Made by a program: the position numbers and the translations under genes. A DNA stretch of 64,000 bases from Dipteris shenzhenensis (Eukaryota): NCBI GenBank assembly GCA_047967505.1, contig CM106538.1; one strand, 5' to 3'. The notes under the pieces are model-generated. The model had not been told where the DNA came from, ran no database searches, and saw nothing but the letters and a program-made list of their open reading frames with translations. This document shows, piece by piece, positions 1 to 64,000 of this stretch (positions are counted from its first letter, which is position 1; every line of letters begins with the position of its first letter).

Positions 1-312
1 AGCTTGTTTTCAGCCGTTTTAACACTGTTTTGACTGTTCCAAGGCTAGTACGGACTTCTAGGAAGTGCCAGAACTCATTTTTGAACTTTCGGGAAATTTT
101 CGTACGGATTGTATGGACGTCTGTACGACTGTATGGACGTCCGTACAGACGTGTTCAGTTGCCTCCAGCAGGTGCCCGGGGTTGTCTTTTGCTGTGCTGG
201 ACCTTTGTGCACATGTTTTTGGTTGCGTGGTGGCTTCTGGAGCTGTTCTGGAGCTGCGCAAGCTGCAAGAGGAACTTTCCCTGTTGCTTTTGGCATCTTC
301 TCTTAGGAGGAC

Positions 313-773
313 TGTCAAACACATAGATCTAATTCTCTACTTAGATCACGGGAGTAGCACCATGAATCACCTCCCAGCCATATCTCGCTAAGGCTAACGA
401 GCAGACAGAGATCTTCGTTGGTTCAAATCAACATGAATCATCTTCTTCGCTTCTCTCTCTAGCCTCAACAAGCCCCAATTCCCTAGATAGATCTAGATGC
501 CACATGTCATCCATATAGGACCTTCCTAATGCTATATTTCACCCCTCTCTTGGGATGCATTAAATTCATTGCCCCTAGGCACAACCTTTGCATTAGGCCC
601 TTGGCCTTAGATCTACCTAGTCTGGTGCTATCAGCCCTCACCTAGGACCTTGACATTAAATCCCTCCCGATCATTTACACGAAGCGCAAACACATATATT
701 ACAGAAATAGATCCTTTAAGGGAAATGTCGACTGATTCTTTTGAGGTCATGCTACCTCGGCTAGAGCGTAACA
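313..773 (-). repeat. 3' LTR of gypsy 313-7036
   Basis: Direct repeat of 6586-7036. Confidence 0.95.
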
Positions 774-3700
774 ATCCTTCCCTCTTCAGACATTAGCGTC
801 CTCGATGATAAAGTCTGGGAACACTCTCCGCAACTGATATACGGATTCCCAGGTAGCTTCGGATAGAGGCTGACCATGCCATGCAACCAACACCGTGGGT
901 ATCTTCCGATTTCGTATTTGCATTGTTCCTCGGTCCAGGATCCTTGTTGGTTTGCGTCTTGCAATATCCTCTATCTCCTGAAACAAAACCACACCTTCGA
1001 TTAGTGAGTCACCAGTATGTAAAAATTTCTTTAAGCGCGAAACATGAAAAACCGGGTGCACCTTACACCCCTGTGGCAATTCTAATTTATAGGCTACATT
1101 GCCTATTGTGTTTAGAATTAACCACGGCCCACAGTATCGAGGTGATAATTTAGCACATTCTCCTGAAGTCAACGACTTCGAGTGCAAAGGAACTCTGAGA
1201 AAAACTTTTTCTCCTTCCTTAAATACCCTTATAGACCGGTTTTCATCCGCATACACCTTGGCTCTATCCGTAGCCTGGCGGATATTAGCTCTCGCAAGTG
1301 CTAGCATCTCCCGCATCTGAACCACAAAGTTCGCGGCACTAGGTACTCTCTGAGGTACTCCAACTATAGTTGGATTGGCTGGTCTATAACCATAGTTCAG
1401 CTCAAACGGACTGAACCCTGTAGAGGAATGTTTTCTATCATTGTAGGCAAACTCCAACAATGGCAACCACTTGTCCCATGTATGTTGCCTCAATGACACA
1501 TATGCCCTCAGCATATCCTCTAAAGTCTGGTTGACTCTCTCTCTGTCTGACCATCCGTCTCAGGATGATCCCCACTACTCATTCCCAACTCAGTCCTTAG
1601 TGTTTCAAATACCGCTGTCCAAAAATGACCGGTAAATCTGACATCTCTGTCTGACACTATGGATCTAGGCAATCCATGCAGACGAAATATATGTCTAATG
1701 AACAAATCCGCCACTTGCGGGGCACTAACAGACTCCCTAGTCGGAATGAAGTGAGCCATCTTGGTTAGACGATCAACCACCACAAGGATAGAATCATATC
1801 CTCCTTGTGTCGTAGGCAGGCCTACAATAAAGTCCATGAAAATGCTCTCCCACTTACTTAGTGGTACTTCCAAAGGCTGTAAAAGTCCAGGTGGCTTCAC
1901 CCGCTCGGCCTTGCTTACCTGACACGAGAAACACCGTGTCACATATTCATGAATATGCTTTTTCATCTTTGGCCAAAAGAAATCTCGCTTTACGAGATCA
2001 TATGTCTTCTCGACTCCTGGATGTCCCGCACACGGGCTATCATGGCATTGTCGAATGACTCTCTGCCTGAGATCATTCTGACTAGGTACTACAACCTTGC
2101 CATTTCTAACTAGCATACCATCCCTTATGGTATATCTTGCATAAGTTTGGCCTTTTTTGGATGCCAGGTCATCCTTTTCACTTTCCTCGGGTTTTAACAC
2201 ATGGCTTTAGGCCAGAAGCTCTGGACAAACTCGTCCACTTTTTTGAGTTTCTCTTATCTCGGTCATTAGAGCACTCTCTAATACCGTGAAACTCAGGTTG
2301 TGCATAATGCGAGACAATGCATCAGCAACCTTATTGTCTTTTCCTCTTCGGTACCGAATCATTAGATTAAACTCCTACATGAGCTCTGCCCACCTAGCTT
2401 GGCGGCCCCTCAAGTCAGGTTGTTTACAAAAATGTTTCAGAGTATCATGATCCACATCCACATAAAACTTTGAACCATACAAATAATGCCTCCATGTTTT
2501 CAGAGCATGGATAACAGCATACAACTCCAATTCATGAGTTGGCCAATTCCTTTGAGAGGGAGAAAGCTTCTTGCTTTCAAAGGCTACTGGCCTTCTCTCT
2601 TGAAGGAGAATTGCTCCTACCGCAATGTCACTTGCATCGGTTTCTAGGAACAACGGTTTTTGGGGATCAACTATTTTTAACACCGGTCCTGAGACCACAA
2701 CTTGTTTTATGGTGTTAAAACTTTCTTGTTGATTCTGCCCCCAAGTAAAAGGTACTTTATCTGAGGTCAGATCAGTCAATGGCGATACTATTCCGGAATA
2801 TCCTTTGATATGCCTTCTGTAAAACTGGACAAATCCCAAGAATAATCGCAAGCGGTCAGACTCTGAGGGATTGGCCAAGTTAGTATCGCAGCCACTTTCT
2901 TCGGATCCATTTCTACCCCTTGTGGAGTAATTATGAACCCTAAATATTCAAGCCTAACCATACACAGTATAGTTTTCTTTTTATTTACATAAAGACTGGC
3001 TTTCCTCAAAGTACTGAACACTACTCTTAAGTGTTCACAATGCTCAGTAATACTTTTACTGAATATCAGGATATCGTCAATAAAATGTACTACGAACTTT
3101 CCGATATACGGACGTAGTAAATCGTTCATAAGCATGACGAATGTAGCCTGAGCATTGGTAAGTCCGAAGGGCATTACCAAAAACTCATAATGACCAAACC
3201 TGCTTTTGAAAGCGGTTTTATGCACATCCTCGGCTCTAATCCGGATTTGATGGTAGCTGCACTTAAGATCTATCTTACTGAAAATCACGGCTCCACGTAA
3301 TGCATCTAGCAAATCATCAATTCGAGCCATCGGATACCTGTGCTTAACAGTGATATTATTCAATGCTCTGTAATCTATACAAAGGCGAAACGTATCATCC
3401 TTTTTCTTCTTTAATATCACTGGCGAAGCAAAAGGTGAGAAACTTGGATGAATCTGCCCCAACTTGAGGTATTCTTCCAGTTGTCTACGCACCTCCGCCT
3501 CTTCGGTAAAACTCATTCTATAGGGAGGTCTATTTACAGGTTCTGCCCCCGGGATCAGTTCAATCTTATGTTGAACTTTCCGCTCTGGAGGTAACCCATA
3601 AGGTAGTTCATCCCTAAAACATTCAGAGAACTCCTCTGTTATAAGATTAGCCAGCTTGGCCATCTCACCACTTTGCGTAACATCAGTGCTAGCCGAAGAA

Positions 3701-6585
3701 TCATCAACCGGCTCTACCGATGCTGTGCAAAGGAATAAAAACTCTACTTGAGCTTTTCGGATTTCCATCACGGAAACCAACGGTCCCTGAGGTATATCTT
3801 TTTCACCTCGCAAGACATAAAGCACATCATTCATCTTGAATTGATATACGTGCTTTTTCCAATCAATGGCTGGATTCTTCTTAGAATGCCACGCCATACC
3901 CAGGGCTATATCTTCATGAGCAAGCTTGGTCATTTCAAAATCAAGCTTCTCAGCATAGTCATGAATCCGAAGCTCCAACTGGGTAACCCTTTCGTCCCAT
4001 ACTTCAGTTGAACTTCCATCTGCCATTCTAACTGTATACGCATAGTCAGATGGGCTTGTCTTTTATTTCAGCCTCTTCACGAGCTTGGAGTTAATTACAT
4101 TGTGAGATGACGCCGAGTCAAACAACACAATGACATCATGATTGGCCACTTGCCCTTTCATTTTAATTAACTCCGTATCATTAAAGGCTGTATACTCCGT
4201 TGCTGCGGGCTTAGATAGGATGTTATCAGGTGCACTCGTCACTAACTTAGCAACAGACACACATAACAAACAAGGTACTAACCTCTGAGAAGATCCCGCT
4301 AGCTGAATCTGCATCTCTTCTGCTCTGGGACTTCCCTGCATCTACACGTCGCACTCTGAGATTACCATCTCAGCCATCTGACGATCTTTGTTACGTGGAC
4401 AATTCTTCCACTGGTGAGGTTGAAGGCAACCAAAGCATAAGCCTTCTCTCCTCGCTTTTTCCCTTTGTTCTGGGTTCAAGGGAGAGTTAGACCAAGCCCG
4501 GGCTGCCATTGGGGTTACTTTCCTCTTCACTCCAATGGTGGTACTTGGTTTAGGAGTTTCAGCCGGTCTCGCCTGCTTGGCTTGACCACTCGGCTGCGAA
4601 CCACTCCCTCTACTAGCCCACTTCTTCTTAAACCCAGATTTCTTCGGATACCCATACTGGGTTCCGACTTGTGCAAACCCACTTGGCTTGCTGCCCTTGG
4701 CATCCTCGTAGTTCAGGGCTATAGCTATTGCATCATCTAACGTGTTAGCGTACTTAGCCCGAACTTCCATTTTTATTCTATCATTCAATCCAAATATGAA
4801 ATCTTTCACTTGGATTGATTGAGGCAGGGGTTCGTCAACCTTCATTACACTCTCTCGAAACTTATCAGTGTATTCTGCCACTGATAAATTTCTCTGACGA
4901 AGGTTCCTATATTGATCCCAAGCTCGGGATGCTTCATCAGGAGGTAAGAAGTGTTTCCTGAACTCTCTTTTAAACCCCTCCCAGGTAGTGGATGCTATAC
5001 CATCTTTTTGTTGTTTAATCCACCACCGATCCGCTGCCTCACTAAACATGTGGGTGGCCTCACGGATCTTATTGATGTCATTTCTGATTTCACAAATGGC
5101 GAACGCCTCGTCCCATTTGTGTAACCAGGTCTCAGTGACATCGGAGCTACGGTCGTTCATCCGACTAGAATACTTTTCCGGTCTGTAATTGGCAATATTT
5201 GGCACTTTAACCTTTCTAGGCTTGACCGTATGGACACTAGACTCCAGTTCCATTGGAGCCTTTCCCTTCTCTTCTCGAGAAGGTCTGGCAGACATACTCT
5301 GTATCGCTCTCCTAAGTTTGGACTGCCCTGCATTGGCCTGTAATTGCTGCGCTAACAACTGTTGCAAGGCATCCTCCAGCAATGCAATTCTGCCAGCTAA
5401 AGTATGAGCTACTGGGCGCGATCCCTGCTGGGTCGGCCGGACTCCTGATTCACCAGGGTCCCTCCTGGAAGCCCCTTCTTTGGGTGTTTTGTTTTGTTTT
5501 GTTTTTTTAAAACACCACTGAAAAACTGTATTTATAAGCTGACATAGTTGAGTGTACTAACAGTCTAACACAATTCCCTATACTAGGGAATCCCCGCAAT
5601 CCCACATTCACACCGATCAGGCATTTAACACATGCATATATCTCAGATGGCGCTTTTCCCTATACTAGGGAATTTCCTGCAAACTGACTTTGATCGAAGC
5701 ACATAGGCATATGCACAGGCATAATCTGTCCCTGCTACAACATTAACGCCTCATGCAAGCTGATTACTCTTAAGATCCTGTCTATGAACGTAAAGCATCA
5801 CCCCCCTAAATCGAGGAGGAAAAAAAACAACACGAAATAATAGAGGTCGAAGAGAGCTCCCTGGTCGTTAACGAATAGTCACACTCCCCTTTTGTTCCAT
5901 GCAATTCCAGTCAACAACCTGTCGTACTCCTGCTATCAGTCTTCAGTTACAGTTGATGTACAGGCTGCGGGCCACCAGCCTGTTCTGCCACCACGTTCGA
6001 CCAATTTGTCCGTTTAAATAGTCGGACCAATTGGTCTCCCGCTCACAAACTGCTGCAATCCGTTCCACTCCTTCCTTTGGGCTTTCTATTGAACTCACCC
6101 ACAAAATCCCGACGTCGCGAGGAACCTTCCGCTCCAACAACAGCTTCAACGCCTGCGCATGTCACTGCTCCTACGTTCGACGACCCGTTTGCGTAGCCAC
6201 CGTTCAACGACTAGCGCACTTCTGTTTGATTTCGTTATAGCTGCGGGAGCGCCACCAATCCTTCGTTTCCTAATTCGTGGACGTCGCCGATTACCAGTCG
6301 TTCCACCCAGGCTCCAGACCCGCTGTCCGCCACTAACTTACGGGACCCCCAAGCTCCAGCCACAATTCAGAAGCCTTCGTTCGTCACGTCGCAGCATCAC
6401 CCGGTCAGTCCGTCGATTGGCGCTCAGATCGTTCGACGATCCAGCTCTGTATCGTTCACGTGAAGGTCTTCTTATCCCCTATCTAGCTTGCGTAGACCAT
6501 CGTTGGACGACTAGCCACCAAGCCCATGAACACGACCTTTCTTCGTCCCGTATCCCTTGATCTCTCCACAGGCTCTGATACCAAA

Positions 6586-7036
6586 TGTCAAACACACAGA
6601 TCTAATTCTCTACTTAGATCGCGGGAGTAGCACCATGAATCACCTCCCAGCCATATCTCGCTAAGGCTAACGAGTAGACAGAGATCTTCGTTGGTTCAAA
6701 TCAGCATGAATCATCTTCTTCTCTTCTCTCTCTAGCCTCAACAAGCCCCAATTCCCTAGATAGATCATGTCATCCATATAGGGCCTTCCTAATGCTATAT
6801 TTCACCCCTCTCTTGGGATGCATTAAATTCATTGCCCCTAGGCACAACCTTTGCATTAGGCCCTTGGCCTTAGATCTACCTAGTCTGGTGCTATCAGCCC
6901 TCACCTAGGACCTTGACATTAAATCCCTCCCGATCATTTACATGAAGCACAAACACATATATTACAGAAATAGATCCTTTAAGGGAAATGTCGACTGATT
7001 ATTTCGAGGTCATGCTACCTCGGCTAGAGCGTAACA
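6586..7036 (-). repeat. 5' LTR of gypsy 313-7036
   Basis: Adjacent to the PBS; direct repeat of 313-773. Confidence 0.95.
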
Positions 7037-7681
7037 AGGACTCAGGCACAGATCCCGAGGCAAATCATTTCGGGACAGATCTGTGAACCATCTTTCCTCT
7101 ACAGCTCTTTCTTGTTCACCCTCCGCTCTCTACCTTCATTTCTCTCTTCTCCTGATTGCTGGAAGACACCTGCACCCTGCGGGGAGCTTGGGCAGAGGAT
7201 AGGTGTGAGGAAGGAGCTCGCCCCTCTGCCACAGACAGCGGGAGTTGGTTCTAGGTTCGGTTTTTCCTTGTTCTTTCTTGCTTTGTAGCTTTTTGCAGTG
7301 CATGCGTGTTGTGTGTAGGACTCCAACAAGTTCTAGCAAGGTGATCCTGTGGAAGGCCTAAGGACATTGTGGATGCATGTGATAGCCTTGAGTACAGTTT
7401 GCCAGTGGTTTGGATGCCTGAATGCCTCTAAGTTGTGTCAGATCAGAAGTGAATGCCTGAGTATGCCTTGCCAGTGGGAATTCTAGTGGTGCATTGGGAT
7501 TAGATGCCTTGAAGACAAGTAGAGGATTTGCAGAGAGGAACAATGCAAGGTTGAACCCTTGTTGTAAAGCATTTCCATTCAGAAGCATTAAATAATACCG
7601 TAAGGGGTGCCAAGGCCTTGTTTCTAAGTTGTGCTAAGTGATTTAAGTAACTGAAGCTTGCATTGTGGCTATTTATGAAGT

Positions 7682-8146
7682 TTATGACTGAGTAGAAGCT
7701 CGTATCTTGGTGATTGTTATCCAATTGATGTATGATCCAGAAGATAGAGGAAGAGACATGAGCATGTCATGGATAGTGCCACCATTGAAAAATGGACTAA
7801 TTAGCCAAAGCTCCTTGTCATGCACATAGCCTATTGCTCGACACACAGCTCTATGTGTCACACTCATTACTAACTCTATCTTTAGTGATGAATGTGCTCT
7901 TGCATTATCCTTTAGAAGTCTTTTGCCAGCATAGGATAATGTTGGTCTAAAAGTTGGAACACCTTAAACTTGCATTCGGTATACCCTTCCTTCTATTCCA
8001 CCACCTAAATATTAATGAACTGTTAATGCTGCTAGTGAAAAATGCATAGTAGAAGAACACAAGTCAGCAAATTGAGTGCATAGTTCAATTTGTGCCCTTC
8101 CTTGTATGTCTGCAGCATTAGTGTTTTCCTCAGATCCACTAGCCAT
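7682..8146 (-). pseudogene. Decayed, intronless protein-kinase N-lobe fragment
   Basis: One frame from ATG 8146 through two TAA stops: YLGGGIEGRVYR (Gly loop), YAGKRL (subdomain II Lys), SLKIEL (alphaC Glu), THRAVCRAIGY, LWLISPFFNGGTIHDML (subdomain V); no HRD/DFG found downstream. Confidence 0.75.
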
Positions 8147-9758
8147 CTTAGTATAATGAACAAGAGCACTAGTAGTTGCTTTCCCTATTGATCCTCTCTC
8201 TCTGATATTTTTCCTATGAATAGCAGCATGTGAAGATAACTGAAAACAGCTGCTGAAATAGAACCCCAAACCTTACTCCGTTTGCTGATCCGACTCCTCG
8301 TCTGATGCCCTGCGTGAACACCTTCCAGGAGGGCCAAGAGTTGAGGCTGGTCAGAGGCCAACTTCTTGTCAGGCCGTTCAGAAGGGGCTGGAGTGGAGCT
8401 GTAGGAGTGCTGAAGGAGGGAGGACTGAATGAGAAAAAGAGAGGGCAGCAAGGGCCTTTTATAGGGGCTGAGGAGCCAACCAACCAGCCTGGCTGTAGCT
8501 GACTGAGTAGTCGGCTATAGCCGCCTGGCTGTTGGTCTCCTTGGCCTATAAAAGCCCGTCCTTGGCTCATTTGTAAGGGAGTTTTGTGGACAGCCTTTGC
8601 AGGCTGCCTTGCTGGCTCCCTTTTGGTCCATTGGTCAGCCTTTGGGGGGCTTGATGGGGCTCCTATCCTAGGCTATGACCTAGACCTAACCTAACCTAAG
8701 ATGGAAACACTAACTACCTACTGTTCTCCAGTGGGTACTAGTAAACAAGACTAACTGTCTTAGTTGACCTAAGGTTTAGAGATTGACTTACGTAGCTTGT
8801 GCCTAACCTTTGTAAGTCATAGAAGGCCTGCAAAGCTTTGCCTGTAACTTGAACTTTCTCCCTGCGTGTCTTTACCTTCTCTAATAAATCTGTAAGAGGG
8901 GCTGCGTGTGTTGAGAATCCATCCATGTGCGAGTTGTTGGCTTGACACAAACCTGCAAAGGATCGAATCTCTTGAAATGTCGTGGGGACAATACAACTAG
9001 TGAAAGTTTGAATCTTCTCTGGATCCAATTAATCCCTTGAGCACTAATGATGTATATTAGATACTGAATTTTTAGCAATCCAACTCACTTTTCTTTGTGT
9101 TGGGGTAGAGTTGGTTAGGGCGCACTATAGGGCGCATCGCACATCCTGAATATGTTGCTCGGCTGTAGTGGAAAAGATAAGGATATCATCACTTCCCAAT
9201 ATACTCTGCAAATACCCAAGACATCATCTTGTTGAACGTTGGTGGTGCATTCTTCAGACCAAATGGCATGACGACGAACTCGTAATGAGCTCGCTCTGTT
9301 TGGAAAGCTGTCTTTGGGATGTCAGCTTCCAAAATCTGGACTTGGTGGTAGCCACTCTTGAGGTCGATTTTTGAGAAAATTTTTGCACCATTGAGTCTTT
9401 CCAAGATATACTCGATGCGGGGCATAGGAAACTTATTACTTATTGTGAGTTTGTTGAGTGCTCTGCAGTCGACACATAATCGTGCGGACTTATCCTTCTT
9501 TGTCACAAAAGAATGGGTGCAGCAAACGGCGAAGATGATGGTCTAAGAAACCCTGCGCACAGTAATTGAGACAACTGTTGCTTTAACTCCCCCTCCATAG
9601 ACTTGGAAAGCGATACGGGAACTTACTTGGAGGTGACGAATTTGGAAGCAGATCAATGCGATGGTCTTTGGGTGTGTTGGGAGGTAGCTAGGGTGGCAGA
9701 TCATCTCGTAGCATGATGTCTTTGAACTCTTGGAGTAGATACACCATAACTTGTTCTT

Positions 9759-10357
9759 GGGTGAGTTTGGGAATGTTCGTGGATTCATCTAGGTATATGC
9801 TTCTGCTGTATTAGCGGACATGCAAATTTCACCTTGTGAAGTTTTCGTCCAAGTTGCGGCCTGCTGGTATTGCGAGAATTCTTTCTATCTTAAATGGTGC
9901 GTTGCCCTATCAGCTAGATTTTAGATTTAGATGCTCGTCTGGGAGAGACTAAAATGAAATCGTTTAGACTTCACAAGCAGTTGTAGCTTGAATGAAGAGA
10001 TTTGGACTACTTTTTGATTAGCCTTCTCCTTTAGTGCTAGCCTTCGTCATGGTTGAGTTTGCCCTTCACCTCCGGAGTGCCGACAGAAACTCAGTACAAA
10101 GACTTTGTATAAATGGATGCTCAAGTATGTGTGGGTGTGTGGATTTGTATGTGTGAGAGCATACTTTTATACTATGGTCTACACCCATTGTTGGGCGCTG
10201 ATGACGTCAGTGGGGATGTCATAGTAGCTAGTCCCTGCTATGCGTGATGGAGTTTATGGTTTTCAATCTTATGAGTGACTCTCGTGAGATTGAAACTGCA
10301 CTATGTTGTGTTTTTAGAGGATGAGTTTGGGAATGTTCCTGGATTCATCTAGGTATA
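9759..10357 (+). mobile_element. Non-coding structured-RNA retro-insertion, family A (560-bp unit plus 39-bp terminal repeat)
   Basis: 9759-9797 repeats as 10319-10357; ~23-bp TSD (9736-9758/10358-10380, 3 mismatches); removal restores gypsy pol frame PPKEQVMVDLLQEFKDI; many G.U-containing hairpins. Confidence 0.85.
9791..9916 (+). ncRNA. Conserved RNA structural motif (unclassified; candidate ribozyme), copy 1
   Basis: Shares invariant loops and compensatory stems with 16801-16920 and 17069-17188. Confidence 0.6.
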
Positions 10358-11589
10358 TAGATCCACCATAACTTGCTCCTTCGGAGGAGCAGCTTGACTG
10401 CAGTAATCTAGTAGTGGACGTAAACAAGTGCACATATGGCGCGACTTGCTTGGATACAAGAGATTAACGAAATCCTTGGTATCCTCCGATCACCGCGTAT
10501 CACGGCAGGCTTAGGTAAACCTTTCACAATGGTGAAGGTGTCCAATTCCCAATTAGGGGTCGGTACATGCTCACGGAACCACTAAATCCCAAGGATCATG
10601 TCGCATCCCATCAAAGAAGTCAGAATGAAATCCTATGTAAAAATGGCCTTCGGAAGTGAAAAAGTGAAACGGATGGCCTTATGTGTGATGTGTGTGCGCA
10701 AGCCGGGTGTGAACTTGTCCACTACAAGCTAGTGAGGCACCAAGTTGCATCCCACAGTTTTGGCAAGATGAGGGGAGATATCTTCTGAACTTCCCATATC
10801 GAACAATATAATAAACAGATGCCCATCAGTTGTGCCGTATGTCGAATGGGCATCTTTTTTTGATATGAGAAGTCACCCTCCTCCTTACCTTGAAAGACCA
10901 CTGTGGGAATGACGTCCAAAGTAGGGAAGACAACATTCGTAGCTGAGGATGGAGGCGGGGTTGGAACAACCAATACATTGGCGACGTACGAAGTAGGTGC
11001 TTTTGCAGCCTTTTTGGCAAGCCACTTCGGACAATCCTTCTTGCCGTGCCCAGCAATGTGTTGGCAATGAAAGCAATGAGCTTTTGCTCGTCAGGCTATA
11101 GGTAGCCTCCCGTAATATCCACTTTAGCCTTCTCATCTGGAGTCATCTTTGGCTTGGACTCCTTTTGACCAGAAGCCTGGCCGTCTTTCTTTTAAAACTG
11201 GTTGTCCTTCTTTTGATTTTTACCGGCTGTGGTGTTTGACTACTGTGGGGATTTGGAATCCTTCTGTACCTACTTGGGCTTTCCCCCGTTCAGCATCATC
11301 TTCGGATTTTGTGCGAGAGTCAGCACCCACTCGTAATCCGGCGGGTCGAAGCTGTGGATGGTAAATCAGATGTTGATGTGCAGTCCTCAAATGAATTGCT
11401 TCATCTTGTCGCTCTTAGACACGCCTAAGTGTTGTGCCAACGTGATGACCTTGTTACTGCACGTCAACACCGGTAAACCGTTTGGGAGAGACGAGAAAAC
11501 TCATCCTCTAAGTTAAGCATATACTGGGGCAGGAGAAAACATGCTTTGAGATCGGTCACAAATGTTGTACAAACAAAATTCGTCTTAAA

Positions 11590-14500
11590 CGTGACCAGGT
11601 CAAGGTGTGAGGGATCAACTAGCATCGGTTGGTTAGATAATAGAAGGTAGACTTCGACCAGTTGGCCTTGATGGTACTTCGAAGGTTACCAAGGAGCTTC
11701 GTTACGACTGTGACTGCAGGGTAGAGGACCAAACCTCTGACTTTCGAGGAGTTGGGTCCATTACTGCTCTAGGAAGAAGCTAGGGAGAAGCTCTACAAGA
11801 ACGACAACAATGACAAGGCTCGCAAAGGATACTGCTGGCAAAGGAAAGGGAAAGCCTAATGGTGGCAAGCCCAAGAAGGATGACTCCGGAGATAAGAAGA
11901 GGAAGCAAAAGAAAAAGTGTTCTTATTGCGACAGGCCAAGCCATTTTTGCAGAAAAAAGAAGGCGGATCAAAAGAACAAGGAGGAGTCCGACTTAGATTC
12001 AGATGGTGATACAAAAGCCAAAGCTAATGTGGCAATCGGAAAACTGTTCATGGTGACATCTCCATGTGTTATTGAGGTAAAATATGCCGACCTAGAAGTC
12101 ATAGTGAAGATGTCTGACATTGAGATGTGGGCCGACGGGGAGTTAGAGACCTTTGTGAAGGTGAAGGACAGCATGGAGTGCTTGGAAACTTCCAGGTGTG
12201 CGGCTGTTGCTAGTGACACGAGGGTGGATTCCAGGGAGTGCCCTAGAGTTTTACGTTTAGATGGTGGTTGTAGTAGGATTACACAGGTTATTCGTATGTG
12301 CCTCGATGAGGTGCATGGTTTGCTTTCAAAGCAAGCAAACATGCAGTACGAGGTTCTGGGAAGGAATGGGCCTTCTTGGAAGGCAAAAGGGGAAGTGTGG
12401 GTGCTTCTTCAAATCTCAGACGCAGGTTGCTAGAAGGTGATTATGGCCAAGGTGTACTGAAGCCAGAAGAGTACTTACTTGAGAGCTCAGTAAGAGTTCG
12501 TGGTCCAAGTTATCTGGAAATATTCTTGGGATGTCATTTCTCAAGATGGTTCTTTTGTTGCGGACCTTGCCAGAGGAAGGACGGGTTGAAACAAACCCTT
12601 AGAGCATGGTGCCTAGAAGACTCCAGGTTGTTTACTCACTATGAGGGGGACAACTAGAAGAGCGTGGCGTCTGGATTGCTCGAGTTCGAAGGCGGGCACA
12701 TGAGTGGCGGTGCCATCTGGTGCTACTGAGGATGGATCTGTGTACAAGGATGGTTTGCTTGTGCAGGAGCAGCAGGAGTCCTCGGACTGCCCAAATAATG
12801 TCCTAACTGTACCCAAGATCAAGTAGGCATCTAAAAAATCAAAGCTAGGGATGGGAATCGACACCGAATTGTCCTAGAGGGTTCCAACTTGGGAGCTGTT
12901 GGGGCAACGTCATTGATGTGTTGGCATTGGGCTGAGATGTATTGGTGAGAGGGGGTGTTGGAAAGGTCACCTCCCCATCTTTAAGCCCCCAAATGAAGAG
13001 AGCGTGGGGGAGGGAGACCTAGGGCAACATGTGCCCAGAAAAGAAGACTGCCATGTGGGCAGGGATCAGAGAGAGAAATGGCGCCAGCATGGAAAGGCAG
13101 GTGTGGCCTGGGCAGGTTGTTGGCCTGCAACAAGGCCTTGAACAGGGCGCAATGGATGGCAGGTTGACAGCAGATGATAAGGTCTGGTTGAAGGGCTGGA
13201 CCAAGGCTGGAACCTGCACAAAGAAAAGGGGCTGGAGAAGGCCAGCGAAGTGGCGCATTCATGAGCAGGGCAAGGGCCTACAGGAGGGCCTGGCAGAGGC
13301 AACGGGAGGGGCTGCAAAAGCGCAGCACCCTGCCCTTATATAGGGCCATGGAACTGGCTGGTCGGCCAGATTGGTCAGACATATGGCCCAGCCCACAGCC
13401 CAGGGGGGAGTGGTGTTGGAAAGGTCACCTCCCCATTTGTAAGCCCCCAAATGAGGAGAGCGTGGGGGAGGGAGACCTAGGGCAGGATGTGCCCCAAAAG
13501 AAGAGAGGCGGGTACCTGGCTGATCTGCAGGAGCATAAGGCGGAGCAGAGGACAGCAGTAGGGACCCAAGAGAAGAGACCACTGATGACATCAGCAACAG
13601 TACGGAATAGTACAGAGCTGAGGCGCACACGTGGCAGATCAGGAGAACAGGATAAACAGGTGCTGACATGGCAGGTCAGGAGCGCAGGTGTATGGGGCTG
13701 CCAGTGGGCAGAGGCATGCCTTATATAGGCTGGGCCCTTGCCTAGATTGGAGGGCCAAAAGCTCTAAGAGTGTGGGCCATAAAGGCCTAGTTTTGTGAGC
13801 CCTTAAAGGGCTGGACCACTGGTCGGCCAGTCTGGTCAGCCAGTATGAAGCTGGCTGGTCGGTTTTCTACAGCAGGCCTTAGGGCTTATAAAAGGAGAGG
13901 CTTGTGGCCTCATTTCTCATCCAACATCCAGCAGAAAGTGGAGCAGACAGGAGCAGCCTGAAGGCATTCCCTTTGGCCTCATCTTGGAGGTAAAGGAGAG
14001 TTGAAGGAGTGCTGCAGACTGAGTTCCCTAAGGGCTGGGACCTTGGCTGTCTACTAGGGCAGCAAGGTGTTGTGATCATCATACCTTTTGGAGCAGCCAT
14101 TCACAAGCAGGTTGGAGCAGTGGAACAGGGACCTGTGTGCTGCAGACAAAGCTTGGCAGGGGCTGCCCACCTAGGCTGATTCACAGGCAGTAAGGTGGAG
14201 AAGAACACACTGGACAGAAAGTCTACAGACGCTCGAGGTGGAGCACGCGGGCTCGAGTCTAGAGATAGCCAGCAGATAGGAGAAGGACCTTGTGGTTAGA
14301 TCAGAGGACCACACCATTGGTGGGACTCTGGATCTTTCTCTCTTGTATTGTGTCCATAGTTTGGATGGAAATATATATTTTGGTGGTTTCTCTATCTGGC
14401 CGGTTCATTGTCTATTGATGAGTCTGCACATTTATTGAATGCACATAAGTAAAGAAGTTTGTGATTCCACACCCACACCGCACACTGTGTGAGCTCGTGG

Positions 14501-14682
14501 GCATTACTATAAGTCTTCCGCTGTGTGTACCCTCTGTTGGGTTATTTTCTAACAAGTGGAGCCCAAGATATAGGGATGGTGGGGGCGGTTTTTGGAGGCT
14601 GAGTGGGCACACACAGTGTGAGCTCCTGGGCTATTCTATCAGTATTCCGCTTTACGTACCCTCTGTTGGTAAATTTCTAACA
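11590..14682 (+). mobile_element. 5'-truncated gag-only (copia-type gag) LTR element with 3' LTR 12956-14682
   Basis: Gag peptides (LALMVLRRLPRSF, LTFEELGPLL, CSYC..PSH); PPT GAGAGGGGG 12947-12955; LTR TGTTGG...CTAACA interrupted by a solo LTR; start approximate. Confidence 0.8.
13414..14554 (+). mobile_element. Solo LTR (gag-only family) nested in a related LTR
   Basis: TGTTGG..CTAACA, TSD AGTGG (13409-13413/14555-14559). Confidence 0.9.
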
Positions 14683-15946
14683 GCCCTTACCGCTTCGTCC
14701 ACACCTTCTCGCCCTGATGCTTCTCCTTGGGACCATTTCACACATAGGAGAAGGGGAATCCCGTATTTCATTTCTCTCTCATATCCTATGGCAGGCTGCA
14801 TGCTGCCCATGTGGCAACCCATATTCTCGTTTTTGTCTCTGCCCAAATGGCATCTCTGTCAAGCCCTTTTCTGCCGCAGGTCCTCCCCCTCCATGTCCTC
14901 ATTTGGGGACTCACAGGTGGGGATGAATTTGGATGCTAGACAAGCAGGTCATCGAGGTAGATGGCTGCGTATATTGCTTTCAGGAGAATGCTGTTTATAG
15001 GCCTCCAAACCTTTCATCAGCAAACTGTGAATTTCTCATTATCCTTCTGCTTTGGAATCCTGTTCATAGCCTTCACATCTGCAATTCCTGGCAGGCCATG
15101 TACAATCTTTTTTGCATTCTTCTGCTGACCTTGCAAGATTACTGCTTTCAAGTTCTGGGAAAAGGCAGTCCCATGGGTGACATGGTCAACGGTGAACTCA
15201 CAATTGTTGTCGATTTGTGAAAGTCAAGCATATGCCTTCCAAGGTTACCTCTATGTCCTTATATGTGCCCTATAAATATGCTTTTGGGTTGTTAATTCTG
15301 TTGGAAAGTTTTGTTAGAATTGAAACAGCCGTATCTGATCTGCTAGAATGCAGATCTCCCAGAAGATTAACTTGAGAAAAATGTGGGCTTGTATGTGCTT
15401 AAAATTGATGTACAATGTATTGCAGGAAAATTCGATAGTAGATGACCCTGATAGGATGCTTTCCTACAACTATGTGTCAATGAATTCTCAGATCTACCTA
15501 ATGAGCTGTGTCCTAAAAGAGAACCCGATCGTTCAGTTATCTTGGAAAAGGAACAAAGCTAGTTAATAAGGTTTCATAACGGGTCATTCAGGTCGCAAAA
15601 GGCAAGGTTGCGAGGTACAGTCAGAAAGACACAAGCAATCTCCTTTTGTCATGTGGAAGGGTCATTCAGATTATGAGGATAATTTGGCTGCTTCAGCTTT
15701 GTAAGATTTGTAATCATCTGCAATTCAATAACATGGGTTGCATATAATCATCAAAATTGAAACACGCTAAGATTGATTCACATGTCAATTAGGAAATTTC
15801 TTCCTTTAAAAAAAAACTTAAAGTCCATACTTTCCAGTTTTCCACCGCTGCAATGAGCTGTCTCAGGTGTATCTCTTTTTTCATAAGAGCATGTGACGAA
15901 TGTTTCCAGGCTTCATTATCATTTGGTATTTGAATGGTGTTGACAG

Positions 15947-16183
15947 GGTGATGTTGAATCTATTGCATCAAAGAGTCCAAAGGAGTTAACAGCCCTTTTT
16001 GAGCAAATATCTGGTTCAGACGAGTGTAAGAAAGACTATGAAGAATTGGAAGTACGCAAAGCTCATGCAGAGGAGAAGTCAGCATTCGCATACCAGAAAA
16101 AAAGGTCCGTGGCTGCTGAGAGAAAGCAAAAGAAAGAACAGAAAGAAGAAGCAGAGAAACATCTTCGCTTACAGGGTGAGCTG
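15947..16183 (+). CDS. SMC1: SMC1 exon ([15 protein letters not shown]...[10 protein letters not shown])
   Basis: AG/GT bounded, 237 bp, conserved SMC1 peptide after the Q-loop. Confidence 0.93.
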
Positions 16184-19100
16184 GTATGATAACAAGCCTA
16201 TTTCCATGGACGGCAATTGGTACAATTTTGCATAATAGTAAAATACCTAGTACACTCATAGTGCGGTGTTGGGATCTCGTCTTGTGCGCACATTCGTTCA
16301 AGTCAGCCAGTCCACATACTTTTTTGGCCCTGCAAGGGTCCTAAGGGATGATGGTTAGTGAGTTGCTAATCAAGGGCCATAGTTTTGAAGTTAGTTCATT
16401 TGGTCAATTTGACCTTGCAAATTATGGCTAGTATGAGGCTTAAATGTGGGTTAGTAGAAGTTTAAGGGCTCCTAATGTGTTTAGGGTTTAAGGTTTTTGT
16501 TTGCTTGTGGAGGTCCTAAATGTTTTTGTCTTTTATCCTAAAGCTTTTGTCTTTTGTTAAGTATTTCTCTCTAAAGATGGAGGCTCTCTTTGTCTTTGTA
16601 TGACACCACATTTATATTAGTCTTGCCATGTCCCCACTTTTATTTAATGGCCCATCCACCACACTGTTAGAAAATACCCAACAAAGGGTACACGCAGCGG
16701 AAGACTTATAGTAATGCCCAGGAGCTCACACAATGTGTATGTGGGGTGTGGAATCACAAACTTCTAAATTTGTATGATTGGACTTATTCTAGTCTTACAA
16801 AGGTATATTTTTCTATCGCCTTAGCGGACATGCAAATTCTTTGAATTTTCGTCCAAGTGGTGATCAGCTGTTCAACTACATCGTTTTGTCTTACGCGGGT
16901 GCAGAAGCCCCAACAGCTAATCTTATTCTCATTTATTCTTATTATTATTTTAATCTTTTTGTTTATTATTTTTTTTAATTTTTAATTTTGTCTTTCTTTG
17001 TAGATTTTTTATCTTTAGAACAACAAAAATTCTAAATTTGTATGATTGGACTTATTCTAGTCTTACAAAGGTATATTTTTCTATCGCCTTAGCGGACATG
17101 CAAATTCTTTGAATTTTCGTCCAAGTGGTGATCAGCTGTTCAACTACATCGTTTTATCTTACGCGGGTGCAGAAGCCCCAATAGCTAATCTTATTCTCAT
17201 TTATTCTTATTATTATTTTAATCTTTTTGTTTATTTTTTTTTTAATTTTTAATTTTGTCTTTCTTTGTAGATTTTTGATCTTTAGAACAACAAAAATTCT
17301 AAATTTGTATGATTGGACTTATTCTAGTCTTACAAAGGTATATATAAAACTTCTTTACTTATGTGCATTCGATAGATGTGCAGACTCATCAATAGACAAT
17401 GAACCGGGCAGATAGAGAAACCACCAAAATATATTTCCGTCCAAAACTATGGACACAACAAAAGAGAGACAGATCCAGAGTCCCACCAATGGTGTGGTCC
17501 TCTGATCTTACCACAAGGTCCTTCTCCTATCAGCTGGCTATCTCTAGACTTGAGCCCGCGTGCTCCACCTCAAGCCTCTGTAGACTTTCTGTCCAGTGTG
17601 TTCTTCTCCACCTTACTGCCTGTGATTCAGCCTAGGTGGGCAGCCCCTGCCAAGCTTTGTCTGCAGCACACAGGTCCTTGTCCCACTGCTCCAACCTGCT
17701 TGTGAATGGCTGCTCCAGAAGGTATGATGATCACAACACCTTGCTGCCCTAGAAGACAGCCAAGGTCCAGCCTCTAGGAACTCAGTCTGCAGCTCACCTT
17801 CAACTCTCCTTCACCCCTAGTGTGAGACCCAAGGGAGTGGCTCCTGGCTGCTCCTGTCTGCTCCACTTTCTGCTGGATGTTGGATGAATAATGGGGCATG
17901 AAGCCCCTCCTTTTATAGGCCTAGGGGCCTGTCAAAAACCTGACCAGTCTGTCCCAATCTGGGCCGACTGGACAGACCAGGTTGGCTGGCCCAACCGACC
18001 TGGTTGGCTCAGCCCAACCAGCCCTTTAAGGGCTCACAAAACTAGGGCCCTTTGGCCCACACTTCTAGGGCTTTTGGTCCTCCAATTAAGGCAAGGTCCC
18101 AGCCCTATATAAGGGCCCTAGCCAGGCCCTTTTGGGCTGCTGCTGGAGACTCTATTGCAGGCTGTACTCCTGCCCATAGCCTCTGCCATCTGCCCTGTAT
18201 CTTTCTTCATGCAGGTGCCTTCCTGCTGCAGCATCCTTGCCTCCTGCCAGGCCTTCACCAGCCCCGTACAGCCACGTATGCATACCGTGCCCTTCCGTAC
18301 TGCTGCGCCGTCTGTCCTTGCTGGAAATCCCTGCGCAATCAGGCTGCTGCAGGTCCCTGATGTCTACATGTCTGCCCTGTACATCGGGAGCTCCATGACT
18401 TGCCAGGTACCCTTCTTTCTTCTTTTGGGGCACATCCTGCCCTAGGTCTCCCTCCCCCATGCTCTCCTCATTTTGGGGCTTACAGATGGAGAGGTGACCT
18501 TTCCAACACACACACACACACACACACCCCCCCCCCTTTTCACCTCTTTTCTCTCCTCTCTTTCACTCATCTATCTTTCCTGATATTCCTTCACCTTCTG
18601 TTGCTCTTTCTCTTTTCCTTTCCTTCCAATTTACACCTATCGTTTCCTTTCACAAGTTATTCAAAATATTTATTGAGCTACTTACACTGGGACTTATAAT
18701 GACACTCCAAAAGGCAGGGCCATAGTGGGATCCCCACCTTGTTTGTTGTAATGCATCAAAGATGAATTAAGTAGCTTTTGTCCTTACACCAAGAAAGAAT
18801 GTGGGATCATTGGTGTAAGTCTTTAGGTGTGAGCTCTGGAAAGATTTATTTTTTGGAAAATAACTAGAATTCTAGTACTACCTCATGGTGAATAGGATGT
18901 TTCAAGAGGAACTAGAGTAAGTACAATAGAAGTATATACCCTTACAATGTAATATTTGCATTAAGAGTTTGTCGGGTTAACTAGGGTCCTACAAAAATGC
19001 ATTCTAAGTATATATTATATAAGATCTAAATATCTTAGTTCTCTCCTTAAACGTGTCAAAGTGTCTCATTAAAGGTGATATTTATTTTGACATCTCACCT

Positions 19101-22100
19101 CTCTCATAGAAGCTTGCAAAGCTATTAGATGCACCTTTAGTCCCACTATTGTGTTTGGTATGGATAGTTCCTTTATTGTGTCTGAGATTAGTACTAAATC
19201 ATCTGCATAGAAATAGAAAGCTTGCAAAGTTGTTAGATGCATTTATCCACGATTGTGCTTGGTATGGATAGTTCCTTTATTGTGTCTGAGATTAGTACTA
19301 AATCATCTGCATAGAAATAGAAAGCTTGCAAAGTTGTTAGATGCATTTATCCACGATTGTGTTTGACATTGGTTGACTTTGAGAGTGAAGGAGGGGTGAG
19401 AGGGGGCTGAGAGGGAACTGAGAGAGGGAGGGCTGAGAATGAAGGGGAGGCTAGGGCTGAGAGAGAGCTGCAGAAGGGAAAAGGATGAGAAGAGCTGATA
19501 GAGGGCTGAGTGAGGGTTGAGAGAGGGCTCACCAAGGGCTGAGAGAGGCAAGGTGTGCTAACTAAGGGCTGAGTGAGGATTGAGCTGAGAGAGGCAAGGG
19601 GCTGAGATTGTGAGAGAGCAAGACTTGAGAGCTCTGGTAGACCAAAGCAAAGGCCTATCCAAAGGAGTTGCGTGCAGCGGACAGCATCTGGAGGCACCAA
19701 AAAAATGAAAACCCCCATAGCCAAAAACATCCCCAAAAAAAAAAAAGAAAAAAAAAAGGGAATTCCGAAAGTCCCAAAAAAAAACACACAAGCGCACCTT
19801 ATGATTTGAAGCGTTTCCAAAATGCCCTGAAAACTTTGAATGGCACCTTATGTTAAGGTGCTCGCACCGAATTAACCATGATGTGGATTGTGAGAAAACT
19901 AGAAAAAGCAGGTTTGGAAAAGCTATAGAAAGCTAAAAAAGCAATTTCTAGCATCTTAGTTTTTAACTGCAGTATTTAGTTAGTTATTTCTGAATAAGAA
20001 GAGTATTTTGTACTCAGTTTAATGTTGTAATTATGTCTTTTAAAAATTTAATTAATTATTCTACGTCCTTTAAAATCTTTGTCCATGACCCCTCTACCCA
20101 TGCAATTATATTAGTAGCCTAGGTTTGCTAGGCTCAGAACTTGACCTAGAGAACTCTGAAGCCATTCTTTAGACCTCGACGTGCCCTAACTAATGTGCAT
20201 GTGAGCGATCAAGGTGTTGATCCTGGTTCTGAAGATTTGCCTCACGGTTAAATACTACCTACCCTCATTAAGCCAAAGCATCGTTTCCCAACACACTGAG
20301 GCTCACCCCCAAAGCCAAACTGAAGGTGTTAGGAATAAACCATGAGAAAAACCTTGTGGATGTGTGAAGCATTATCAGTCTTGTACGGCATGTTGATAAT
20401 TGAATATAGTCAAATGACCCATAACTTCACTAATCTGAAGTACATCTTATGCACCGGATGTGACTATCATGGATACTAAAGATCCATTACCATATTGTAG
20501 ATGGTGTAAACAAGACCATACTGAAGATGGAAAAAATAGGTCATACTCGATGGTAAATTTATATTGAAGATGACAAATCACTCGGAAGGTGATAGATCAC
20601 TCTGAAGAAGATAGAGTCACACTGAAGGTGACATGGATACACCGAAGGTGTCATGGACACACTGAAGGATGGTGATCGGAGCATGTCCAAACTGTACATA
20701 ACCATGCGCACAGGATTTCTAGAAGATAACCAGCCAAGGTATGAACTCTTGTCACAAGAACTCACACAAAGAAAATGAACATATGGTCATAAGTAAAGCA
20801 AATGGAAATAGCCTTCTCCTTTAGTGCTAGCCTTTGTCATGGTTGAGTTTGCCCTTCACCTCCGGAGTGCCGACAGAAACTCAGTACGAAGACTTTGTAT
20901 AAATGGATGCTCAAGTATGTGTGGGTGTGTGGATTTGTATGTGTGAGAGCATACTTTTATACTATGGTCTACCCCCACTGTTGGGCGCTGATGACGTCAG
21001 TGGGGATGTCATAGTAGCTAGTCCCTGCTATGCGTGATGGAGTTAATGGTTTTCAATCTTATGAGTGACTATTGTGAGATTGAAACTGCACTATGTTGTG
21101 TTTTTAGAGGATGAGTTTGGGAATGTTCCTAGATTCATCTAGGTATAGGATATCTAACAATGATCCATAAATGTATCGGAGACAAAGTGTAGGCCAGCTG
21201 GCATAATGAGTACCGGCTCTTGTCAAATCAGCGATGTCACACCGTGAACTTGAGATGATATTTTTTAGCGCACACCTTTTCTTAGTTTGATACATGCACA
21301 ATATATAAACGTATATGATAATGCTTTTGATAAGATAATTTTTTTGGGTTTCTTTTTAGGTTATGCTATCATAATATGTGTGGTGTAATTTTTTATTCTT
21401 TTTTCTTATGTGCAGAAATCTTTGAAAACTGAGTATTTTCTCTGGCAAATGTACAATATTGACAAAGATATTGAGAAAACTCAAGCAGAGTTGGAGATTG
21501 ATCAGAAAAACCTTCAGGAGATTAACAAGGCGCAAGAGCAATTAGAGCTTGAAGTCAAGGAAAAAAAGAAAGAACAATCTGTTTTTACGAAGGATGCATT
21601 GCTTTGTGAAAAGAAAATTGCAAGAAAGAAGGCTGAACTGGATAAAAAGGTGTGTATGCTACTTCTGAACCCTTTTCTAAAAAAGTTTACTCTCTTGGAG
21701 TAATTGTTGTGAGCAGTCCTTTTGGCAAGGGTACGAAATCTTTGGTGGCTATGTTTATTGCTGGCTGCTCTGCTGTCTCTAATTTGGAAAGTTACTGATT
21801 CGACTTTTAAGTAAAGTAACACTATATTTGGGTACCGGTGTCTGGGGCCCTTTAAACAGACATACACACTTGTCCTTGGTTCTAAGATTGTTTGCGATCA
21901 TTACAGGTTGCCTTTTGGAATTTCTGTCATAATCTCCAAACCTTATCTTCTTAGTTTATGTGTTTGGATGGTGCAGCATCCTGAAATCCTGAAGCTGAAG
22001 GAAGAGATTACGCGGATAACACAGAAGATAAAAAATAGTGAAAAGGATTTGGAAAAGAAGAGGGAAGAGCAGAAAAAGCAGAGGAAGGAAATTTCTAAGC

Positions 22101-24430
22101 TCCAGAGAGATCTGCAAGATGTTACCGCTGCCTTAAATGAGCTTAACGAGCAAGGTAGCGAAGGAACAGGGCCACTGCAGTTGGCTGAGAGCCAGGTGCA
22201 GGAATATCATCGGATGTAAGGCTTCCATGTCTCTTTTGAAATTTGAATAATATCCAAGTTGTAAATAATTTCCATGGAATGGATTAGGTCATTTATCATA
22301 TCAGCTTTGCCATTATTTTGAAGTTCCTCAATAGGTCAAGCGATGCTTAGCACTTCTTATGAACACCCATATGGTAGTACATAGGTCGAGTCTCTTTGAG
22401 ACATTCATGTGTGTGTGTGCGCTTTTTCAACACATAATAGTTAAGACAGCATATGAAGACATACCTCTTTTTTTGGTCCTATCCCACAAGACGGCACCTC
22501 ACACACTTCTTCAGCATTGTGAAACCAGTTGCTACTGATATGATATAGTTTCTTGCTAAAAGGGAAGAAATGTACTTGCAAATGCTTATACACATCCAAA
22601 AGCTTCCATTCGATGCCATTTAGTCTTCATCCATTGCTCACAATGGTCTCAAATTCTATTTAACTTATTTTCTCTTTGGTCTTTTTCCTGGTCTGAATGG
22701 TAAGACGTAAGGTCCACTGCTTAGATGTAAGATCCATTGGACCATATGTCAAATATCTTTGGCTCCACTGTGATGCATGCGTTCTAAGCACGGGTGTTGC
22801 TGAACATGGCAGCAAAGAGGAAGCTGGTACAAAAACTGCGAGGTTGAAACAGGACAAGGAGGTGCTTGACCGACAGCAGCAAGCTGATGAGGAGGCAAAA
22901 AATAATCTGGAGGAGAATCTTCAGCAGCTTTATAATAGAGAACAGCAACTAGCTTCTCAAGAGGACCAAATGCAATCTCGTATGAAAAGACTACTTGAAA
23001 CAGTCTCAAAGAACAAAGAAGATTTTTCTCAGATTCGTACTGAGCTTAGTCAAATGCAAGACAGACACCGTAAATCAAGGTGACTGGGCAACAGCTTGCA
23101 ATTATTTCAAAGCAATGATTTAATTTCACACATTAAAGAGATTTTTAAATCCTATTTAGCAGTGTGGTTCAATCCTACAACCATTAGCTTTTCTGCGAAG
23201 GACATTTGTACTGGGTTATATGGAATTCTGTTATTCAAACCAGCATAGGAGTAGACCTGACAAATTGGATGCATTTTCTTTGCAAACAGGACAAAGTATG
23301 ATAATTTGAAAGCCAAGGTGGATGAAATTGAGAATCAGTTACGGGAGGTGAAGGCAGATAGGCGCGAAAGTGAGCGTGATGCAAAATTGTCTGAGGCTGT
23401 AGAGAGCCTTAAACGTCTCTTTGCAGGGGTATATGGCAGAATGACAGATCTTTGTCGGCCGATACAAAAGAAGTACAATCTTGCTATTACTGTGGCCATG
23501 GGTAAATTTATGGATGCTGTGGTTGTTGAGGATGAACATACTGGCAAGGAATGCATCAAGGCAAGTGTCCCAGCTTTATAAAAATTTGGGCTTACCTTTC
23601 CTGGCTTCCATTTTGCTGGCCTTTGTGTGCTGTAGTGGTTATTACTGTTTGTAAGCTGTTGGACTCAATTCTGTACACTTACTTTTGAGTCTTGACTCTA
23701 CAAAATTCTTAAAGTGGCCATTTGGAAGACTTAAAAAAGAATGATATATGAGCGATGATCATGGCATTTAGGACTCATGTAATTGATATTGGTTTTAGAG
23801 GCTTGAGATTGTCTTTTGCTGTAATGCAGTATTTGAAGGAACAGCGTCTTCCTCCACAGACGTTTATTCCGTTGCAGTCAGCTCGGGTAAAGCCTATTCA
23901 GGAGAAGTTACGCACGCTTGGAGGGACTGCCAAACTGGTGTATGATGTTATACAATATCCTTGTTTGGGCATGCGTGCTTGGTCTATCTTGTGTCATTTT
24001 GTATGTCTGTTCTCGTTACATTCGGTTGATCTTTCTTAACTGTTAGAACGTTTGATCCTGCTCTGGAAAAAGCAGTACTTTATTCTGTGGGCAATACACT
24101 TGTATGTGACATTTTAGAAGAAGCAAAAGCGTTAGCATGGGGACAGGAGCGCTATAAAGGTAAGCAATGTATAAAGTGCACAATTTGTCATCAACGTCTG
24201 TCTATTAAGGAGTGTTTGTTTTATCTTGTGTTACACGATTTATGCCCTGCAGTGGTAACACTTGATGGAATATTGCTATCAAAGTCGGGCACAATGACTG
24301 GGGGCATTAGTGGTGGAATGGAAGCTCGTTCACAAAAGTGGGATGATCGGGCAATTGAAGGTATTCTGTTTTGTTCTCAAGTCCTACCTATTGTAGCTCT
24401 ATGGCGCACATTGCTGTTTTATGTGTGTTT

Positions 24431-24461
<31 letters not shown>

Positions 24462-27400
24462 GAGAGAGGGGGGAGGTTGTCAGTGTCTTCAGAAGGCCAA
24501 AATGTCGCGGATGCCTTAATCAAGACTCCTGGGATTTATGATACCTTTGGGTCACGGTTTATTTGATCCTTGTGGGATTTTCCTATTGTGTCCTTGAAAA
24601 ATGGAGAAAGAAAGAAAGAAAGAAAGAAAGTTTATAGAAGTCTTTGAAAGACCATAGGGTCTATGAGACTTCATCATCACTCTACAATGAATATAACATA
24701 ATCAAATCACATCAGATTATGAGTGGTGTGGTGTGAACACACCCTCGGGGCACGTTTCCCTCTAGTTAGGAGATTGTTCTCCCTAGGGTTGGTATTAGGG
24801 TTCGCTTCTTTGTAGAGGATATCTTCTTAAGGGGGAGAAAATGTTACATCAATATTAGGTTAGATAATTAGGAATTAAAGACAATGGTCTTTGCTGGTTA
24901 GGCCTAAGTGGCTTAAGGGGCTCATAGTGCCCAAATAGGACATGTAGCATTGTTAGTATAACTAGATGTGTCTTCTAAGATACATTAGGTAAGTGGCCAT
25001 TGGACTTAGGGGTGGCAGATGGTACACCTAGTATGTTCTAGTAGTTGCTAGGACCCAAGTGAACTGCTGAGGCAACTTTTAGGTCATCTATTCCTATGCT
25101 TGTTGTGTGAACATGAAATCCTCCCCCATAAAAAACCGCAGAGACACTCTCATTTCTCTCCCTCTATCCCTCTCTCAACAGAGACACTAGGGCCGAGGAC
25201 AATCGTTCGGCTGGACCCCCCGAAGGTTTTTATTACTTGAGAGAAAACTGAGTACAAGAGTTCAGCGTGGAAGCTGTTCATACAAAAAATCCAAACGTGA
25301 ATAAATATTACATGAGCTCTAAGGCTCCCCTTCTTGGCAACAAGCCACTTGTCAATTTCTACATTACTTTCCTAATTACATGCCACTAAGGGCAACTCTG
25401 GAGTCTTTGAAGCACTTGGTCACGCGAATCGCCTCCTAGACTCTTGTTAGGCTCCCGTGGCGCTTAGGAAAATAACTCTTCCTAGTACCTACAACAATTA
25501 ATTAAAGCGCACCTACCATGGTACCTATTAATTGTTAGCGCTTTGCATGCAAATAACACACTGTGGACTAATTCTAGTCACGGTGGGCATCCCCACTGAA
25601 CACATGTGCACACATAACAAGTGTAAAAATACATGTTTATTCTCGAGTTGACGAAAGTCAACACTCTTGATCATAATTAAGGGCTTTGACCAAGGGTCGA
25701 GGCGCCTTAATTATAGTCAAGTCTCTCCAACCGAAGTTGGCACATCTTGGTTAATTGTAGTTAACCCTCTTGGCGCATGCCAAGTCTCGTTGGCTGAAGT
25801 CAACACTCTCTGACTGTGGTCAGCTCTGTGGTTCTTTGGTTAACTGCAGTTAACCCTCTTGGTAATAAACCAAGTCTTCCCGACTGATGTCAGGTTTATT
25901 GACCAGAGTCATATATCTTTGACCGTAGTCAATTCTTTGACCATAATTAAGACGGATAAAAACTCTTTAATTATGATCATATAAATGGTCAACTGTACTT
26001 TGACTTAGGATATTTACATTGTGGTGACATCCCCTCGGCTTCTATTCAGTTGACCTCAATTGAAAAGCTTCCTTGTAAACATCCAAAAGCTGTGGATGAT
26101 CGGATAACATGTTTTCATCCATCCACTTGGCATCTAATGCCGTATAATTCTTGAATTTTACAAGATACCTGTAAAACTCCTTGCCCTGAGGGCCTTTGCG
26201 TACAGTATGGTACACAATCTGCTCTGGCGGAAGGACCTCCTCCAGCTCATCCACTTCTGGCGGATCCTCTAATACTAGCTCTGTAGGCTCTGGCCCTTGA
26301 AATTTCTTCAGAAGACTCACATGGAATACATTGTGAATCCTCCAATGCTCTGGCAATGCCAACCTGTATGCAACTTCATTTATTCTTTCTATAACCCTGA
26401 AAGGGCCATAATACTTGGAAGATAACTTTGCATACACTTTTTGTTTGCCTTTAAACTTGTGGAGCCTAGCTTTCTCGAACTTTAAAAGTACCCAATCCCC
26501 TTCCTTGTAGAATTTGCTACTTCACTTTGACCATCTGTCTGGGGATGGAAAGACGAAGATAAATTCAAATTCGTCCCCATGTTATTAAATAAAGCTCTTT
26601 AGAATAGACTGGTCATTCTGGGATCTCGATCACTGACAATGGACTTAGGCATACCATGGTACTTAAAAATCTGCGCCATGAAAAGCTTAGCCATATGATC
26701 TGCCTTTATGGTTTTGCGAACCGGAATGAAATGAGCTTGCTTGCTGAATCTATCAATGATAGTCCAAATGCCATCATTCCTGACTTTGATCTTGGCAAAT
26801 AAAAAATGAAGTCCATTGTAATTGATGTATATCTTTCCGTATCCTAGTGCTAGAACTGTTGCTGTAATTCCTCTATGTCCAGCATAGGGAGGTGCATGGC
26901 ATTCCCCCAAAATCTTTTTCCTCATCTCTTGGGTGATGCATAGGCAGTCATCTTTCATTAGATACCCATCTTTCAGGGAATAGTGATTGGTGGACTGCCC
27001 CTCTTGCATTTGCTGTAAAATCTCACCAAAATCTGCATCATTAGCATATTGCTCCCTCATGCCTTCTAGGTCCTGATGATAAGCAATAGTCACATTGTTG
27101 ACCTGGGGTCTTCGGGACAAGGCATTTGCCACTCTGTTCCGAATTCCTGGGGTATGCACAATCTGAAAATGATACATTGACAGCATACTTGCCCATTTCA
27201 TATGCTTCTCAGAAAGCTTTGTCTGAGTTAGAAAATATCTCAGACTTTGGTGATCTATTTTAACAGTAAAATGTGCACCCAAAAGATAATGCTTCCATGT
27301 GTTCACAGCATGAACTACAGCCAACAATTCTTTTTCATAGATTCCCAGATATCTTTCAGCATCACGCAATCTTCGGCTCTCGTATGCTACTACATGTCCA

Positions 27401-30400
27401 TTCTGATGTAATGCAGCCCCAACACACTCTCCACAAGCATCGCAATCAACATCAAAAGGTAGATAAAGATTCGGGACTACAAGAATAGGCTCTGTAGTCA
27501 ACTTCTCCTTGAGTGTATTGAATGCTTTCTTCTGTGATATTCCCCATGTAAAGGCTGCATTTTTCTTAGTAAGGTCATGTAATGGAGCTGCGATATCAGC
27601 AAAATGCCTGATGAATCTCGTGTAATAGGAGCAAGGTCCCAAAAAACTACGGACTTCATGCACAGTTTTCAACTCAGGCCATTCTTGTATGGCTCGGATC
27701 TTTGCAAGATCCATCTGTATCCCATTCTTGGATATTATATGCCCCAGATAATGGATCTCTTCCAAAAAGAATTCACTTTTCTTGCTATTGGCAAAAAGCT
27801 GATGATTTCGAAGTTCTTGAAATACGAAAGCAAGATGTTCCCTGTGCTCTTCTTCTGTCTTTGAAAAGACTAGGATATCATCAAAGAGAGTACCCGTGAA
27901 ATGCCTGTACTTTCAGAAGATGCGATCCATCATTCTATTGAATGTGGCTGGAGAGTTTGTCAACCCAAAAGGCCCCAAAAGGCATCACTAAGTATTCATA
28001 CAACCCGAATGTAGTGCGAAAAGCTGTCTTATGTACATCTTGTGGTTGTATTCTGACTTGATGATAGCAACTCTTCAAGTCTATCTTGCTGAAAACTTTT
28101 GCTCCTCTAAGCTGGTCAAGCACATCATCTATGCATGGTATCGGAAATCTATTTTTGATGGTCATCTTATTCAATGCACGATAATCAATGCTCATTCGAA
28201 AAGAACCATCTTTCCTCTGTACTAGTAGTAATGGTGAGCAAAAAGGAGACGAGCTGGGCTGAATCAATCCTTTGGACAGCAAGTCCTGCACCTGAGTCAT
28301 AGTCTCCTCTCTCTGAGTCGCATTGACTCTATAAGGTGGTCTATTTGGTGGCTCACTACCAAGCATTAACTCTATCTGATGATCCTTTGGTCTCTCTGGG
28401 GGTAACTCCCCTGGCAAAGCATTAGAAAAGCAATCTTTAAAGTTTACAAGAAACTGAAATTTATCTTTGTCTGCATCATTCATTTCAGCATGCATATCAT
28501 TCTCTTTTTCTTTCACAAAAACCATGTACGCGGAAATTGCAGATTTTATTGCTTTACCACATGTAACATCAGATACAATGGGGATAGTCTCCCCTTTATT
28601 CTTGGCAACTAAACGCTGGTTTTTCCCCCTATGGATAAAACTCAGCACCCTCTCAGGGTATTCTATTGTTACTTTCTTTCGATGGAACCACGGTGTACCA
28701 AGTACAACATCATGCTGCTTGAGAGGAGAGATTAAGAAGTCCTCCTAATCTACATAGCTCTGCACATGGACACGAAGCTTTCCAATCAAAGGAGTAACTT
28801 GCACTGGATTCCCTTGGAACATTTGATCAGCATCAAGAGCTCTGCCTAGCTCTTCAGTTTTTATCCCTAATCTCAGGGCTAATTCTTCATATATGATATT
28901 GTCTGTAGACCTTGGATCAAATAGGATTAATGCTTGCTGATCTCTTATCTTTCCCCATGATAGCAAAAGCTCTTTTTCCTTTGGGTCTGAGGTACTCCCC
29001 AAAACATCTGGGATTGCTCCCACCATTGGCCTCGGTGGTACTTGTGGCTTTTTTTGCTCCTTAGAACCCGAAGGCTTCTCAGGGCACTGGGCAGCTATAT
29101 GCCCCTCTTTCCCACATTTAAAGCATTTCCCATCTCTGCGAAATTCAGCTATCTGTTCAGGAGTGAATGAGGATTTGCCTTTATATGACTTTGAAAATTG
29201 AGTACCCCTCGGCTTTTGAGGGTGAAACCCTTTCTTTTCTACCTTGGGATACTCTCTCTTTTTTGATTTTGAAAAATCAGCTTTCTTTCTTTGAGCACGT
29301 CCTGCATGCAAGGATAGTACTGTGGATGGATCTTGTAACGGCACAAGACTAGCTACTGAAGCTGAATGCATAAGGTCTTGAATGTTCTTTGTTCCCAAAG
29401 CATTCTCTACTGTCTGAATTCTTGGACTGAGACCTGCTCTATACTTTCTCATTTGGGTTTCTTTGGAGATCTTTTTGAAAGGTGCAACCTGCAAATAAGC
29501 ATCCCAAAACTTTTGATTGTACACATCCACTGTATCTCGTGCATCCATATGACAAACTGTCCCAATCTTGAAGAACATGATCTCTAAACTGTTTAGGCAT
29601 AAACTGTTGGTAGAAGGCTTTCCTGAAGTCCTTCCACCTCTTTGGGGCTGACCCATCTGTGGTCTGTGCACTCCACCATGCACTAGCTGTAGCTGTCAAG
29701 TACAAACTGACCATTCTTAACTTGGAGGATTTTGAAAACTTTTCTGTACCGAATGCAGCATCAAACTGCCTGATGAACTGCAATGCTTTGTCTGTATGAC
29801 CATATTGTCCATTATAGGTCATAAACTTGACAGATTTACCTCCCTCTTTGAATTCCTTGGTCTCTCTGGAAGACTTACTCTTCCTAGACTTCTTGTGTTT
29901 CCTTCTTTTCCTGGATGGTTTATCTGATAAAGAAGAAGATACAGAAGTCGAGCTCAAGGTAGACGGTGAAGGACTGGGAGATTGGTGATGATGCCTCGAT
30001 CTCTTCCTGCTATGAGACCGTCCCCTATGAGATCTCCCTTTCTCTGGCTGTACACGAGAGTGTGCCTCTGGCATTGGCACATCATACGCAGCATTAGGCA
30101 TAGCTTCTGCTTGAAACAAATGCTGAGCTCTTGGATTCTTTCTGAGATTTTCCATCTCTTGCATACGAGTGCATACCATCTGCTTAAATTCTTGCTGAGT
30201 TTGTTGCACACTTCTCTGTCTTGGATGTGCATCCCTATCCTGTGAATCCCACTGGATAGGTGATTGAGCCATTTTCTTGCAACTCGTCTGAGATCTGCAA
30301 GTTTCTCACACACACTGTGTATGCAACTAATGCACGTTGCCTTTGCTTTTCAAAAAGAAAAATTACCTCAACAAGAGGTGTCTTGCATTCACAACTTGTG

Positions 30401-33400
30401 CCAGTACCGGGCTGCCGTCAACTCAAGGCATATACCCACAAAGTTGCCAAGGCATCAACAACTATATTGTCCCTTTTCTGGCTACTGCAAAAAGCACTGA
30501 GTATGCATCTGATTCCCTTTTCCTGAGCACACAGGCATGCATCCCTTTACTTGTCCAAATCTCTGATTTTTCTCTGGTTTCTGCTTTTTCTGACAGTAAA
30601 TGCTTTCTCAGATAGGTGAAAACTGTTAGCAGAAACAGTCCTTGCAACTTTTTTTTTTCTTGGGGGGGGACAGTAACCAGATGGGTAACTACTGGTTACT
30701 CTAACCAGACTGACTGGTTCTGGTCTGGTTAGTCTGTGACTGGATAGTTACTGTCTGGTCAAACTGACCAGACTGGTTCTGTTATGGTCTGGTTTGGTTG
30801 GGCCAGCTAACTGGACCTCTGACCAAAGTCCAGCTAGCTAGAGTTACACTAACCACGGGTTAGCCACCTGTCTGCCACGTGTCAGTGCCATGTCAGCATC
30901 TGAGCTGGCTGCCACATGTACTGCCACATCACCTGAGTACTTCGCCACCTGGCTGCCACGTGTACTACCACGTCAGCACCACACGTGTGTGCACCACGTC
31001 ATTTGCTGAACTGCCACGTCATCTGTTGCCTGGCTAGGTGCCACATCTGAGAGGGGGAAGAGAGGTGGAAAGGGAGCAAGAGAGTGAGAGTGAGAGAGAG
31101 AGACAATAGTGCGGGTGTGAAGTGTTGAGTGAGCCACACCACAAACTCACTTAAGTTTTATTAGGATTAGGTTTACCCTATGACTGTCTTAAGACAGTCA
31201 TAGGTGTCCTAACTTTAATTCTTTAATATAAGGGTAGGCAATGTGCCTTTACCCCAACAACCTCCCACCTAAAGGCCAATGTGCCTAAAGGGGAGAAAAG
31301 AATAAAAATACAGCAATATACAGTTACTGTATACAAGACCATAAAGTAAGAATGGTCTCATCCTAATCCCATGATGTGGCGGCAATGTGCAAACCGCTCT
31401 GTAGGCAAGCTCTTAGTGAGCAAATCTGCAGGATTATCATCAGTATGTACTTTCACAAGCTCAAGACGCTTGTCTTCCAGTACCTCCCTGATAAAATGAT
31501 ATTTCACTTCTATGTGCTTGGTCTTCTGATGAAAAACCGGATTCTTTGCCAACATGATAGCACTCTGACTATCACAATGCAAAACTGGCATATCTCCTGT
31601 AATGCCCAAATCTTTCACCAGCCGAGTAAGCCATATTGCTTCCTTGCAAGCCTCAGTGGCTGCAACATATTCAGCTTCTGTGGTTGATAGTGCAACGCAT
31701 TTCTGCAACCGTGACACCCATGATATAGCACCTCCTGCAAATGTAAAAATATAACCGGTAGTAGACTTCCGGTTATCTGCATTGCCTGCATAGTCTGAAT
31801 CTGTAAAACCATGCACCAAAGCATCCTGCCTACCATAGCATATGCACAAGTCTTTGGTACCTTTGAGATACCTCAAGACACCTTTCACTGCTTCCCAATG
31901 CCGCTTGCCTGGATTTGCCATATACCTGCTGATAACTCCCACCGCAAAAGCAATATCCGGACGAGTGGCAACCATGGCATACATCAAAGATCCAACTGCA
32001 GATGCATACGGAACCTTGGCCATTTCAGCCTTATCATCATCTGATCTGGGGCTGTCCTTACTGCTGAGTTTTAAATGTGGAGGCAACGGGGTACTAATGG
32101 ACTTCCCCCCCTCCATTTTAAACCTCTGCAGTACTTTGTCAATGTACTCTTTCTGTGACAGAAACAAAAGTCCCTTGGACCTGTCACGAGTAATACGCAT
32201 GCCAAGAATATGATTTGCATCACCCAAGTCTTTCATGTCAAAAGACTGATGCAGTTGTTTCTTCAAAGCACTAATCTCATGCTGAGATTTACTGGCAATA
32301 AGCATGTCATCCACATATAGAATGAGTAGCATCAAACTGCCATCCGTTGCCCGTTTGGTGTACAAGCAATGATCGGTCTCACACCTATGATACCCTTGGG
32401 ACTGCATGAATGCATCAAACTTCTTGTACCATTCTCTTGGTGCCTGCTTGAGTCCATACAAGCTCCTTTTGAGCTTACACACAAGCTGCTCTTTCCCTTT
32501 AACAGCATATCCCTCTGGCTGACTCATATAGATCTCATCATGGAGATCTCCGTGAAGAAAAGCTGTCTTCACATCCATCTGACATAAATTCATGTCAGCA
32601 TGAGCAACAAGAGCCAACACTGCTCGCAAAGTAGTCATCTTGACTACAGGGGAAAAGATCTCATCAAAGTCAATGCCCTTCTCCTGCTTGAAGCCCTTGG
32701 CAACCAATCTGGCCTTATACCGAGGTAAATCATTTGAATCCACTTTGACTTTGTAAACCCACTTGCATGGCAAAACTTTTCTGCCTGCAGGTAACTGCAC
32801 CAAGTCCCATGTATCATTCTGAAGTAGAGAGTCCATTTCTGACTGCATGGCTTTCTCCCACTTCTTTTTCTCTGTTCTTCCCATAGCTTCCTTGAAGCTG
32901 GAAGGCTCACCACAATCTGTCAGCATGATAAAATCAGCCACATTATTGGCTCCTGGAACAAACCTGACAGGAGGCCGTTGTGCACGGGTGCTCCTCCTAA
33001 CAAACTGTTCCGGATTAGGCTGCTGTCCAGCCTGGTCTTCATGCATAACAGGTGGCTGTACCACCGTATCTGGCTGTTCTACAGCCCCATCAGTTGGCAC
33101 ATCCAGTGGTGCATCATTGGCAAAATTATCTGGCTGATTTTCAGCCTGTATACCCTCTTGAACAGGGTGATCTGCAGCAGGCTGCTGCTGCATATAAATG
33201 GGCATTCTTTGCTGTCCAACATCATCATAAATAACCCTCCTGTATTCCACAGGTTGCACGGGTTCCTTGTGTACACTATCTTCTTTAAAGATGACATCAT
33301 TGTTGCGTATAATCTTCCGTTTAACGGGATCCCATAACCTGTACCCCATTTCACCTTCATCACCATATCCCATAAAGATGCATCTGATAGACTTTGGATC

Positions 33401-36400
33401 CAGTTTGGTGCGTAGATCTTTGCGTACATGAGCAAAGCACTCGCAGCCAAAGACCCGTAAGTGCTTATATGAGGGTGGCTTGCCAGACCACACCTCCTCT
33501 GGCACTTTCAACTCCAAAGCCTTATTTGGTGACCTGTTAATAATGTGAATTGCTGTTTGCACGGCTTCTGCCCAAAAGCCATGGGGTAATGCAGCATAAG
33601 ACAACATACATCGAACCTTCTCCTGAATAGTTCGATTCATCCGCTCACTGGCACCATTTTGAGATGCATTATGAGGAGCTGTGAGTTCCTGTTTGATGCC
33701 CTTAGCTTGGCAAAACTGCACAAAAGCATGTGACACATACTCACCCCCATTATCGGATCTTAGGCATTTCAGCCTACGACCTGTCCGATTTTCAACCTGA
33801 GCGACAAATCTCTTGAAAGCATTTAGGGCATCTCCCTTATGCTTCAAGAAATATACCCACACCTTACGTGTGGCATCATCAATGAAAGTAATAAAATATT
33901 TGGCACCCCCTAGTGATAACTGTGGCATCTCACACAAATCAGTGTGCACTAGATCAAGTGGTGCTCTATTTTGGGGAGTTCTCCTCTTATGAGGAGTCAC
34001 AGAATGCTTGCCAAAAATACAATGATCACAAGTAGGCAAATCTGAAAAAGAGAGAGGCGGCAGATAACCCAAACGTGACAGTTCTTGCATTCCCATAACA
34101 GACATGTGTCCCAACCGGCTATGCCACAATGAAACCTTTGGCAGCTCGGTTATGGCAACAACATGATTACCCACACTGGAAACATAAAGAGGGTACAAGG
34201 TATCACTCTTAAAACCCTCAGCCACTACTGTCTGGCCATCAGTAATCACCCATTTGGAATCCCCAAATGTGGTGTGGTAACCACTGTCATCTAATAAGCC
34301 AGTGCTAATCAGATTTTTCTTGATTTCCGGCACATGGCGAACACCATCAAGCATAAATGACTGTCCATCAGGAAATACTATCTTTATACTGCCAATCCCT
34401 GCAATCTGACATGCATAGTTGTTCCCAAGATGAACAACTCCATGAGTACCTGTGTAGGAGGTAAACCACTCCCTATGAGGTGTAACATGAAAAGAGGCAC
34501 CTGAATCCAAGAGCCAGGTGTGCATGTCATGGCCATCAATAACCAAAGCATGTGCTATTACAGCAGAAGAGCATAAAACATCATGTATGTCACTGTCACT
34601 GTCCTCTGCTGCAACATTCACTGCATCCAATTCAACTATCTTGGCCTTGCCTTTGCCTTTGCTTGCATTTCCTGCATCTTGTGTTTCAGCCTTCTTGGCT
34701 TTCTGATCCCGTATGAACTTGAAGCACTTCGACTTCACATGTCCCTTCTTGCCACAATAAAAGCATTCAATGTCCTTTTTGCCACGGGACTGACTGCGGG
34801 ATCTGGACTTACTAGCAGATCTCCCCTTCTGCTGAGTCCTGCCTCTATCCTGTACCTGCAAAGCATTTGAAGACTTGCTGCCCGCATTATTCTTCCTGCT
34901 CATCTCCTCCATAAGGAGAGAGCTCTCTACATCAGCATAAATAAGAGTGGCATTTGAGTTTGACAGGGTGGTCTTGAAAGTGTCCCAACTCTCAGGGAGG
35001 GTACACAACAAGAAAGTGGCCTTGAACTCCTCATCAAGATTCAACCCCTGTGCAATCAGCTGTGTAAAGATAGCATTGAACTCACTCAAGTGTGAGGTCA
35101 TAGCTGTACCTTCCTTCATGCGAAGATCGACCAGCTTCTTCAGCCAATAAACCTTACTGGCTGAGCTCTTTTGGGCATACAATTCCTCTAGTCTCTGCCA
35201 TAGACCATAAGAGGTCTTTTCAGCCTGTACATTGAACACAAGAGTGTCTGAAATAGTAAGCATAATAGCTGCCCTCGCAGACAAATCAAGCTCTTCCCAA
35301 TCATCAGCTGCCATATCAGATGGCTTGACACCCTTTACCCTTATGGGCTTAGCAATCTTCTTTAACAGAAGAACATTCAAGCACTGTTCTGCCCATAATG
35401 CATAGTTATGTGCTCCTTCCAGTTTCTTTATGTTCAGAATTGAAGAATCACCTCCTCCTGATGCCATATCAGATGAGGAAAATACCTGACTCCCTGGAAG
35501 TAAAAAAGACTGAATAATAAAGTTCTGATTTCTCAGAAAAGCCTGCTCTATTCAAGAGCCAGTAGCACTCTCAAAAGTGCTGTTTTTACTGTTAGTAAAA
35601 TCTGCAGCAAAACAGTAAATGTCCCTGCAAGTACTGTACCTTCTGACAAACTGTTCTGTGCTCAAAGAGGCATAAAAAACAGTAATTTCAGACTGCTGCT
35701 GCTGCTCAACAAGAGCTTAACAGTGCATAATTATCTGACAAAACCACTCAGACTGCTGTAAACACTGCTGTACTGACTGTACTGATCACTTCTCCCACCT
35801 CAGATGAGGTATGTCACTGTCTCAAATTGCAGAAAATACTTGACTGACACCCCAAAAACAGTAAATGACTCTTCAGCCTGTCACACAAAACCTGCAACAG
35901 GAAATGGGATAAATCCCAAGCAATCACCCTTATACCAAGGGGAGAAAATGCATCTGAAGATCTCTGTTGGTAACCCAAGTGCAATCAAACAAAGTCTGGG
36001 CAAAAGCCCCTTGATCTGACACCTGAATCAAGTGGAGGACACCTCAACAATGAGGTAGCATGCAATATGAAAATCTCTCTGACTCTTGTACCTGACAATG
36101 TGCAAAGCATAGACTGCCTCTGTGTACTCAGTAACAACACAAACCACAAAGTACAAACACCCAGAAGAAAATCTTTTGAGCACTGTCAACGATGGGCAGT
36201 TAGGGACCGAGTAAACTCGATGCGCCCTGACCAAGCGTGGCTCAACTGAGATTTTCAGAGTGTGTACAAAGAATGTGACCTGCAACAAATGTCACCAAAT
36301 GCACTGCGGAAATAAAGCAAATGTGTGCTCCCTGGCTACACACTGCCTCAAGGCATAGACTGCAAACACATCTAGGCAAAAGCCCTTTGATAATTTCACT

Positions 36401-39400
36401 CAAAACTGAGATTTTTCCTCAGTAAATGCATAGAAGCTCCGGCTGTCCTGCTGTACTTCTGTCCTTGCAGCAGGTACATGTTCCCCCAAAAAAAAAGAAT
36501 TTCGACTTGCTGTAGGCACACTTCCCAAGAAAAAAAAACGAGGCTCTGCCTGGCTCCCTACGCGCACACATGCACGTCGAAGGAGATCCAGCTTCCTGGG
36601 TGAAGAACTGTCGTCCGTACAGTTGTACGGCAGTCCGTACGACTGTACGGACAGCCCGTACGGTTGTAGTAGGACTAGCTGCACACAGCAGCTAGACAGC
36701 TGCAGATGCAGCGTCGCGGTGTACAGCAGCTGCTGTACAGCTGTAGCAGTTCGCCCTAGCTGCGAAATGCGCCGCCGCCACCCGTGAAGCCCTAGCTGCG
36801 AAGTGCGCCGCCGCCACCTGTGAAGCCCTCGAAAATGCGCCGCTCTGATGCCCTAGCTGCTCGCCGCCGCCTTGGACTGCTCCCGCGCCATCGACTGCTG
36901 CGCCGCCGTGATGCTCTGACAATGCCCGTGCAGATCTGGCCGCCCTGGAGTTCGCGACCGCCGTACGGCTCTGCGCCCTGGTCCGCCTGGTCCGTACGGT
37001 CGTACGGACGAAGTACGGCAGTACGGAACTGTCCGTACGTCCGTACGGTACGGGTTAGGTCGAGGTAGAGGGGGCTGGGTAGGGAAGAGGGGAGCTAAGT
37101 AGGCTCTGATACCAGTTGAGAGGGGGAAGAGAGGTGGAAAGGGAGCAAGAGAGTGAGAGTGAGAGAGAGACACAATAGTGCGGGTGTGAAGTGTTGAGTG
37201 AGCCACACCACAAACTCACTTAAGTTTTATTAGGATTAGGTTTACCCTATGACTGTCTTAAGACAGTCATAGGTGTCCTAACTTTAATTCTTTAATATAA
37301 GGGTAGGCAATGTGCCTTTACCCCAACAACATCAGCACAATACACGTCTGCCATGTCACGAAAGCTACGTCACCCTAAGGTTGAACCTTGGATGAAAACG
37401 GGTGACAAAAACTCTATACAACAATCACGCGCCGTCGCGTTCACGGGCTGGTGGTCTACTCTATTGTTCTCGAAGCGCCCACTGCAAGGGATAAAAGAAA
37501 GTTGTTCAAAGCAGATGCAGCTTCGTCCGTTTACGCTTCATCAGTGCCTTTCTGATAGCATTTGTTGGTTGTGCAATCTGCGAAGAGTAGTCTTCGGAGG
37601 CATAGTTGTAGCATGGCATCAACGCTGCACGTCAGGTGAGTTCTATGCCACGGAATCACAAAGAGAGATGGTTTTGGGGCTAGCTTGCTTGGTTGGGTCT
37701 ACGCAGGTGCACTGCTTGCATGAGCGCCTACATATACAGACCAACTCACCACACTTGTGCGGCAAAAAATTATTTTGTCAAAGCCCTGTTCCGCCATACT
37801 ATCAGAAGTCCGTGTATCCTCTTTACGGATACTTTACGCTCAAGATTGTCATCTCCAAGGAAATAGATGAATCCGGCTTTGATACCAATGAAATCCTTCC
37901 GTAAAAAACTGCAGAGACACTCTCATTTCTCTCCCTCTTTCCCTCTCTCAACAGAGACACTAGGGCCCAGGACAATCGTCGGGCTAGACCCCCCCGAAGG
38001 TTTTGATTACTTGAGAGAAAACTGAGTACAAGAGTTCAGCGTGGAAGCTGTTCATACAAAAAATCCAAACGTGAATAAGTATTACATGAGCTCTAAGGCT
38101 CCCCTTCTTGGCAACAAGCCACTTGTCAATTTCTACATTACTTTCCTAATTACATGCCACTAAGGGCAACTCTAGAGTCTTCGAAGCACTTGGTCACGCG
38201 AACCGCCTCCTAGACTCTTGTTAGGCTCCCGTGGCGCTTAGGAAAATAACTCTTCCTAGTACCTGCAACAATTAATTAAAGCGCACCACCATGGTACCCA
38301 TTAATTGTTAGTGCTTTGCATGCAAATAACACACTGTGGACTAATTCTAGTCACGGTGGGTGTCCCCACTGAACACATGTACACACATAACAAATATAAA
38401 AATATATATTTATTCTCGGGTTAACCGAAGTCAATGCTCTTGATCATAATTAAGGGCTTTGACCAAGGGTCGAGGCGCCTTAATTATAGTCAAGTCTCTC
38501 CAACCAAAGTTGGCACATCTTGGTTAACCGTAGTTAACCCTCTTGGCGCATGCCAAGTCTCGTTGACCAAAGTCAACACTCTCTGACCGTGGTCAGCTCT
38601 GTGGTTCTCTGGCAGTTAACCCTCTTGGTAATAAACCAAGTCTCCTCGACCGATGTCAGGTTTATTGACCAGAGTCAAGTGTCTTTGACCGTAGTCAATT
38701 CTTTGGCCATTAAAAGAACTTTTTGACCATAATTAAGACAGATAAAAACTCTTTAATTATGATCAGATAAATGGTCAACTGTACTTTGACTTAGGATATT
38801 TACATTGTGGTGACAGAACATGACAGGTTTGAGGTCTTATTGAGTAGACAGAGGTAGGCAGGAGCTGGGAATGAGACGCAGCTGAAGAGGGTGGCAAAGA
38901 GGCTTGAGAGGGGCAACAGGTTTAGGGACTGCTTGGAAACAGTCATGGAAGCATTATATCTTTATACTGCTTTATTTGTCATTTTCTTCTTTGTGCTGCA
39001 ACCTTTGTTTGAGCTGCTATATTCTGAAAACTTTCAACCCGCATCAGGTTAAATGGTAGATGTCCTCCCTGAAATTCATATTCATGCTATTTTCATTTCT
39101 CAGGGTTAAAGAAGAACAAGGAGCGCTATGAGGCAGAGATGGCAGAGCTAGGGTCTGCCAGGGAAATGCAGAGTAGAGAAGCTGAAGCAGCTGGAAAAAT
39201 CAGTGGACTGGAGAGAAAGATACAATATGCGGATATCGAAAAGGTACTTTCTCATGGCGCGATCAGGTGGTTAAGAAGATTTCCTGAATGGGTAGATTAG
39301 AAGTGAAGTAACTATTTGTTTCTTTTCCCTGCCAAGTCTGTGTAGGCCAGTTTTCATGCTCTTTTGACTTTTCATGGTGTAGAAAAATATTGAAGATAAG

Positions 39401-42400
39401 CTCTCCAAGCTTGCTCAACAGAGGGAGGCCATAAAGGGGGAGATTGATCGAGTCAATCCAGAGCTTCAAAAGGCAAATATCTCCTTTTTAAAAATATTGA
39501 CTGCCATTAAGCTTGCTGTCATACTATATTGAGTGCTGTTGGTCCATCTTAGTTATTCATCATAGTTAGTAACATATGTGATTTGTTGTTGCAGGTGCAG
39601 GAAATTATTTCGAACAGGAACAAAGCTATCGTGAAGCTGGAAAACCGAATCAATGAAATTATTGACAGAATCTATAAGGACTTCAGTGAATCTATTGGAG
39701 TTGCAAATATTCGTGAATATGAAGAAAATCAATTACGAGCTGCCCAGGAGTTAGCAGAAAGGCGACTCAGTTTGAGCAGTCAAATTTCAAAACTGAAAAA
39801 TCAGTAAGGCTGTACATGCGTTGATGAAGTGTTATACAATATTTTATAGTGTCCAAGTATGTTTAGTATTTGAACATTGCCATGTCCAATCATTGATATT
39901 GGATGGTTTTTACAGGCTGCAATATGAACAAAGGAGAGATACCGAGGCACCCTTGAGAAAGATATCTACCACTCTTGAGGTTTTGAGGGAAGAGCTGATC
40001 AGGGTGCAGAGCCACGAAAGCGAAGAAAAGGCAGCCATGGATACAGCTGCACAACAATTAGAGGAAATGAAAAAAGAGGCAGAGGGTGGGTTTGGAAAGG
40101 CTTGTTTTGGGTAAAAACAAAAGAGTGGAATTATTTTGCCGTGAAGAATGCTGAAGATTTTCTTTGTGATGCAGGAATAAAGTCCAAAGCTGATCAATTT
40201 GAGAATGAAATACAGGAGTTGAAAAAACAAGCAAGCAGTGATACTGCAAACCTTGGCAAACTGAAGCGGCAAATGACTGTGAAGGTTCTCTCTCAGAACA
40301 TCTACATACACAGTCAATGACTTGTCATTTTCAATTATGAAATGAGTCAAGTCTATCAGGAAAAGAATTTCTCTGATATTCATTAATGGAAGGTCTTCCA
40401 GAACCGACTTCACTTTTATCCCATGGTTTGCATTGAAGAGTTACTGAGGAAAAAGAACTTCTGAGCTCAGGTTGCTACGAGGTTTATATTTCTCTATATG
40501 CTTTTGTGCACTCAAGGTCTCACATTGGATGACTCAGTGACTAGCAAGGTGAATTGAATGTTGGTTGTGCAGCGAACCTGAGGAGAGTAAAATATATACA
40601 CTGGTTCATGGTCACAGCTTTGATTTTCTGTATTTGCTTGGCAGACATGTAAAAGTTGTCAGGAAGACCCAAATTATGGAGAAATGGACTAAAAACTGTC
40701 TTGAAAGTACTGCACAATGTGAGGCAACAAAGGGAGATAGAAAGAAAGAAAGAAAGAAAGTTTATTAAAAGGCTCTATGTTACAGATACAATGAGCTCAA
40801 TGGGTGGAGCCTTTAAGCGGGCATCAGCACCCAAGAAAAATACAACATAATCATTTAAACAGCCCATGGAGAGGATGCTGTGGCATAGCATCACTGAGAT
40901 GATCCTCTGGAAACTGATGGAGGGGTCAAGCCCAAGGGGGAGCCTGGTGGTGTACAAGGCTGTGATGGCATAAAACCTTTGACACAGCACTTGCGGCGGT
41001 CGATGTGTGTGGTCCGTTGTGGCCTCCTAGTTGTGGCCCTGTGTAGGACTAGTGCAACTGTCACGCCATCTCCCTGGGGCCTACTGGTCCGTGCCATCTG
41101 GCAGCGATCAAGTCTAGTTGTACACCCTGATCTCTCCTATGTGTCTTGAGTAGATGCTCTGTGTTGGATGGTCTGATGAATGAACGTTGCTAGGCATATC
41201 TGTTTTGGATAAGGCAAGAAATTAGAGAGGGGTCTGAAACTATCCTTGAGGAGACAATGGTAATGACGTCGGATCTCATAGTATACCGGGCATCTAAAAG
41301 CGAAATGGTCCTTTGACTTGATCTCCTGCTGATCACATACAATACAGATGCCCTCTTTATGTATGACCTTAGCTTGCCCACTCCAGTGCGTAGTTGGATT
41401 GATGAGACACGGAATGCCCAATCAATAGCTCAAGGAATGGGGGAGGTGAATCAGTGTATAACCTAATGGTTCAATGAAGCCCTCCTCTGAAATCCATAAG
41501 CAGTGTTCCTTATAGAAGATTGAGCTTCATAGGGAGCTCGTTGGGTGCCAACTAGGCCCGGAATGTGTGTAGCTGTAAGAGATCCTCTTGGATAACTTGA
41601 TTGACCTCGTGATAGGTGATTGGAATAGGAGGCGCCTCAATGCTATATTGAAAGGGGGATAATTTGTCCATGTGGAGCTCAAACCATGTTCGTGTATGTG
41701 CGTACCAACACCTCTGATGGCCCTCAGAAGTTAAAGTCATGTAACCCTATCGAAACCATGGTCTACAACACTAGAATCATATGCAAGCAACTCGACACCC
41801 AACCATGCTGATCCAGACTTGGCCCCATTGAGCCGAGGCTAGAGGGCCTTGTGGAAACTGCAAGCCCTACAAGCCATACCTCACCCTTGGCATCCCATAC
41901 CTCCTGGTGAACATCTGCATTGGTAGCTCCTACTTCTACTCCCTCACTGGCCAGTGTGTGCAACTATGGCCCTGGCCCTCCCTTTGTAGCCTCGAGGAAG
42001 AGTGCTCACCAAGAAAAGTGAAAAAGCAATCCTGTTGACCCATGCTCCCACGGATAGCACTCTAGCCTGTCATCTCCCTACCTATCCCTAGCGTGCACAT
42101 GACATACTTTCCTTTCTCAAAGAGCTGACTGCTGAGCTGATAAACTCTCAGAAGAAGTAGTCAACTTGCTAGAAACAACTCACTATTGGTCCAAACCAAT
42201 AGACTCAAGGACAATCCTACCAAGAGAGCCACCTGCTCAGAAACATAACATGAGCATGAAGTCCTGGTCAAAAAGCAACATCCTTTGGTAGTGAAATCAA
42301 ATCTACACTCCTCAGTCTCGAAAGTGAATCAAATCTACACTTTCCAGGTCTCGGAAGTGAAATTAAATCTAACTTTCCACACTTGAAAAGTCAAAATATC

Positions 42401-45400
42401 TGCTTTTCACATGTAGTCTAAAGTCTTAACTCAAAGCAAATTTGGCCGGTCAATGTCAAAGAAGCTTGAGTATCAAGAACCAATATTTTAAAAGACTCTA
42501 TTATGATTTAAGCGAGCATCTCATAATTGTCTGTATGAGTAACCTATCTTCTAAGAAAGGAAAAGGTAGTCTTGTGTTCGTAGGCGCAGAGTCCTAAATA
42601 AATCTGGATGCTCTGGCATAACCCCGTCACATTGATGGATCATGGAGTCCCATACCACCTGAATACACCACACCCCCACGTACTATGATTGCTAAAACTC
42701 CAGTTTGTGGATTTGTCGCGAATTATCAATACAAATGGCCAACCAAAAACCACAAAATTGAAAAAGCTCTCGAAAAGTATTGATGCAATTCGAGACTAGG
42801 GACCAACTCTTGGTCTAGAGAATAGGCAGCGTCTGTGCACGTAGAAACTTCCTTGACAAGCGTCCGAGTCGAAGCATCTATCTATACCCATCAAATCTTG
42901 GAAGCTAAGCATGTTTCCCAAAACTTTGGACTCATTGAAATCCTTGAGATTTTAGATCCCTATGAAAGGATTCTCATCAAACAATTAGCTATAGACATCT
43001 AAGACACCCCCAATTGGCAATCAAAAGGCTCTCATGTCTATAAGCAACAAACAATTAAAGTTTTAGAATCACATCCACAAAGAAGTGGGTTAAAAGCTTA
43101 AGAGTTAACCTTATGACAAGCATAAGAAAACAATGTATTGAATTCAGCCCAAAATCGGGTGAGTACAAAGAAAGGCTGAGGTGCCTAGAGATCAAGTGCG
43201 AGATCTCTTATGCTTATAAAGAACATGGTGTTGACGCAATGCTTCTAAGACACATTGTTGACACTTATTAGAGCCTTTAGTCACATACTTTTGATTCTGT
43301 GGAGTCTGATAATATCTAAGAGATTCCCAAAGCTCTTCTTGCAAATTCTCCCATCTCCTGAAGGACAGCTTTTGGTCTTCGTGGAATGAGGTTTGAGGTG
43401 ATTTCATCCTCCAATTCTACAAGATAGTAATCCAAGGAAGGAGTCTTGTTACTGTGGTGGCTCTCCATCACCAAACACTCGCGAAGATTGAAACTGCAAG
43501 ATGCTTCGAGAAATCGCCCACGACAAGATGATGGCTGAAAGGAATGGTAGAGGAGGAGGATATCATAGTGGACAAAGAATTCAGCGCAGCTACAGAGCTT
43601 GTGCTGAGAAGAGACGGGTAGAGATAGCAAATCGCAAGAGAATCACAGCCAGAGGAGCTAGCAATGATGGCAAAATTTGAGAGAAGGATGCTAGGTCTAT
43701 GAGTGTGGAGGGACTGTATGGAAGGGCCTAACCTTGGTTAGGGAGACTTCAAGTGGGCCGAGAGATTCGACTATGGCAACTCCTTGTACCATGGCCTTCT
43801 ACCCACAAAAAGTGAGCTTGAACTTGAGGCATTCACCCCAATGTGGGCTTGTGGGCCTCCTCCAAACCTTAGGTTCATATTTCTTTTTGAAGTGTAGAAA
43901 ATAGCTGAGTTGTGTCTGTATGAGAGATTTTGAAATGATCATAAGAGGGATTGACTGTATAATGACTGGTCCAAACAGATGAGAAACAAAAAAAAATGCA
44001 TCCAAATAGATAGTAGAAACATCACATGATGTGCTCTGCATATTCTGATATTAGAGATCTTGCCAGAGCTTTGTTTACTGAGGTAAACAAGTTTAGGAAG
44101 TGCACACAACCCTCAAATTGTTATAAATGATATCCAAGAGAAGCATGTGTGCACTGGGGAGGCGTAATCTAAGCTTTTCGTTGCCTTATTTGTTTTGCAG
44201 ATTGTCGTAATCATGGGTAGGGGAGCATTTGTATTTCAAATATTTCCACCAGCAAATTGCAACACTCTTGGCCTGATCCCTTTTAGAACAAGAGAGGAGG
44301 GGATTCTTTTTCAGTTTTGGGTTCCATAGGCTACATTTGGTCTTGCAGGACGCTAAAAAGGAAGGTCATCCAATCCATCCATCCATCGTCCTTACTCCCT
44401 TCGAAAACGAGAGAGAACATACTCCCTCCAGCACTATTTGGATTCATCTTCATGTGCACACCAGCACACCGTCCTTGCCACATGCCTTGGACGTATGGAT
44501 TATGCATTGATTTGATAAGGTTGATCCTTCTTTACCAATGTTTTGGCTGCCTGCTTATGCACTGTGGAATAGAAAGGAAAGGGTTAGCCATGGTTTATGC
44601 CATTAAAAAAGATAGAAATTGTGAAACCACTTCAGGTTTTACCCAAGATCTGTTGTACGTGATGAGAACAAGCCCAACAGTACAAGAAGATGGCTCCTCT
44701 TGCTGCTGATGGAGTTCGACTTCACTCTGGTGGTGAGGAAAGGCAAACAACACCCGTGGACCACTGATCACGAATTGACACTGGATAAGAAGCCAGTGGG
44801 GTAGAGGATGACTTGATGGCTCAAATGGTAGGTGACACTTGAGAGGGTTCATGTGCAAAATTACAAATGTGCTTACTCAATATGCTTGTCCCATGACTTG
44901 CATACAACATGTGTTCAAGAGTCCTTACATATGGGTCCTACATTCCTTTCCCTTCATAAAAAATTGAAATTTATAATTTTGTAAATTTGAAGTCCCCTTT
45001 CGAATGTTATCCCTTCCTTGCTTCACCTTTTTCTTAATAGGGTGGTTTATCTATAGTTAAGTTAAGTGCCTCATTGCCCAATTTTGCTTGGCTGGTTGCC
45101 CTTCGTGCCTTTTTCACGGCAACCATTGCAACCTTGCCTTAGGTCTTTTCCTTATCTGCTGGTGGTTTAAAACATAATATTTTCAGCTGGTATTTGGAGG
45201 AGTAAGCTTCGTCTTATGGAGAGGACAAGTCTTGCTGGGACATAATTATGTCTTAACACGTTTGTATAACGTGAACAGACAAATTGCCTTAGTGTGACAG
45301 TAATATCAATCAACAATGTATCATATGAATTAATCTCAAAATCGTGTGAAATTCACAGAGCAACCAGATTCTCGAAAACGGTTTCTTTACAGGTAAAGTA

Positions 45401-46772
45401 ATGGAGCTGATCTCTTGATGGTGCTTTGACAGGAAACACAAATTGAACAGCTAAACTCTCGCAGGCTCGAAGTGCTGGAGAATTGCGAATTGGACCAAAT
45501 AAAGCTTCCCATTGTGCCAGATTCCATGGATGTAGACTCTGCTGGATCAAGTGTACAGTTATCAACATATGATTATTCACATCTAAACAGATTGCATCAG
45601 CAGGTGGGTATCTGTCACCAGTTGGCTGTTGCAGATCATTTCCCTTCACGTTATTTGGTGTCTCCACCTGTTGATGTTGACCATTTGACTGAGCTGTAAA
45701 ATCATCTAGGCAACTGAGAAAGAGAAGCTCGAGGCAGAGTTCAAGGCAAAATTAGCATCCATTTCTTCGGAGATAGAAAGAACTGCTCCAAATCTCAAAG
45801 CTTTGGATCAGTATGAGGTCCTTCGTGAAAAGGAGAGGGAGGCGGTTGAGGAGTTTGAAGCAGCCAGGAGGGAGGCGAAGGAAATTACTGACAAATATAA
45901 CAGTGTCAAACAAAAAAGGTTTCCGAGTTTTTTGGTTATTTATGAAACAGCTACTATGAGCAATAGTTACACATTATTAACGATGCTATTTATTGATTTT
46001 GCAGGTATGAAAGGTTTATGGATGCATTTAACCATATTTCCACTAATATCAATAAGATCTACAAGCAACTTACACAGAGTAATACCCACCCTCTTGGTGG
46101 CACTGCTTATTTGAGTTTAGAGAATGAAGATGAGCCATTTTTATATGGGATCAAGTACACAGCCATGCCCCCTACAAAGCGTTTTAGGGACATGGAACAG
46201 CTTTCTGGTGGAGAGAAGACCGTGGCTGCTCTTGCACTGCTTTTTGCTATCCACAGGTATAGTGATTCAAGATGGTGGAGAGAGTTTAATTAGGGGCTGT
46301 CCTTTTTTTAAACCTGTTTATCAATCGAACAATTAAATTTCCGTCATGATACTAAGTTCCATGTACTTTTGGCCTGTTGTGATTGCAGTTTTCGACCATC
46401 TCCATTCTTTGTACTAGATGAGGTAGATGCAGCTTTAGACAACTTGAATGTTGCTAAGGTGGCAGCCTTCATCAGAGCCAAATCTAGAGATGAAGCAATA
46501 AGCCAAGACAATGAAAGCAAGGGGGTTGGATTCCAAAGCGTGGTCATATCACTGAAAGACTCCTTTTATGATAAAGCAGATGCTTTGGTCGGTGTTTATC
46601 GTGATTCTGAGCGAAGGTAAGTGTGCGGTTTACTGATCTTTGCTTTGCTAAAAAAATTTGGGCAGTTTTTCAGGTATTGCATTTCAGCTACGTAGTGGGT
46701 ATATAATAAAGTGCTGTGGATTGCAGTTGTTCCAGGACTCTTACTTTTGACCTCAGCAAATATAGTGATTAA
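15947..46772 (+). CDS. SMC1: Structural maintenance of chromosomes protein 1 (cohesin subunit), 5'-partial; 18 coding exons in window
   Basis: Phase-consistent exon chain: 15947-16183, 21416-21649, 21977-22215, 22813-23079, 23290-23560, 23830-23954, 24050-24159, 24253-24360, 39104-39243, 39383-39472, 39595-39803, 39916-40085, 40175-40284, 45433-45603, 45710-45918, 46005-46256, 46389-46616, 46727-46772(TAA). It translates to [11 protein letters not shown], coiled coils, the hinge ([10 protein letters not shown]...GTMTGG), signature LSGGEKT, Walker B/D-loop [12 protein letters not shown] and C-terminal [14 protein letters not shown]. The Walker A exon is not in the window. Confidence 0.97.
16766..17346 (+). 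mobile_element. Non-coding structured-RNA retro-insertion, family B (~2.2 tandem copies of a 268-bp unit)
   Basis: Units start at 16762, 17030 and 17297; flanked by AAACTTCT (16758-16765/17347-17354), which is single in the sister LTR 13414-14554; ends AAAGGTATA(TA). Confidence 0.85.
16801..16920 (+). ncRNA. Conserved RNA structural motif, copy 2 (copy 3 at 17069-17188)
   Basis: AGGTATA-7nt-ATCGCC TTAGC GGAC ATGC stem TC GTCC AAGT GGTGAT, then an AGCTGTT..AACAGCT domain. Confidence 0.6.
19108..19365. repeat. Tandem repeat, ~104-bp unit x ~2.5, followed by GA-rich GGGCTGAGAG repeats to ~19620
   Basis: Repeated AGCTTGCAAAG..TAGATGCA..GGTATGGATAGTTCC..CATAGAAATAG. Confidence 0.75.
20809..21147 (+). 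mobile_element. 5'-truncated copy of family A insertion
   Basis: 339-bp near-identical match to 10019-10357, ending at the same AGGTATA; TSD not clear. Confidence 0.8.
21416..21649 (+). CDS. SMC1: SMC1 exon ([11 protein letters not shown]...KAELDKK)
   Basis: AG/GT bounded, 234 bp, coiled coil. Confidence 0.93.
21977..22215 (+). CDS. SMC1: SMC1 exon ([10 protein letters not shown]...QEYHR)
   Basis: AG/GT bounded, coiled coil. Confidence 0.92.
22813..23079 (+). CDS. SMC1: SMC1 exon (KEEAGTKTA...DRHRKS)
   Basis: AG/GT bounded, phase consistent. Confidence 0.92.
23290..23560 (+). CDS. SMC1: SMC1 exon (TKYDNLK...TGKECIK), hinge start
   Basis: Hinge motif [12 protein letters not shown]; followed by GC donor GCAAGT. 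Confidence 0.92.
23830..23954 (+). CDS. SMC1: SMC1 exon ([15 protein letters not shown]...YDVI)
   Basis: Hinge peptide; followed by the U12 donor ATATCCTT. Confidence 0.92.
23955..24049 (+). other. U12-type (minor spliceosome) AT-AC intron of SMC1
   Basis: 5' ATATCCTTG, branch site TTCTTAAC at 24033-24040, terminal AC; its removal restores the conserved VIQ|FDP. Confidence 0.9.
24050..24159 (+). CDS. SMC1: SMC1 exon ([19 protein letters not shown]...ERYK)
   Basis: Preceded by TTCTTAAC branch site and AC acceptor; GT donor. Confidence 0.9.
24253..24360 (+). CDS. SMC1: SMC1 exon ([18 protein letters not shown]...RAIE)
   Basis: Hinge glycine motif; AG/GT bounded. Confidence 0.93.
31048..37328 (-). 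mobile_element. Intact Ty1/copia retrotransposon
   Basis: 212-bp LTRs 31048-31259 and 37117-37328 (1 mismatch); TSD ACATC; PBS TGGTATCAGAGCC 37102-37114; PPT AGGTGGGAGGT. Confidence 0.97.
31358..35467 (-). CDS. Copia gag-pol polyprotein (1369 aa, uninterrupted)
   Basis: CCHC knuckle, WLLDSGAS protease, HHCC/DDE integrase, RT LYVDD, RNase H, in copia order. Confidence 0.96.
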   Translation of the reverse strand: MASGGGDSSILNIKKLEGAHNYALWAEQCLNVLLLKKIAKPIRVKGVKPSDMAADDWEELDLSARAAIMLTISDTLVFNVQAEKTSYGLWQRLEELYAQKSSASKVYWLKKLVDLRMKEGTAMTSHLSEFNAIFTQLIAQGLNLDEEFKATFLLCTLPESWDTFKTTLSNSNATLIYADVESSLLMEEMSRKNNAGSKSSNALQVQDRGRTQQKGRSASKSRSRSQSRGKKDIECFYCGKKGHVKSKCFKFIRDQKAKKAETQDAGNASKGKGKAKIVELDAVNVAAEDSDSDIHDVLCSSAVIAHALVIDGHDMHTWLLDSGASFHVTPHREWFTSYTGTHGVVHLGNNYACQIAGIGSIKIVFPDGQSFMLDGVRHVPEIKKNLISTGLLDDSGYHTTFGDSKWVITDGQTVVAEGFKSDTLYPLYVSSVGNHVVAITELPKVSLWHSRLGHMSVMGMQELSRLGYLPPLSFSDLPTCDHCIFGKHSVTPHKRRTPQNRAPLDLVHTDLCEMPQLSLGGAKYFITFIDDATRKVWVYFLKHKGDALNAFKRFVAQVENRTGRRLKCLRSDNGGEYVSHAFVQFCQAKGIKQELTAPHNASQNGASERMNRTIQEKVRCMLSYAALPHGFWAEAVQTAIHIINRSPNKALELKVPEEVWSGKPPSYKHLRVFGCECFAHVRKDLRTKLDPKSIRCIFMGYGDEGEMGYRLWDPVKRKIIRNNDVIFKEDSVHKEPVQPVEYRRVIYDDVGQQRMPIYMQQQPAADHPVQEGIQAENQPDNFANDAPLDVPTDGAVEQPDTVVQPPVMHEDQAGQQPNPEQFVRRSTRAQRPPVRFVPGANNVADFIMLTDCGEPSSFKEAMGRTEKKKWEKAMQSEMDSLLQNDTWDLVQLPAGRKVLPCKWVYKVKVDSNDLPRYKARLVAKGFKQEKGIDFDEIFSPVVKMTTLRAVLALVAHADMNLCQMDVKTAFLHGDLHDEIYMSQPEGYAVKGKEQLVCKLKRSLYGLKQAPREWYKKFDAFMQSQGYHRCETDHCLYTKRATDGSLMLLILYVDDMLIASKSQHEISALKKQLHQSFDMKDLGDANHILGMRITRDRSKGLLFLSQKEYIDKVLQRFKMEGGKSISTPLPPHLKLSSKDSPRSDDDKAEMAKVPYASAVGSLMYAMVATRPDIAFAVGVISRYMANPGKRHWEAVKGVLRYLKGTKDLCICYGRQDALVHGFTDSDYAGNADNRKSTTGYIFTFAGGAISWVSRLQKCVALSTTEAEYVAATEACKEAIWLTRLVKDLGITGDMPVLHCDSQSAIMLAKNPVFHQKTKHIEVKYHFIREVLEDKRLELVKVHTDDNPADLLTKSLPTERFAHCRHIMGLG
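39104..39243 (+). CDS. SMC1: SMC1 exon (GLKKNKERY...YADIEK)
   Basis: AG/GT bounded, phase matches exon ending at 24360. Confidence 0.92.
39383..39472 (+). CDS. SMC1: SMC1 exon (KNIEDKL...PELQK)
   Basis: 90 bp, AG acceptor, inferred GC donor (AAG|GCAAAT). Confidence 0.8.
39595..39803 (+). CDS. SMC1: SMC1 exon (VQEIISNRN...KLKN)
   Basis: Conserved [18 protein letters not shown]. Confidence 0.92.
39916..40085 (+). CDS. SMC1: SMC1 exon (LQYEQRRD...KKEAE)
   Basis: AG/GT bounded, phase consistent. Confidence 0.9.
40175..40284 (+). CDS. SMC1: SMC1 exon (IKSKADQF...QMTVK)
   Basis: AG/GT bounded, phase consistent. Confidence 0.9.
40737..42000 (-). mobile_element. 3' fragment of a non-LTR retrotransposon (RTE/RTEX-like) with (CTTT)n tail
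   Basis: C-terminal knuckle [27 protein letters not shown]; tail AAAC(TTTC)n on the minus strand, the same terminus also seen at ~24605-24635; upstream boundary approximate. Confidence 0.65.
45433..45603 (+). CDS. SMC1: SMC1 exon (ETQIEQL...RLHQQ)
   Basis: Conserved CEL.QI.LP motif. Confidence 0.9.
45710..45918 (+). CDS. SMC1: SMC1 exon ([11 protein letters not shown]...VKQK)
   Basis: Conserved [13 protein letters not shown]; the acceptor position is less certain. Confidence 0.85.
46005..46256 (+). CDS. SMC1: SMC1 exon with ABC signature ([18 protein letters not shown])
   Basis: Highly conserved SMC1 C-terminal head. Confidence 0.96.
46389..46616 (+). CDS. SMC1: SMC1 exon with Walker B/D-loop ([12 protein letters not shown])
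   Basis: Highly conserved; AG/GT bounded. Confidence 0.96.
46727..46772 (+). CDS. SMC1: SMC1 terminal exon ([14 protein letters not shown])
   Basis: AG acceptor, conserved T(L/M).FDL, TAA at 46770-46772. Confidence 0.9.
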
Positions 46773-47417
46773 GTTGGGTGCAGTCTTATACAAGTCAAAA
46801 CATGAATGGGCGCAGATGGTCTCTTTCCACTAGCCATGGTTTCAAGACTGTATTTATGTACATAGCTGCTTTCTAAGGGAGTGGAGCTTATCTTTTTATG
46901 TATATATAGCAGCACTTGACGTTTAGTCAATTGCCTACCATGGAAACCTCAAGTGTAATTTGGATGTTAAAAATCTGGCTTTTTCCTTGTCTATAAATGG
47001 GATTCAAAAAGAGCGTATTTGCACCTCAAGCTTTGGTATTCATGGGATAATGAAATTCGATGTTGACATTAAAATATAATCTCTTAGAAATAGTGGCTAT
47101 TTTATCAATTTGCGTTAATTTGTGAAAAAAATCTCGTTTCCCAAGAGTTTTTTGCAATATTCTTTGAGGTCCCTAAAGACAATGGCTTTCAGTTTGTTTT
47201 TGGGGACCAGTTCTGTGCATTCTTTATTGGAGTTGGAGTGCCAAGCCTTATAAATAGCATCCCTTTAAGGGACTTTTCTATTCTAATGTATCTTTTTAAT
47301 TCATTTTCTCGCTCATGAACGGCTATTCTCACCTAATGGCTTGGTTAACCTAGCTAACTTTGCATGTTGGTTCATCTATGTACTTTCCTCCATTTGGGCT
47401 TTTTTAACATGGTGACT

Positions 47418-47650
47418 TGATTTAGCTGCAAGAAATCACGACTCATCTAGAGGATTGGCTTACAATTGCATCGAAAGAACAATGCAATCAAGACTTGTTG
47501 ATTTTCATCTTCACATGACTCAATTGATCGGAGCTTTTTTGATATGGAAACTTGATTTAGGTGCAAGAAATCATACGACTCATCTAGAGGATTGGTTTAA
47601 AATTGCATCGAAAGAACAGTGCAATCAGGACCGGTTGATTTTCATCTTCA
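47418..47650. repeat. Direct duplication, ~135-bp period
   Basis: TGATTTAG.TGCAAGAAATCA..GACTCATCTAGAGGATTGG..TTGATTTTCATCTTCA present twice. Confidence 0.75.
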
Positions 47651-48188
47651 AATTTCGCATATGTTCTAGCTTTGCCCTTAATTTTCAAGTAGTCATGTGT
47701 GGGTGTGTGCTAAGGTGGGAATTGAACCAACTGCACCCAATAGTCACAATCTCAAACCCCCAGGGTGAACTCTAATGTAGGATGGAGAAACATGGGCACA
47801 TAAGAAGGAAGGGACATAAGGGCAACACCTGCCAATCATGTGGTTGTCTCACCTAGAATTAGGATTTTTTGATGTCGCTTATGCAAATTTTCTTTTCCCA
47901 ACTTGTCTAAAAAGGTTTTCTATATACTCTTTGGATGCCTGCATATAATGATTTCTCCCTTTTGAGTAGCTTTTGGGATGCTAGGCATAGCTTGAAATGT
48001 ATTCTGATATGTTATCTTTGATGATTATCCTTAGTGTCTACCTCATAGATAGCGGTGCTACACATTGGCGATCACAATTTTCCTTCATTTTTTATGTTGT
48101 AGGTTCTTGGGTTTTCAATCCAAGGGTCCATTTGGTTGTATGCCTTGTGTTATTTTTAAAAGCTCTTTATTGAGATTTGGTATTATAA

Positions 48189-48192
<4 letters not shown>

Positions 48193-48242
<50 letters not shown>

Positions 48243-48290
48243 TAGATACATATACATACATACATACATACATATATATATGTGTGTGTG
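48193..48290. repeat. Compound microsatellite (CT)n,(TACA)n,(TA)n,(TG)n
   Basis: Seen directly. Confidence 0.9.
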
Positions 48291-48331
48291 CGCACCCAAA
48301 AAAAAAGTGTGTGTGTGTGTCGATACAGGTA

Positions 48332-50507
48332 GGTCTTTGTAATGTCAATAAGTGGAGACTTTTTTGGCATTATGTACATAGAATGCATCTCGATGTAATT
48401 TCTTTGCAGGAACACAACCAACACTTCTTGGTTGGCCAGTAAGGCCACTTCGCTGGTTATGACATATTTTATGCTGGTACAATGCACTTTTTGGGGGTAT
48501 GCATACTGGTGAAACATGATATGCAGTCCACGGTTGCTTACAATGACCCCCAGGGTCGCTGGATGGTGATCAGATGCACCTATCATGCTGATCTTTATGA
48601 AATAGCATCTGTCTATGCCTCTCAAACTTCTGCGACAAGAGCTCGAATGTGGGCCTCCCTCAAACAATATCCATGGCTGTCTAATGCCTTTTTGTGTGGA
48701 GACTTCAATAACTCGCCTGCCATTCAAGACAACACCACCCATCGTTCTCACATGATCCCCACTGAGCTTCGACATTGGGAGGATATGCCTTCTTTCTTGC
48801 ATGCAGAAGATTTATGGCTCTCAACAAGGGATAGAGATATGGGCTATACATACCATCACAATGCCTTTACTCATTACTGGGCTCGACTTGACAGATGGTA
48901 TATGTTGCATGCTCAGCAGTATGCTAGTTTCACATGTGCACTATGGGTTAATCATTCCCTTTTGTTATCTGATCACTTCCAGTATGCTTGACATTATCTA
49001 TAGCACGTTTGACAGATATGCCTTTTTTTGGTCTTCGCCTACTCCATGTTAATAGTGCTTATTTGCTTCATCAACAATTTCAGAACATGGTGAGAGTGGC
49101 TGTCCGCCCCCTCCTCTTACATGCTCAGGAGGACATGGATTTCGCTTGGATCAGTCTTGCCCATCGTTTGTAGGCTGTCATTCAAGATTATGGACGGAGT
49201 TACATGGGAGACCTCAGGCTTAAGCTGAAATGGGCTCAATCTCACAAGCAACAAATGGATGTAATCAGCTCTTATAGGCAGCTCACCTCCTCTGAACAGG
49301 ATTCTTGTACTTATGCGGTTCATATCATCCATCAAAACGATCTTCGCAAATTAAAGAAGTGGCAAATCCGAGCTCGCATGAAACCCCTTTTGGATAAGGA
49401 CTGCTCCTCCAAAGCCTTCTTCAAAAGCCTGCATGCGGATAGGCGAAATGAGGATATTTGCAGGATCAAGCAAGATGATGGCACCTGGACTACCTCCAAA
49501 TCGGAATTGGAATTGCAATGTTCTAGGAGCAAGGCGTTTGACTCGCCTCTTGCCTTACAGGCTCCTATTAAAGCATATAATCTTATGAAATTGGGCATAA
49601 GATTTGTCGGAGATGTTGTGGATCAACACGGTTATGTGCTTTCATTTCCACAAGCTTGCAGGACATTCCCCTTGGGTCTGCATCATAGGCCCATTTGGAG
49701 AATACTTACAACTATGTTGCAGCCATTTGTTCCTGTTCCTCCACTGTTTGTACAGGACAGATTACTGGATTGGAATTTGACTTCCTTATCTCCTGCTACC
49801 TGTTCACTTTGAATGCATAATCTGGCCTCCTCGATGGTTTACAGATTTCTTCTTCCACCGCCATGGATTGATAAGCATGCCAACACTATTTGGAATTTGG
49901 ATAGGCCTTTATCTTGGTGGCAATCACAACTCAAAAAAATTTGGAAAGCTAAATTGCCATTGCAACAGAGGCTTTTCTTTTGGAGATGTATAGTGGGAGC
50001 TTTTTCCACTGGGGTGAAATTGACAGCACGTCGCATTGCTTCCCCTTCTTGCCCCCGTTGCTCTCATCACCGAGAGACAGTTCCCCATTTGTTATGGTCT
50101 TGCCCGCACTCTCAAATATTGATCACTCATGTCTCTCATTTGCTGTGGCTTCGGTTTTCCTCTATCAAATTCGGGAAACTCTTCTGGATGTTTGGATGTT
50201 TCTCATCTCAGATGTCTCCATTCCTCCTTTTCTTTCACTGGGCTCGTTTTTGGGTTCTATGGACTATTTGGACGCAGAGATTGCATTCTAGGATGGGACA
50301 ATAGTTTCCTCAGGCATATGCTTTCTTCAGAATGTCCCTCAAGCAATCTTTATATGACAGTTATGCTGCGAGGGACTTGGATGCTACTAGCCTTGAAGTG
50401 TTTTTTGATTGTTTTTGAGTTCTTCCATTAGGCTCTCTTTTGGAGTCTAATGTCATGTACATTGATTTCATGTTAATAATATAGTTACTGGTTTCACAAA
50501 AAAAAAA
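48332..50507 (+). mobile_element. L1-clade LINE, 5'-truncated and lacking the RT domain
   Basis: APE motifs SLQEH, GDFN, RLDR, SDH; zf-RVT (C..C...ETV.HLLW.C); poly(A) to 50507; 17-bp TSD GTGTGTCGATACAGGTA (48315-48331/50508-50524). Confidence 0.9.
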
Positions 50508-50899
50508 GTGTGTCGATACAGGTATGGATATGTATTAGTAAACACATGCACATGTGTGTGCGCGAGCGCACACGCAATCATTTGCATTTTGAGTGATTTA
50601 TATACAGAAACATCATTTTCATGCGATGACGAATGCAATCATTGATAAATCTTTTCGATATAAAAAGCTTGGAGACTAGCAATCTATTGTTGGTAGTATT
50701 CACAATATTGCCAGTAATAAATTTTGTGGCAAATGTACATTTACTGCTAGTACAAGGACCATTATCACCATTAAATGCCATTGCTACCAATGGCAAAATT
50801 AGTGAGAAATTGAACTATTATAATAGTACTGTTATCAATGGTAATGGGACTATTATGCCGGTTGGGGAAAAAAAGAAGACAAAAAGAATGGTAAATAAA

Positions 50900-52000
50900 C
50901 CTATGTAATGCTTTACACCAACATCCTCTCTCAGTGGTAATGCTTTACACCAACATCCTCTCTCAGTGCCAACATGTGGAATTTACATGTTGAGCATTCC
51001 ATACAAGATTACATAGAGATGCATGTTCCTCTTTAGAGGATTTCATCAAAGGTGTCATTTGATGAGCTTACAAAGTTGAGCACCTCACATGGCTTCTTTT
51101 GCAATCTTTTGCAAGATGACCGATTTCACCAAAATGATGACACTTCCTTTGTGAAGGATCTTTCAAAAAACAATGGGCCTCATCATGATCCTTCTTTACA
51201 AAAATTACATTTGAAGCCATTAAAGGACTTTTCTTCTTTCCATGACCCATCGATAGGGCCTTCCCTTGAGCCGATGTATATGCACGCTCTCCTTTCTTTG
51301 CCTTGATGTTTCACTCTTCAACGAGCAAAGCACTAATAATGCTTTCCAAATTGGGGTTAGAAAGATGCTTTAAGGTTCTGACAAGGCTCTCATATAGCTC
51401 GGGCATGCTCTTTAAGAGCACAACAATAACATTCTTCTCTTCCATCTTAGCATCAATGGTGGCCAACTACATTATATGATACTATGGAGCTCACTAATAA
51501 TGTCACTCAGATTTTCATTTTCAAAAAAGCATAAACCAAATAATTTGACTTTGAGTGCAATATGGGAGTGCTTACCACTTGCTCCATAGCTCATTTCAAC
51601 GTATCTTTGATGACATGGCTCCCACCACCAAATGAATGAGTTTTGAATGTAAGTTAAGTGCAATGAAGACCAACACTTGCTCTTCAATATCCTCATCATC
51701 GATAGTGATGTCGATCTACTTCGTGCCCTTGACATAGGGCCACATTCCCCGTCAAGTGGTTTAATGTGTGCAAAACAACAATACATCCACCCTTGAAGGC
51801 AAACTTTAGGGAAAAAACCAAGAAACGGCAAATCGTTGACACTTTGGGTTTGTTGCAGGATTCATAGAAGGAAAAAGTCATAGTCGTGAGAAGCTTCTAG
51901 GAACCATGCATAATCACTACTGAGGGCAGCATGATAAGAAAACCATATGAGAGCATCAACCGAATAGAGAGATGTCGAGAAGACTTTGTCTTGGTGCATA
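50900..52000 (-). mobile_element. Highly degenerate copia-type gag remnant
   Basis: KCHHFGEIGHLAKDC knuckle; 32-bp tandem duplication at ~50905-50968; boundaries approximate. Confidence 0.5.
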
Positions 52001-52239
52001 GATAAAGATAAGTCACACAAATCGTTTCTGGCCAGGAAGAAAATATGCAGGCAAGTCATGGATACCTTTGCTAAAAAAAGGATGCTCCTTACACCCTCCT
52101 TACACCCATGAACGTTTGCATCAATACACGATAGTCAACCAGGAATGACTAGCAACATGATAGACAGCCACGGGTGGAGCTATTCACTAAGCAGTTACTG
52201 CCTTAGTTGCTAGCCTTGATAACTTCCAACAAATTCCAA

Positions 52240-55188
52240 ATTAGCCTAGAAAAGTGGCATGGTTGGTGTGACAGGCTCTTGTGTAGCTTCCAAAGTAGAT
52301 TCCATTCTTTTCAAGGCATGTTCTTGTGTTATTGTCTCTTTTTTAGAGATAGGCTCTAGTGTAACTATCGTTTGCCTTGAAGATGATGTAGTGAATTCAA
52401 AGGCGTTTCGATAGATTGGTGGTCGAGTAGGTTCTTGTGTTAGTGTCTCTCTTTTTAAGACAGGTTCTTGTGTAACTTTTTGATAAGAGGTAGAGGATGT
52501 TCTTTGTGTATGATCCTTCTTTATTGGCAATTTTCCCTTGTCCTAGCAGACAGGTTCTTGTGGTTCTACTTTGCAATCTTTGCCTAGATTTTTAATAATC
52601 GGTAGGCTTCAATATGATGTTTGTCTCTCATTTGTTAATGATGATGATTTTAGAGGCTTTAGCCTCCATTCTTTTTTTTGCTCTGTATTGACCCCATTAT
52701 CATTGCTGCTTGAAGATGATGGAGGTGATATTGTTACACCTAGTACCTTGGATACCCAAATAGAAGTGTTCCCTCTAGTAGTCTTAATGGTATTGTACCT
52801 TCCTTATTGGATGGCATCGTTTTGTTCTTCGATGTCAAGGTCTGTTGTTTACATGATGGCGTATCTTTTGATGTCATGGTCTTGTTGGAACCCAAATGTA
52901 TGATTCACCTTCAAAGTACCCTTGGGCCTCTAGTAGATCCTTTCGGAGCTACATGTGCTTGGCTGCTCTTCTTCTTTGTCATCTTTTCCGATGAGTCTCT
53001 TATAGAGGTTGAGGTATGGAGGTAGATGTTGATGCCAATGTTTGAATATTGGTCTAGTTGGTAGTGGTTAGTAAATCTTGATGGGTTGATTTATTACCGA
53101 ATAGCCCTTTGTGTCTTCGATCCAGCTTTTACCCCCAAGAATCATGGCTTTTCTTATGGTACTTGTAGGAGTTACAAGAAACTTGCAAGGCACAAAGTGA
53201 TTGTTTGTGGAAACATTCAGCATTAAAGTACCTGGTCGAGATGTTTTTATACTTCCTGGGACAAGAGGTTGTTGCTTGCTCGACCATTTGCCAAGGCCTA
53301 TATTTGGCATGTTGGACATGCTGATGTTAGCTCTACCCAAAGTTGAGATGGAGTAATATCTATCTCCTTAGTATCAATGGCATTATCAATTGCAAGTTCA
53401 ATTTGATTAGGTAGTACCACTCTTATGGTGTAAAATGGTGTATTGGTGGTAGGTTTATCATTGCCAAGGTGCATAAATTGAATTCCTTCAATACAGATCT
53501 ATCACATCCAGTGTGTGCATCCAATTTAGTGAGTCTTCTAACTCAGGTAAAGGAGGACACCAAGAGTCTTTAGGACTCTTTGTGTTGTCCTCTTTCTTAT
53601 AGGCATTGAACACATTTACCGACGTTGACCTATTCCTGGTGTTAGATTTAGCTGCAAATAGATTCCTCGACATAGGGTGAGCCTTCCAATTTTAGAGATC
53701 CACCCTCATGATTTGCTTATCCTCATGTAAGTATATTCTATTTGAACTCCAGTCGTGGACCAATCTTGTAGTTTGCATTAAAGGTCTACCCAATATGATG
53801 TCATAGCCATTGGGTTGGTTTTGAAAGTCCCTTTTGATGAACACACTTGGTAGGTTAGACCCAAATTCTTAATCTTCATGTCTCTTAGAACTCCTATCAG
53901 GGCTGGGTTGTTGCTCCAGTAGCCAATTTGACTATAAGGTTTGTGCTATCCATTTTAGGTCATCCCCACTTGGCCCAGCATTGCTTCATGACTATGTTTA
54001 TACATGCTCCTTGCAGTCAGTCACACTCTTACCTGAGTAGGAGATGGGAAGTACTACATTGGTGTCATCACTTTCAAAGCACTGGCCCAATTTGTCATTT
54101 TCGGGTTCAACTATCTTAGTATTAGTGGGCTCAGGAGCTACTATTTGCCCATTCATCAATCTACCTGAGAGATCTCTCCATAGATTGAGATTCCCCCATA
54201 ATAGTGTTGCCATAAATATGGATGTAATGTAATAAATATGTTTGTAATAAATATGGGAAAGGAAAAATACATATTGGCTATTTGATGCCAAATCATATAG
54301 CCTACACTGTTCCTTAATAAGTATCCTAAGCCATAGAAGGACATGTTGTCATCCTCCTTTAGTTGTTTCAAGGTGGTGTTTTCTTCAAACATCTGTTGCA
54401 TTAGTGTGGACCCTTCCATTGAAGAGTGTGTGGTAATTTTCTCTTCCACTCTGTTGGGCACTTGCTAGGATTTAGAGGCTCTGTTGATTGCTTGGTGCCT
54501 TGGATAGATCGTATTAGCTCCCTTACTTGGCTTGAGTCTTTGCTCAAACTTTTCTTGGCACTCGCATACCAAGTTTTGTGCTTCATAAGGCATTGTTTCT
54601 CTACCAAGGGGTTTGGATATTCGTCATGAATTTTGGTCACTGTGGCTCTACCCTAGATAGGGATTCTTAGTGATTCCTTGACTTCTTTAGGAGAAGGATT
54701 GATCAAGCCTCCATTTGAGCAAGTACCACTATAAGAAGATGATGTGGCTAGAGTGGTGGTGTCTTCATCAGACCCATCCTGGGACGACCATATCATGGCC
54801 CTTTCCAATTTAATGGTTCGTTTAACATTTCCACGCATAGATGGAGTTACCTCTCTAAGTTGTGATGTGCTAGCCTTATCTCTTTCGGCTTGCATATAGA
54901 GTTCCCGTTTGAAAGTCTTAGCTTGAGCGCTTGTAATTACATTTAAGGATACCAAGGACACTTGGACTCTCTCAATGCTGTGCTGATTAAGACTTGCATT
55001 CATAGGTGTAGTAGTAGCCGGCCATTTGGTCTATGCTTTGAGCAATCCTTATAGAGGTGGACAACTCCACACCCAGTGCACAATGTTTCTTCCCAATGAC
55101 TAGGTAGTTCCTCCACTAATACTTGATTCATGGGAGTGATTCGTGGTGGTGGGGGTTGAGGTCCTAGTATGGGTGGGAGTAACGAGGG
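52240..55188 (-). mobile_element. Degenerate retroelement-like sequence (possible gag/protease), host of the 55194 insertion
   Basis: Weak protease-like peptide (AMILGGKSW) and many broken ORFs. Confidence 0.35.
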
Positions 55189-55193
55189 ATTTC

Positions 55194-57529
55194 TGTTACG
55201 AAAAAGTATTTCTCAAAACTCTTGTTCGAAATGATGTAAAGTATTTATAGGATCGCACCAGACATGGCAAGGGTTCTATTTAATACTTTAGTTTAGTCAA
55301 GGATGCCTTACTATAAACGTGTGCCATTAATAAGTATCATGGGTGATGCCATTAAGTAATACTCACATTAATGGGTAGTAATTTGTAAAGACTATTACTT
55401 AGCATGATTGGCTAATCATTTGATTTATATCATTTCGCTAAGTATTTGACTAATGGTGAATTGGTTTATTGATGAGTATAGGAAATGACATGGATGGATG
55501 GGAGTAAACAAGCTCAAAGGAATAAAGTCTAAATGCCATGGTTTTCTGCTAGTGCTATGAAATGTATTAAATGGCCAAGAGTCATTACATTTTTTACAAG
55601 GGAGAGTTCTTAAAAGCCTTCCCACTTTTGGCATGTAATTTTGGATGAGATCGTGAGTAAAGGAGTGATAGAGAGAAAAGTATGATAAAAGGATGTTCAA
55701 GAGAAAAGTATGGAAAATGAATGTTTAAGAGATGAATACGTAACTTTGTATCAATGGCTCATGCTCTTATTTCAAACCTCGTTGGCTGTGCCTTTTTCGT
55801 AGTCCAAGACTCCAAGGAGTTCTATAAAGCCTTCGACTTGTTGCACTTCCTCAACACCAGCACCTTTATATATATCTTTGCTTAGGGCCTTACATTAAAC
55901 TAGAGTGCGCAGTTGAGATTCAAAGTTTTGTAGTGCCTTTTGAGGACTTTATTTGAAAATCTTGGCACTAAAGTGGATTTTACTTCAGCTTTCCATCATG
56001 AGGCAAATGAACAAATAGAAGTAACCAATAATACTATCTTGGATATGCGACGGATATATGATGATTCTGAAGGCAATAATTGGGATGAATATTTGCATTT
56101 ATTGCAATTTGCTTATAACAACACAATCCATTCTGCTACAGGAAGAGCTCCATTCGAAATAATATATGGAAAGTTATTACCGATTCCTATCATAAGAATT
56201 AGTCAAAAGATTGAAGCTGCTGATGATTTTACAAAAAATTATGATCAAATCATGAGAGAAGTAACAGAAGCCATCAAGAGAGCTCAAGAAAAGTATACTA
56301 AACAAGCAAACAATAAAAGACAACATACGATGTATAAAGATTTTGTCCTTCTACGAATTGAAAAGAGGAATTTAAAGAGTGTTGATAAATGCCCTACAGT
56401 AAAATTAGCACCAAGGTTTTATGAACCTTTCAAGGTTATCTCTAAGATAAATGATTTGACTTATCGTTTGGAATTGCCAGATCATTGGAAGATTCATAGC
56501 GTCTTCCACCTTCATCTCTTGAAACCTTTTAAAGGAGGATTACCAACGCATCCTATTTATGAAGAGCCACCTTTAATTGTGGATGAAGTTAAAGTTCTTG
56601 CGCCTAATTGTATTCTAGATGCTCAACAAAGAACAACACGCAAAGCAAAATATTTATAACTCGTATTTATTGAAGTTTAAAAATCATTCAAAAGAAAATG
56701 CACAAAGGTTTCATGAGTAGTTTTTCCAAGACCATCCTTATATCCTTAACTCATATAAATAAAATCACAACTAAGGTCAGTTGCACCTTAAGCAAGAGGA
56801 AATGCTACGAGAAAGTATTTCTCAAAACTCTTGTTCGAAATGACGTAAAGTATTTATAGGATCACACCAGACATGACGGGGGTTCTATTTAATACTTTGG
56901 ATTAGTCAAGGATGCCTTACTAAACGTGTGCCAGTAATAAGTATAATGGGTGATGCCATTAAGAAATACTCACATTAATTGGTAGTCATTTATAAAGACC
57001 ATTACTTAGCATGATTGGCTAATCATTTGATGTATATCATTTCGCTAAGTATTTGACTAATGGTAAATTGGTTTATTGAGTACAGGAAATGACATGGATG
57101 GATGGGAGTAAACAAGCTCAAAGGAATAAAGTCTAAATGCCATGGTTTTGTGCTAGTGCTATGAAATGTATTAAATGGCCAAGAGTCATTACATTTTTTA
57201 CAAGGGAGAGTGCTTAAAAGCATTGCCACTTTTGGCATGTAATTTTGGATGAGATCATGAGTAAAGGAGTGATAGAGAGAAAAGTATGGTAAAAGGATGC
57301 TCAAGAGAAAAGCATGGAAAAGGGATGTTCAAGAGATGAATACATAACTTTGTATCAATGGATGATGCTCTTATTTCAATATTATAAATACTCTTGGTGT
57401 GGGATCACGAGCCACACACCTCCAGGGGGGAGATTGTACCCAGTGATTGCCTCTTGTCTTTTCATGAGTTTCCCTGCATATTCAGTTTTTGATACTATTG
57501 TATGTGTTAGAATTGTTATTCACGTTTCA
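55194..57529 (+). mobile_element. Internally deleted Ty3/gypsy chromovirus
   Basis: Partial 5' LTR 55194-~55775 matches 3' LTR 56803-57529; TSD ATTTC (55189-55193/57530-57534); only integrase C-terminus/GPY-F/chromodomain (55940-56760) and PPT remain. Confidence 0.88.
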
Positions 57530-58018
57530 ATTTCGAGCCCTAAATTGACCTTGGTTGGTAGAAGTGACTCCTCGGATAGCTAATTATCCCTAATTGGATA
57601 GATTTGGTGGTGTAGGCAAAGTAAGAGGTGGCCTTTGTTGGTACATTTATTGGGGAATGAACCTGGAATAACAACACTGGGATGTATCATGGTTCCCCCA
57701 TCACACACAATGCGCATAGTAGAGTGCGGGGCTAGGCCACTCATTGTTGGGATGGTTCCCGGTACAAATCCCACACCATTCATTGCCATGCCTCGGAAAT
57801 AGGTGGGGATTAGCTTCCTTTATCCATCACCCCTTAAGTTGTTGGGCCACTCTCTGGTTGTGCTGGTCTAAGCCAGCCAACCAGGATGATATACACAAAG
57901 GAAGGGGCCGACCCCTAGCTGGCTGAAACAGACCCTTGGGTTGGCCAAATAGGCCTAGGGGGGTCCGTTATTTTGGTACTGCATAGAGCCCTAGATAAGG
58001 GCCAATTTGGGGCCCCTT

Positions 58019-61000
58019 TGTTAGAAATCAACCAACAGAGGGTACGCACAGCCGAAAGCTGATAAAATAGCCCAGGAGCTCACACAGTGTGTGTGTGAGG
58101 TGTGGAATCACAAACCTTATGTGCAGACTCATCAATAGACAATGAATCAGCCAAATATAGAAGACACCAAAATGATATATTTCCGTCCAAAGCTATGGAC
58201 ACAATACAAAAGAGATAGATCCAAAGTCCCACCAATGGTGTTGTCCTCTGATCTTACCACAAGGTACTTCTCCTATCTGCCGGCTATCTCTAGACTCGAG
58301 CCCGCGTGCTCCACCTCGAGCCTCCATAGACTTTCCATCCAGAACAATCTTCTCCACCTTATTGCCTGGGTACAGCCTAGGTGGGCAGCCTCCTGCAAGC
58401 TAGGTCTGCAGCACAAGGTTCTTCTTTCTCCTCCTGACTATAGGCCCAAAGGTAGCCCTGCTGCTGCTCCTGCTGGTGGTGGGAAGGCTGCTCCAGTTGA
58501 TGAGTAATGAGGGCCTGAAGGCCCTCCTTGTATAGGCCCTTCAAGGGGCTGCAAAAACTGACAAGGCAGACCTAATCTAGCCGATCAGACTGGCCGACCT
58601 GGTCTGCCATAAAACCGACTGGTCAGCTGCCCCTACCAGCCCAACAAAAGCCCTGTATAAGGGTCTTTCCTGGCCCTTTCAATGCCTTTGATCCAGGGCA
58701 TAAAGCCCTCCCTTTATTGCAGGGTCCAGCCCCTTCTGTCCTGCCATGTACCAGCTCCTTTACCTGCATGTACACCTGCGCTTCTGATGTGCCTGCATTG
58801 CGCCTTTGTTCCAGCTCTCTGGCCATCTGTATCTACTCCGTAAGTTGCTCCCAGCCTCCGTACTATCCCGTATAGTTGCGCTGTCAGCAGCCCAAAGGTA
58901 TCATTCCAGGCTCTTCAGGTCGCTTGTGTTCCTCCAAGTATGAACCCTGGATTGCTGCCCACATGACAGCCATGATGCTGTCCATGTGGCATCCCCTTTT
59001 TGTGAGGTGCTGCCCATGTGGCAGCCCCCTCTCTCTGTTCTTTCCCTAGGGCATGCTGCCCACATGGCATCCAAACAGATGCCCATGTGGCAGCTCTTGC
59101 CCTAGGTCTCCTTCCCCCATGCTCTCCTCATATGGGGGCTTACAGATGGAGAGGTGACCTTTCCAACACCCCCTATCACCGACACATCTCAGCCCAATGC
59201 CAACACGTCGATGACGATGCTCCAGTAACTCCTTAAACGTAGTCCTCTAGAACATTTTGATGTCGAAATCTTTTCCTGGCTTTTCATCCAGTGGTTCTTG
59301 CTCAACCAAGTCCTAGTACACAGGTCCATCTCTGGTAGCACCACCTTCAGTCATGTTCCCGCCTTTGAACTCGAGCAATCCAGCGGCCATGATCTTCCAA
59401 TTATCCCCCTCATAGTGAGTGAACACCCTGGAGTCTTCCACGCCATGCTCTGAGGATGTGTTTCAACCCGTCCTTTGGCAAGGTCTGCAACAAATGAATA
59501 TCTCCAGATAATCTGGACCACGAACTCTCATTGAGCTCTCAAGCAGGTACTCTTTTGGCTTTAGTACACCTTGTCCACCATCACCTTCCAATAATCTGTG
59601 TCCAAGATTGAAGAAGCACCCACACTTCCCCTTCTGCCCTCGAAGAAGGCTATCCACCATCACCTTCCAGTAATCTGTGTCCAAGATTGAAGAAGCACCC
59701 ACACTTTCCCTTCTGCCTTCGAAGAAGGCCAATTCCCTCCAATCTCGCATTATCTAAGAGAAATGAAGAGTAGAGTCTCTCCACAGCATGATATAAAGGC
59801 TCAAATGAAGAACATCAAGTACATACCAGATCGTCATCTTGCCTCTGTGCTTGCTCTGAAAGCAAACCATGCACCTCATCAAGGCACATACCAATAGCCC
59901 GTTCAATCCTATACTATCCCCTTCAGAAGTGTAGCATCCATATGAACATGAAACCCGAGGGCACTCCATGGAATCCACCGTTGTGTCAGTATCAACAGCC
60001 ACACACTTGGAAGATACCAAGCACTCCATGCTGTCCTTCACCTTCACAAAGGCATTTGACTCCTTGTCGACCCACATCTCAATGTCAGACATCATCACTA
60101 TGGTATCTAGGTCGGCATATGTAACCTCAATAACACGCAGATATGTCACCAAGAATAACTCTTCGATTACCACATTAGCTTTGGCTTTTGTGAATCTGAG
60201 TCGGACTCCTTCTGCTTGTTCTTCTGATCCGGTGCCTTCTTTCTGCAGTCCTTTGCAAAATGACCTGGCGTGTCACAATAGAAGCACTTCTTCTGCTTTC
60301 TCTTGGAAGTGTCCTCGTCATCAGAGTCATCCTTCTTGGACTTGCCACCGTTAGGCTTGCCATTTCCTTTGCTAGCAACGCCTTATCATCTTTGTCGTCG
60401 TTGTAGAGCTTCTCCTTAGCTTCTTCTTGTAGCAGTAATGGACCCAACTCCTCAAAAGTCAGAGGATTGGTCCTCTGTCCTGTTGTCACAATTGTAACAA
60501 AGCTTTCAAAGCTCCGAGGTAGCCTCCTCAGTACCATCAAGGCTAAACGGCATGAGTCCACCTTTAGACCAACTAATGCCAATTGACCTCACCACCTTGA
60601 ACTTCGTCAAGTGGTCATGTACCGAATCTCCCTCATCCATATCTAGGTTGTAGAGCTGATGATAAAGAAGCAAGATCCAGGATGTGTTGTCTATCTTGTA
60701 CAGGTCCTTCAGAATGACCCGTGCCTCTACTGACGTCTTCCTAAGCTTCGAGCTCCTCTCCATGTACTTGCATGAGTATCTTCCCTTGTTTGTCCACCAT
60801 ATCCTCCGGCATGGCCTCCACTCTCGTTGTCAATTTCCATAGCTTCCGAGCCACTAAATGACTCCGGATCTTCACCTTCCAGATCGGGTAATTTGACCAA
60901 TCCAGTTTCCCAGACTCTTCAAAGTTAGGGATGGTGAAAGAAAGAAATATGGGGGATGAGGAACGGAGAGCACGGGCTGAAGAGGATGAAGAGATCACCA

Positions 61001-61425
61001 TCTCTACTGCTAAACCACACAGCAAAGTCGAACAAACCCAACCTTCAATAGATCAGAACTCTAAATGCACCTGACTGAACAGGAGTCACCCTCCTTGCAA
61101 GGGCACTGTCCTCTAGTCGTGGAAGTCGATTCCCAAGAGCCTCTGAATCAGGGTTGTCGTTCAGTAAGGTCCCTGCCTTTAGGCTTCCACACCTATGAGC
61201 CTCTTACTTGGGCTCTGATACCATGTTAGAAATCGACCAACAGAGGGTACGCACAGCGGAAGACATAATATAGCCCAAGAGCTCACATAGTGTGTGTGAG
61301 GTGTGAAATCACAAACTTCTTAAACTTATGTGCATAGGATAGATGTGCAGACTCATCAATAGACAACGAACCAACTAGATATAGAAGACACCAAAATAAT
61401 ATATTTCCGTCCAAAGCTATGGACA
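58019..61425 (-). mobile_element. Gag-only LTR element (3' LTR 58019-59168, ~2-kb internal region, truncated 5' LTR from 61224)
   Basis: PBS TGGTATCAGAGC 61212-61223; PPT next to 59169; copia-type gag (KLDWSNYPIWKVK...) with no PR/IN/RT/RH; 78-bp internal tandem duplication at ~59575-59730. Confidence 0.88.
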
Positions 61426-61429
61426 TGTA

Positions 61430-62337
61430 CACCTGTGCTTTTGATGTACCTGCATTGCACCTTCTTCAATCCTATACTATCCCCTTCTAAAGTACAGCAT
61501 CCATCTGAACATGAAACCCCAGGGCACTCCATGGAATCCACCCTCGTGTCTCTATCAACAGCCACGCACCTGGAAGATACCAAGCACTGCATGCTGTCCT
61601 TCACCTTCACAAAGGCATCTGACTCCTTGTTGACCCACATCTCAATGTCAGACATCATCACTGTGGTATCTAGGTCGGCATATTTGACCTTAGTAACACA
61701 CGGAGATGTCACCAACAACAACTCTTCGATTACCACAATAGCTTTGGCTTTTGTGTCACCCTCTGAATTTGAGTCGGACTCCGTCCTCTTGTTTTTCTAA
61801 TCCGCCTTCTTCTTTCTGCTAGTCCTTTGCAAAATGACTTGGCGTGTCACAATAGAAGCACTTCTTCTACTTTCTCTTGGAAGTATCCTCATCATCAGAA
61901 TCATCCTTCTTGGACTTGCCACTGTTAGGCTTGCCCTTTCCTTTGCTAGCGTAATCCTTCGCCAACAACGCCTTGTCATCTTTGTCGTTGTTGTAGAGCT
62001 TCTCCCCAGCTTCTTCTTGTACCAGTGTTGGACCCAACTCCTCAAAAGTCAGAGGTTTGGTCCTCTGTCCTACTGTCACAGTCGTAACAAAGCTTTTGAA
62101 GCTCCGAGGTAGCCTCCTCAGTACCATCAAGGCCAAATGGCACAAGTCCACCTTCTGACCAACTGATGTCAGTTGATCCCTCACCACCTTGACCTTTGTC
62201 AAGTGATCATGTACCAAATCTCCCTCATCCATATTTAGGTTGTAAAGCTGATGCTGGAGAAGCAAGATCCAGGATGTGTTGTCTGTCTCATACAGATCCT
62301 TCAGAATGACCCATGCTTCTACTGACGCCTCAGCCAT
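61430..62337 (-). mobile_element. Internal gag fragment of the gag-only family
   Basis: Homologous to ~59900-60740 and 11590-12270. Confidence 0.8.
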
Positions 62338-62343
62338 CTAGAT

Positions 62344-62808
62344 GTGAGAAAGCACAGAGTCCGCCGTAGTCCCTATGATCAATGGCAGTGCATGGGCATC
62401 TCTGTCTTCCCAGGGTTTGAGCTCTGTTGTCTTAGATGGAGACCTATTAACCAGTTGTACACGGTTAAGCAAAAAGAACACGAGACATTATGGGAATACA
62501 TTGCGAGAATTAAACACTTGAATTCTTGCTGTTGTGAGCCTCACAAGCAGATGAGCGATGAACAACTATTGCCATGCTCTCTCATTGGGTTAAGAGATGC
62601 GAAGTTGCACGATCATCTGTTCACCTTGAACCCCACATCGTTTCAGTTATGCAACAAGACGGTTGTACTCTTGGATGATAATATGAAGGATAAGGCTCAA
62701 CTAGAGAAGCCACCAGTAGCTCCATCCGATGTGTCTCACACAGGTAAGACTATTAGTAGAGGTGAATCCAAGGAGGCAACTCTGCTTGCCAAGGGCGCGC
62801 AAACATAG
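62344..62808 (+). mobile_element. Gypsy-type retrotransposon gag fragment
   Basis: LYTVKQKEHETLWEYIARI...IGLRD gag-like motif. Confidence 0.6.
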
Positions 62809-62809
62809 A

Positions 62810-64000
62810 TGAAGTGGCCACCATCCTTGCTCCATGCCTTGGCCTATTTCCTGTCCTAATCTTGGGCTATTTCCTGCCCTATTCTTAGACCAGCCCAACA
62901 GGCCCCATCCTTGCTCCATGCCTTTGGGTATTTCCTGCCCTAATCTTGGGCACCTTTCTTGCTCATTTTCCATGTGCTGTCTGTCCTCTCCAAGCTCGGA
63001 CAGCATCTAGACCCTTCTCTATCAGATCTTCCCTCCAAGGTGGATCTCCTCTGCTAGTGGGCTGCCCATGTAGCATGCCTAATCCTATTCTATGGTCCAG
63101 CCCCCCGATGCACTCCTCCAATGGGGCCTCATAGGTGGGGAGGTGACCAATCCTATTCCAACACCCCCTCTCACCGAATTCACATTGGCTAGATCCAATT
63201 CCATCGATGAAGAGCTCCAGTAGCTCCCGTGTTGTAGCCCTCTAGAACACTCTGGTGTCCATTGTCTTTTCCTAGCCTTTCAACCAGTGGCTCTTGCTCT
63301 GCCAAGTCTGGTTCCGCTTTTGTACACTATTCTGGTATACAGGTCCATCCTTGGCAGCACCTAATGGCACCACCACCTCCAGTCACGAACCCGCCTCTGA
63401 ACTCAGCACTCCATGTACTAGCATCCTCCAACTGTCCCCCTCATGATGTATAAACAGCCTAAAGTCCTCTAGGCACCAGGCTCTCGGGTCTAATTTCAAC
63501 CCGGCCTCTGTCTGGCTAGGTTTACAACCAAACAACATACCCAAGACATCATATCCCAGGCATAAATTTAGATTACTTGGACCTTGAAGCTCCAACTGTG
63601 ATTCTGTGTTTTGTGCCCCTCTAAGTCATAGCCACCGTCTGACCCTGAGTCCTCAGATCCTTGTCGAAGAATCCCCCTTTGCGTCAGCAACATCAGTCAA
63701 GCACCCAGATGACTTCAGGCACTCATCATTGTCTATCACCTTCACAAAGTTTTCTGACTCCTCTTCTAACCAATCCTCAATGTCGGACATCTGGACAGTA
63801 ACACCAGGGTCCATGTACCTAATCTCAACAGCACTAGGAGTTGCCACCAAGAAAAGTTTCTCTGTCGCCACCAATTGAGCTGAATCCTCTGACTCTGAGC
63901 TGGCACCTTTCTTCTTATTCTTCTTTTTGCAATCCTTGACAAAATGTCATGGCTCATGGTAGTAGGACTTCTTTTCTTTCTTTCTCTTCTTCTTCTTGTC
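62810..64000 (-). mobile_element. Diverged member of the gag-only family (partial 3' LTR to 63163, PPT, gag C-terminal extension), runs off the window
   Basis: TTCCAACA-CCCCCTCTC junction as at 59168; peptide VATEKLFLVATPSAVEIRY...MSDIE.W is homologous to the other copies. Confidence 0.75.

Follow-up and report, generated by a model that had tools for sequence, protein, structure and literature searches.

Anatomy of an insertion in a Ty3/gypsy pol gene

The window, i.e., the whole 64,000-nt stretch of DNA analysed here, comes from a host genome that looks like a fern and contains a decayed Ty3/gypsy pol gene that is interrupted between its protease and reverse-transcriptase (RT) parts, in the protease–RT linker (Table 1). 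The 599-bp insert (9759-10357) corresponds, with a 560-bp unit, to 599/560 or 1.07 copies. A repeat search aligns a 40-nt direct repeat, 9759-9798 versus 10319-10358, at 95% identity (38/40) and a spacing of 560 nt, in agreement with the first-pass annotation, which had described about 1.07 copies of a non-coding unit within gypsy pol. The insert is laid out as "tail + unit", its opening 40 nt being a repeat of the unit's final 40 nt, which form a hairpin followed by AGGUAUAU. The ends of the insert read GG.. and ..GGTATA.

The flanks of the insert carry a direct repeat of their own, 9736-9756 versus 10358-10378, which is 90% identical in the repeat search (19/21) and can be extended by eye to 20/23 (9736-9758 versus 10358-10380). 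A target-site duplication of about 23 bp had been proposed; we give it as 21-23 bp and note that base 10358 (T) can be assigned either to the element or to the flank. Local alignment of the flanks (40 × 40 nt) reaches a score of 17, as does a fraction of only 0.0005 of 2000 random window pairs. The 40-nt tail adjoins this duplication exactly, on its inner side, and the start of the 3' flank is similar to the element's own 3' end.

The host reading frame had been said to be restored by removal of the insert. The pol frame is continuous across the site when the insert and one flank copy are omitted, and the matching peptide of a paralogous gypsy copy within the window is uninterrupted. We therefore find that the flank repeat is a target-site duplication and not a repeat of the host. 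A DNA-level empty site was not found in the window's other gypsy copies, which are too diverged, and the protein-level match covers the part downstream of the site only.

Table 1. Features of the insertion, its host gene and related elements in the window.
Feature	Position	Strand	Basis
RT part of decayed host Ty3/gypsy pol	9189..9542	-	PF00078, E 1.3e-19
Target-site duplication, left copy (host gypsy pol sequence)	9736..9758		19/21 by repeat search, 20/23 by eye
5' tail, repeating the final 40 nt of the unit (hairpin + AGGTATAT)	9759..9798	+	38/40 versus 10319-10358
One full 560-bp non-coding unit	9799..10358	+	No ORF; RNA fold z -2.83
Conserved three-helix module at unit start, common to the 268-bp family	9805..9860	+	Family comparison, fold
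3' terminal hairpin (14 pairs, several G-U), then fixed 3' end AGGTATA(T)	10319..10358	+	RNA fold
Target-site duplication, right copy	10358..10380		Repeat search, local-alignment test
Sister family, 268-bp unit, 2.2 head-to-tail copies, end ..AAAGGTATAT	16758..17343	+	TRF
Second 560-family copy, without the unit's first ~220 nt, 3' end ..CTAGGTATA	20807..21147	+	nhmmer

A further copy of the element and a 268-bp sister family

The second copy of the 560-bp family (20807-21147) is 97.6% identical over 339 nt to 10019-10357 and ends at the identical 3' base. It has no clear target duplication, its best flank match not rising above chance (p about 0.1). We note that the repeats inside the 599-bp insert differ at 5/63 positions and the two copies at only 8/339; this higher divergence within the insert is listed against the reading that we prefer below.

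The sister array (TRF: period 268, 2.2 copies, 98% matches) consists of the last ~43-47 nt of its unit followed by two units, and its AGGTATAT 3' end is as in the 560-bp family. A possible 8-bp repeat in its flanks, AAACTTCT, is not significant alone (p about 0.1). Across the insertions seen in the window, three only, the 3' end is fixed in 3/3 (10357/8, 21147 and 17343), one of the two 560-family copies is 5'-truncated, and a target duplication is clear in one, possible in one and absent in one. Comparison of the two families reveals that their tails align, that the 5' ends of both full-length insertions lie ~3-8 alignment columns apart, and that both start at the base of a conserved hairpin. 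Starts lying this close together favour ends that are defined and terminally redundant over an arbitrary stop on a circle.

A shared junction core with RNA-type structures

Homology between the 560- and 268-bp families is restricted to about 130 nt (nhmmer limits 9785-9917 and 16795-16920) and runs unbroken across the unit junction, in the order 3' hairpin, AGGTATAT and 5' three-helix module. The 18-nt core of this module is identical in both families and occurs three times in the window versus 0.08 expected. In the module's outer helix, 6/6 pairs are changed between the families and pairing is kept in all of them, i.e., the changes are compensatory. Over its 19 pairs, 97% of cells are paired, compared with 26-47% when partners are slid, a statistic drawn from two distinct sequences only and equalled by 27 of 500 shuffles.

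Both structures of the shared stretch are stable as + strand RNA only. In the form of + strand RNA, the 5' tail (9759-9798) has a fold energy of -16.1 kcal/mol (z -5.6) and the 3' hairpin (10319-10358) one of -16.8 kcal/mol (z -4.0), the latter versus -6.4 (z -1.5) on the minus strand. The tail hairpin of the sister family likewise reaches -11.6 (z -3.4) as + strand RNA versus -3.7 (z -0.55) on the minus strand. Folded as DNA, the tail hairpins attain -3.6 (560 family) and -4.0 kcal/mol (sister family). The insert had also been called hairpin-rich: the three hairpins named are all present in the minimum-energy fold, but the stability of the whole 560-nt unit is only moderately better than that of shuffles (-176.2 kcal/mol and z -2.83 on the + strand, z -2.20 on the minus strand).

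Hallmarks of known element classes

The interior of the insert contains no open frame of 60 aa or more; a single minus-strand frame (9543-9788) extends out of the host sequence over the insert's first 30 bases. A repeat search of the insert revealed no terminal inverted repeats, and reading of its sequence revealed neither poly(A) nor TG..CA ends, all as first annotated. Rfam scans detected no ribozyme, either in the two families at E up to 10 or window-wide at the gathering score, and no tRNA, 5S or 7SL-like head was matched by Rfam at E up to 10 or by ARAGORN. Runs of T5 or longer occur inside both units, an A-tail is absent, and no RNA polymerase III A and B boxes kept between the families were seen by eye. 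Among the window's 129 open frames of at least 90 aa, Pfam detects gypsy, copia, L1-like and SMC domains only, with no Penelope-type RT or GIY-YIG endonuclease. The window also holds an L1-like LINE fragment with poly(A) and a perfect 16-bp target duplication, which points to target-primed reverse transcription in this genome; the 560-family element has no similarity to the 3' end of this LINE.

Several candidate assignments were rejected. A hammerhead at CUGAUGA (10198-10204) has no fitting GAAA or stem II, in agreement with Rfam, and for an HDV-like P1 helix, sought by eye 3' of the junction, no pairing common to both families was seen. An intron running from GTGAGT (9761) to TAG (10357) on the + strand is contradicted by its GT, which recurs neither in the 3' block nor in copy 2 or the sister family, and by a host gene on the opposite strand. 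Helitrons have 5' TC and 3' CTRR ends and insert between A and T without target duplication; the 21-23-bp duplication and the GG.. and ..GGTATA ends do not fit them. LTR elements have TG..CA LTRs and a 4-6-bp target duplication, and TIR transposons and MITEs have inverted ends and a short duplication. Without TG..CA ends, the insert does not match an LTR retrotransposon or TRIM, nor, without a terminal inverted repeat, a TIR transposon or MITE.

Copies in sequencing runs and database scans

The insert is present, at 85-99% likeness, in contigs from 4/4 runs examined, which carry four different organism labels. In run X2, 48 contigs continue past 10359 into mutually disagreeing letters (agreement 0.39), the pattern that a true 3' end at many loci should give. 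Junction-spanning sequences, the search for which had been suggested in the first-pass annotation, are present in two runs: record 17 of X2 covers the tail-to-unit junction (9763-9874), and in contigs of X8 and X2 the internal 3' region is joined to the tail and, beyond that, to the start of the unit. Such contigs are, however, equally expected from tandem DNA. We note that past 10359 three contigs (from X1, X2 and X8) show 14-28 unrelated letters and then the element's last 17-63 nt again.

Summed word depth on 9759-10370 is orders of magnitude above the flanks in all four runs, is near zero in bin 10371-10421 (0, 2.88, 0, 0), and increases from 5' to 3' in X1, X8 and X11 but not in X2; contig depth is unfit to rank parts of a stretch and an uncovered part proves nothing, and these patterns are therefore not counted as evidence. 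Part of the stretch is contained in 20 rows from 14 studies, each at a share of 0.45 or less, and we draw nothing from these on expression or habitat. The sequence is absent from every run on record as RNA; X8 and X11 are guessed to be RNA. Two scans of metagenome contigs, with a 25-nt 3'-block pattern and with the core motif with gap, returned 0 matches, and two scans of viral contigs returned 0 and 1 match and no real copy: the one match (L001) is due to chance, ending after the 18-nt motif plus two bases in otherwise unrelated sequence.

A proposed retroposon with a template longer than one unit

We consider that the insert has about an even chance of being a single integration of a non-coding, non-autonomous retroposon via target-primed reverse transcription, with a fixed 3' start and a template longer than one unit. 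The sister family, itself above unit length, and the junction contigs found elsewhere indicate that the long template is a property of the family and no accident of the locus. The first-pass annotation had ascribed the excess length to a circular RNA or a tandem precursor. A template above unit length is borne out by the single long insertion, the 2.2 units of the second family and the junction contigs, whereas for circular RNA no ribozyme was found. A tandem or partial-tandem precursor accounts for the same data and is a known habit of Penelope-like elements (part of PMC8557442). With the sister family built alike, the extra tail is a family trait that resembles Penelope-like partial tandems, rather than proof of circular RNA.

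By such a route, + strand RNA would serve as the transposition intermediate, its 3' hairpin would be recognised by a trans-acting RT, and cDNA synthesis would begin at a fixed site on the nicked target. The long template could stem from partial-tandem transcription that starts in an upstream tail and reads through to the next 3' site, from template jumps in which the enzyme, having reached one RNA's 5' end, continues at the 3' end of a second RNA, or, with lower likelihood, from a circular template. Every new "tail + unit" copy would be a competent source again.

The logic of this proposed route is that of the partial tandem (pseudo-LTR plus 30-40-bp tail) of Penelope-like elements and their non-autonomous derivatives, among which the retroposon is a candidate member. 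Part of PMC8557442 describes Penelope-like elements as undergoing 5' truncation and forming partial tandems, as having a tail of 30-40 bp, and as including non-autonomous forms with multicopy head-to-tail insertions. The tail is attributed to an internal start of reverse transcription in a section of PMC11167929, and a section of PMC3846280 reports that pseudo-LTRs start with palindromes and are able on their own to mobilise foreign inserts. Canonical pseudo-LTRs carry a hammerhead, Naiad and most Chlamys elements being without it, and the portion of text drawn on here names green algae, Chara and Selaginella as hosts and does not mention ferns (PMC8557442). We count against the Penelope-like reading that the window contains no Penelope-type partner, that no ribozyme was found, that the 40-nt repeat is short and that the insertions number three.

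Alternative readings

A circular template of 560 or 268 nt, reverse-transcribed as a rolling circle over 1.07 or 2.2 turns, seems unlikely to us, although it would agree with the insertion of both families above unit length, with a conserved core unbroken across the unit junction, with a tail that ends at the hairpin base in both families and with the junction-spanning contigs of X8 and X2. Precedents exist in retrozymes (PMC4918200, in part), and animal non-LTR retrozymes have been tied to Penelope-like elements (bioRxiv 10.64898/2026.07.22.740005, in part). Synthesis would have a fixed start just past the hairpin and stop once the hairpin is re-copied, a retrozyme-like course without a known ribozyme that we regard as improbable. 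No circle was observed, tandem DNA predicts junction-spanning contigs equally, and hammerhead, HDV-like, twister, hairpin and other Rfam ribozymes were absent from both families at E up to 10. The GTGAGT at the tail start is not retained in the 3' copy, copy 2 or the sister family, and back-splicing signals are therefore not conserved. Equally little credence goes to the wider proposal that these are small, protein-less, structured fern RNAs of 268 and 560 nt, existing as ribozyme-less circles or self-renewing multimers that are rolling-circle reverse-transcribed beside the conserved hairpin. If this were true, the junction module (3' hairpin, AGGUAUAU and three-helix element) would act as a new signal for processing or circularisation, and possibly as a self-cleaving motif that is itself new; a circular template would likewise carry retrozyme-like biology over to an element that has no hammerhead ribozyme.

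Doubtful as well is a DNA rolling-circle (HUH/Rep) element, e.g., a non-autonomous Replitron-like transposon. Parts of PMC10288648 describe Replitrons as having direct terminal repeats that are short, a hairpin at the right end and, in Chlamydomonas, target duplications that vary in length. They also report hundreds of copies in ferns and lycophytes, and that autonomous Replitrons may be less numerous than non-autonomous ones. The window's host, too, resembles a fern. Recognition of the terminal repeats and subterminal hairpin on ssDNA, with multimers arising by over-replication of a circle, is nonetheless hard to credit with hairpins that depend on G-U pairs and are weak as DNA (-3.6 and -4.0 kcal/mol) but strong as + strand RNA. 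Most Replitrons, moreover, have no target duplication (same parts of PMC10288648), and four element motif strings were absent from six supplementary files of that paper, in which line breaks could hide a match. In Replitrons it is the left end that is precise and the right end that is fuzzy, whereas the + strand right end here is precise in 3/3 insertions and the left end truncated in one; reading from the opposite strand weakens this argument, as the fixed end then becomes the left. Pfam, which may lack the Replitron Rep, found no Rep-like domain in the window.

The element could instead be a SINE-like passenger of a "stringent" LINE (RTE, L2 or CR1 type), to which we assign a low probability. 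"Stringent" LINEs recognise a 3' stem-loop, and the 3' stem-loop with short fixed tail, the 5' truncation, the long target duplication and the 3'-flank likeness would all fit, as would an active LINE in this genome. The tail and multimers would then come from end-to-end template jumps of the LINE RT with no Penelope-like role, which again strikes us as improbable, as sporadic jumps would oddly have produced a tail at the homologous place in two families. The sole LINE seen is L1-like, ends in poly(A) and shares nothing with the element; the small-RNA heads sought above are missing; and the T-runs within both units speak against RNA polymerase III transcription. Least probable is that no special template was involved: slippage or unequal crossing-over would then have caused a local duplication after a plain insertion of unit length, or the terminal repeat would be coincidental. 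Unequal exchange between tail and 3' block could turn 1.x into 2.x copies, and the insertions are only three; but the target duplication encloses the 40-nt tail and meets it exactly, the build recurs at the homologous place in a second family, and the tail-to-unit junction is found again in contigs of another organism. There is no simple mechanism for a local duplication that sets a 3' block down 520 nt away, at the 5' end, and leaves the intervening part unduplicated.

If the retroposon reading with a long template is true, the families provide a compact "tail + unit" example in a fern-like genome, where the Penelope-like literature, in the parts cited here, names none. Searches of published work on Penelope-like and SINE-like elements in ferns yielded nothing describing the 560- or 268-bp families; supplements might hold termini of fern elements with a bearing on the Replitron-like alternative. 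The putative ~130-nt cis-acting part comprises two directly testable RNA structures shared by two families and could therefore help define RT recognition. The families could also aid the annotation of fern repeats to which standard pipelines would give the label of unknown repeats or satellites.

Comparison with known systems

The insert shares direct terminal repeats and a subterminal hairpin with Replitrons, whose target duplications vary within one species and which are abundant in ferns with many non-autonomous forms (PMC10288648, in part). Replitrons differ, in the same parts of that source, in the 6-bp terminal repeats of the founding member and in fuzzy right ends, compared with the exact 3' end and the G-U-dependent, RNA-type structures described here. 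Similarly to SINEs with a LINE-like 3' stem-loop, the element is non-coding, 5'-truncated and equipped with a short fixed tail and a long target duplication; unlike SINEs, it has no small-RNA head and no poly(A) or simple-repeat tail, contains internal T-runs and has terminally redundant ends.

Retrozymes are likewise small, non-coding, structured and non-autonomous and can exist above unit length or in tandem, a circular-RNA template having been proposed for them (parts of PMC4918200 and bioRxiv 10.64898/2026.07.22.740005). Unlike plant and animal retrozymes, neither the 560- nor the 268-bp family yielded a hammerhead. Plant retrozymes reportedly have ~350-bp LTRs with hammerheads, a primer-binding site, a polypurine tract and a target duplication of about 4 bp, in contrast to the 40-nt terminal repeat, the lack of a primer-binding site and polypurine tract and the 21-23-bp target duplication seen here. 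Compared with animal non-LTR retrozymes, the tandem or partial-tandem build is present and the hammerhead was not found.

The element departs from Penelope-like elements in a repeated part of 40-47 nt, where their pseudo-LTRs span hundreds, in a 21-23-bp target duplication versus 8-10 bp in rotifer elements, in showing no microsatellite-target bias at the 9759-10357 site, and in the hammerhead, found in canonical members and not here. Its fern-like host also sets it apart from the hosts named for Penelope-like elements in the parts of the literature cited. It shares with them, and notably with non-autonomous forms like MRC1 from Chlamydomonas in the Chlamys clade, a full unit after a partial copy of its own 3' part, or head-to-tail multicopy insertion, as well as 5' truncation and a fixed 3' end (PMC8557442, in part). 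Parts of PMC8557442, PMC3846280 and PMC11167929 further describe a 30-40-bp tail, a palindrome at the repeat start, target duplications and a cis-acting part at the junction, which are the features that the 560-bp insertion and its sister family have in common with Penelope-like elements.

The 560-bp insert and its target site

A repeat search reveals that the 560-bp insert (copy 1) begins and ends with a 40-nt direct repeat, whose two arms (9759-9798 and 10319-10358) are identical at 38/40 positions and spaced 560 nt apart. A second direct repeat found by the same search (9736-9756 and 10358-10378) flanks the insert with 19/21 matches and lengthens to 20/23 when read by eye; its score was reached by a fraction of 0.0005 of 2000 random window pairs of 40-mers. 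Both repeats had been described in the first-pass annotation, as had the restoration of the host frame on removal of the insert, and these observations are confirmed. Without the insert and one flank copy, the gypsy frame is continuous across the typical linker preceding the reverse transcriptase (RT). Because a paralogous gypsy copy carries the corresponding peptide without interruption, the flank repeat is a target-site duplication.

In agreement with the same annotation, the insert contains no poly(A), no terminal inverted repeat (repeat search) and no open frame of at least 60 aa lying entirely within it, and its ends are neither TG..CA nor inverted. A minus-strand open frame (9543-9788) extends from the host into the first 30 bases of the insert. 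A target duplication of 21-23 bp excludes the modes typical of LTR, TIR and Helitron elements. All hairpins named in the annotation are present in the minimum-energy fold, and the whole 560-nt unit is moderately more structured than its shuffles (z -2.83 for the + strand, -2.20 for the minus strand). Bases 10198-10209 of the unit read CTGATGACGTCA, a stretch also present in copy 2 at 20988-20999; it encloses the perfect palindrome TGACGTCA, a bZIP/CRE-type site with a possible promoter role for the unit.

Neither the 560-bp nor the 268-bp element matched a ribozyme or other Rfam family at E up to 10; across the window, no Rfam match reached the gathering score. ARAGORN detected no tRNA-like sequence. 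T-runs, which would halt RNA polymerase III, are present in both units. Among all 129 open frames of at least 90 aa in the window, Pfam recovered only gypsy, copia, an L1-like LINE piece and SMC1-like exons, with no Penelope-type reverse transcriptase, GIY-YIG or Rep.

Elements and neighboring features in the window
Feature	Coordinates	Strand	Remarks
Host of copy 1, decayed Ty3/gypsy pol (RT)	9189-9542	-	PF00078
268-bp tandem array	16758-17343		2.2 copies, 98% matches; BLAST/nhmmer within window
Tandem array, period 104 bp	19106-19365		about 2-2.5 copies
Copy 2 of the 560-bp family	20807-21147		BLAST and nhmmer within window
SMC1-like cohesin gene exons	21389-24563, 45710-46617	+	SMC hinge, SMC_N domains
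Ty1/copia polyprotein	31358-35551	-	uninterrupted 1397-aa frame, all usual domains
Tandem array, period 137 bp	47398-47650		about 2-2.5 copies
L1-like LINE fragment	48334-50508	+	zf-RVT domain 49813-50301; poly(A) end
Tandem array, period 79 bp	59574-59729		about 2-2.5 copies

A truncated copy and a 268-bp sister family

Copy 2 lacks the unit's first ~220 nt, is 97.6% identical to copy 1 across 339 nt and terminates at the same base (..CTAGGTATA), with no clear target duplication around it. The 268-bp array opens with a partial copy, namely the final ~43-47 nt of its own unit; two complete units follow, and the array stops exactly at ..AAAGGTATAT. It thereby shares with the 560-bp insert both the tail-plus-units build and the 3' end motif. 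The first-pass annotation's "more than unit length" is thus strengthened and extends to a second family. The sole flank repeat of the array, 8 bp long (AAACTTCT), abuts the 5' boundary and lies 3 nt off the 3' one; taken alone, it lacks significance (p about 0.1). Microhomology of 4 nt, along with some A-rich likeness farther upstream, makes the 5' boundary itself imprecise.

Likeness between the families is confined to 9785-9917 and 16795-16920, that is, the unit end plus the first ~120 nt, unbroken through the unit junction. It includes an identical 18-nt core (window count 3 vs 0.08 expected), a motif that the arrays of period 104, 137 and 79 bp do not carry. When aligned, both full-length insertions have 5' ends separated by no more than about 3-8 columns. 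The within-insert repeats differ at 5/63 positions, yet the difference between copies 1 and 2 amounts to only 8/339; small numbers, insertion errors or a tail from another RNA could explain this excess.

Predicted RNA structures

The tails of both families consist of a hairpin followed by AGGUAUAU. Folded as + strand RNA, the hairpins reach -16.8 kcal/mol (z -4.0, 560-bp family) and -11.6 (z -3.4, 268-bp family); the minus strand gives -6.4 (z -1.5) and -3.7 (z -0.55), and folding as DNA only -3.6 and -4.0. Their stems depend on G-U pairs, and little sequence is shared between the two.

At the unit start (9805-9860 and 16815-16865), both families form the same three-helix stem, with 97% of alignment cells paired vs 26-47% after shifting the partners by 1-3 columns. 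All six pairs of the outer helix differ between the families and all six still pair, with changes on both sides in three pairs and on one side in three. Since only two distinct sequences enter this comparison and 27/500 shuffles equal it, the pairing is suggestive, not proof. Together, the predicted tail hairpins and 5' module point to a + strand that functions as RNA.

Copies in other organisms

No real copy emerged when metagenome and viral contigs were scanned by pattern. The run index lists 20 entries from 14 studies that contain part of the sequence, none of them registered as RNA and every share at most 0.45. We compared 9300-10800 with Logan contigs of four sequencing runs (X1, X2, X8, X11) bearing four organism labels, and all four contain parts of the insert with 85-99% likeness. 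In X2, 48 contigs continue beyond 10359 into mutually discordant letters (agreement 0.39), which is what a genuine 3' end occupying many loci should produce, and record 17 covers the tail-to-unit junction (9763-9874). In one X8 contig, 28 diverged letters link 10217 to 9762 and both sides are at least 45 letters long, so that the contig crosses the 40-nt block into the unit start; an X2 contig connects 10224 to 9794. Head-to-tail junctions thus occur in other organisms, as tandem DNA or something else. The depth profile was left unused, as contig depth is unable to rank parts of a stretch. We note that contigs of three organisms (X1, X2, X8) show 14-28 unrelated letters past the 3' end and then the element's last 17-63 nt again, a pattern resembling the insertion of very short 3' fragments beside a full 3' end.

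Genomic setting

The window is a transposon-rich part of a large fern-like genome. A transposon-filled intron of more than 20 kb parts the two SMC1-like exon blocks, the first of which has copy 2 directly upstream; the nearest named relatives of this gene are fern proteins, with Adiantum at 79% for exon 46312-46617, followed by Taxus and Selaginella at 72%. The best database relatives of the copia polyprotein are unnamed (54-60% identity), with no close named relative. A perfect 16-bp target-site duplication (TGTGTCGATACAGGTA) surrounds the LINE fragment, which, with its poly(A), shows that this genome supports target-primed reverse transcription producing long duplications.

Proposed mechanism and alternatives

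The 3' end is fixed in 3/3 insertions, one copy is 5'-truncated, and the 3' flanks start with letters (TAGATA.., ATATA.., GGATAT..) that resemble the element's own 3' end (..TAGGTATAT). RNA-mediated transposition via target-primed reverse transcription is the simplest account of these features and of the long target duplication, the multimers, the hairpin-repeating tail occupying homologous positions in the two families and the junction-spanning cis core, which is structured as + strand RNA. Reverse transcription would begin at a fixed site beside the 3' hairpin, on a template longer than one unit.

The first-pass annotation had proposed a circular RNA or a tandem precursor as this template. 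We consider a circular RNA improbable; an RNA circle without a ribozyme, or with a new one, behind these elements would be the much more interesting reading, at similarly long odds. A Replitron-like DNA rolling-circle element is given an equally small chance. An excerpt of PMC10288648 describes Replitrons as abundant in ferns and as having direct terminal repeats, but such an element accounts poorly for hairpins of RNA type and for an exact 3' end, and no motif is common with that paper's sequence files. That the element is a passenger of a LINE recognising a 3' stem-loop is likewise unlikely, and local duplication following plain insertion is very unlikely indeed.

Likeness to Penelope-like elements

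According to excerpts of the cited papers, Penelope-like elements show 5' truncation, partial tandems as pseudo-LTRs and a 30-40-bp tail (PMC8557442), the latter explained by internal initiation of reverse transcription (PMC11167929). Their pseudo-LTRs start with palindromes and can by themselves mobilise foreign inserts (PMC3846280), and non-autonomous forms occur as multicopy head-to-tail insertions sharing their 3' end with an autonomous element (PMC8557442). The fern element has no hammerhead ribozyme and its repeated part is very short; we therefore do not claim membership. The proposed mechanism nevertheless matches the features described in all three papers, and on this reading the fern element works like a Penelope-like element.

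Follow-up and report, generated by a model that had tools for sequence, protein, structure and literature searches.

Insertion site and layout of the insert

The window (i.e. the whole 64,000-nt stretch of contig CM106538.1 of Dipteris shenzhenensis that was analysed) is rich in gypsy and copia elements and contains an SMC1 exon 95% identical to Adiantum ferns, in keeping with the plant host named in a preliminary description of the locus. An intron of SMC1 holds an LTR (Table 1) that is probably a solo LTR, as that description had it, since the CACAC found at both of its flanks fits such a reading, though the right flank is a (CA)n run. This host LTR is interrupted by an insert of 581 bp (16766-17346, hereafter the mini element) with AAACTTCT on either side (sequence reading and script), which Tandem Repeats Finder reports as a repeat of period 268 (2.2 copies, 98% matches, score 1128 at 16758-17343). 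When the sister LTR is turned and aligned with the host LTR minus the insert, the sole difference at the site is an 8-nt gap, which, together with the single octamer of the sister copy, bears out the earlier claim of an insertion with an 8-bp target-site duplication (TSD) and of an empty site. The octamer is likewise present once in a third LTR copy (near 61310), and a fourth one (near 58110) carries a deletion at the octamer site.

The insert is ordered as A(43)-B(225)-A(43)-B(224)-A(43)+ATA, giving units of 268 and 267 bp and a terminal partial unit of 46 bp; the ‘45 bp + 2 x 268’ concatemer previously noted is the same layout read from the other end (Tandem Repeats Finder, sequence reading and script). 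Each unit is composed of a 43-nt module (hairpin plus GGTATAT), a 114-nt folded domain and a 111-nt spacer (62% T and 14% G+C in unit 1), with an overall G+C content of 29%. All three A copies are identical across their 43 nt, and the two units are separated by three substitutions and one one-base indel (1.5% divergence). At its 5' end the insert begins 3 nt ahead of the hairpin base in A1, and at the right junction it carries three extra bases (ATA). The end of the unit (...AAAAATTCT) and the left target (...AAACTTCT), each followed by AAATTTG, match at 7 of 8 positions, so that the TTCT microhomology proposed for the 5' junction is also recovered.

Table 1. Features of the insert, of its host and sister LTRs and of its relatives (positions within the window).
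Feature	Coordinates	Strand	Remarks
Family A, left target duplication	9737..9760	+	~24 nt; gypsy pol coding sequence (peptide EQVMV)
Family A element	9761..10358	+	longer relative
Family A, right target duplication	10359..10384	+	~24-26 nt
Sister LTR copy	13412..14554	-	empty site; single AAACTTCT at 14453-14460
Host LTR	16665..18508	+	TGTTAG...CCAACA; CACAC at both flanks; inside SMC1 intron
Left TSD copy	16758..16765	+	AAACTTCT; single in sister LTR
A1	16766..16808	+	3' module of upstream unit (hairpin + GGTATAT)
Unit 1 folded domain	16809..16922	+	
Unit 1 T-rich spacer	16923..17033	+	3' end ...AAAAATTCT
A2	17034..17076	+	3' module (hairpin + GGTATAT)
Unit 2 folded domain	17077..17190	+	
Unit 2 T-rich spacer	17191..17300	+	
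A3	17301..17346	+	3' module plus extra ATA; tail GGTATATATA; insert 3' end
Right TSD copy	17347..17354	+	AAACTTCT
Third copy	20809..21147	+	3' 339 bp of family A, 97.6% to 10019-10357; 5' part missing

Relatives of the insert within the window

Two further loci, family A and a third copy that shares the SMC1 intron of the mini element, are related to the insert, and all three lie within 12 kb and on one strand. In family A the 3' module of an upstream unit (9761-9798) is followed by the folded domain (from 9799, with the conserved motif at 9811-9854), a body, and the element's own 3' module (hairpin 10319-10350, tail to 10358), so that it amounts to a single unit preceded by 40 nt of an upstream one. 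The order of parts is that of the mini element and the motif is shared, with a filler of roughly 400 nt versus the 111-nt U-rich stretch, in agreement with the proposal that the mini element is a cut-down relative of family A (9761-10358). The flanking duplication of family A matches at 19 of 21 positions in a local alignment (EQVMV being encoded on both sides), and the microhomology at its 5' junction is GG. The third copy, the only one of the three that is truncated at the 5' side, ends in ...CTAGGTATA. As regards the other copies, to which the preliminary description had turned for a check of the tandem form and of the flanking repeat, the outcome within the window (n = 2) is divided: the duplication that flanks family A measures ~24 nt instead of 8, the third copy has no clear TSD, and neither is multimeric.

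In all three copies a stable hairpin is immediately followed by the terminal GGTATA(TA)n (GGTATATATA, GGTATAT(A) and GGTATA). The two copies with TSDs exceed the length of one unit, and each starts 0-3 nt from the 5' hairpin base of the upstream unit. Searches of the window with both elements (blastn and nhmmer) and with two terminus patterns returned no copies beyond the three loci. In metagenome, prokaryote-genome and viral collections the motif with both of its halves gave 0 matches; the 18-mer alone occurred at 14 metagenome loci, at none of which the second half follows, so that all of these are chance matches. The idea that 10019-10357 and 20809-21147 are the two LTRs of a single element was rejected on account of the missing TSD and the wrong ends, and is further opposed by the intervening - strand gypsy gag/protease and SMC1 exon.

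These loci bear on two explanations in which the tandem form has its source in DNA. According to the first, which we regard as rather unlikely, the same retroposon was inserted as a monomer (A-B-A) and gained its second unit afterwards, when the 43-bp A repeats underwent unequal crossing-over or replication slippage. In its favor, family A, the one other copy with a TSD, is a monomer with a terminal repeat, the units differ at four positions (i.e. they have had time to diverge), and Cassandra offers documented cases of small plant elements, those of ferns among them, in LTR-int-LTR-int-LTR arrays (PMC7215508). Nevertheless, the homology open to recombination is only 43 bp long, and the closest analogues are described as integrating in head-to-tail multicopy form (PMC8557442); the divergence between the units fits a dimer at integration and a later duplication equally well. 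The second explanation dispenses with transposition, and supposes that tandem-repeat DNA or an extrachromosomal circle was captured during the repair of a staggered double-strand break (filler DNA). The microhomology at the left junction and the three unexplained bases at the right one would agree with such a capture, which we nonetheless deem very improbable given that the copies at three separate loci all stop at one and the same point of the unit (right behind the hairpin), that a second locus also shows a flanking duplication, and that covariation of RNA type and G-U pairs (see below) argue for an RNA stage.

A conserved RNA fold

The motif TTAGCGGACATGCAAATT...TTTTCGTCCAAGT occurs three times in the window (0.08 occurrences expected), and the 18- and 13-nt motifs common to the mini element and family A are situated within helices that are kept paired by compensatory changes. 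In unit 1 the folded domain consists of a TTTTCT linker, helix a (ATCGCC/GGTGAT), the conserved motif with helix b and hairpin c, and helix d with an inner hairpin; in unit 2 a C-to-T difference turns a G-C pair of helix d into G-U. Over the 3 aligned rows all 20 proposed pairs are paired at 100% (slid controls: 18-53%) and 4 of them are changed on both sides, a covariation that represents two independent sequences and a structure derived from the same sequences on which it was tested. The minimum-energy folds of the + strand display the same architecture in both subfamilies, which is not the case for the - strand, and the G-U pairs present in helices a, c and d and in the hairpins point to a + strand RNA.

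The 3' hairpins have z-scores of -2.7 (mini element), -4.5 and -4.6, with 3, 0 and 0 of 200 shuffles folding as well, while the energies of the folded domain itself are unremarkable (z-scores -1.4 and -0.8). When a single unit is folded (z -1.55), about 110 nt of it are unpaired, its 111-nt spacer being largely left out of the pairing, and the unit is not highly self-paired. The composition ascribed to the unit beforehand (a hairpin, a conserved motif and a U-rich spacer) is thus sustained by the hairpin z-score, the motif count and the T content given above. The folded domain, which matches no known RNA family in Rfam, would in a multimer come right behind the putative start site, and this position makes it a candidate enzyme-binding site.

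Signals of known element classes

No hammerhead core (CTGANGA) is present on either strand of the mini element, four Rfam searches gave no ribozyme family at E<=10, and no hammerhead or other ribozyme reached the gathering score across the whole window, which upholds the earlier statement that the element has no hammerhead. Among the candidates inspected, a - strand hammerhead picked by eye (CUGAUCA...GAAA near 16860) was rejected because its core G is replaced, its helix I is impossible and it is absent from family A; a CTGATGA heptamer at 10198-10204, in the body of family A and again in the third copy, has no GAAA within 80 nt and no Rfam match. By inspection, the helices fit neither an HDV-like double pseudoknot (there is no J4/2 strand) nor a hairpin-ribozyme fold, the loop sequences of which differ.

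These results weigh on the possibility that animal non-LTR retrozymes have a plant counterpart in this element, in which the unit would be freed by an unrecognised self-cleaving RNA (i.e. the folded domain), circularised, and copied into tandem cDNA by rolling-circle reverse transcription. The 268-nt unit, the G+C content, the tandem form and the TSD of more than 4 bp match the description of such elements (PMC7229834), the covarying domain belongs to no known family, and both TSD-flanked insertions consist of n units plus one 3' module with the same unit start point, an outcome that a leaky block at the ligation junction would produce. On the other hand, the lack of a hammerhead core and of ribozyme families in the above searches, the poor fit of the helices to HDV-like and hairpin ribozymes and the unpaired spacer (the circles of PMC7229834 being ‘highly self-paired’) make this possibility improbable in our opinion. 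In a broader form, ferns would carry a counterpart of animal non-LTR retrozymes and Penelope satellites in which another RNA has replaced the hammerhead, and whose covarying ~110-nt domain would be a new self-processing or reverse-transcriptase-recruiting RNA and whose 268-nt linear or circular RNAs would act as rolling or multimeric templates; the domain starts 6 nt after the GGUAUAU of the putative start site, and the processed end of the RNA would be marked by the exact start of both TSD-flanked insertions at the foot of the 3' hairpin. This broader proposal we consider distinctly unlikely.

With respect to LTR-type elements, none of the 7 PBS-like matches to tRNA-Met in the window lies within or beside the elements, no polypurine tract adjoins the repeats (8-11 purines in the 20 nt upstream at the two TSD-flanked elements), and 5S box A, box C and the linked pattern (motifs from PMC7215508) had 0 matches on both strands of the window. 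The ends are AAAT..ATAT and TAGC..TATA, instead of TG...CA. Consequently, although the A-B-A-B-A pattern, the small size and the wealth of gypsy and copia elements in the window would suit a miniature element of the LTR class (TRIM, SMART or Cassandra-like), its LTRs being very short, that was inserted by the integrase of an LTR retrotransposon and later arrayed, this explanation is largely refuted and hardly credible: besides the above signals, the TSDs measure 8 and ~24 nt and not 4-6, and the 5' repeat of family A corresponds to only the last 40 nt of a would-be 339-bp LTR and yet abuts the target duplication.

Several other classes were rejected as well: hAT-type DNA transposons (the ends AAATTTGTATG... 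and ...AAAGGTATATATA are not inverted copies, and the duplication of the relative is ~24 nt), Helitrons (a TSD is present and there is no CTRR end), DIRS-type elements (the element has a TSD) and a geminivirus or satellite origin (the hairpin loop is without the nonanucleotide). Rfam and tRNA searches found no tRNA, 5S or 7SL match for the head of the element, and the window contains no tRNA-like genes. Moreover, the unit has internal runs of 5-10 T on its RNA strand, which would stop polymerase III. A non-autonomous Penelope-like derivative is expected to have its 3' end in common with an autonomous element that encodes its enzymes, and a LINE-dependent SINE to have its 3' tail in common with a partner LINE. 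Concerning a partner enzyme, none of the 30 ORFs scanned in the window encodes a telomerase-like reverse transcriptase with a GIY-YIG endonuclease, and no reverse-transcriptase partner with a matching 3' module was found there; the only LINE remnant of the window (48443-50508) is L1-like, with a poly(A) end and no GGTATAT hairpin module.

Proposed origin by reverse transcription of a multimeric RNA

We give an even chance to the reading that the insert is a single insertion, as more than one unit, of a small non-coding and non-autonomous fern retroposon that was integrated by target-primed reverse transcription; the element is probably a new small RNA-copied family. On such a reading the unit would exist as a + strand RNA in which the ~114-nt folded domain is followed by a variable filler and then by the 3' hairpin with GGUAUA(UA)n. 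A reverse transcriptase supplied in trans would prime on the nicked target, start the cDNA at GGUAUAU (just after the hairpin) and continue back through more than one unit. A multimeric template would allow this: it may be a transcript that reads through a donor in tandem or partial-tandem form, or the enzyme may jump to a second RNA. The end of the cDNA would be joined across the staggered break via microhomology (TTCT in the mini element, GG in family A), and filling-in of the stagger would generate the flanking duplication (8 bp and ~24 bp, respectively). The short upstream copy of the 3' module would be a ‘pseudo-LTR’, as in Penelope-like elements. The differing TSD lengths of the three copies (8 nt, ~24 nt and none) are not what a fixed-stagger integrase or transposase would give. 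In favor of this reading are also the TSD with its empty site, the common 3' end of the three copies, the truncated third copy, the length and start points of the two TSD-flanked copies, the microhomology at both 5' junctions, the + strand covariation and the published Penelope-like parallels (see below). Against it stand the small number of loci (three, within 12 kb and on one strand), the lack of a reverse-transcriptase partner in the window, the unremarkable energies of the folded domain, the covariation from two independent sequences, and the sense orientation of all copies in or near one gene, whose pre-mRNA would contain their + strand RNA anyway. What we infer from the DNA is that RNA was copied, that the template was multimeric and the start internal, what the folded domain does, and which enzyme was responsible; for the enzyme, a Penelope-like element and a stringent-type LINE have about even odds.

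Comparison with known systems

On our best reading, the nearest parallel is to be found not in retrozymes but in Penelope-like elements and their non-autonomous derivatives, which insert head to tail and with pseudo-LTRs (PMC8557442, PMC11167929). Penelope-like elements form partial-tandem (pseudo-LTR) and multicopy head-to-tail insertions, as do, with respect to pseudo-LTRs, the non-autonomous Chlamys elements of Chlamydomonas (MRC1 included), which are Penelope-like (PMC8557442); their TSDs are of 8-10 bp or missing and their 5' junctions show microhomology (PMC3846280). Truncation at the 5' side is frequent among their copies. In these elements the reverse transcriptase initiates inside a multi-copy RNA, at a stem-loop, and needs an RNA region that lies 3' of the start site (PMC11167929). 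In a similar manner, the mini element (A-B-A-B-A) and family A (A-body-A) both sit inside flanking duplications, with a variable or absent TSD (8, ~24, none), microhomology (TTCT and GG) and 5' truncation in 1 of 3 copies, and the inferred cDNA start of the fern element is next to a stem-loop and would, in a multimer, be followed closely by a structured region, as in the anole element (PMC11167929). A hammerhead within the pseudo-LTR is, in the available text of PMC8557442, confined to canonical Penelope-like clades and absent in Naiad/Chlamys, which the fern element, being without a canonical hammerhead, resembles. Unlike the non-autonomous Chlamys elements as there described, it resides in a fern, has a unit of only 268 bp and a pseudo-LTR of just a 40-43-nt hairpin module, and shows no inverted copies and no 30-40-bp ‘tail’. 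For land plants the same text reports Penelope-like elements from conifers and Selaginella only, and not from ferns.

The retrozyme likeness put forward in the preliminary description holds for the architecture only, as the defining ribozyme is absent and the unit is not highly self-paired. Animal non-LTR retrozymes, which bear a hammerhead in every unit, are described as 170-400-nt tandem units of low G+C content, without LTR, PBS or PPT, and with TSDs of more than 4 bp when present (PMC7229834; bioRxiv 10.64898/2026.07.22.740005). The fern units (268/267 bp, 2.2 copies, 29% G+C, no PBS or PPT, 8-bp TSD) are alike in these respects and differ in the missing hammerhead, the degree of self-pairing and the plant host. 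In plants, LTR retrozymes (PMC4918200) are built of LTRs of 300-400 bp that contain type III hammerheads, together with a tRNA-Met PBS and a PPT, and are flanked by 4-bp TSDs. Like the fern element they are non-coding and non-autonomous, reside in a plant and have direct terminal repeats; the fern element differs in its terminal repeat of 43 nt, its lack of hammerhead, PBS and PPT, and its TSDs of 8 and ~24 nt. Arrays of Cassandra/TRIM elements (PMC7215508) are comparable as small repeat-spacer-repeat-spacer-repeat structures of plants, ferns among them. They differ from the fern element, which has no 5S boxes, no PBS, no TG..CA ends and a TSD that is not 5 bp long.

In stringent-type LINE/SINE pairs (e.g. 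eel UnaL2/UnaSINE1) the reverse transcriptase of the partner recognises a 3' stem-loop with a short tandem tail. The fern element is similar to these in its 3' hairpin and variable (TA)n tail, its variable TSDs and its one 5'-truncated copy, and dissimilar in having no polymerase III head and insertions longer than one unit.

To our knowledge, the mobile elements of ferns beyond LTR retrotransposons have hardly been described, and we found in the literature no small pseudo-LTR-forming or retrozyme-like element from this group. If the family is dispersed, it would offer a very small (268 bp) model for head-to-tail insertion by reverse transcriptases that start inside a multimeric RNA, and would extend this style of insertion in land plants beyond the conifers and Selaginella named in the available text of PMC8557442; if it is limited to a handful of local copies, it would be a curiosity of one intron. 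The fold of the RNA is clean and covarying, and hence amenable to tests of enzyme binding or self-processing.

Structure of the insertion and its empty site

The mini element, an insert of head-to-tail units within a host LTR (coordinates in the table below), was recovered by Tandem Repeats Finder as 2.2 copies of a 268-bp period with 98% matches (16758-17343). Its parts follow the order A-B-A-B-A, where A is a 43-nt 3' module (AAATTTG...GGTATAT) comprising a hairpin and GGTATAT, and B (225 or 224 nt) comprises a folded domain and a T-rich spacer. The 3 copies of A are identical (the last being followed by three extra bases, ATA), and the two full units differ by 3 substitutions and a one-base indel. 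This 1.5% difference fits a dimer that integrated as such, and fits equally one that recombination between the 43-bp repeats produced afterwards.

When the reverse-turned sister LTR (a related copy, 13412-14554, - strand) was aligned to the host LTR minus the insert, the sole difference at the site was an 8-nt gap; therefore the sister LTR carries AAACTTCT once (14453-14460), and the empty site is real. The same sequence is present once in the LTR copy near 61310, and the copy near 58110 has a deletion at the corresponding site. The flanks of the host LTR fit a solo LTR, with the reservation that the right one is a (CA)n run. The tandem insert, TSD and sister-LTR empty site of the preliminary description were borne out in every detail.

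Features of the mini element, its host LTR and its longer relative
Feature	Position	Strand	Basis or remark
Left TSD copy, AAACTTCT	16758-16765	+	sequence and script
Mini-element insert, 581 bp	16766-17346	+	sequence and script
Right TSD copy, AAACTTCT	17347-17354	+	sequence and script
Host LTR, TGTTAG...CCAACA	16665-18508	+	CACAC on either flank
Family A, 38-nt copy of own 3' end	9761-9798		
Family A, following parts			domain with identical 18-nt and 13-nt motifs, then body, then 3' module

Relatives within the window

With the unit as query, BLAST and nhmmer searches of the window returned one related stretch (9783-9917, E about 4e-7), which is part of family A, a longer relative (598 bp, 9761-10358) with its parts in the same order. 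The 18-mer occurs at 3 sites in the window versus 0.08 expected, and the gapped motif at 3 versus 0.04 expected. Furthermore, the last 339 bp of family A recur at 20809-21147 (97.6% identity), in the SMC1 intron that holds the mini element; additional copies of either element were found neither within the window nor in metagenome, prokaryote-genome and viral collections. Family A splits a gypsy pol frame (- strand); some 24 nt of this frame are found on either side (9737-9760 and 10359-10384; 19/21 in local alignment), with the peptide EQVMV encoded twice. No convincing flanking duplication was found around the third copy (20809-21147).

Searches for known classes gave no Rfam match at gathering score in the window, nor at E<=10 in focused scans, and tRNA-like genes and Cassandra 5S boxes were absent. 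LTR-type families failed on all features tested; matches to a tRNA-Met PBS occur only at the window's LTR retrotransposons and at none of the small elements, whose repeat ends are not TG...CA and adjoin no polypurine tract. The element ends are not inverted repeats, and a fixed-stagger enzyme is ruled out, since the flanking duplications measure 8, ~24 and 0 nt.

Shared 3' end and folded domain

The 3' end is common to all three copies (GGTATATATA, GGTATAT(A) and GGTATA) and falls at one and the same position in the unit. It consists of a short (TA)n tail, whose length varies, immediately after a hairpin that is stable in each copy (-11.3, -16.8 and -18.2 kcal/mol; z -2.7, -4.5 and -4.6; equalled by 3, 0 and 0 of 200 shuffles). 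The hairpin sequence differs between the two subfamilies, with several G-U pairs in both. Both TSD-flanked insertions start (at 9761 and 16766) 0-3 nt from the 5' base of the upstream unit's 3' hairpin (for two random break points, the chance of falling within 3 nt is ~1 in 25), and microhomology with the target is present at each 5' junction (TTCT in the mini element, GG in family A).

A helix stands six nt after GGTATAT (ATCGCC/GGTGAT in the mini element, GCTGTA/TGCGGC in family A); within it lie an invariant motif, another helix (GGAC/GTCC) and a hairpin, the last with a longer stem in family A. Next comes one more helix, with a hairpin inside. Minimum-energy folds of the + strand, computed independently for both elements, share this architecture, and those of the - strand do not. 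Across the 20 pairs, 60 of 60 alignment cells hold standard pairs, and in 4 of the pairs both partners changed (values reached by 3/500 shuffles), in a test covering two independent sequences only and a structure derived from those same sequences; with the partner slid by 1-3 columns, pairing fell to 18-53%. The energy z-scores of the domain are ordinary (-1.4 and -0.8). G-U pairs in 3 helices, together with a G-C to G-U difference between mini-element units, favour an RNA of + polarity.

Mode of insertion

We consider it most likely that a + strand RNA would be copied by target-primed reverse transcription, on account of the defined 3' end with its reiterated tail, the variable TSDs, the 5' microhomology, one 5'-truncated copy and the RNA-type covariation. 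The special feature is insertions longer than one unit, which are the hallmark of Penelope-like elements and are seen in both the mini element and family A. For Penelope-like elements, PMC3846280 reports 5' junctions formed through microhomology and TSDs that measure 8-10 bp or are missing. Moreover, the reverse transcriptase of the anole Penelope-like element starts within a multi-copy RNA, at a stem-loop, and depends for its activity on RNA 3' of that start (PMC11167929); likewise, in the fern element the start would come after the hairpin, with the folded domain just 3' of it in multimeric RNA. Because of this placement, the domain may be read as a candidate enzyme-binding site. The mini element would work most like a non-autonomous, pseudo-LTR-forming retroposon.

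Stringent-type LINEs recognise a 3' stem-loop plus tail, and such a LINE is as possible a driver as a Penelope-like enzyme. The L1-like LINE of the window, with its poly(A) end, does not fit.

The earlier likening to animal non-LTR retrozymes holds for the layout and fails for the defining ribozyme, there being no hammerhead core on either strand of the mini element and no Rfam ribozyme match. The spacer stays largely unpaired in the unit, which sets it apart from the retrozyme circles of PMC7229834. That ferns have their own version of retrozymes, based on a new RNA, appears quite improbable. The hammerhead core word CTGATGA does occur in the family A body (10198-10204, +) and in the 339-bp copy (20987-20993, +), where its context, TGACGTCA, is palindromic; it was rejected as a hammerhead, since Rfam gave no such match and GAAA does not occur within 80 nt.

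Host gene and surroundings

A 92-aa exon in the window belongs to SMC1 (best named matches: Adiantum ferns, 95%; Ceratopteris reaches 88% and conifers 88-92%), which makes a fern the most likely source of the sequence. By tblastn with the Adiantum protein, exons lie at 15923-16183 and 21416-21649, with more out to 46653; the solo LTR and its insert are therefore located within an intron of SMC1, in sense orientation. This cohesin gene (15923-46653, +) spans >30 kb. Its mapped exons correspond to Adiantum residues 143-1217, and the window yielded none for residues 1-142. In host-gene sense orientation, a stretch of the mini element (16804-17003, +) resembles a plant intron (5' site, body, 3' site), with AG/GTATAT at the A/B boundary, a U-rich body and TTTCTTTGTAG ending the T-rich spacer; family A likewise has AG/GTATAT, without the U-rich body.

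Besides the small elements and the solo LTR, the SMC1 introns contain a gypsy of chromovirus type and a copia that looks intact, and the remainder of the window consists of gypsy and copia elements and one decayed L1-type LINE. The copia (31048-37333, -) looks like a young insertion: its gag-pol frame is uninterrupted (1397 aa, 31358-35551), its terminal repeats (31048-31264 and 37117-37333) are 99% identical, and a tRNA-Met PBS lies at 37103-37114. It is nested between the repeats of a gypsy element (25113-26029 and 37888-38815, 92% identical). No RT core is recognisable in the LINE (48443-50508, +), the only non-LTR retrotransposon remnant seen within the window. It retains a frame resembling an endonuclease (GDFN...SDH) and, at 49813-50304, a zf-RVT domain, and it ends in a short poly(A) (about 50499-50508). 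Between the solo LTR and the third copy, in the same SMC1 intron, lies a 104-bp tandem repeat (19106-19365, +; 2.5 copies, 93% matches). End fragments of the host-LTR family cluster near the sister LTR (12954-13047, 13412-13504, 14453-14554 and 14608-14683), which suggests that copies upstream of the SMC1 exon at 15923 are rearranged or nested.
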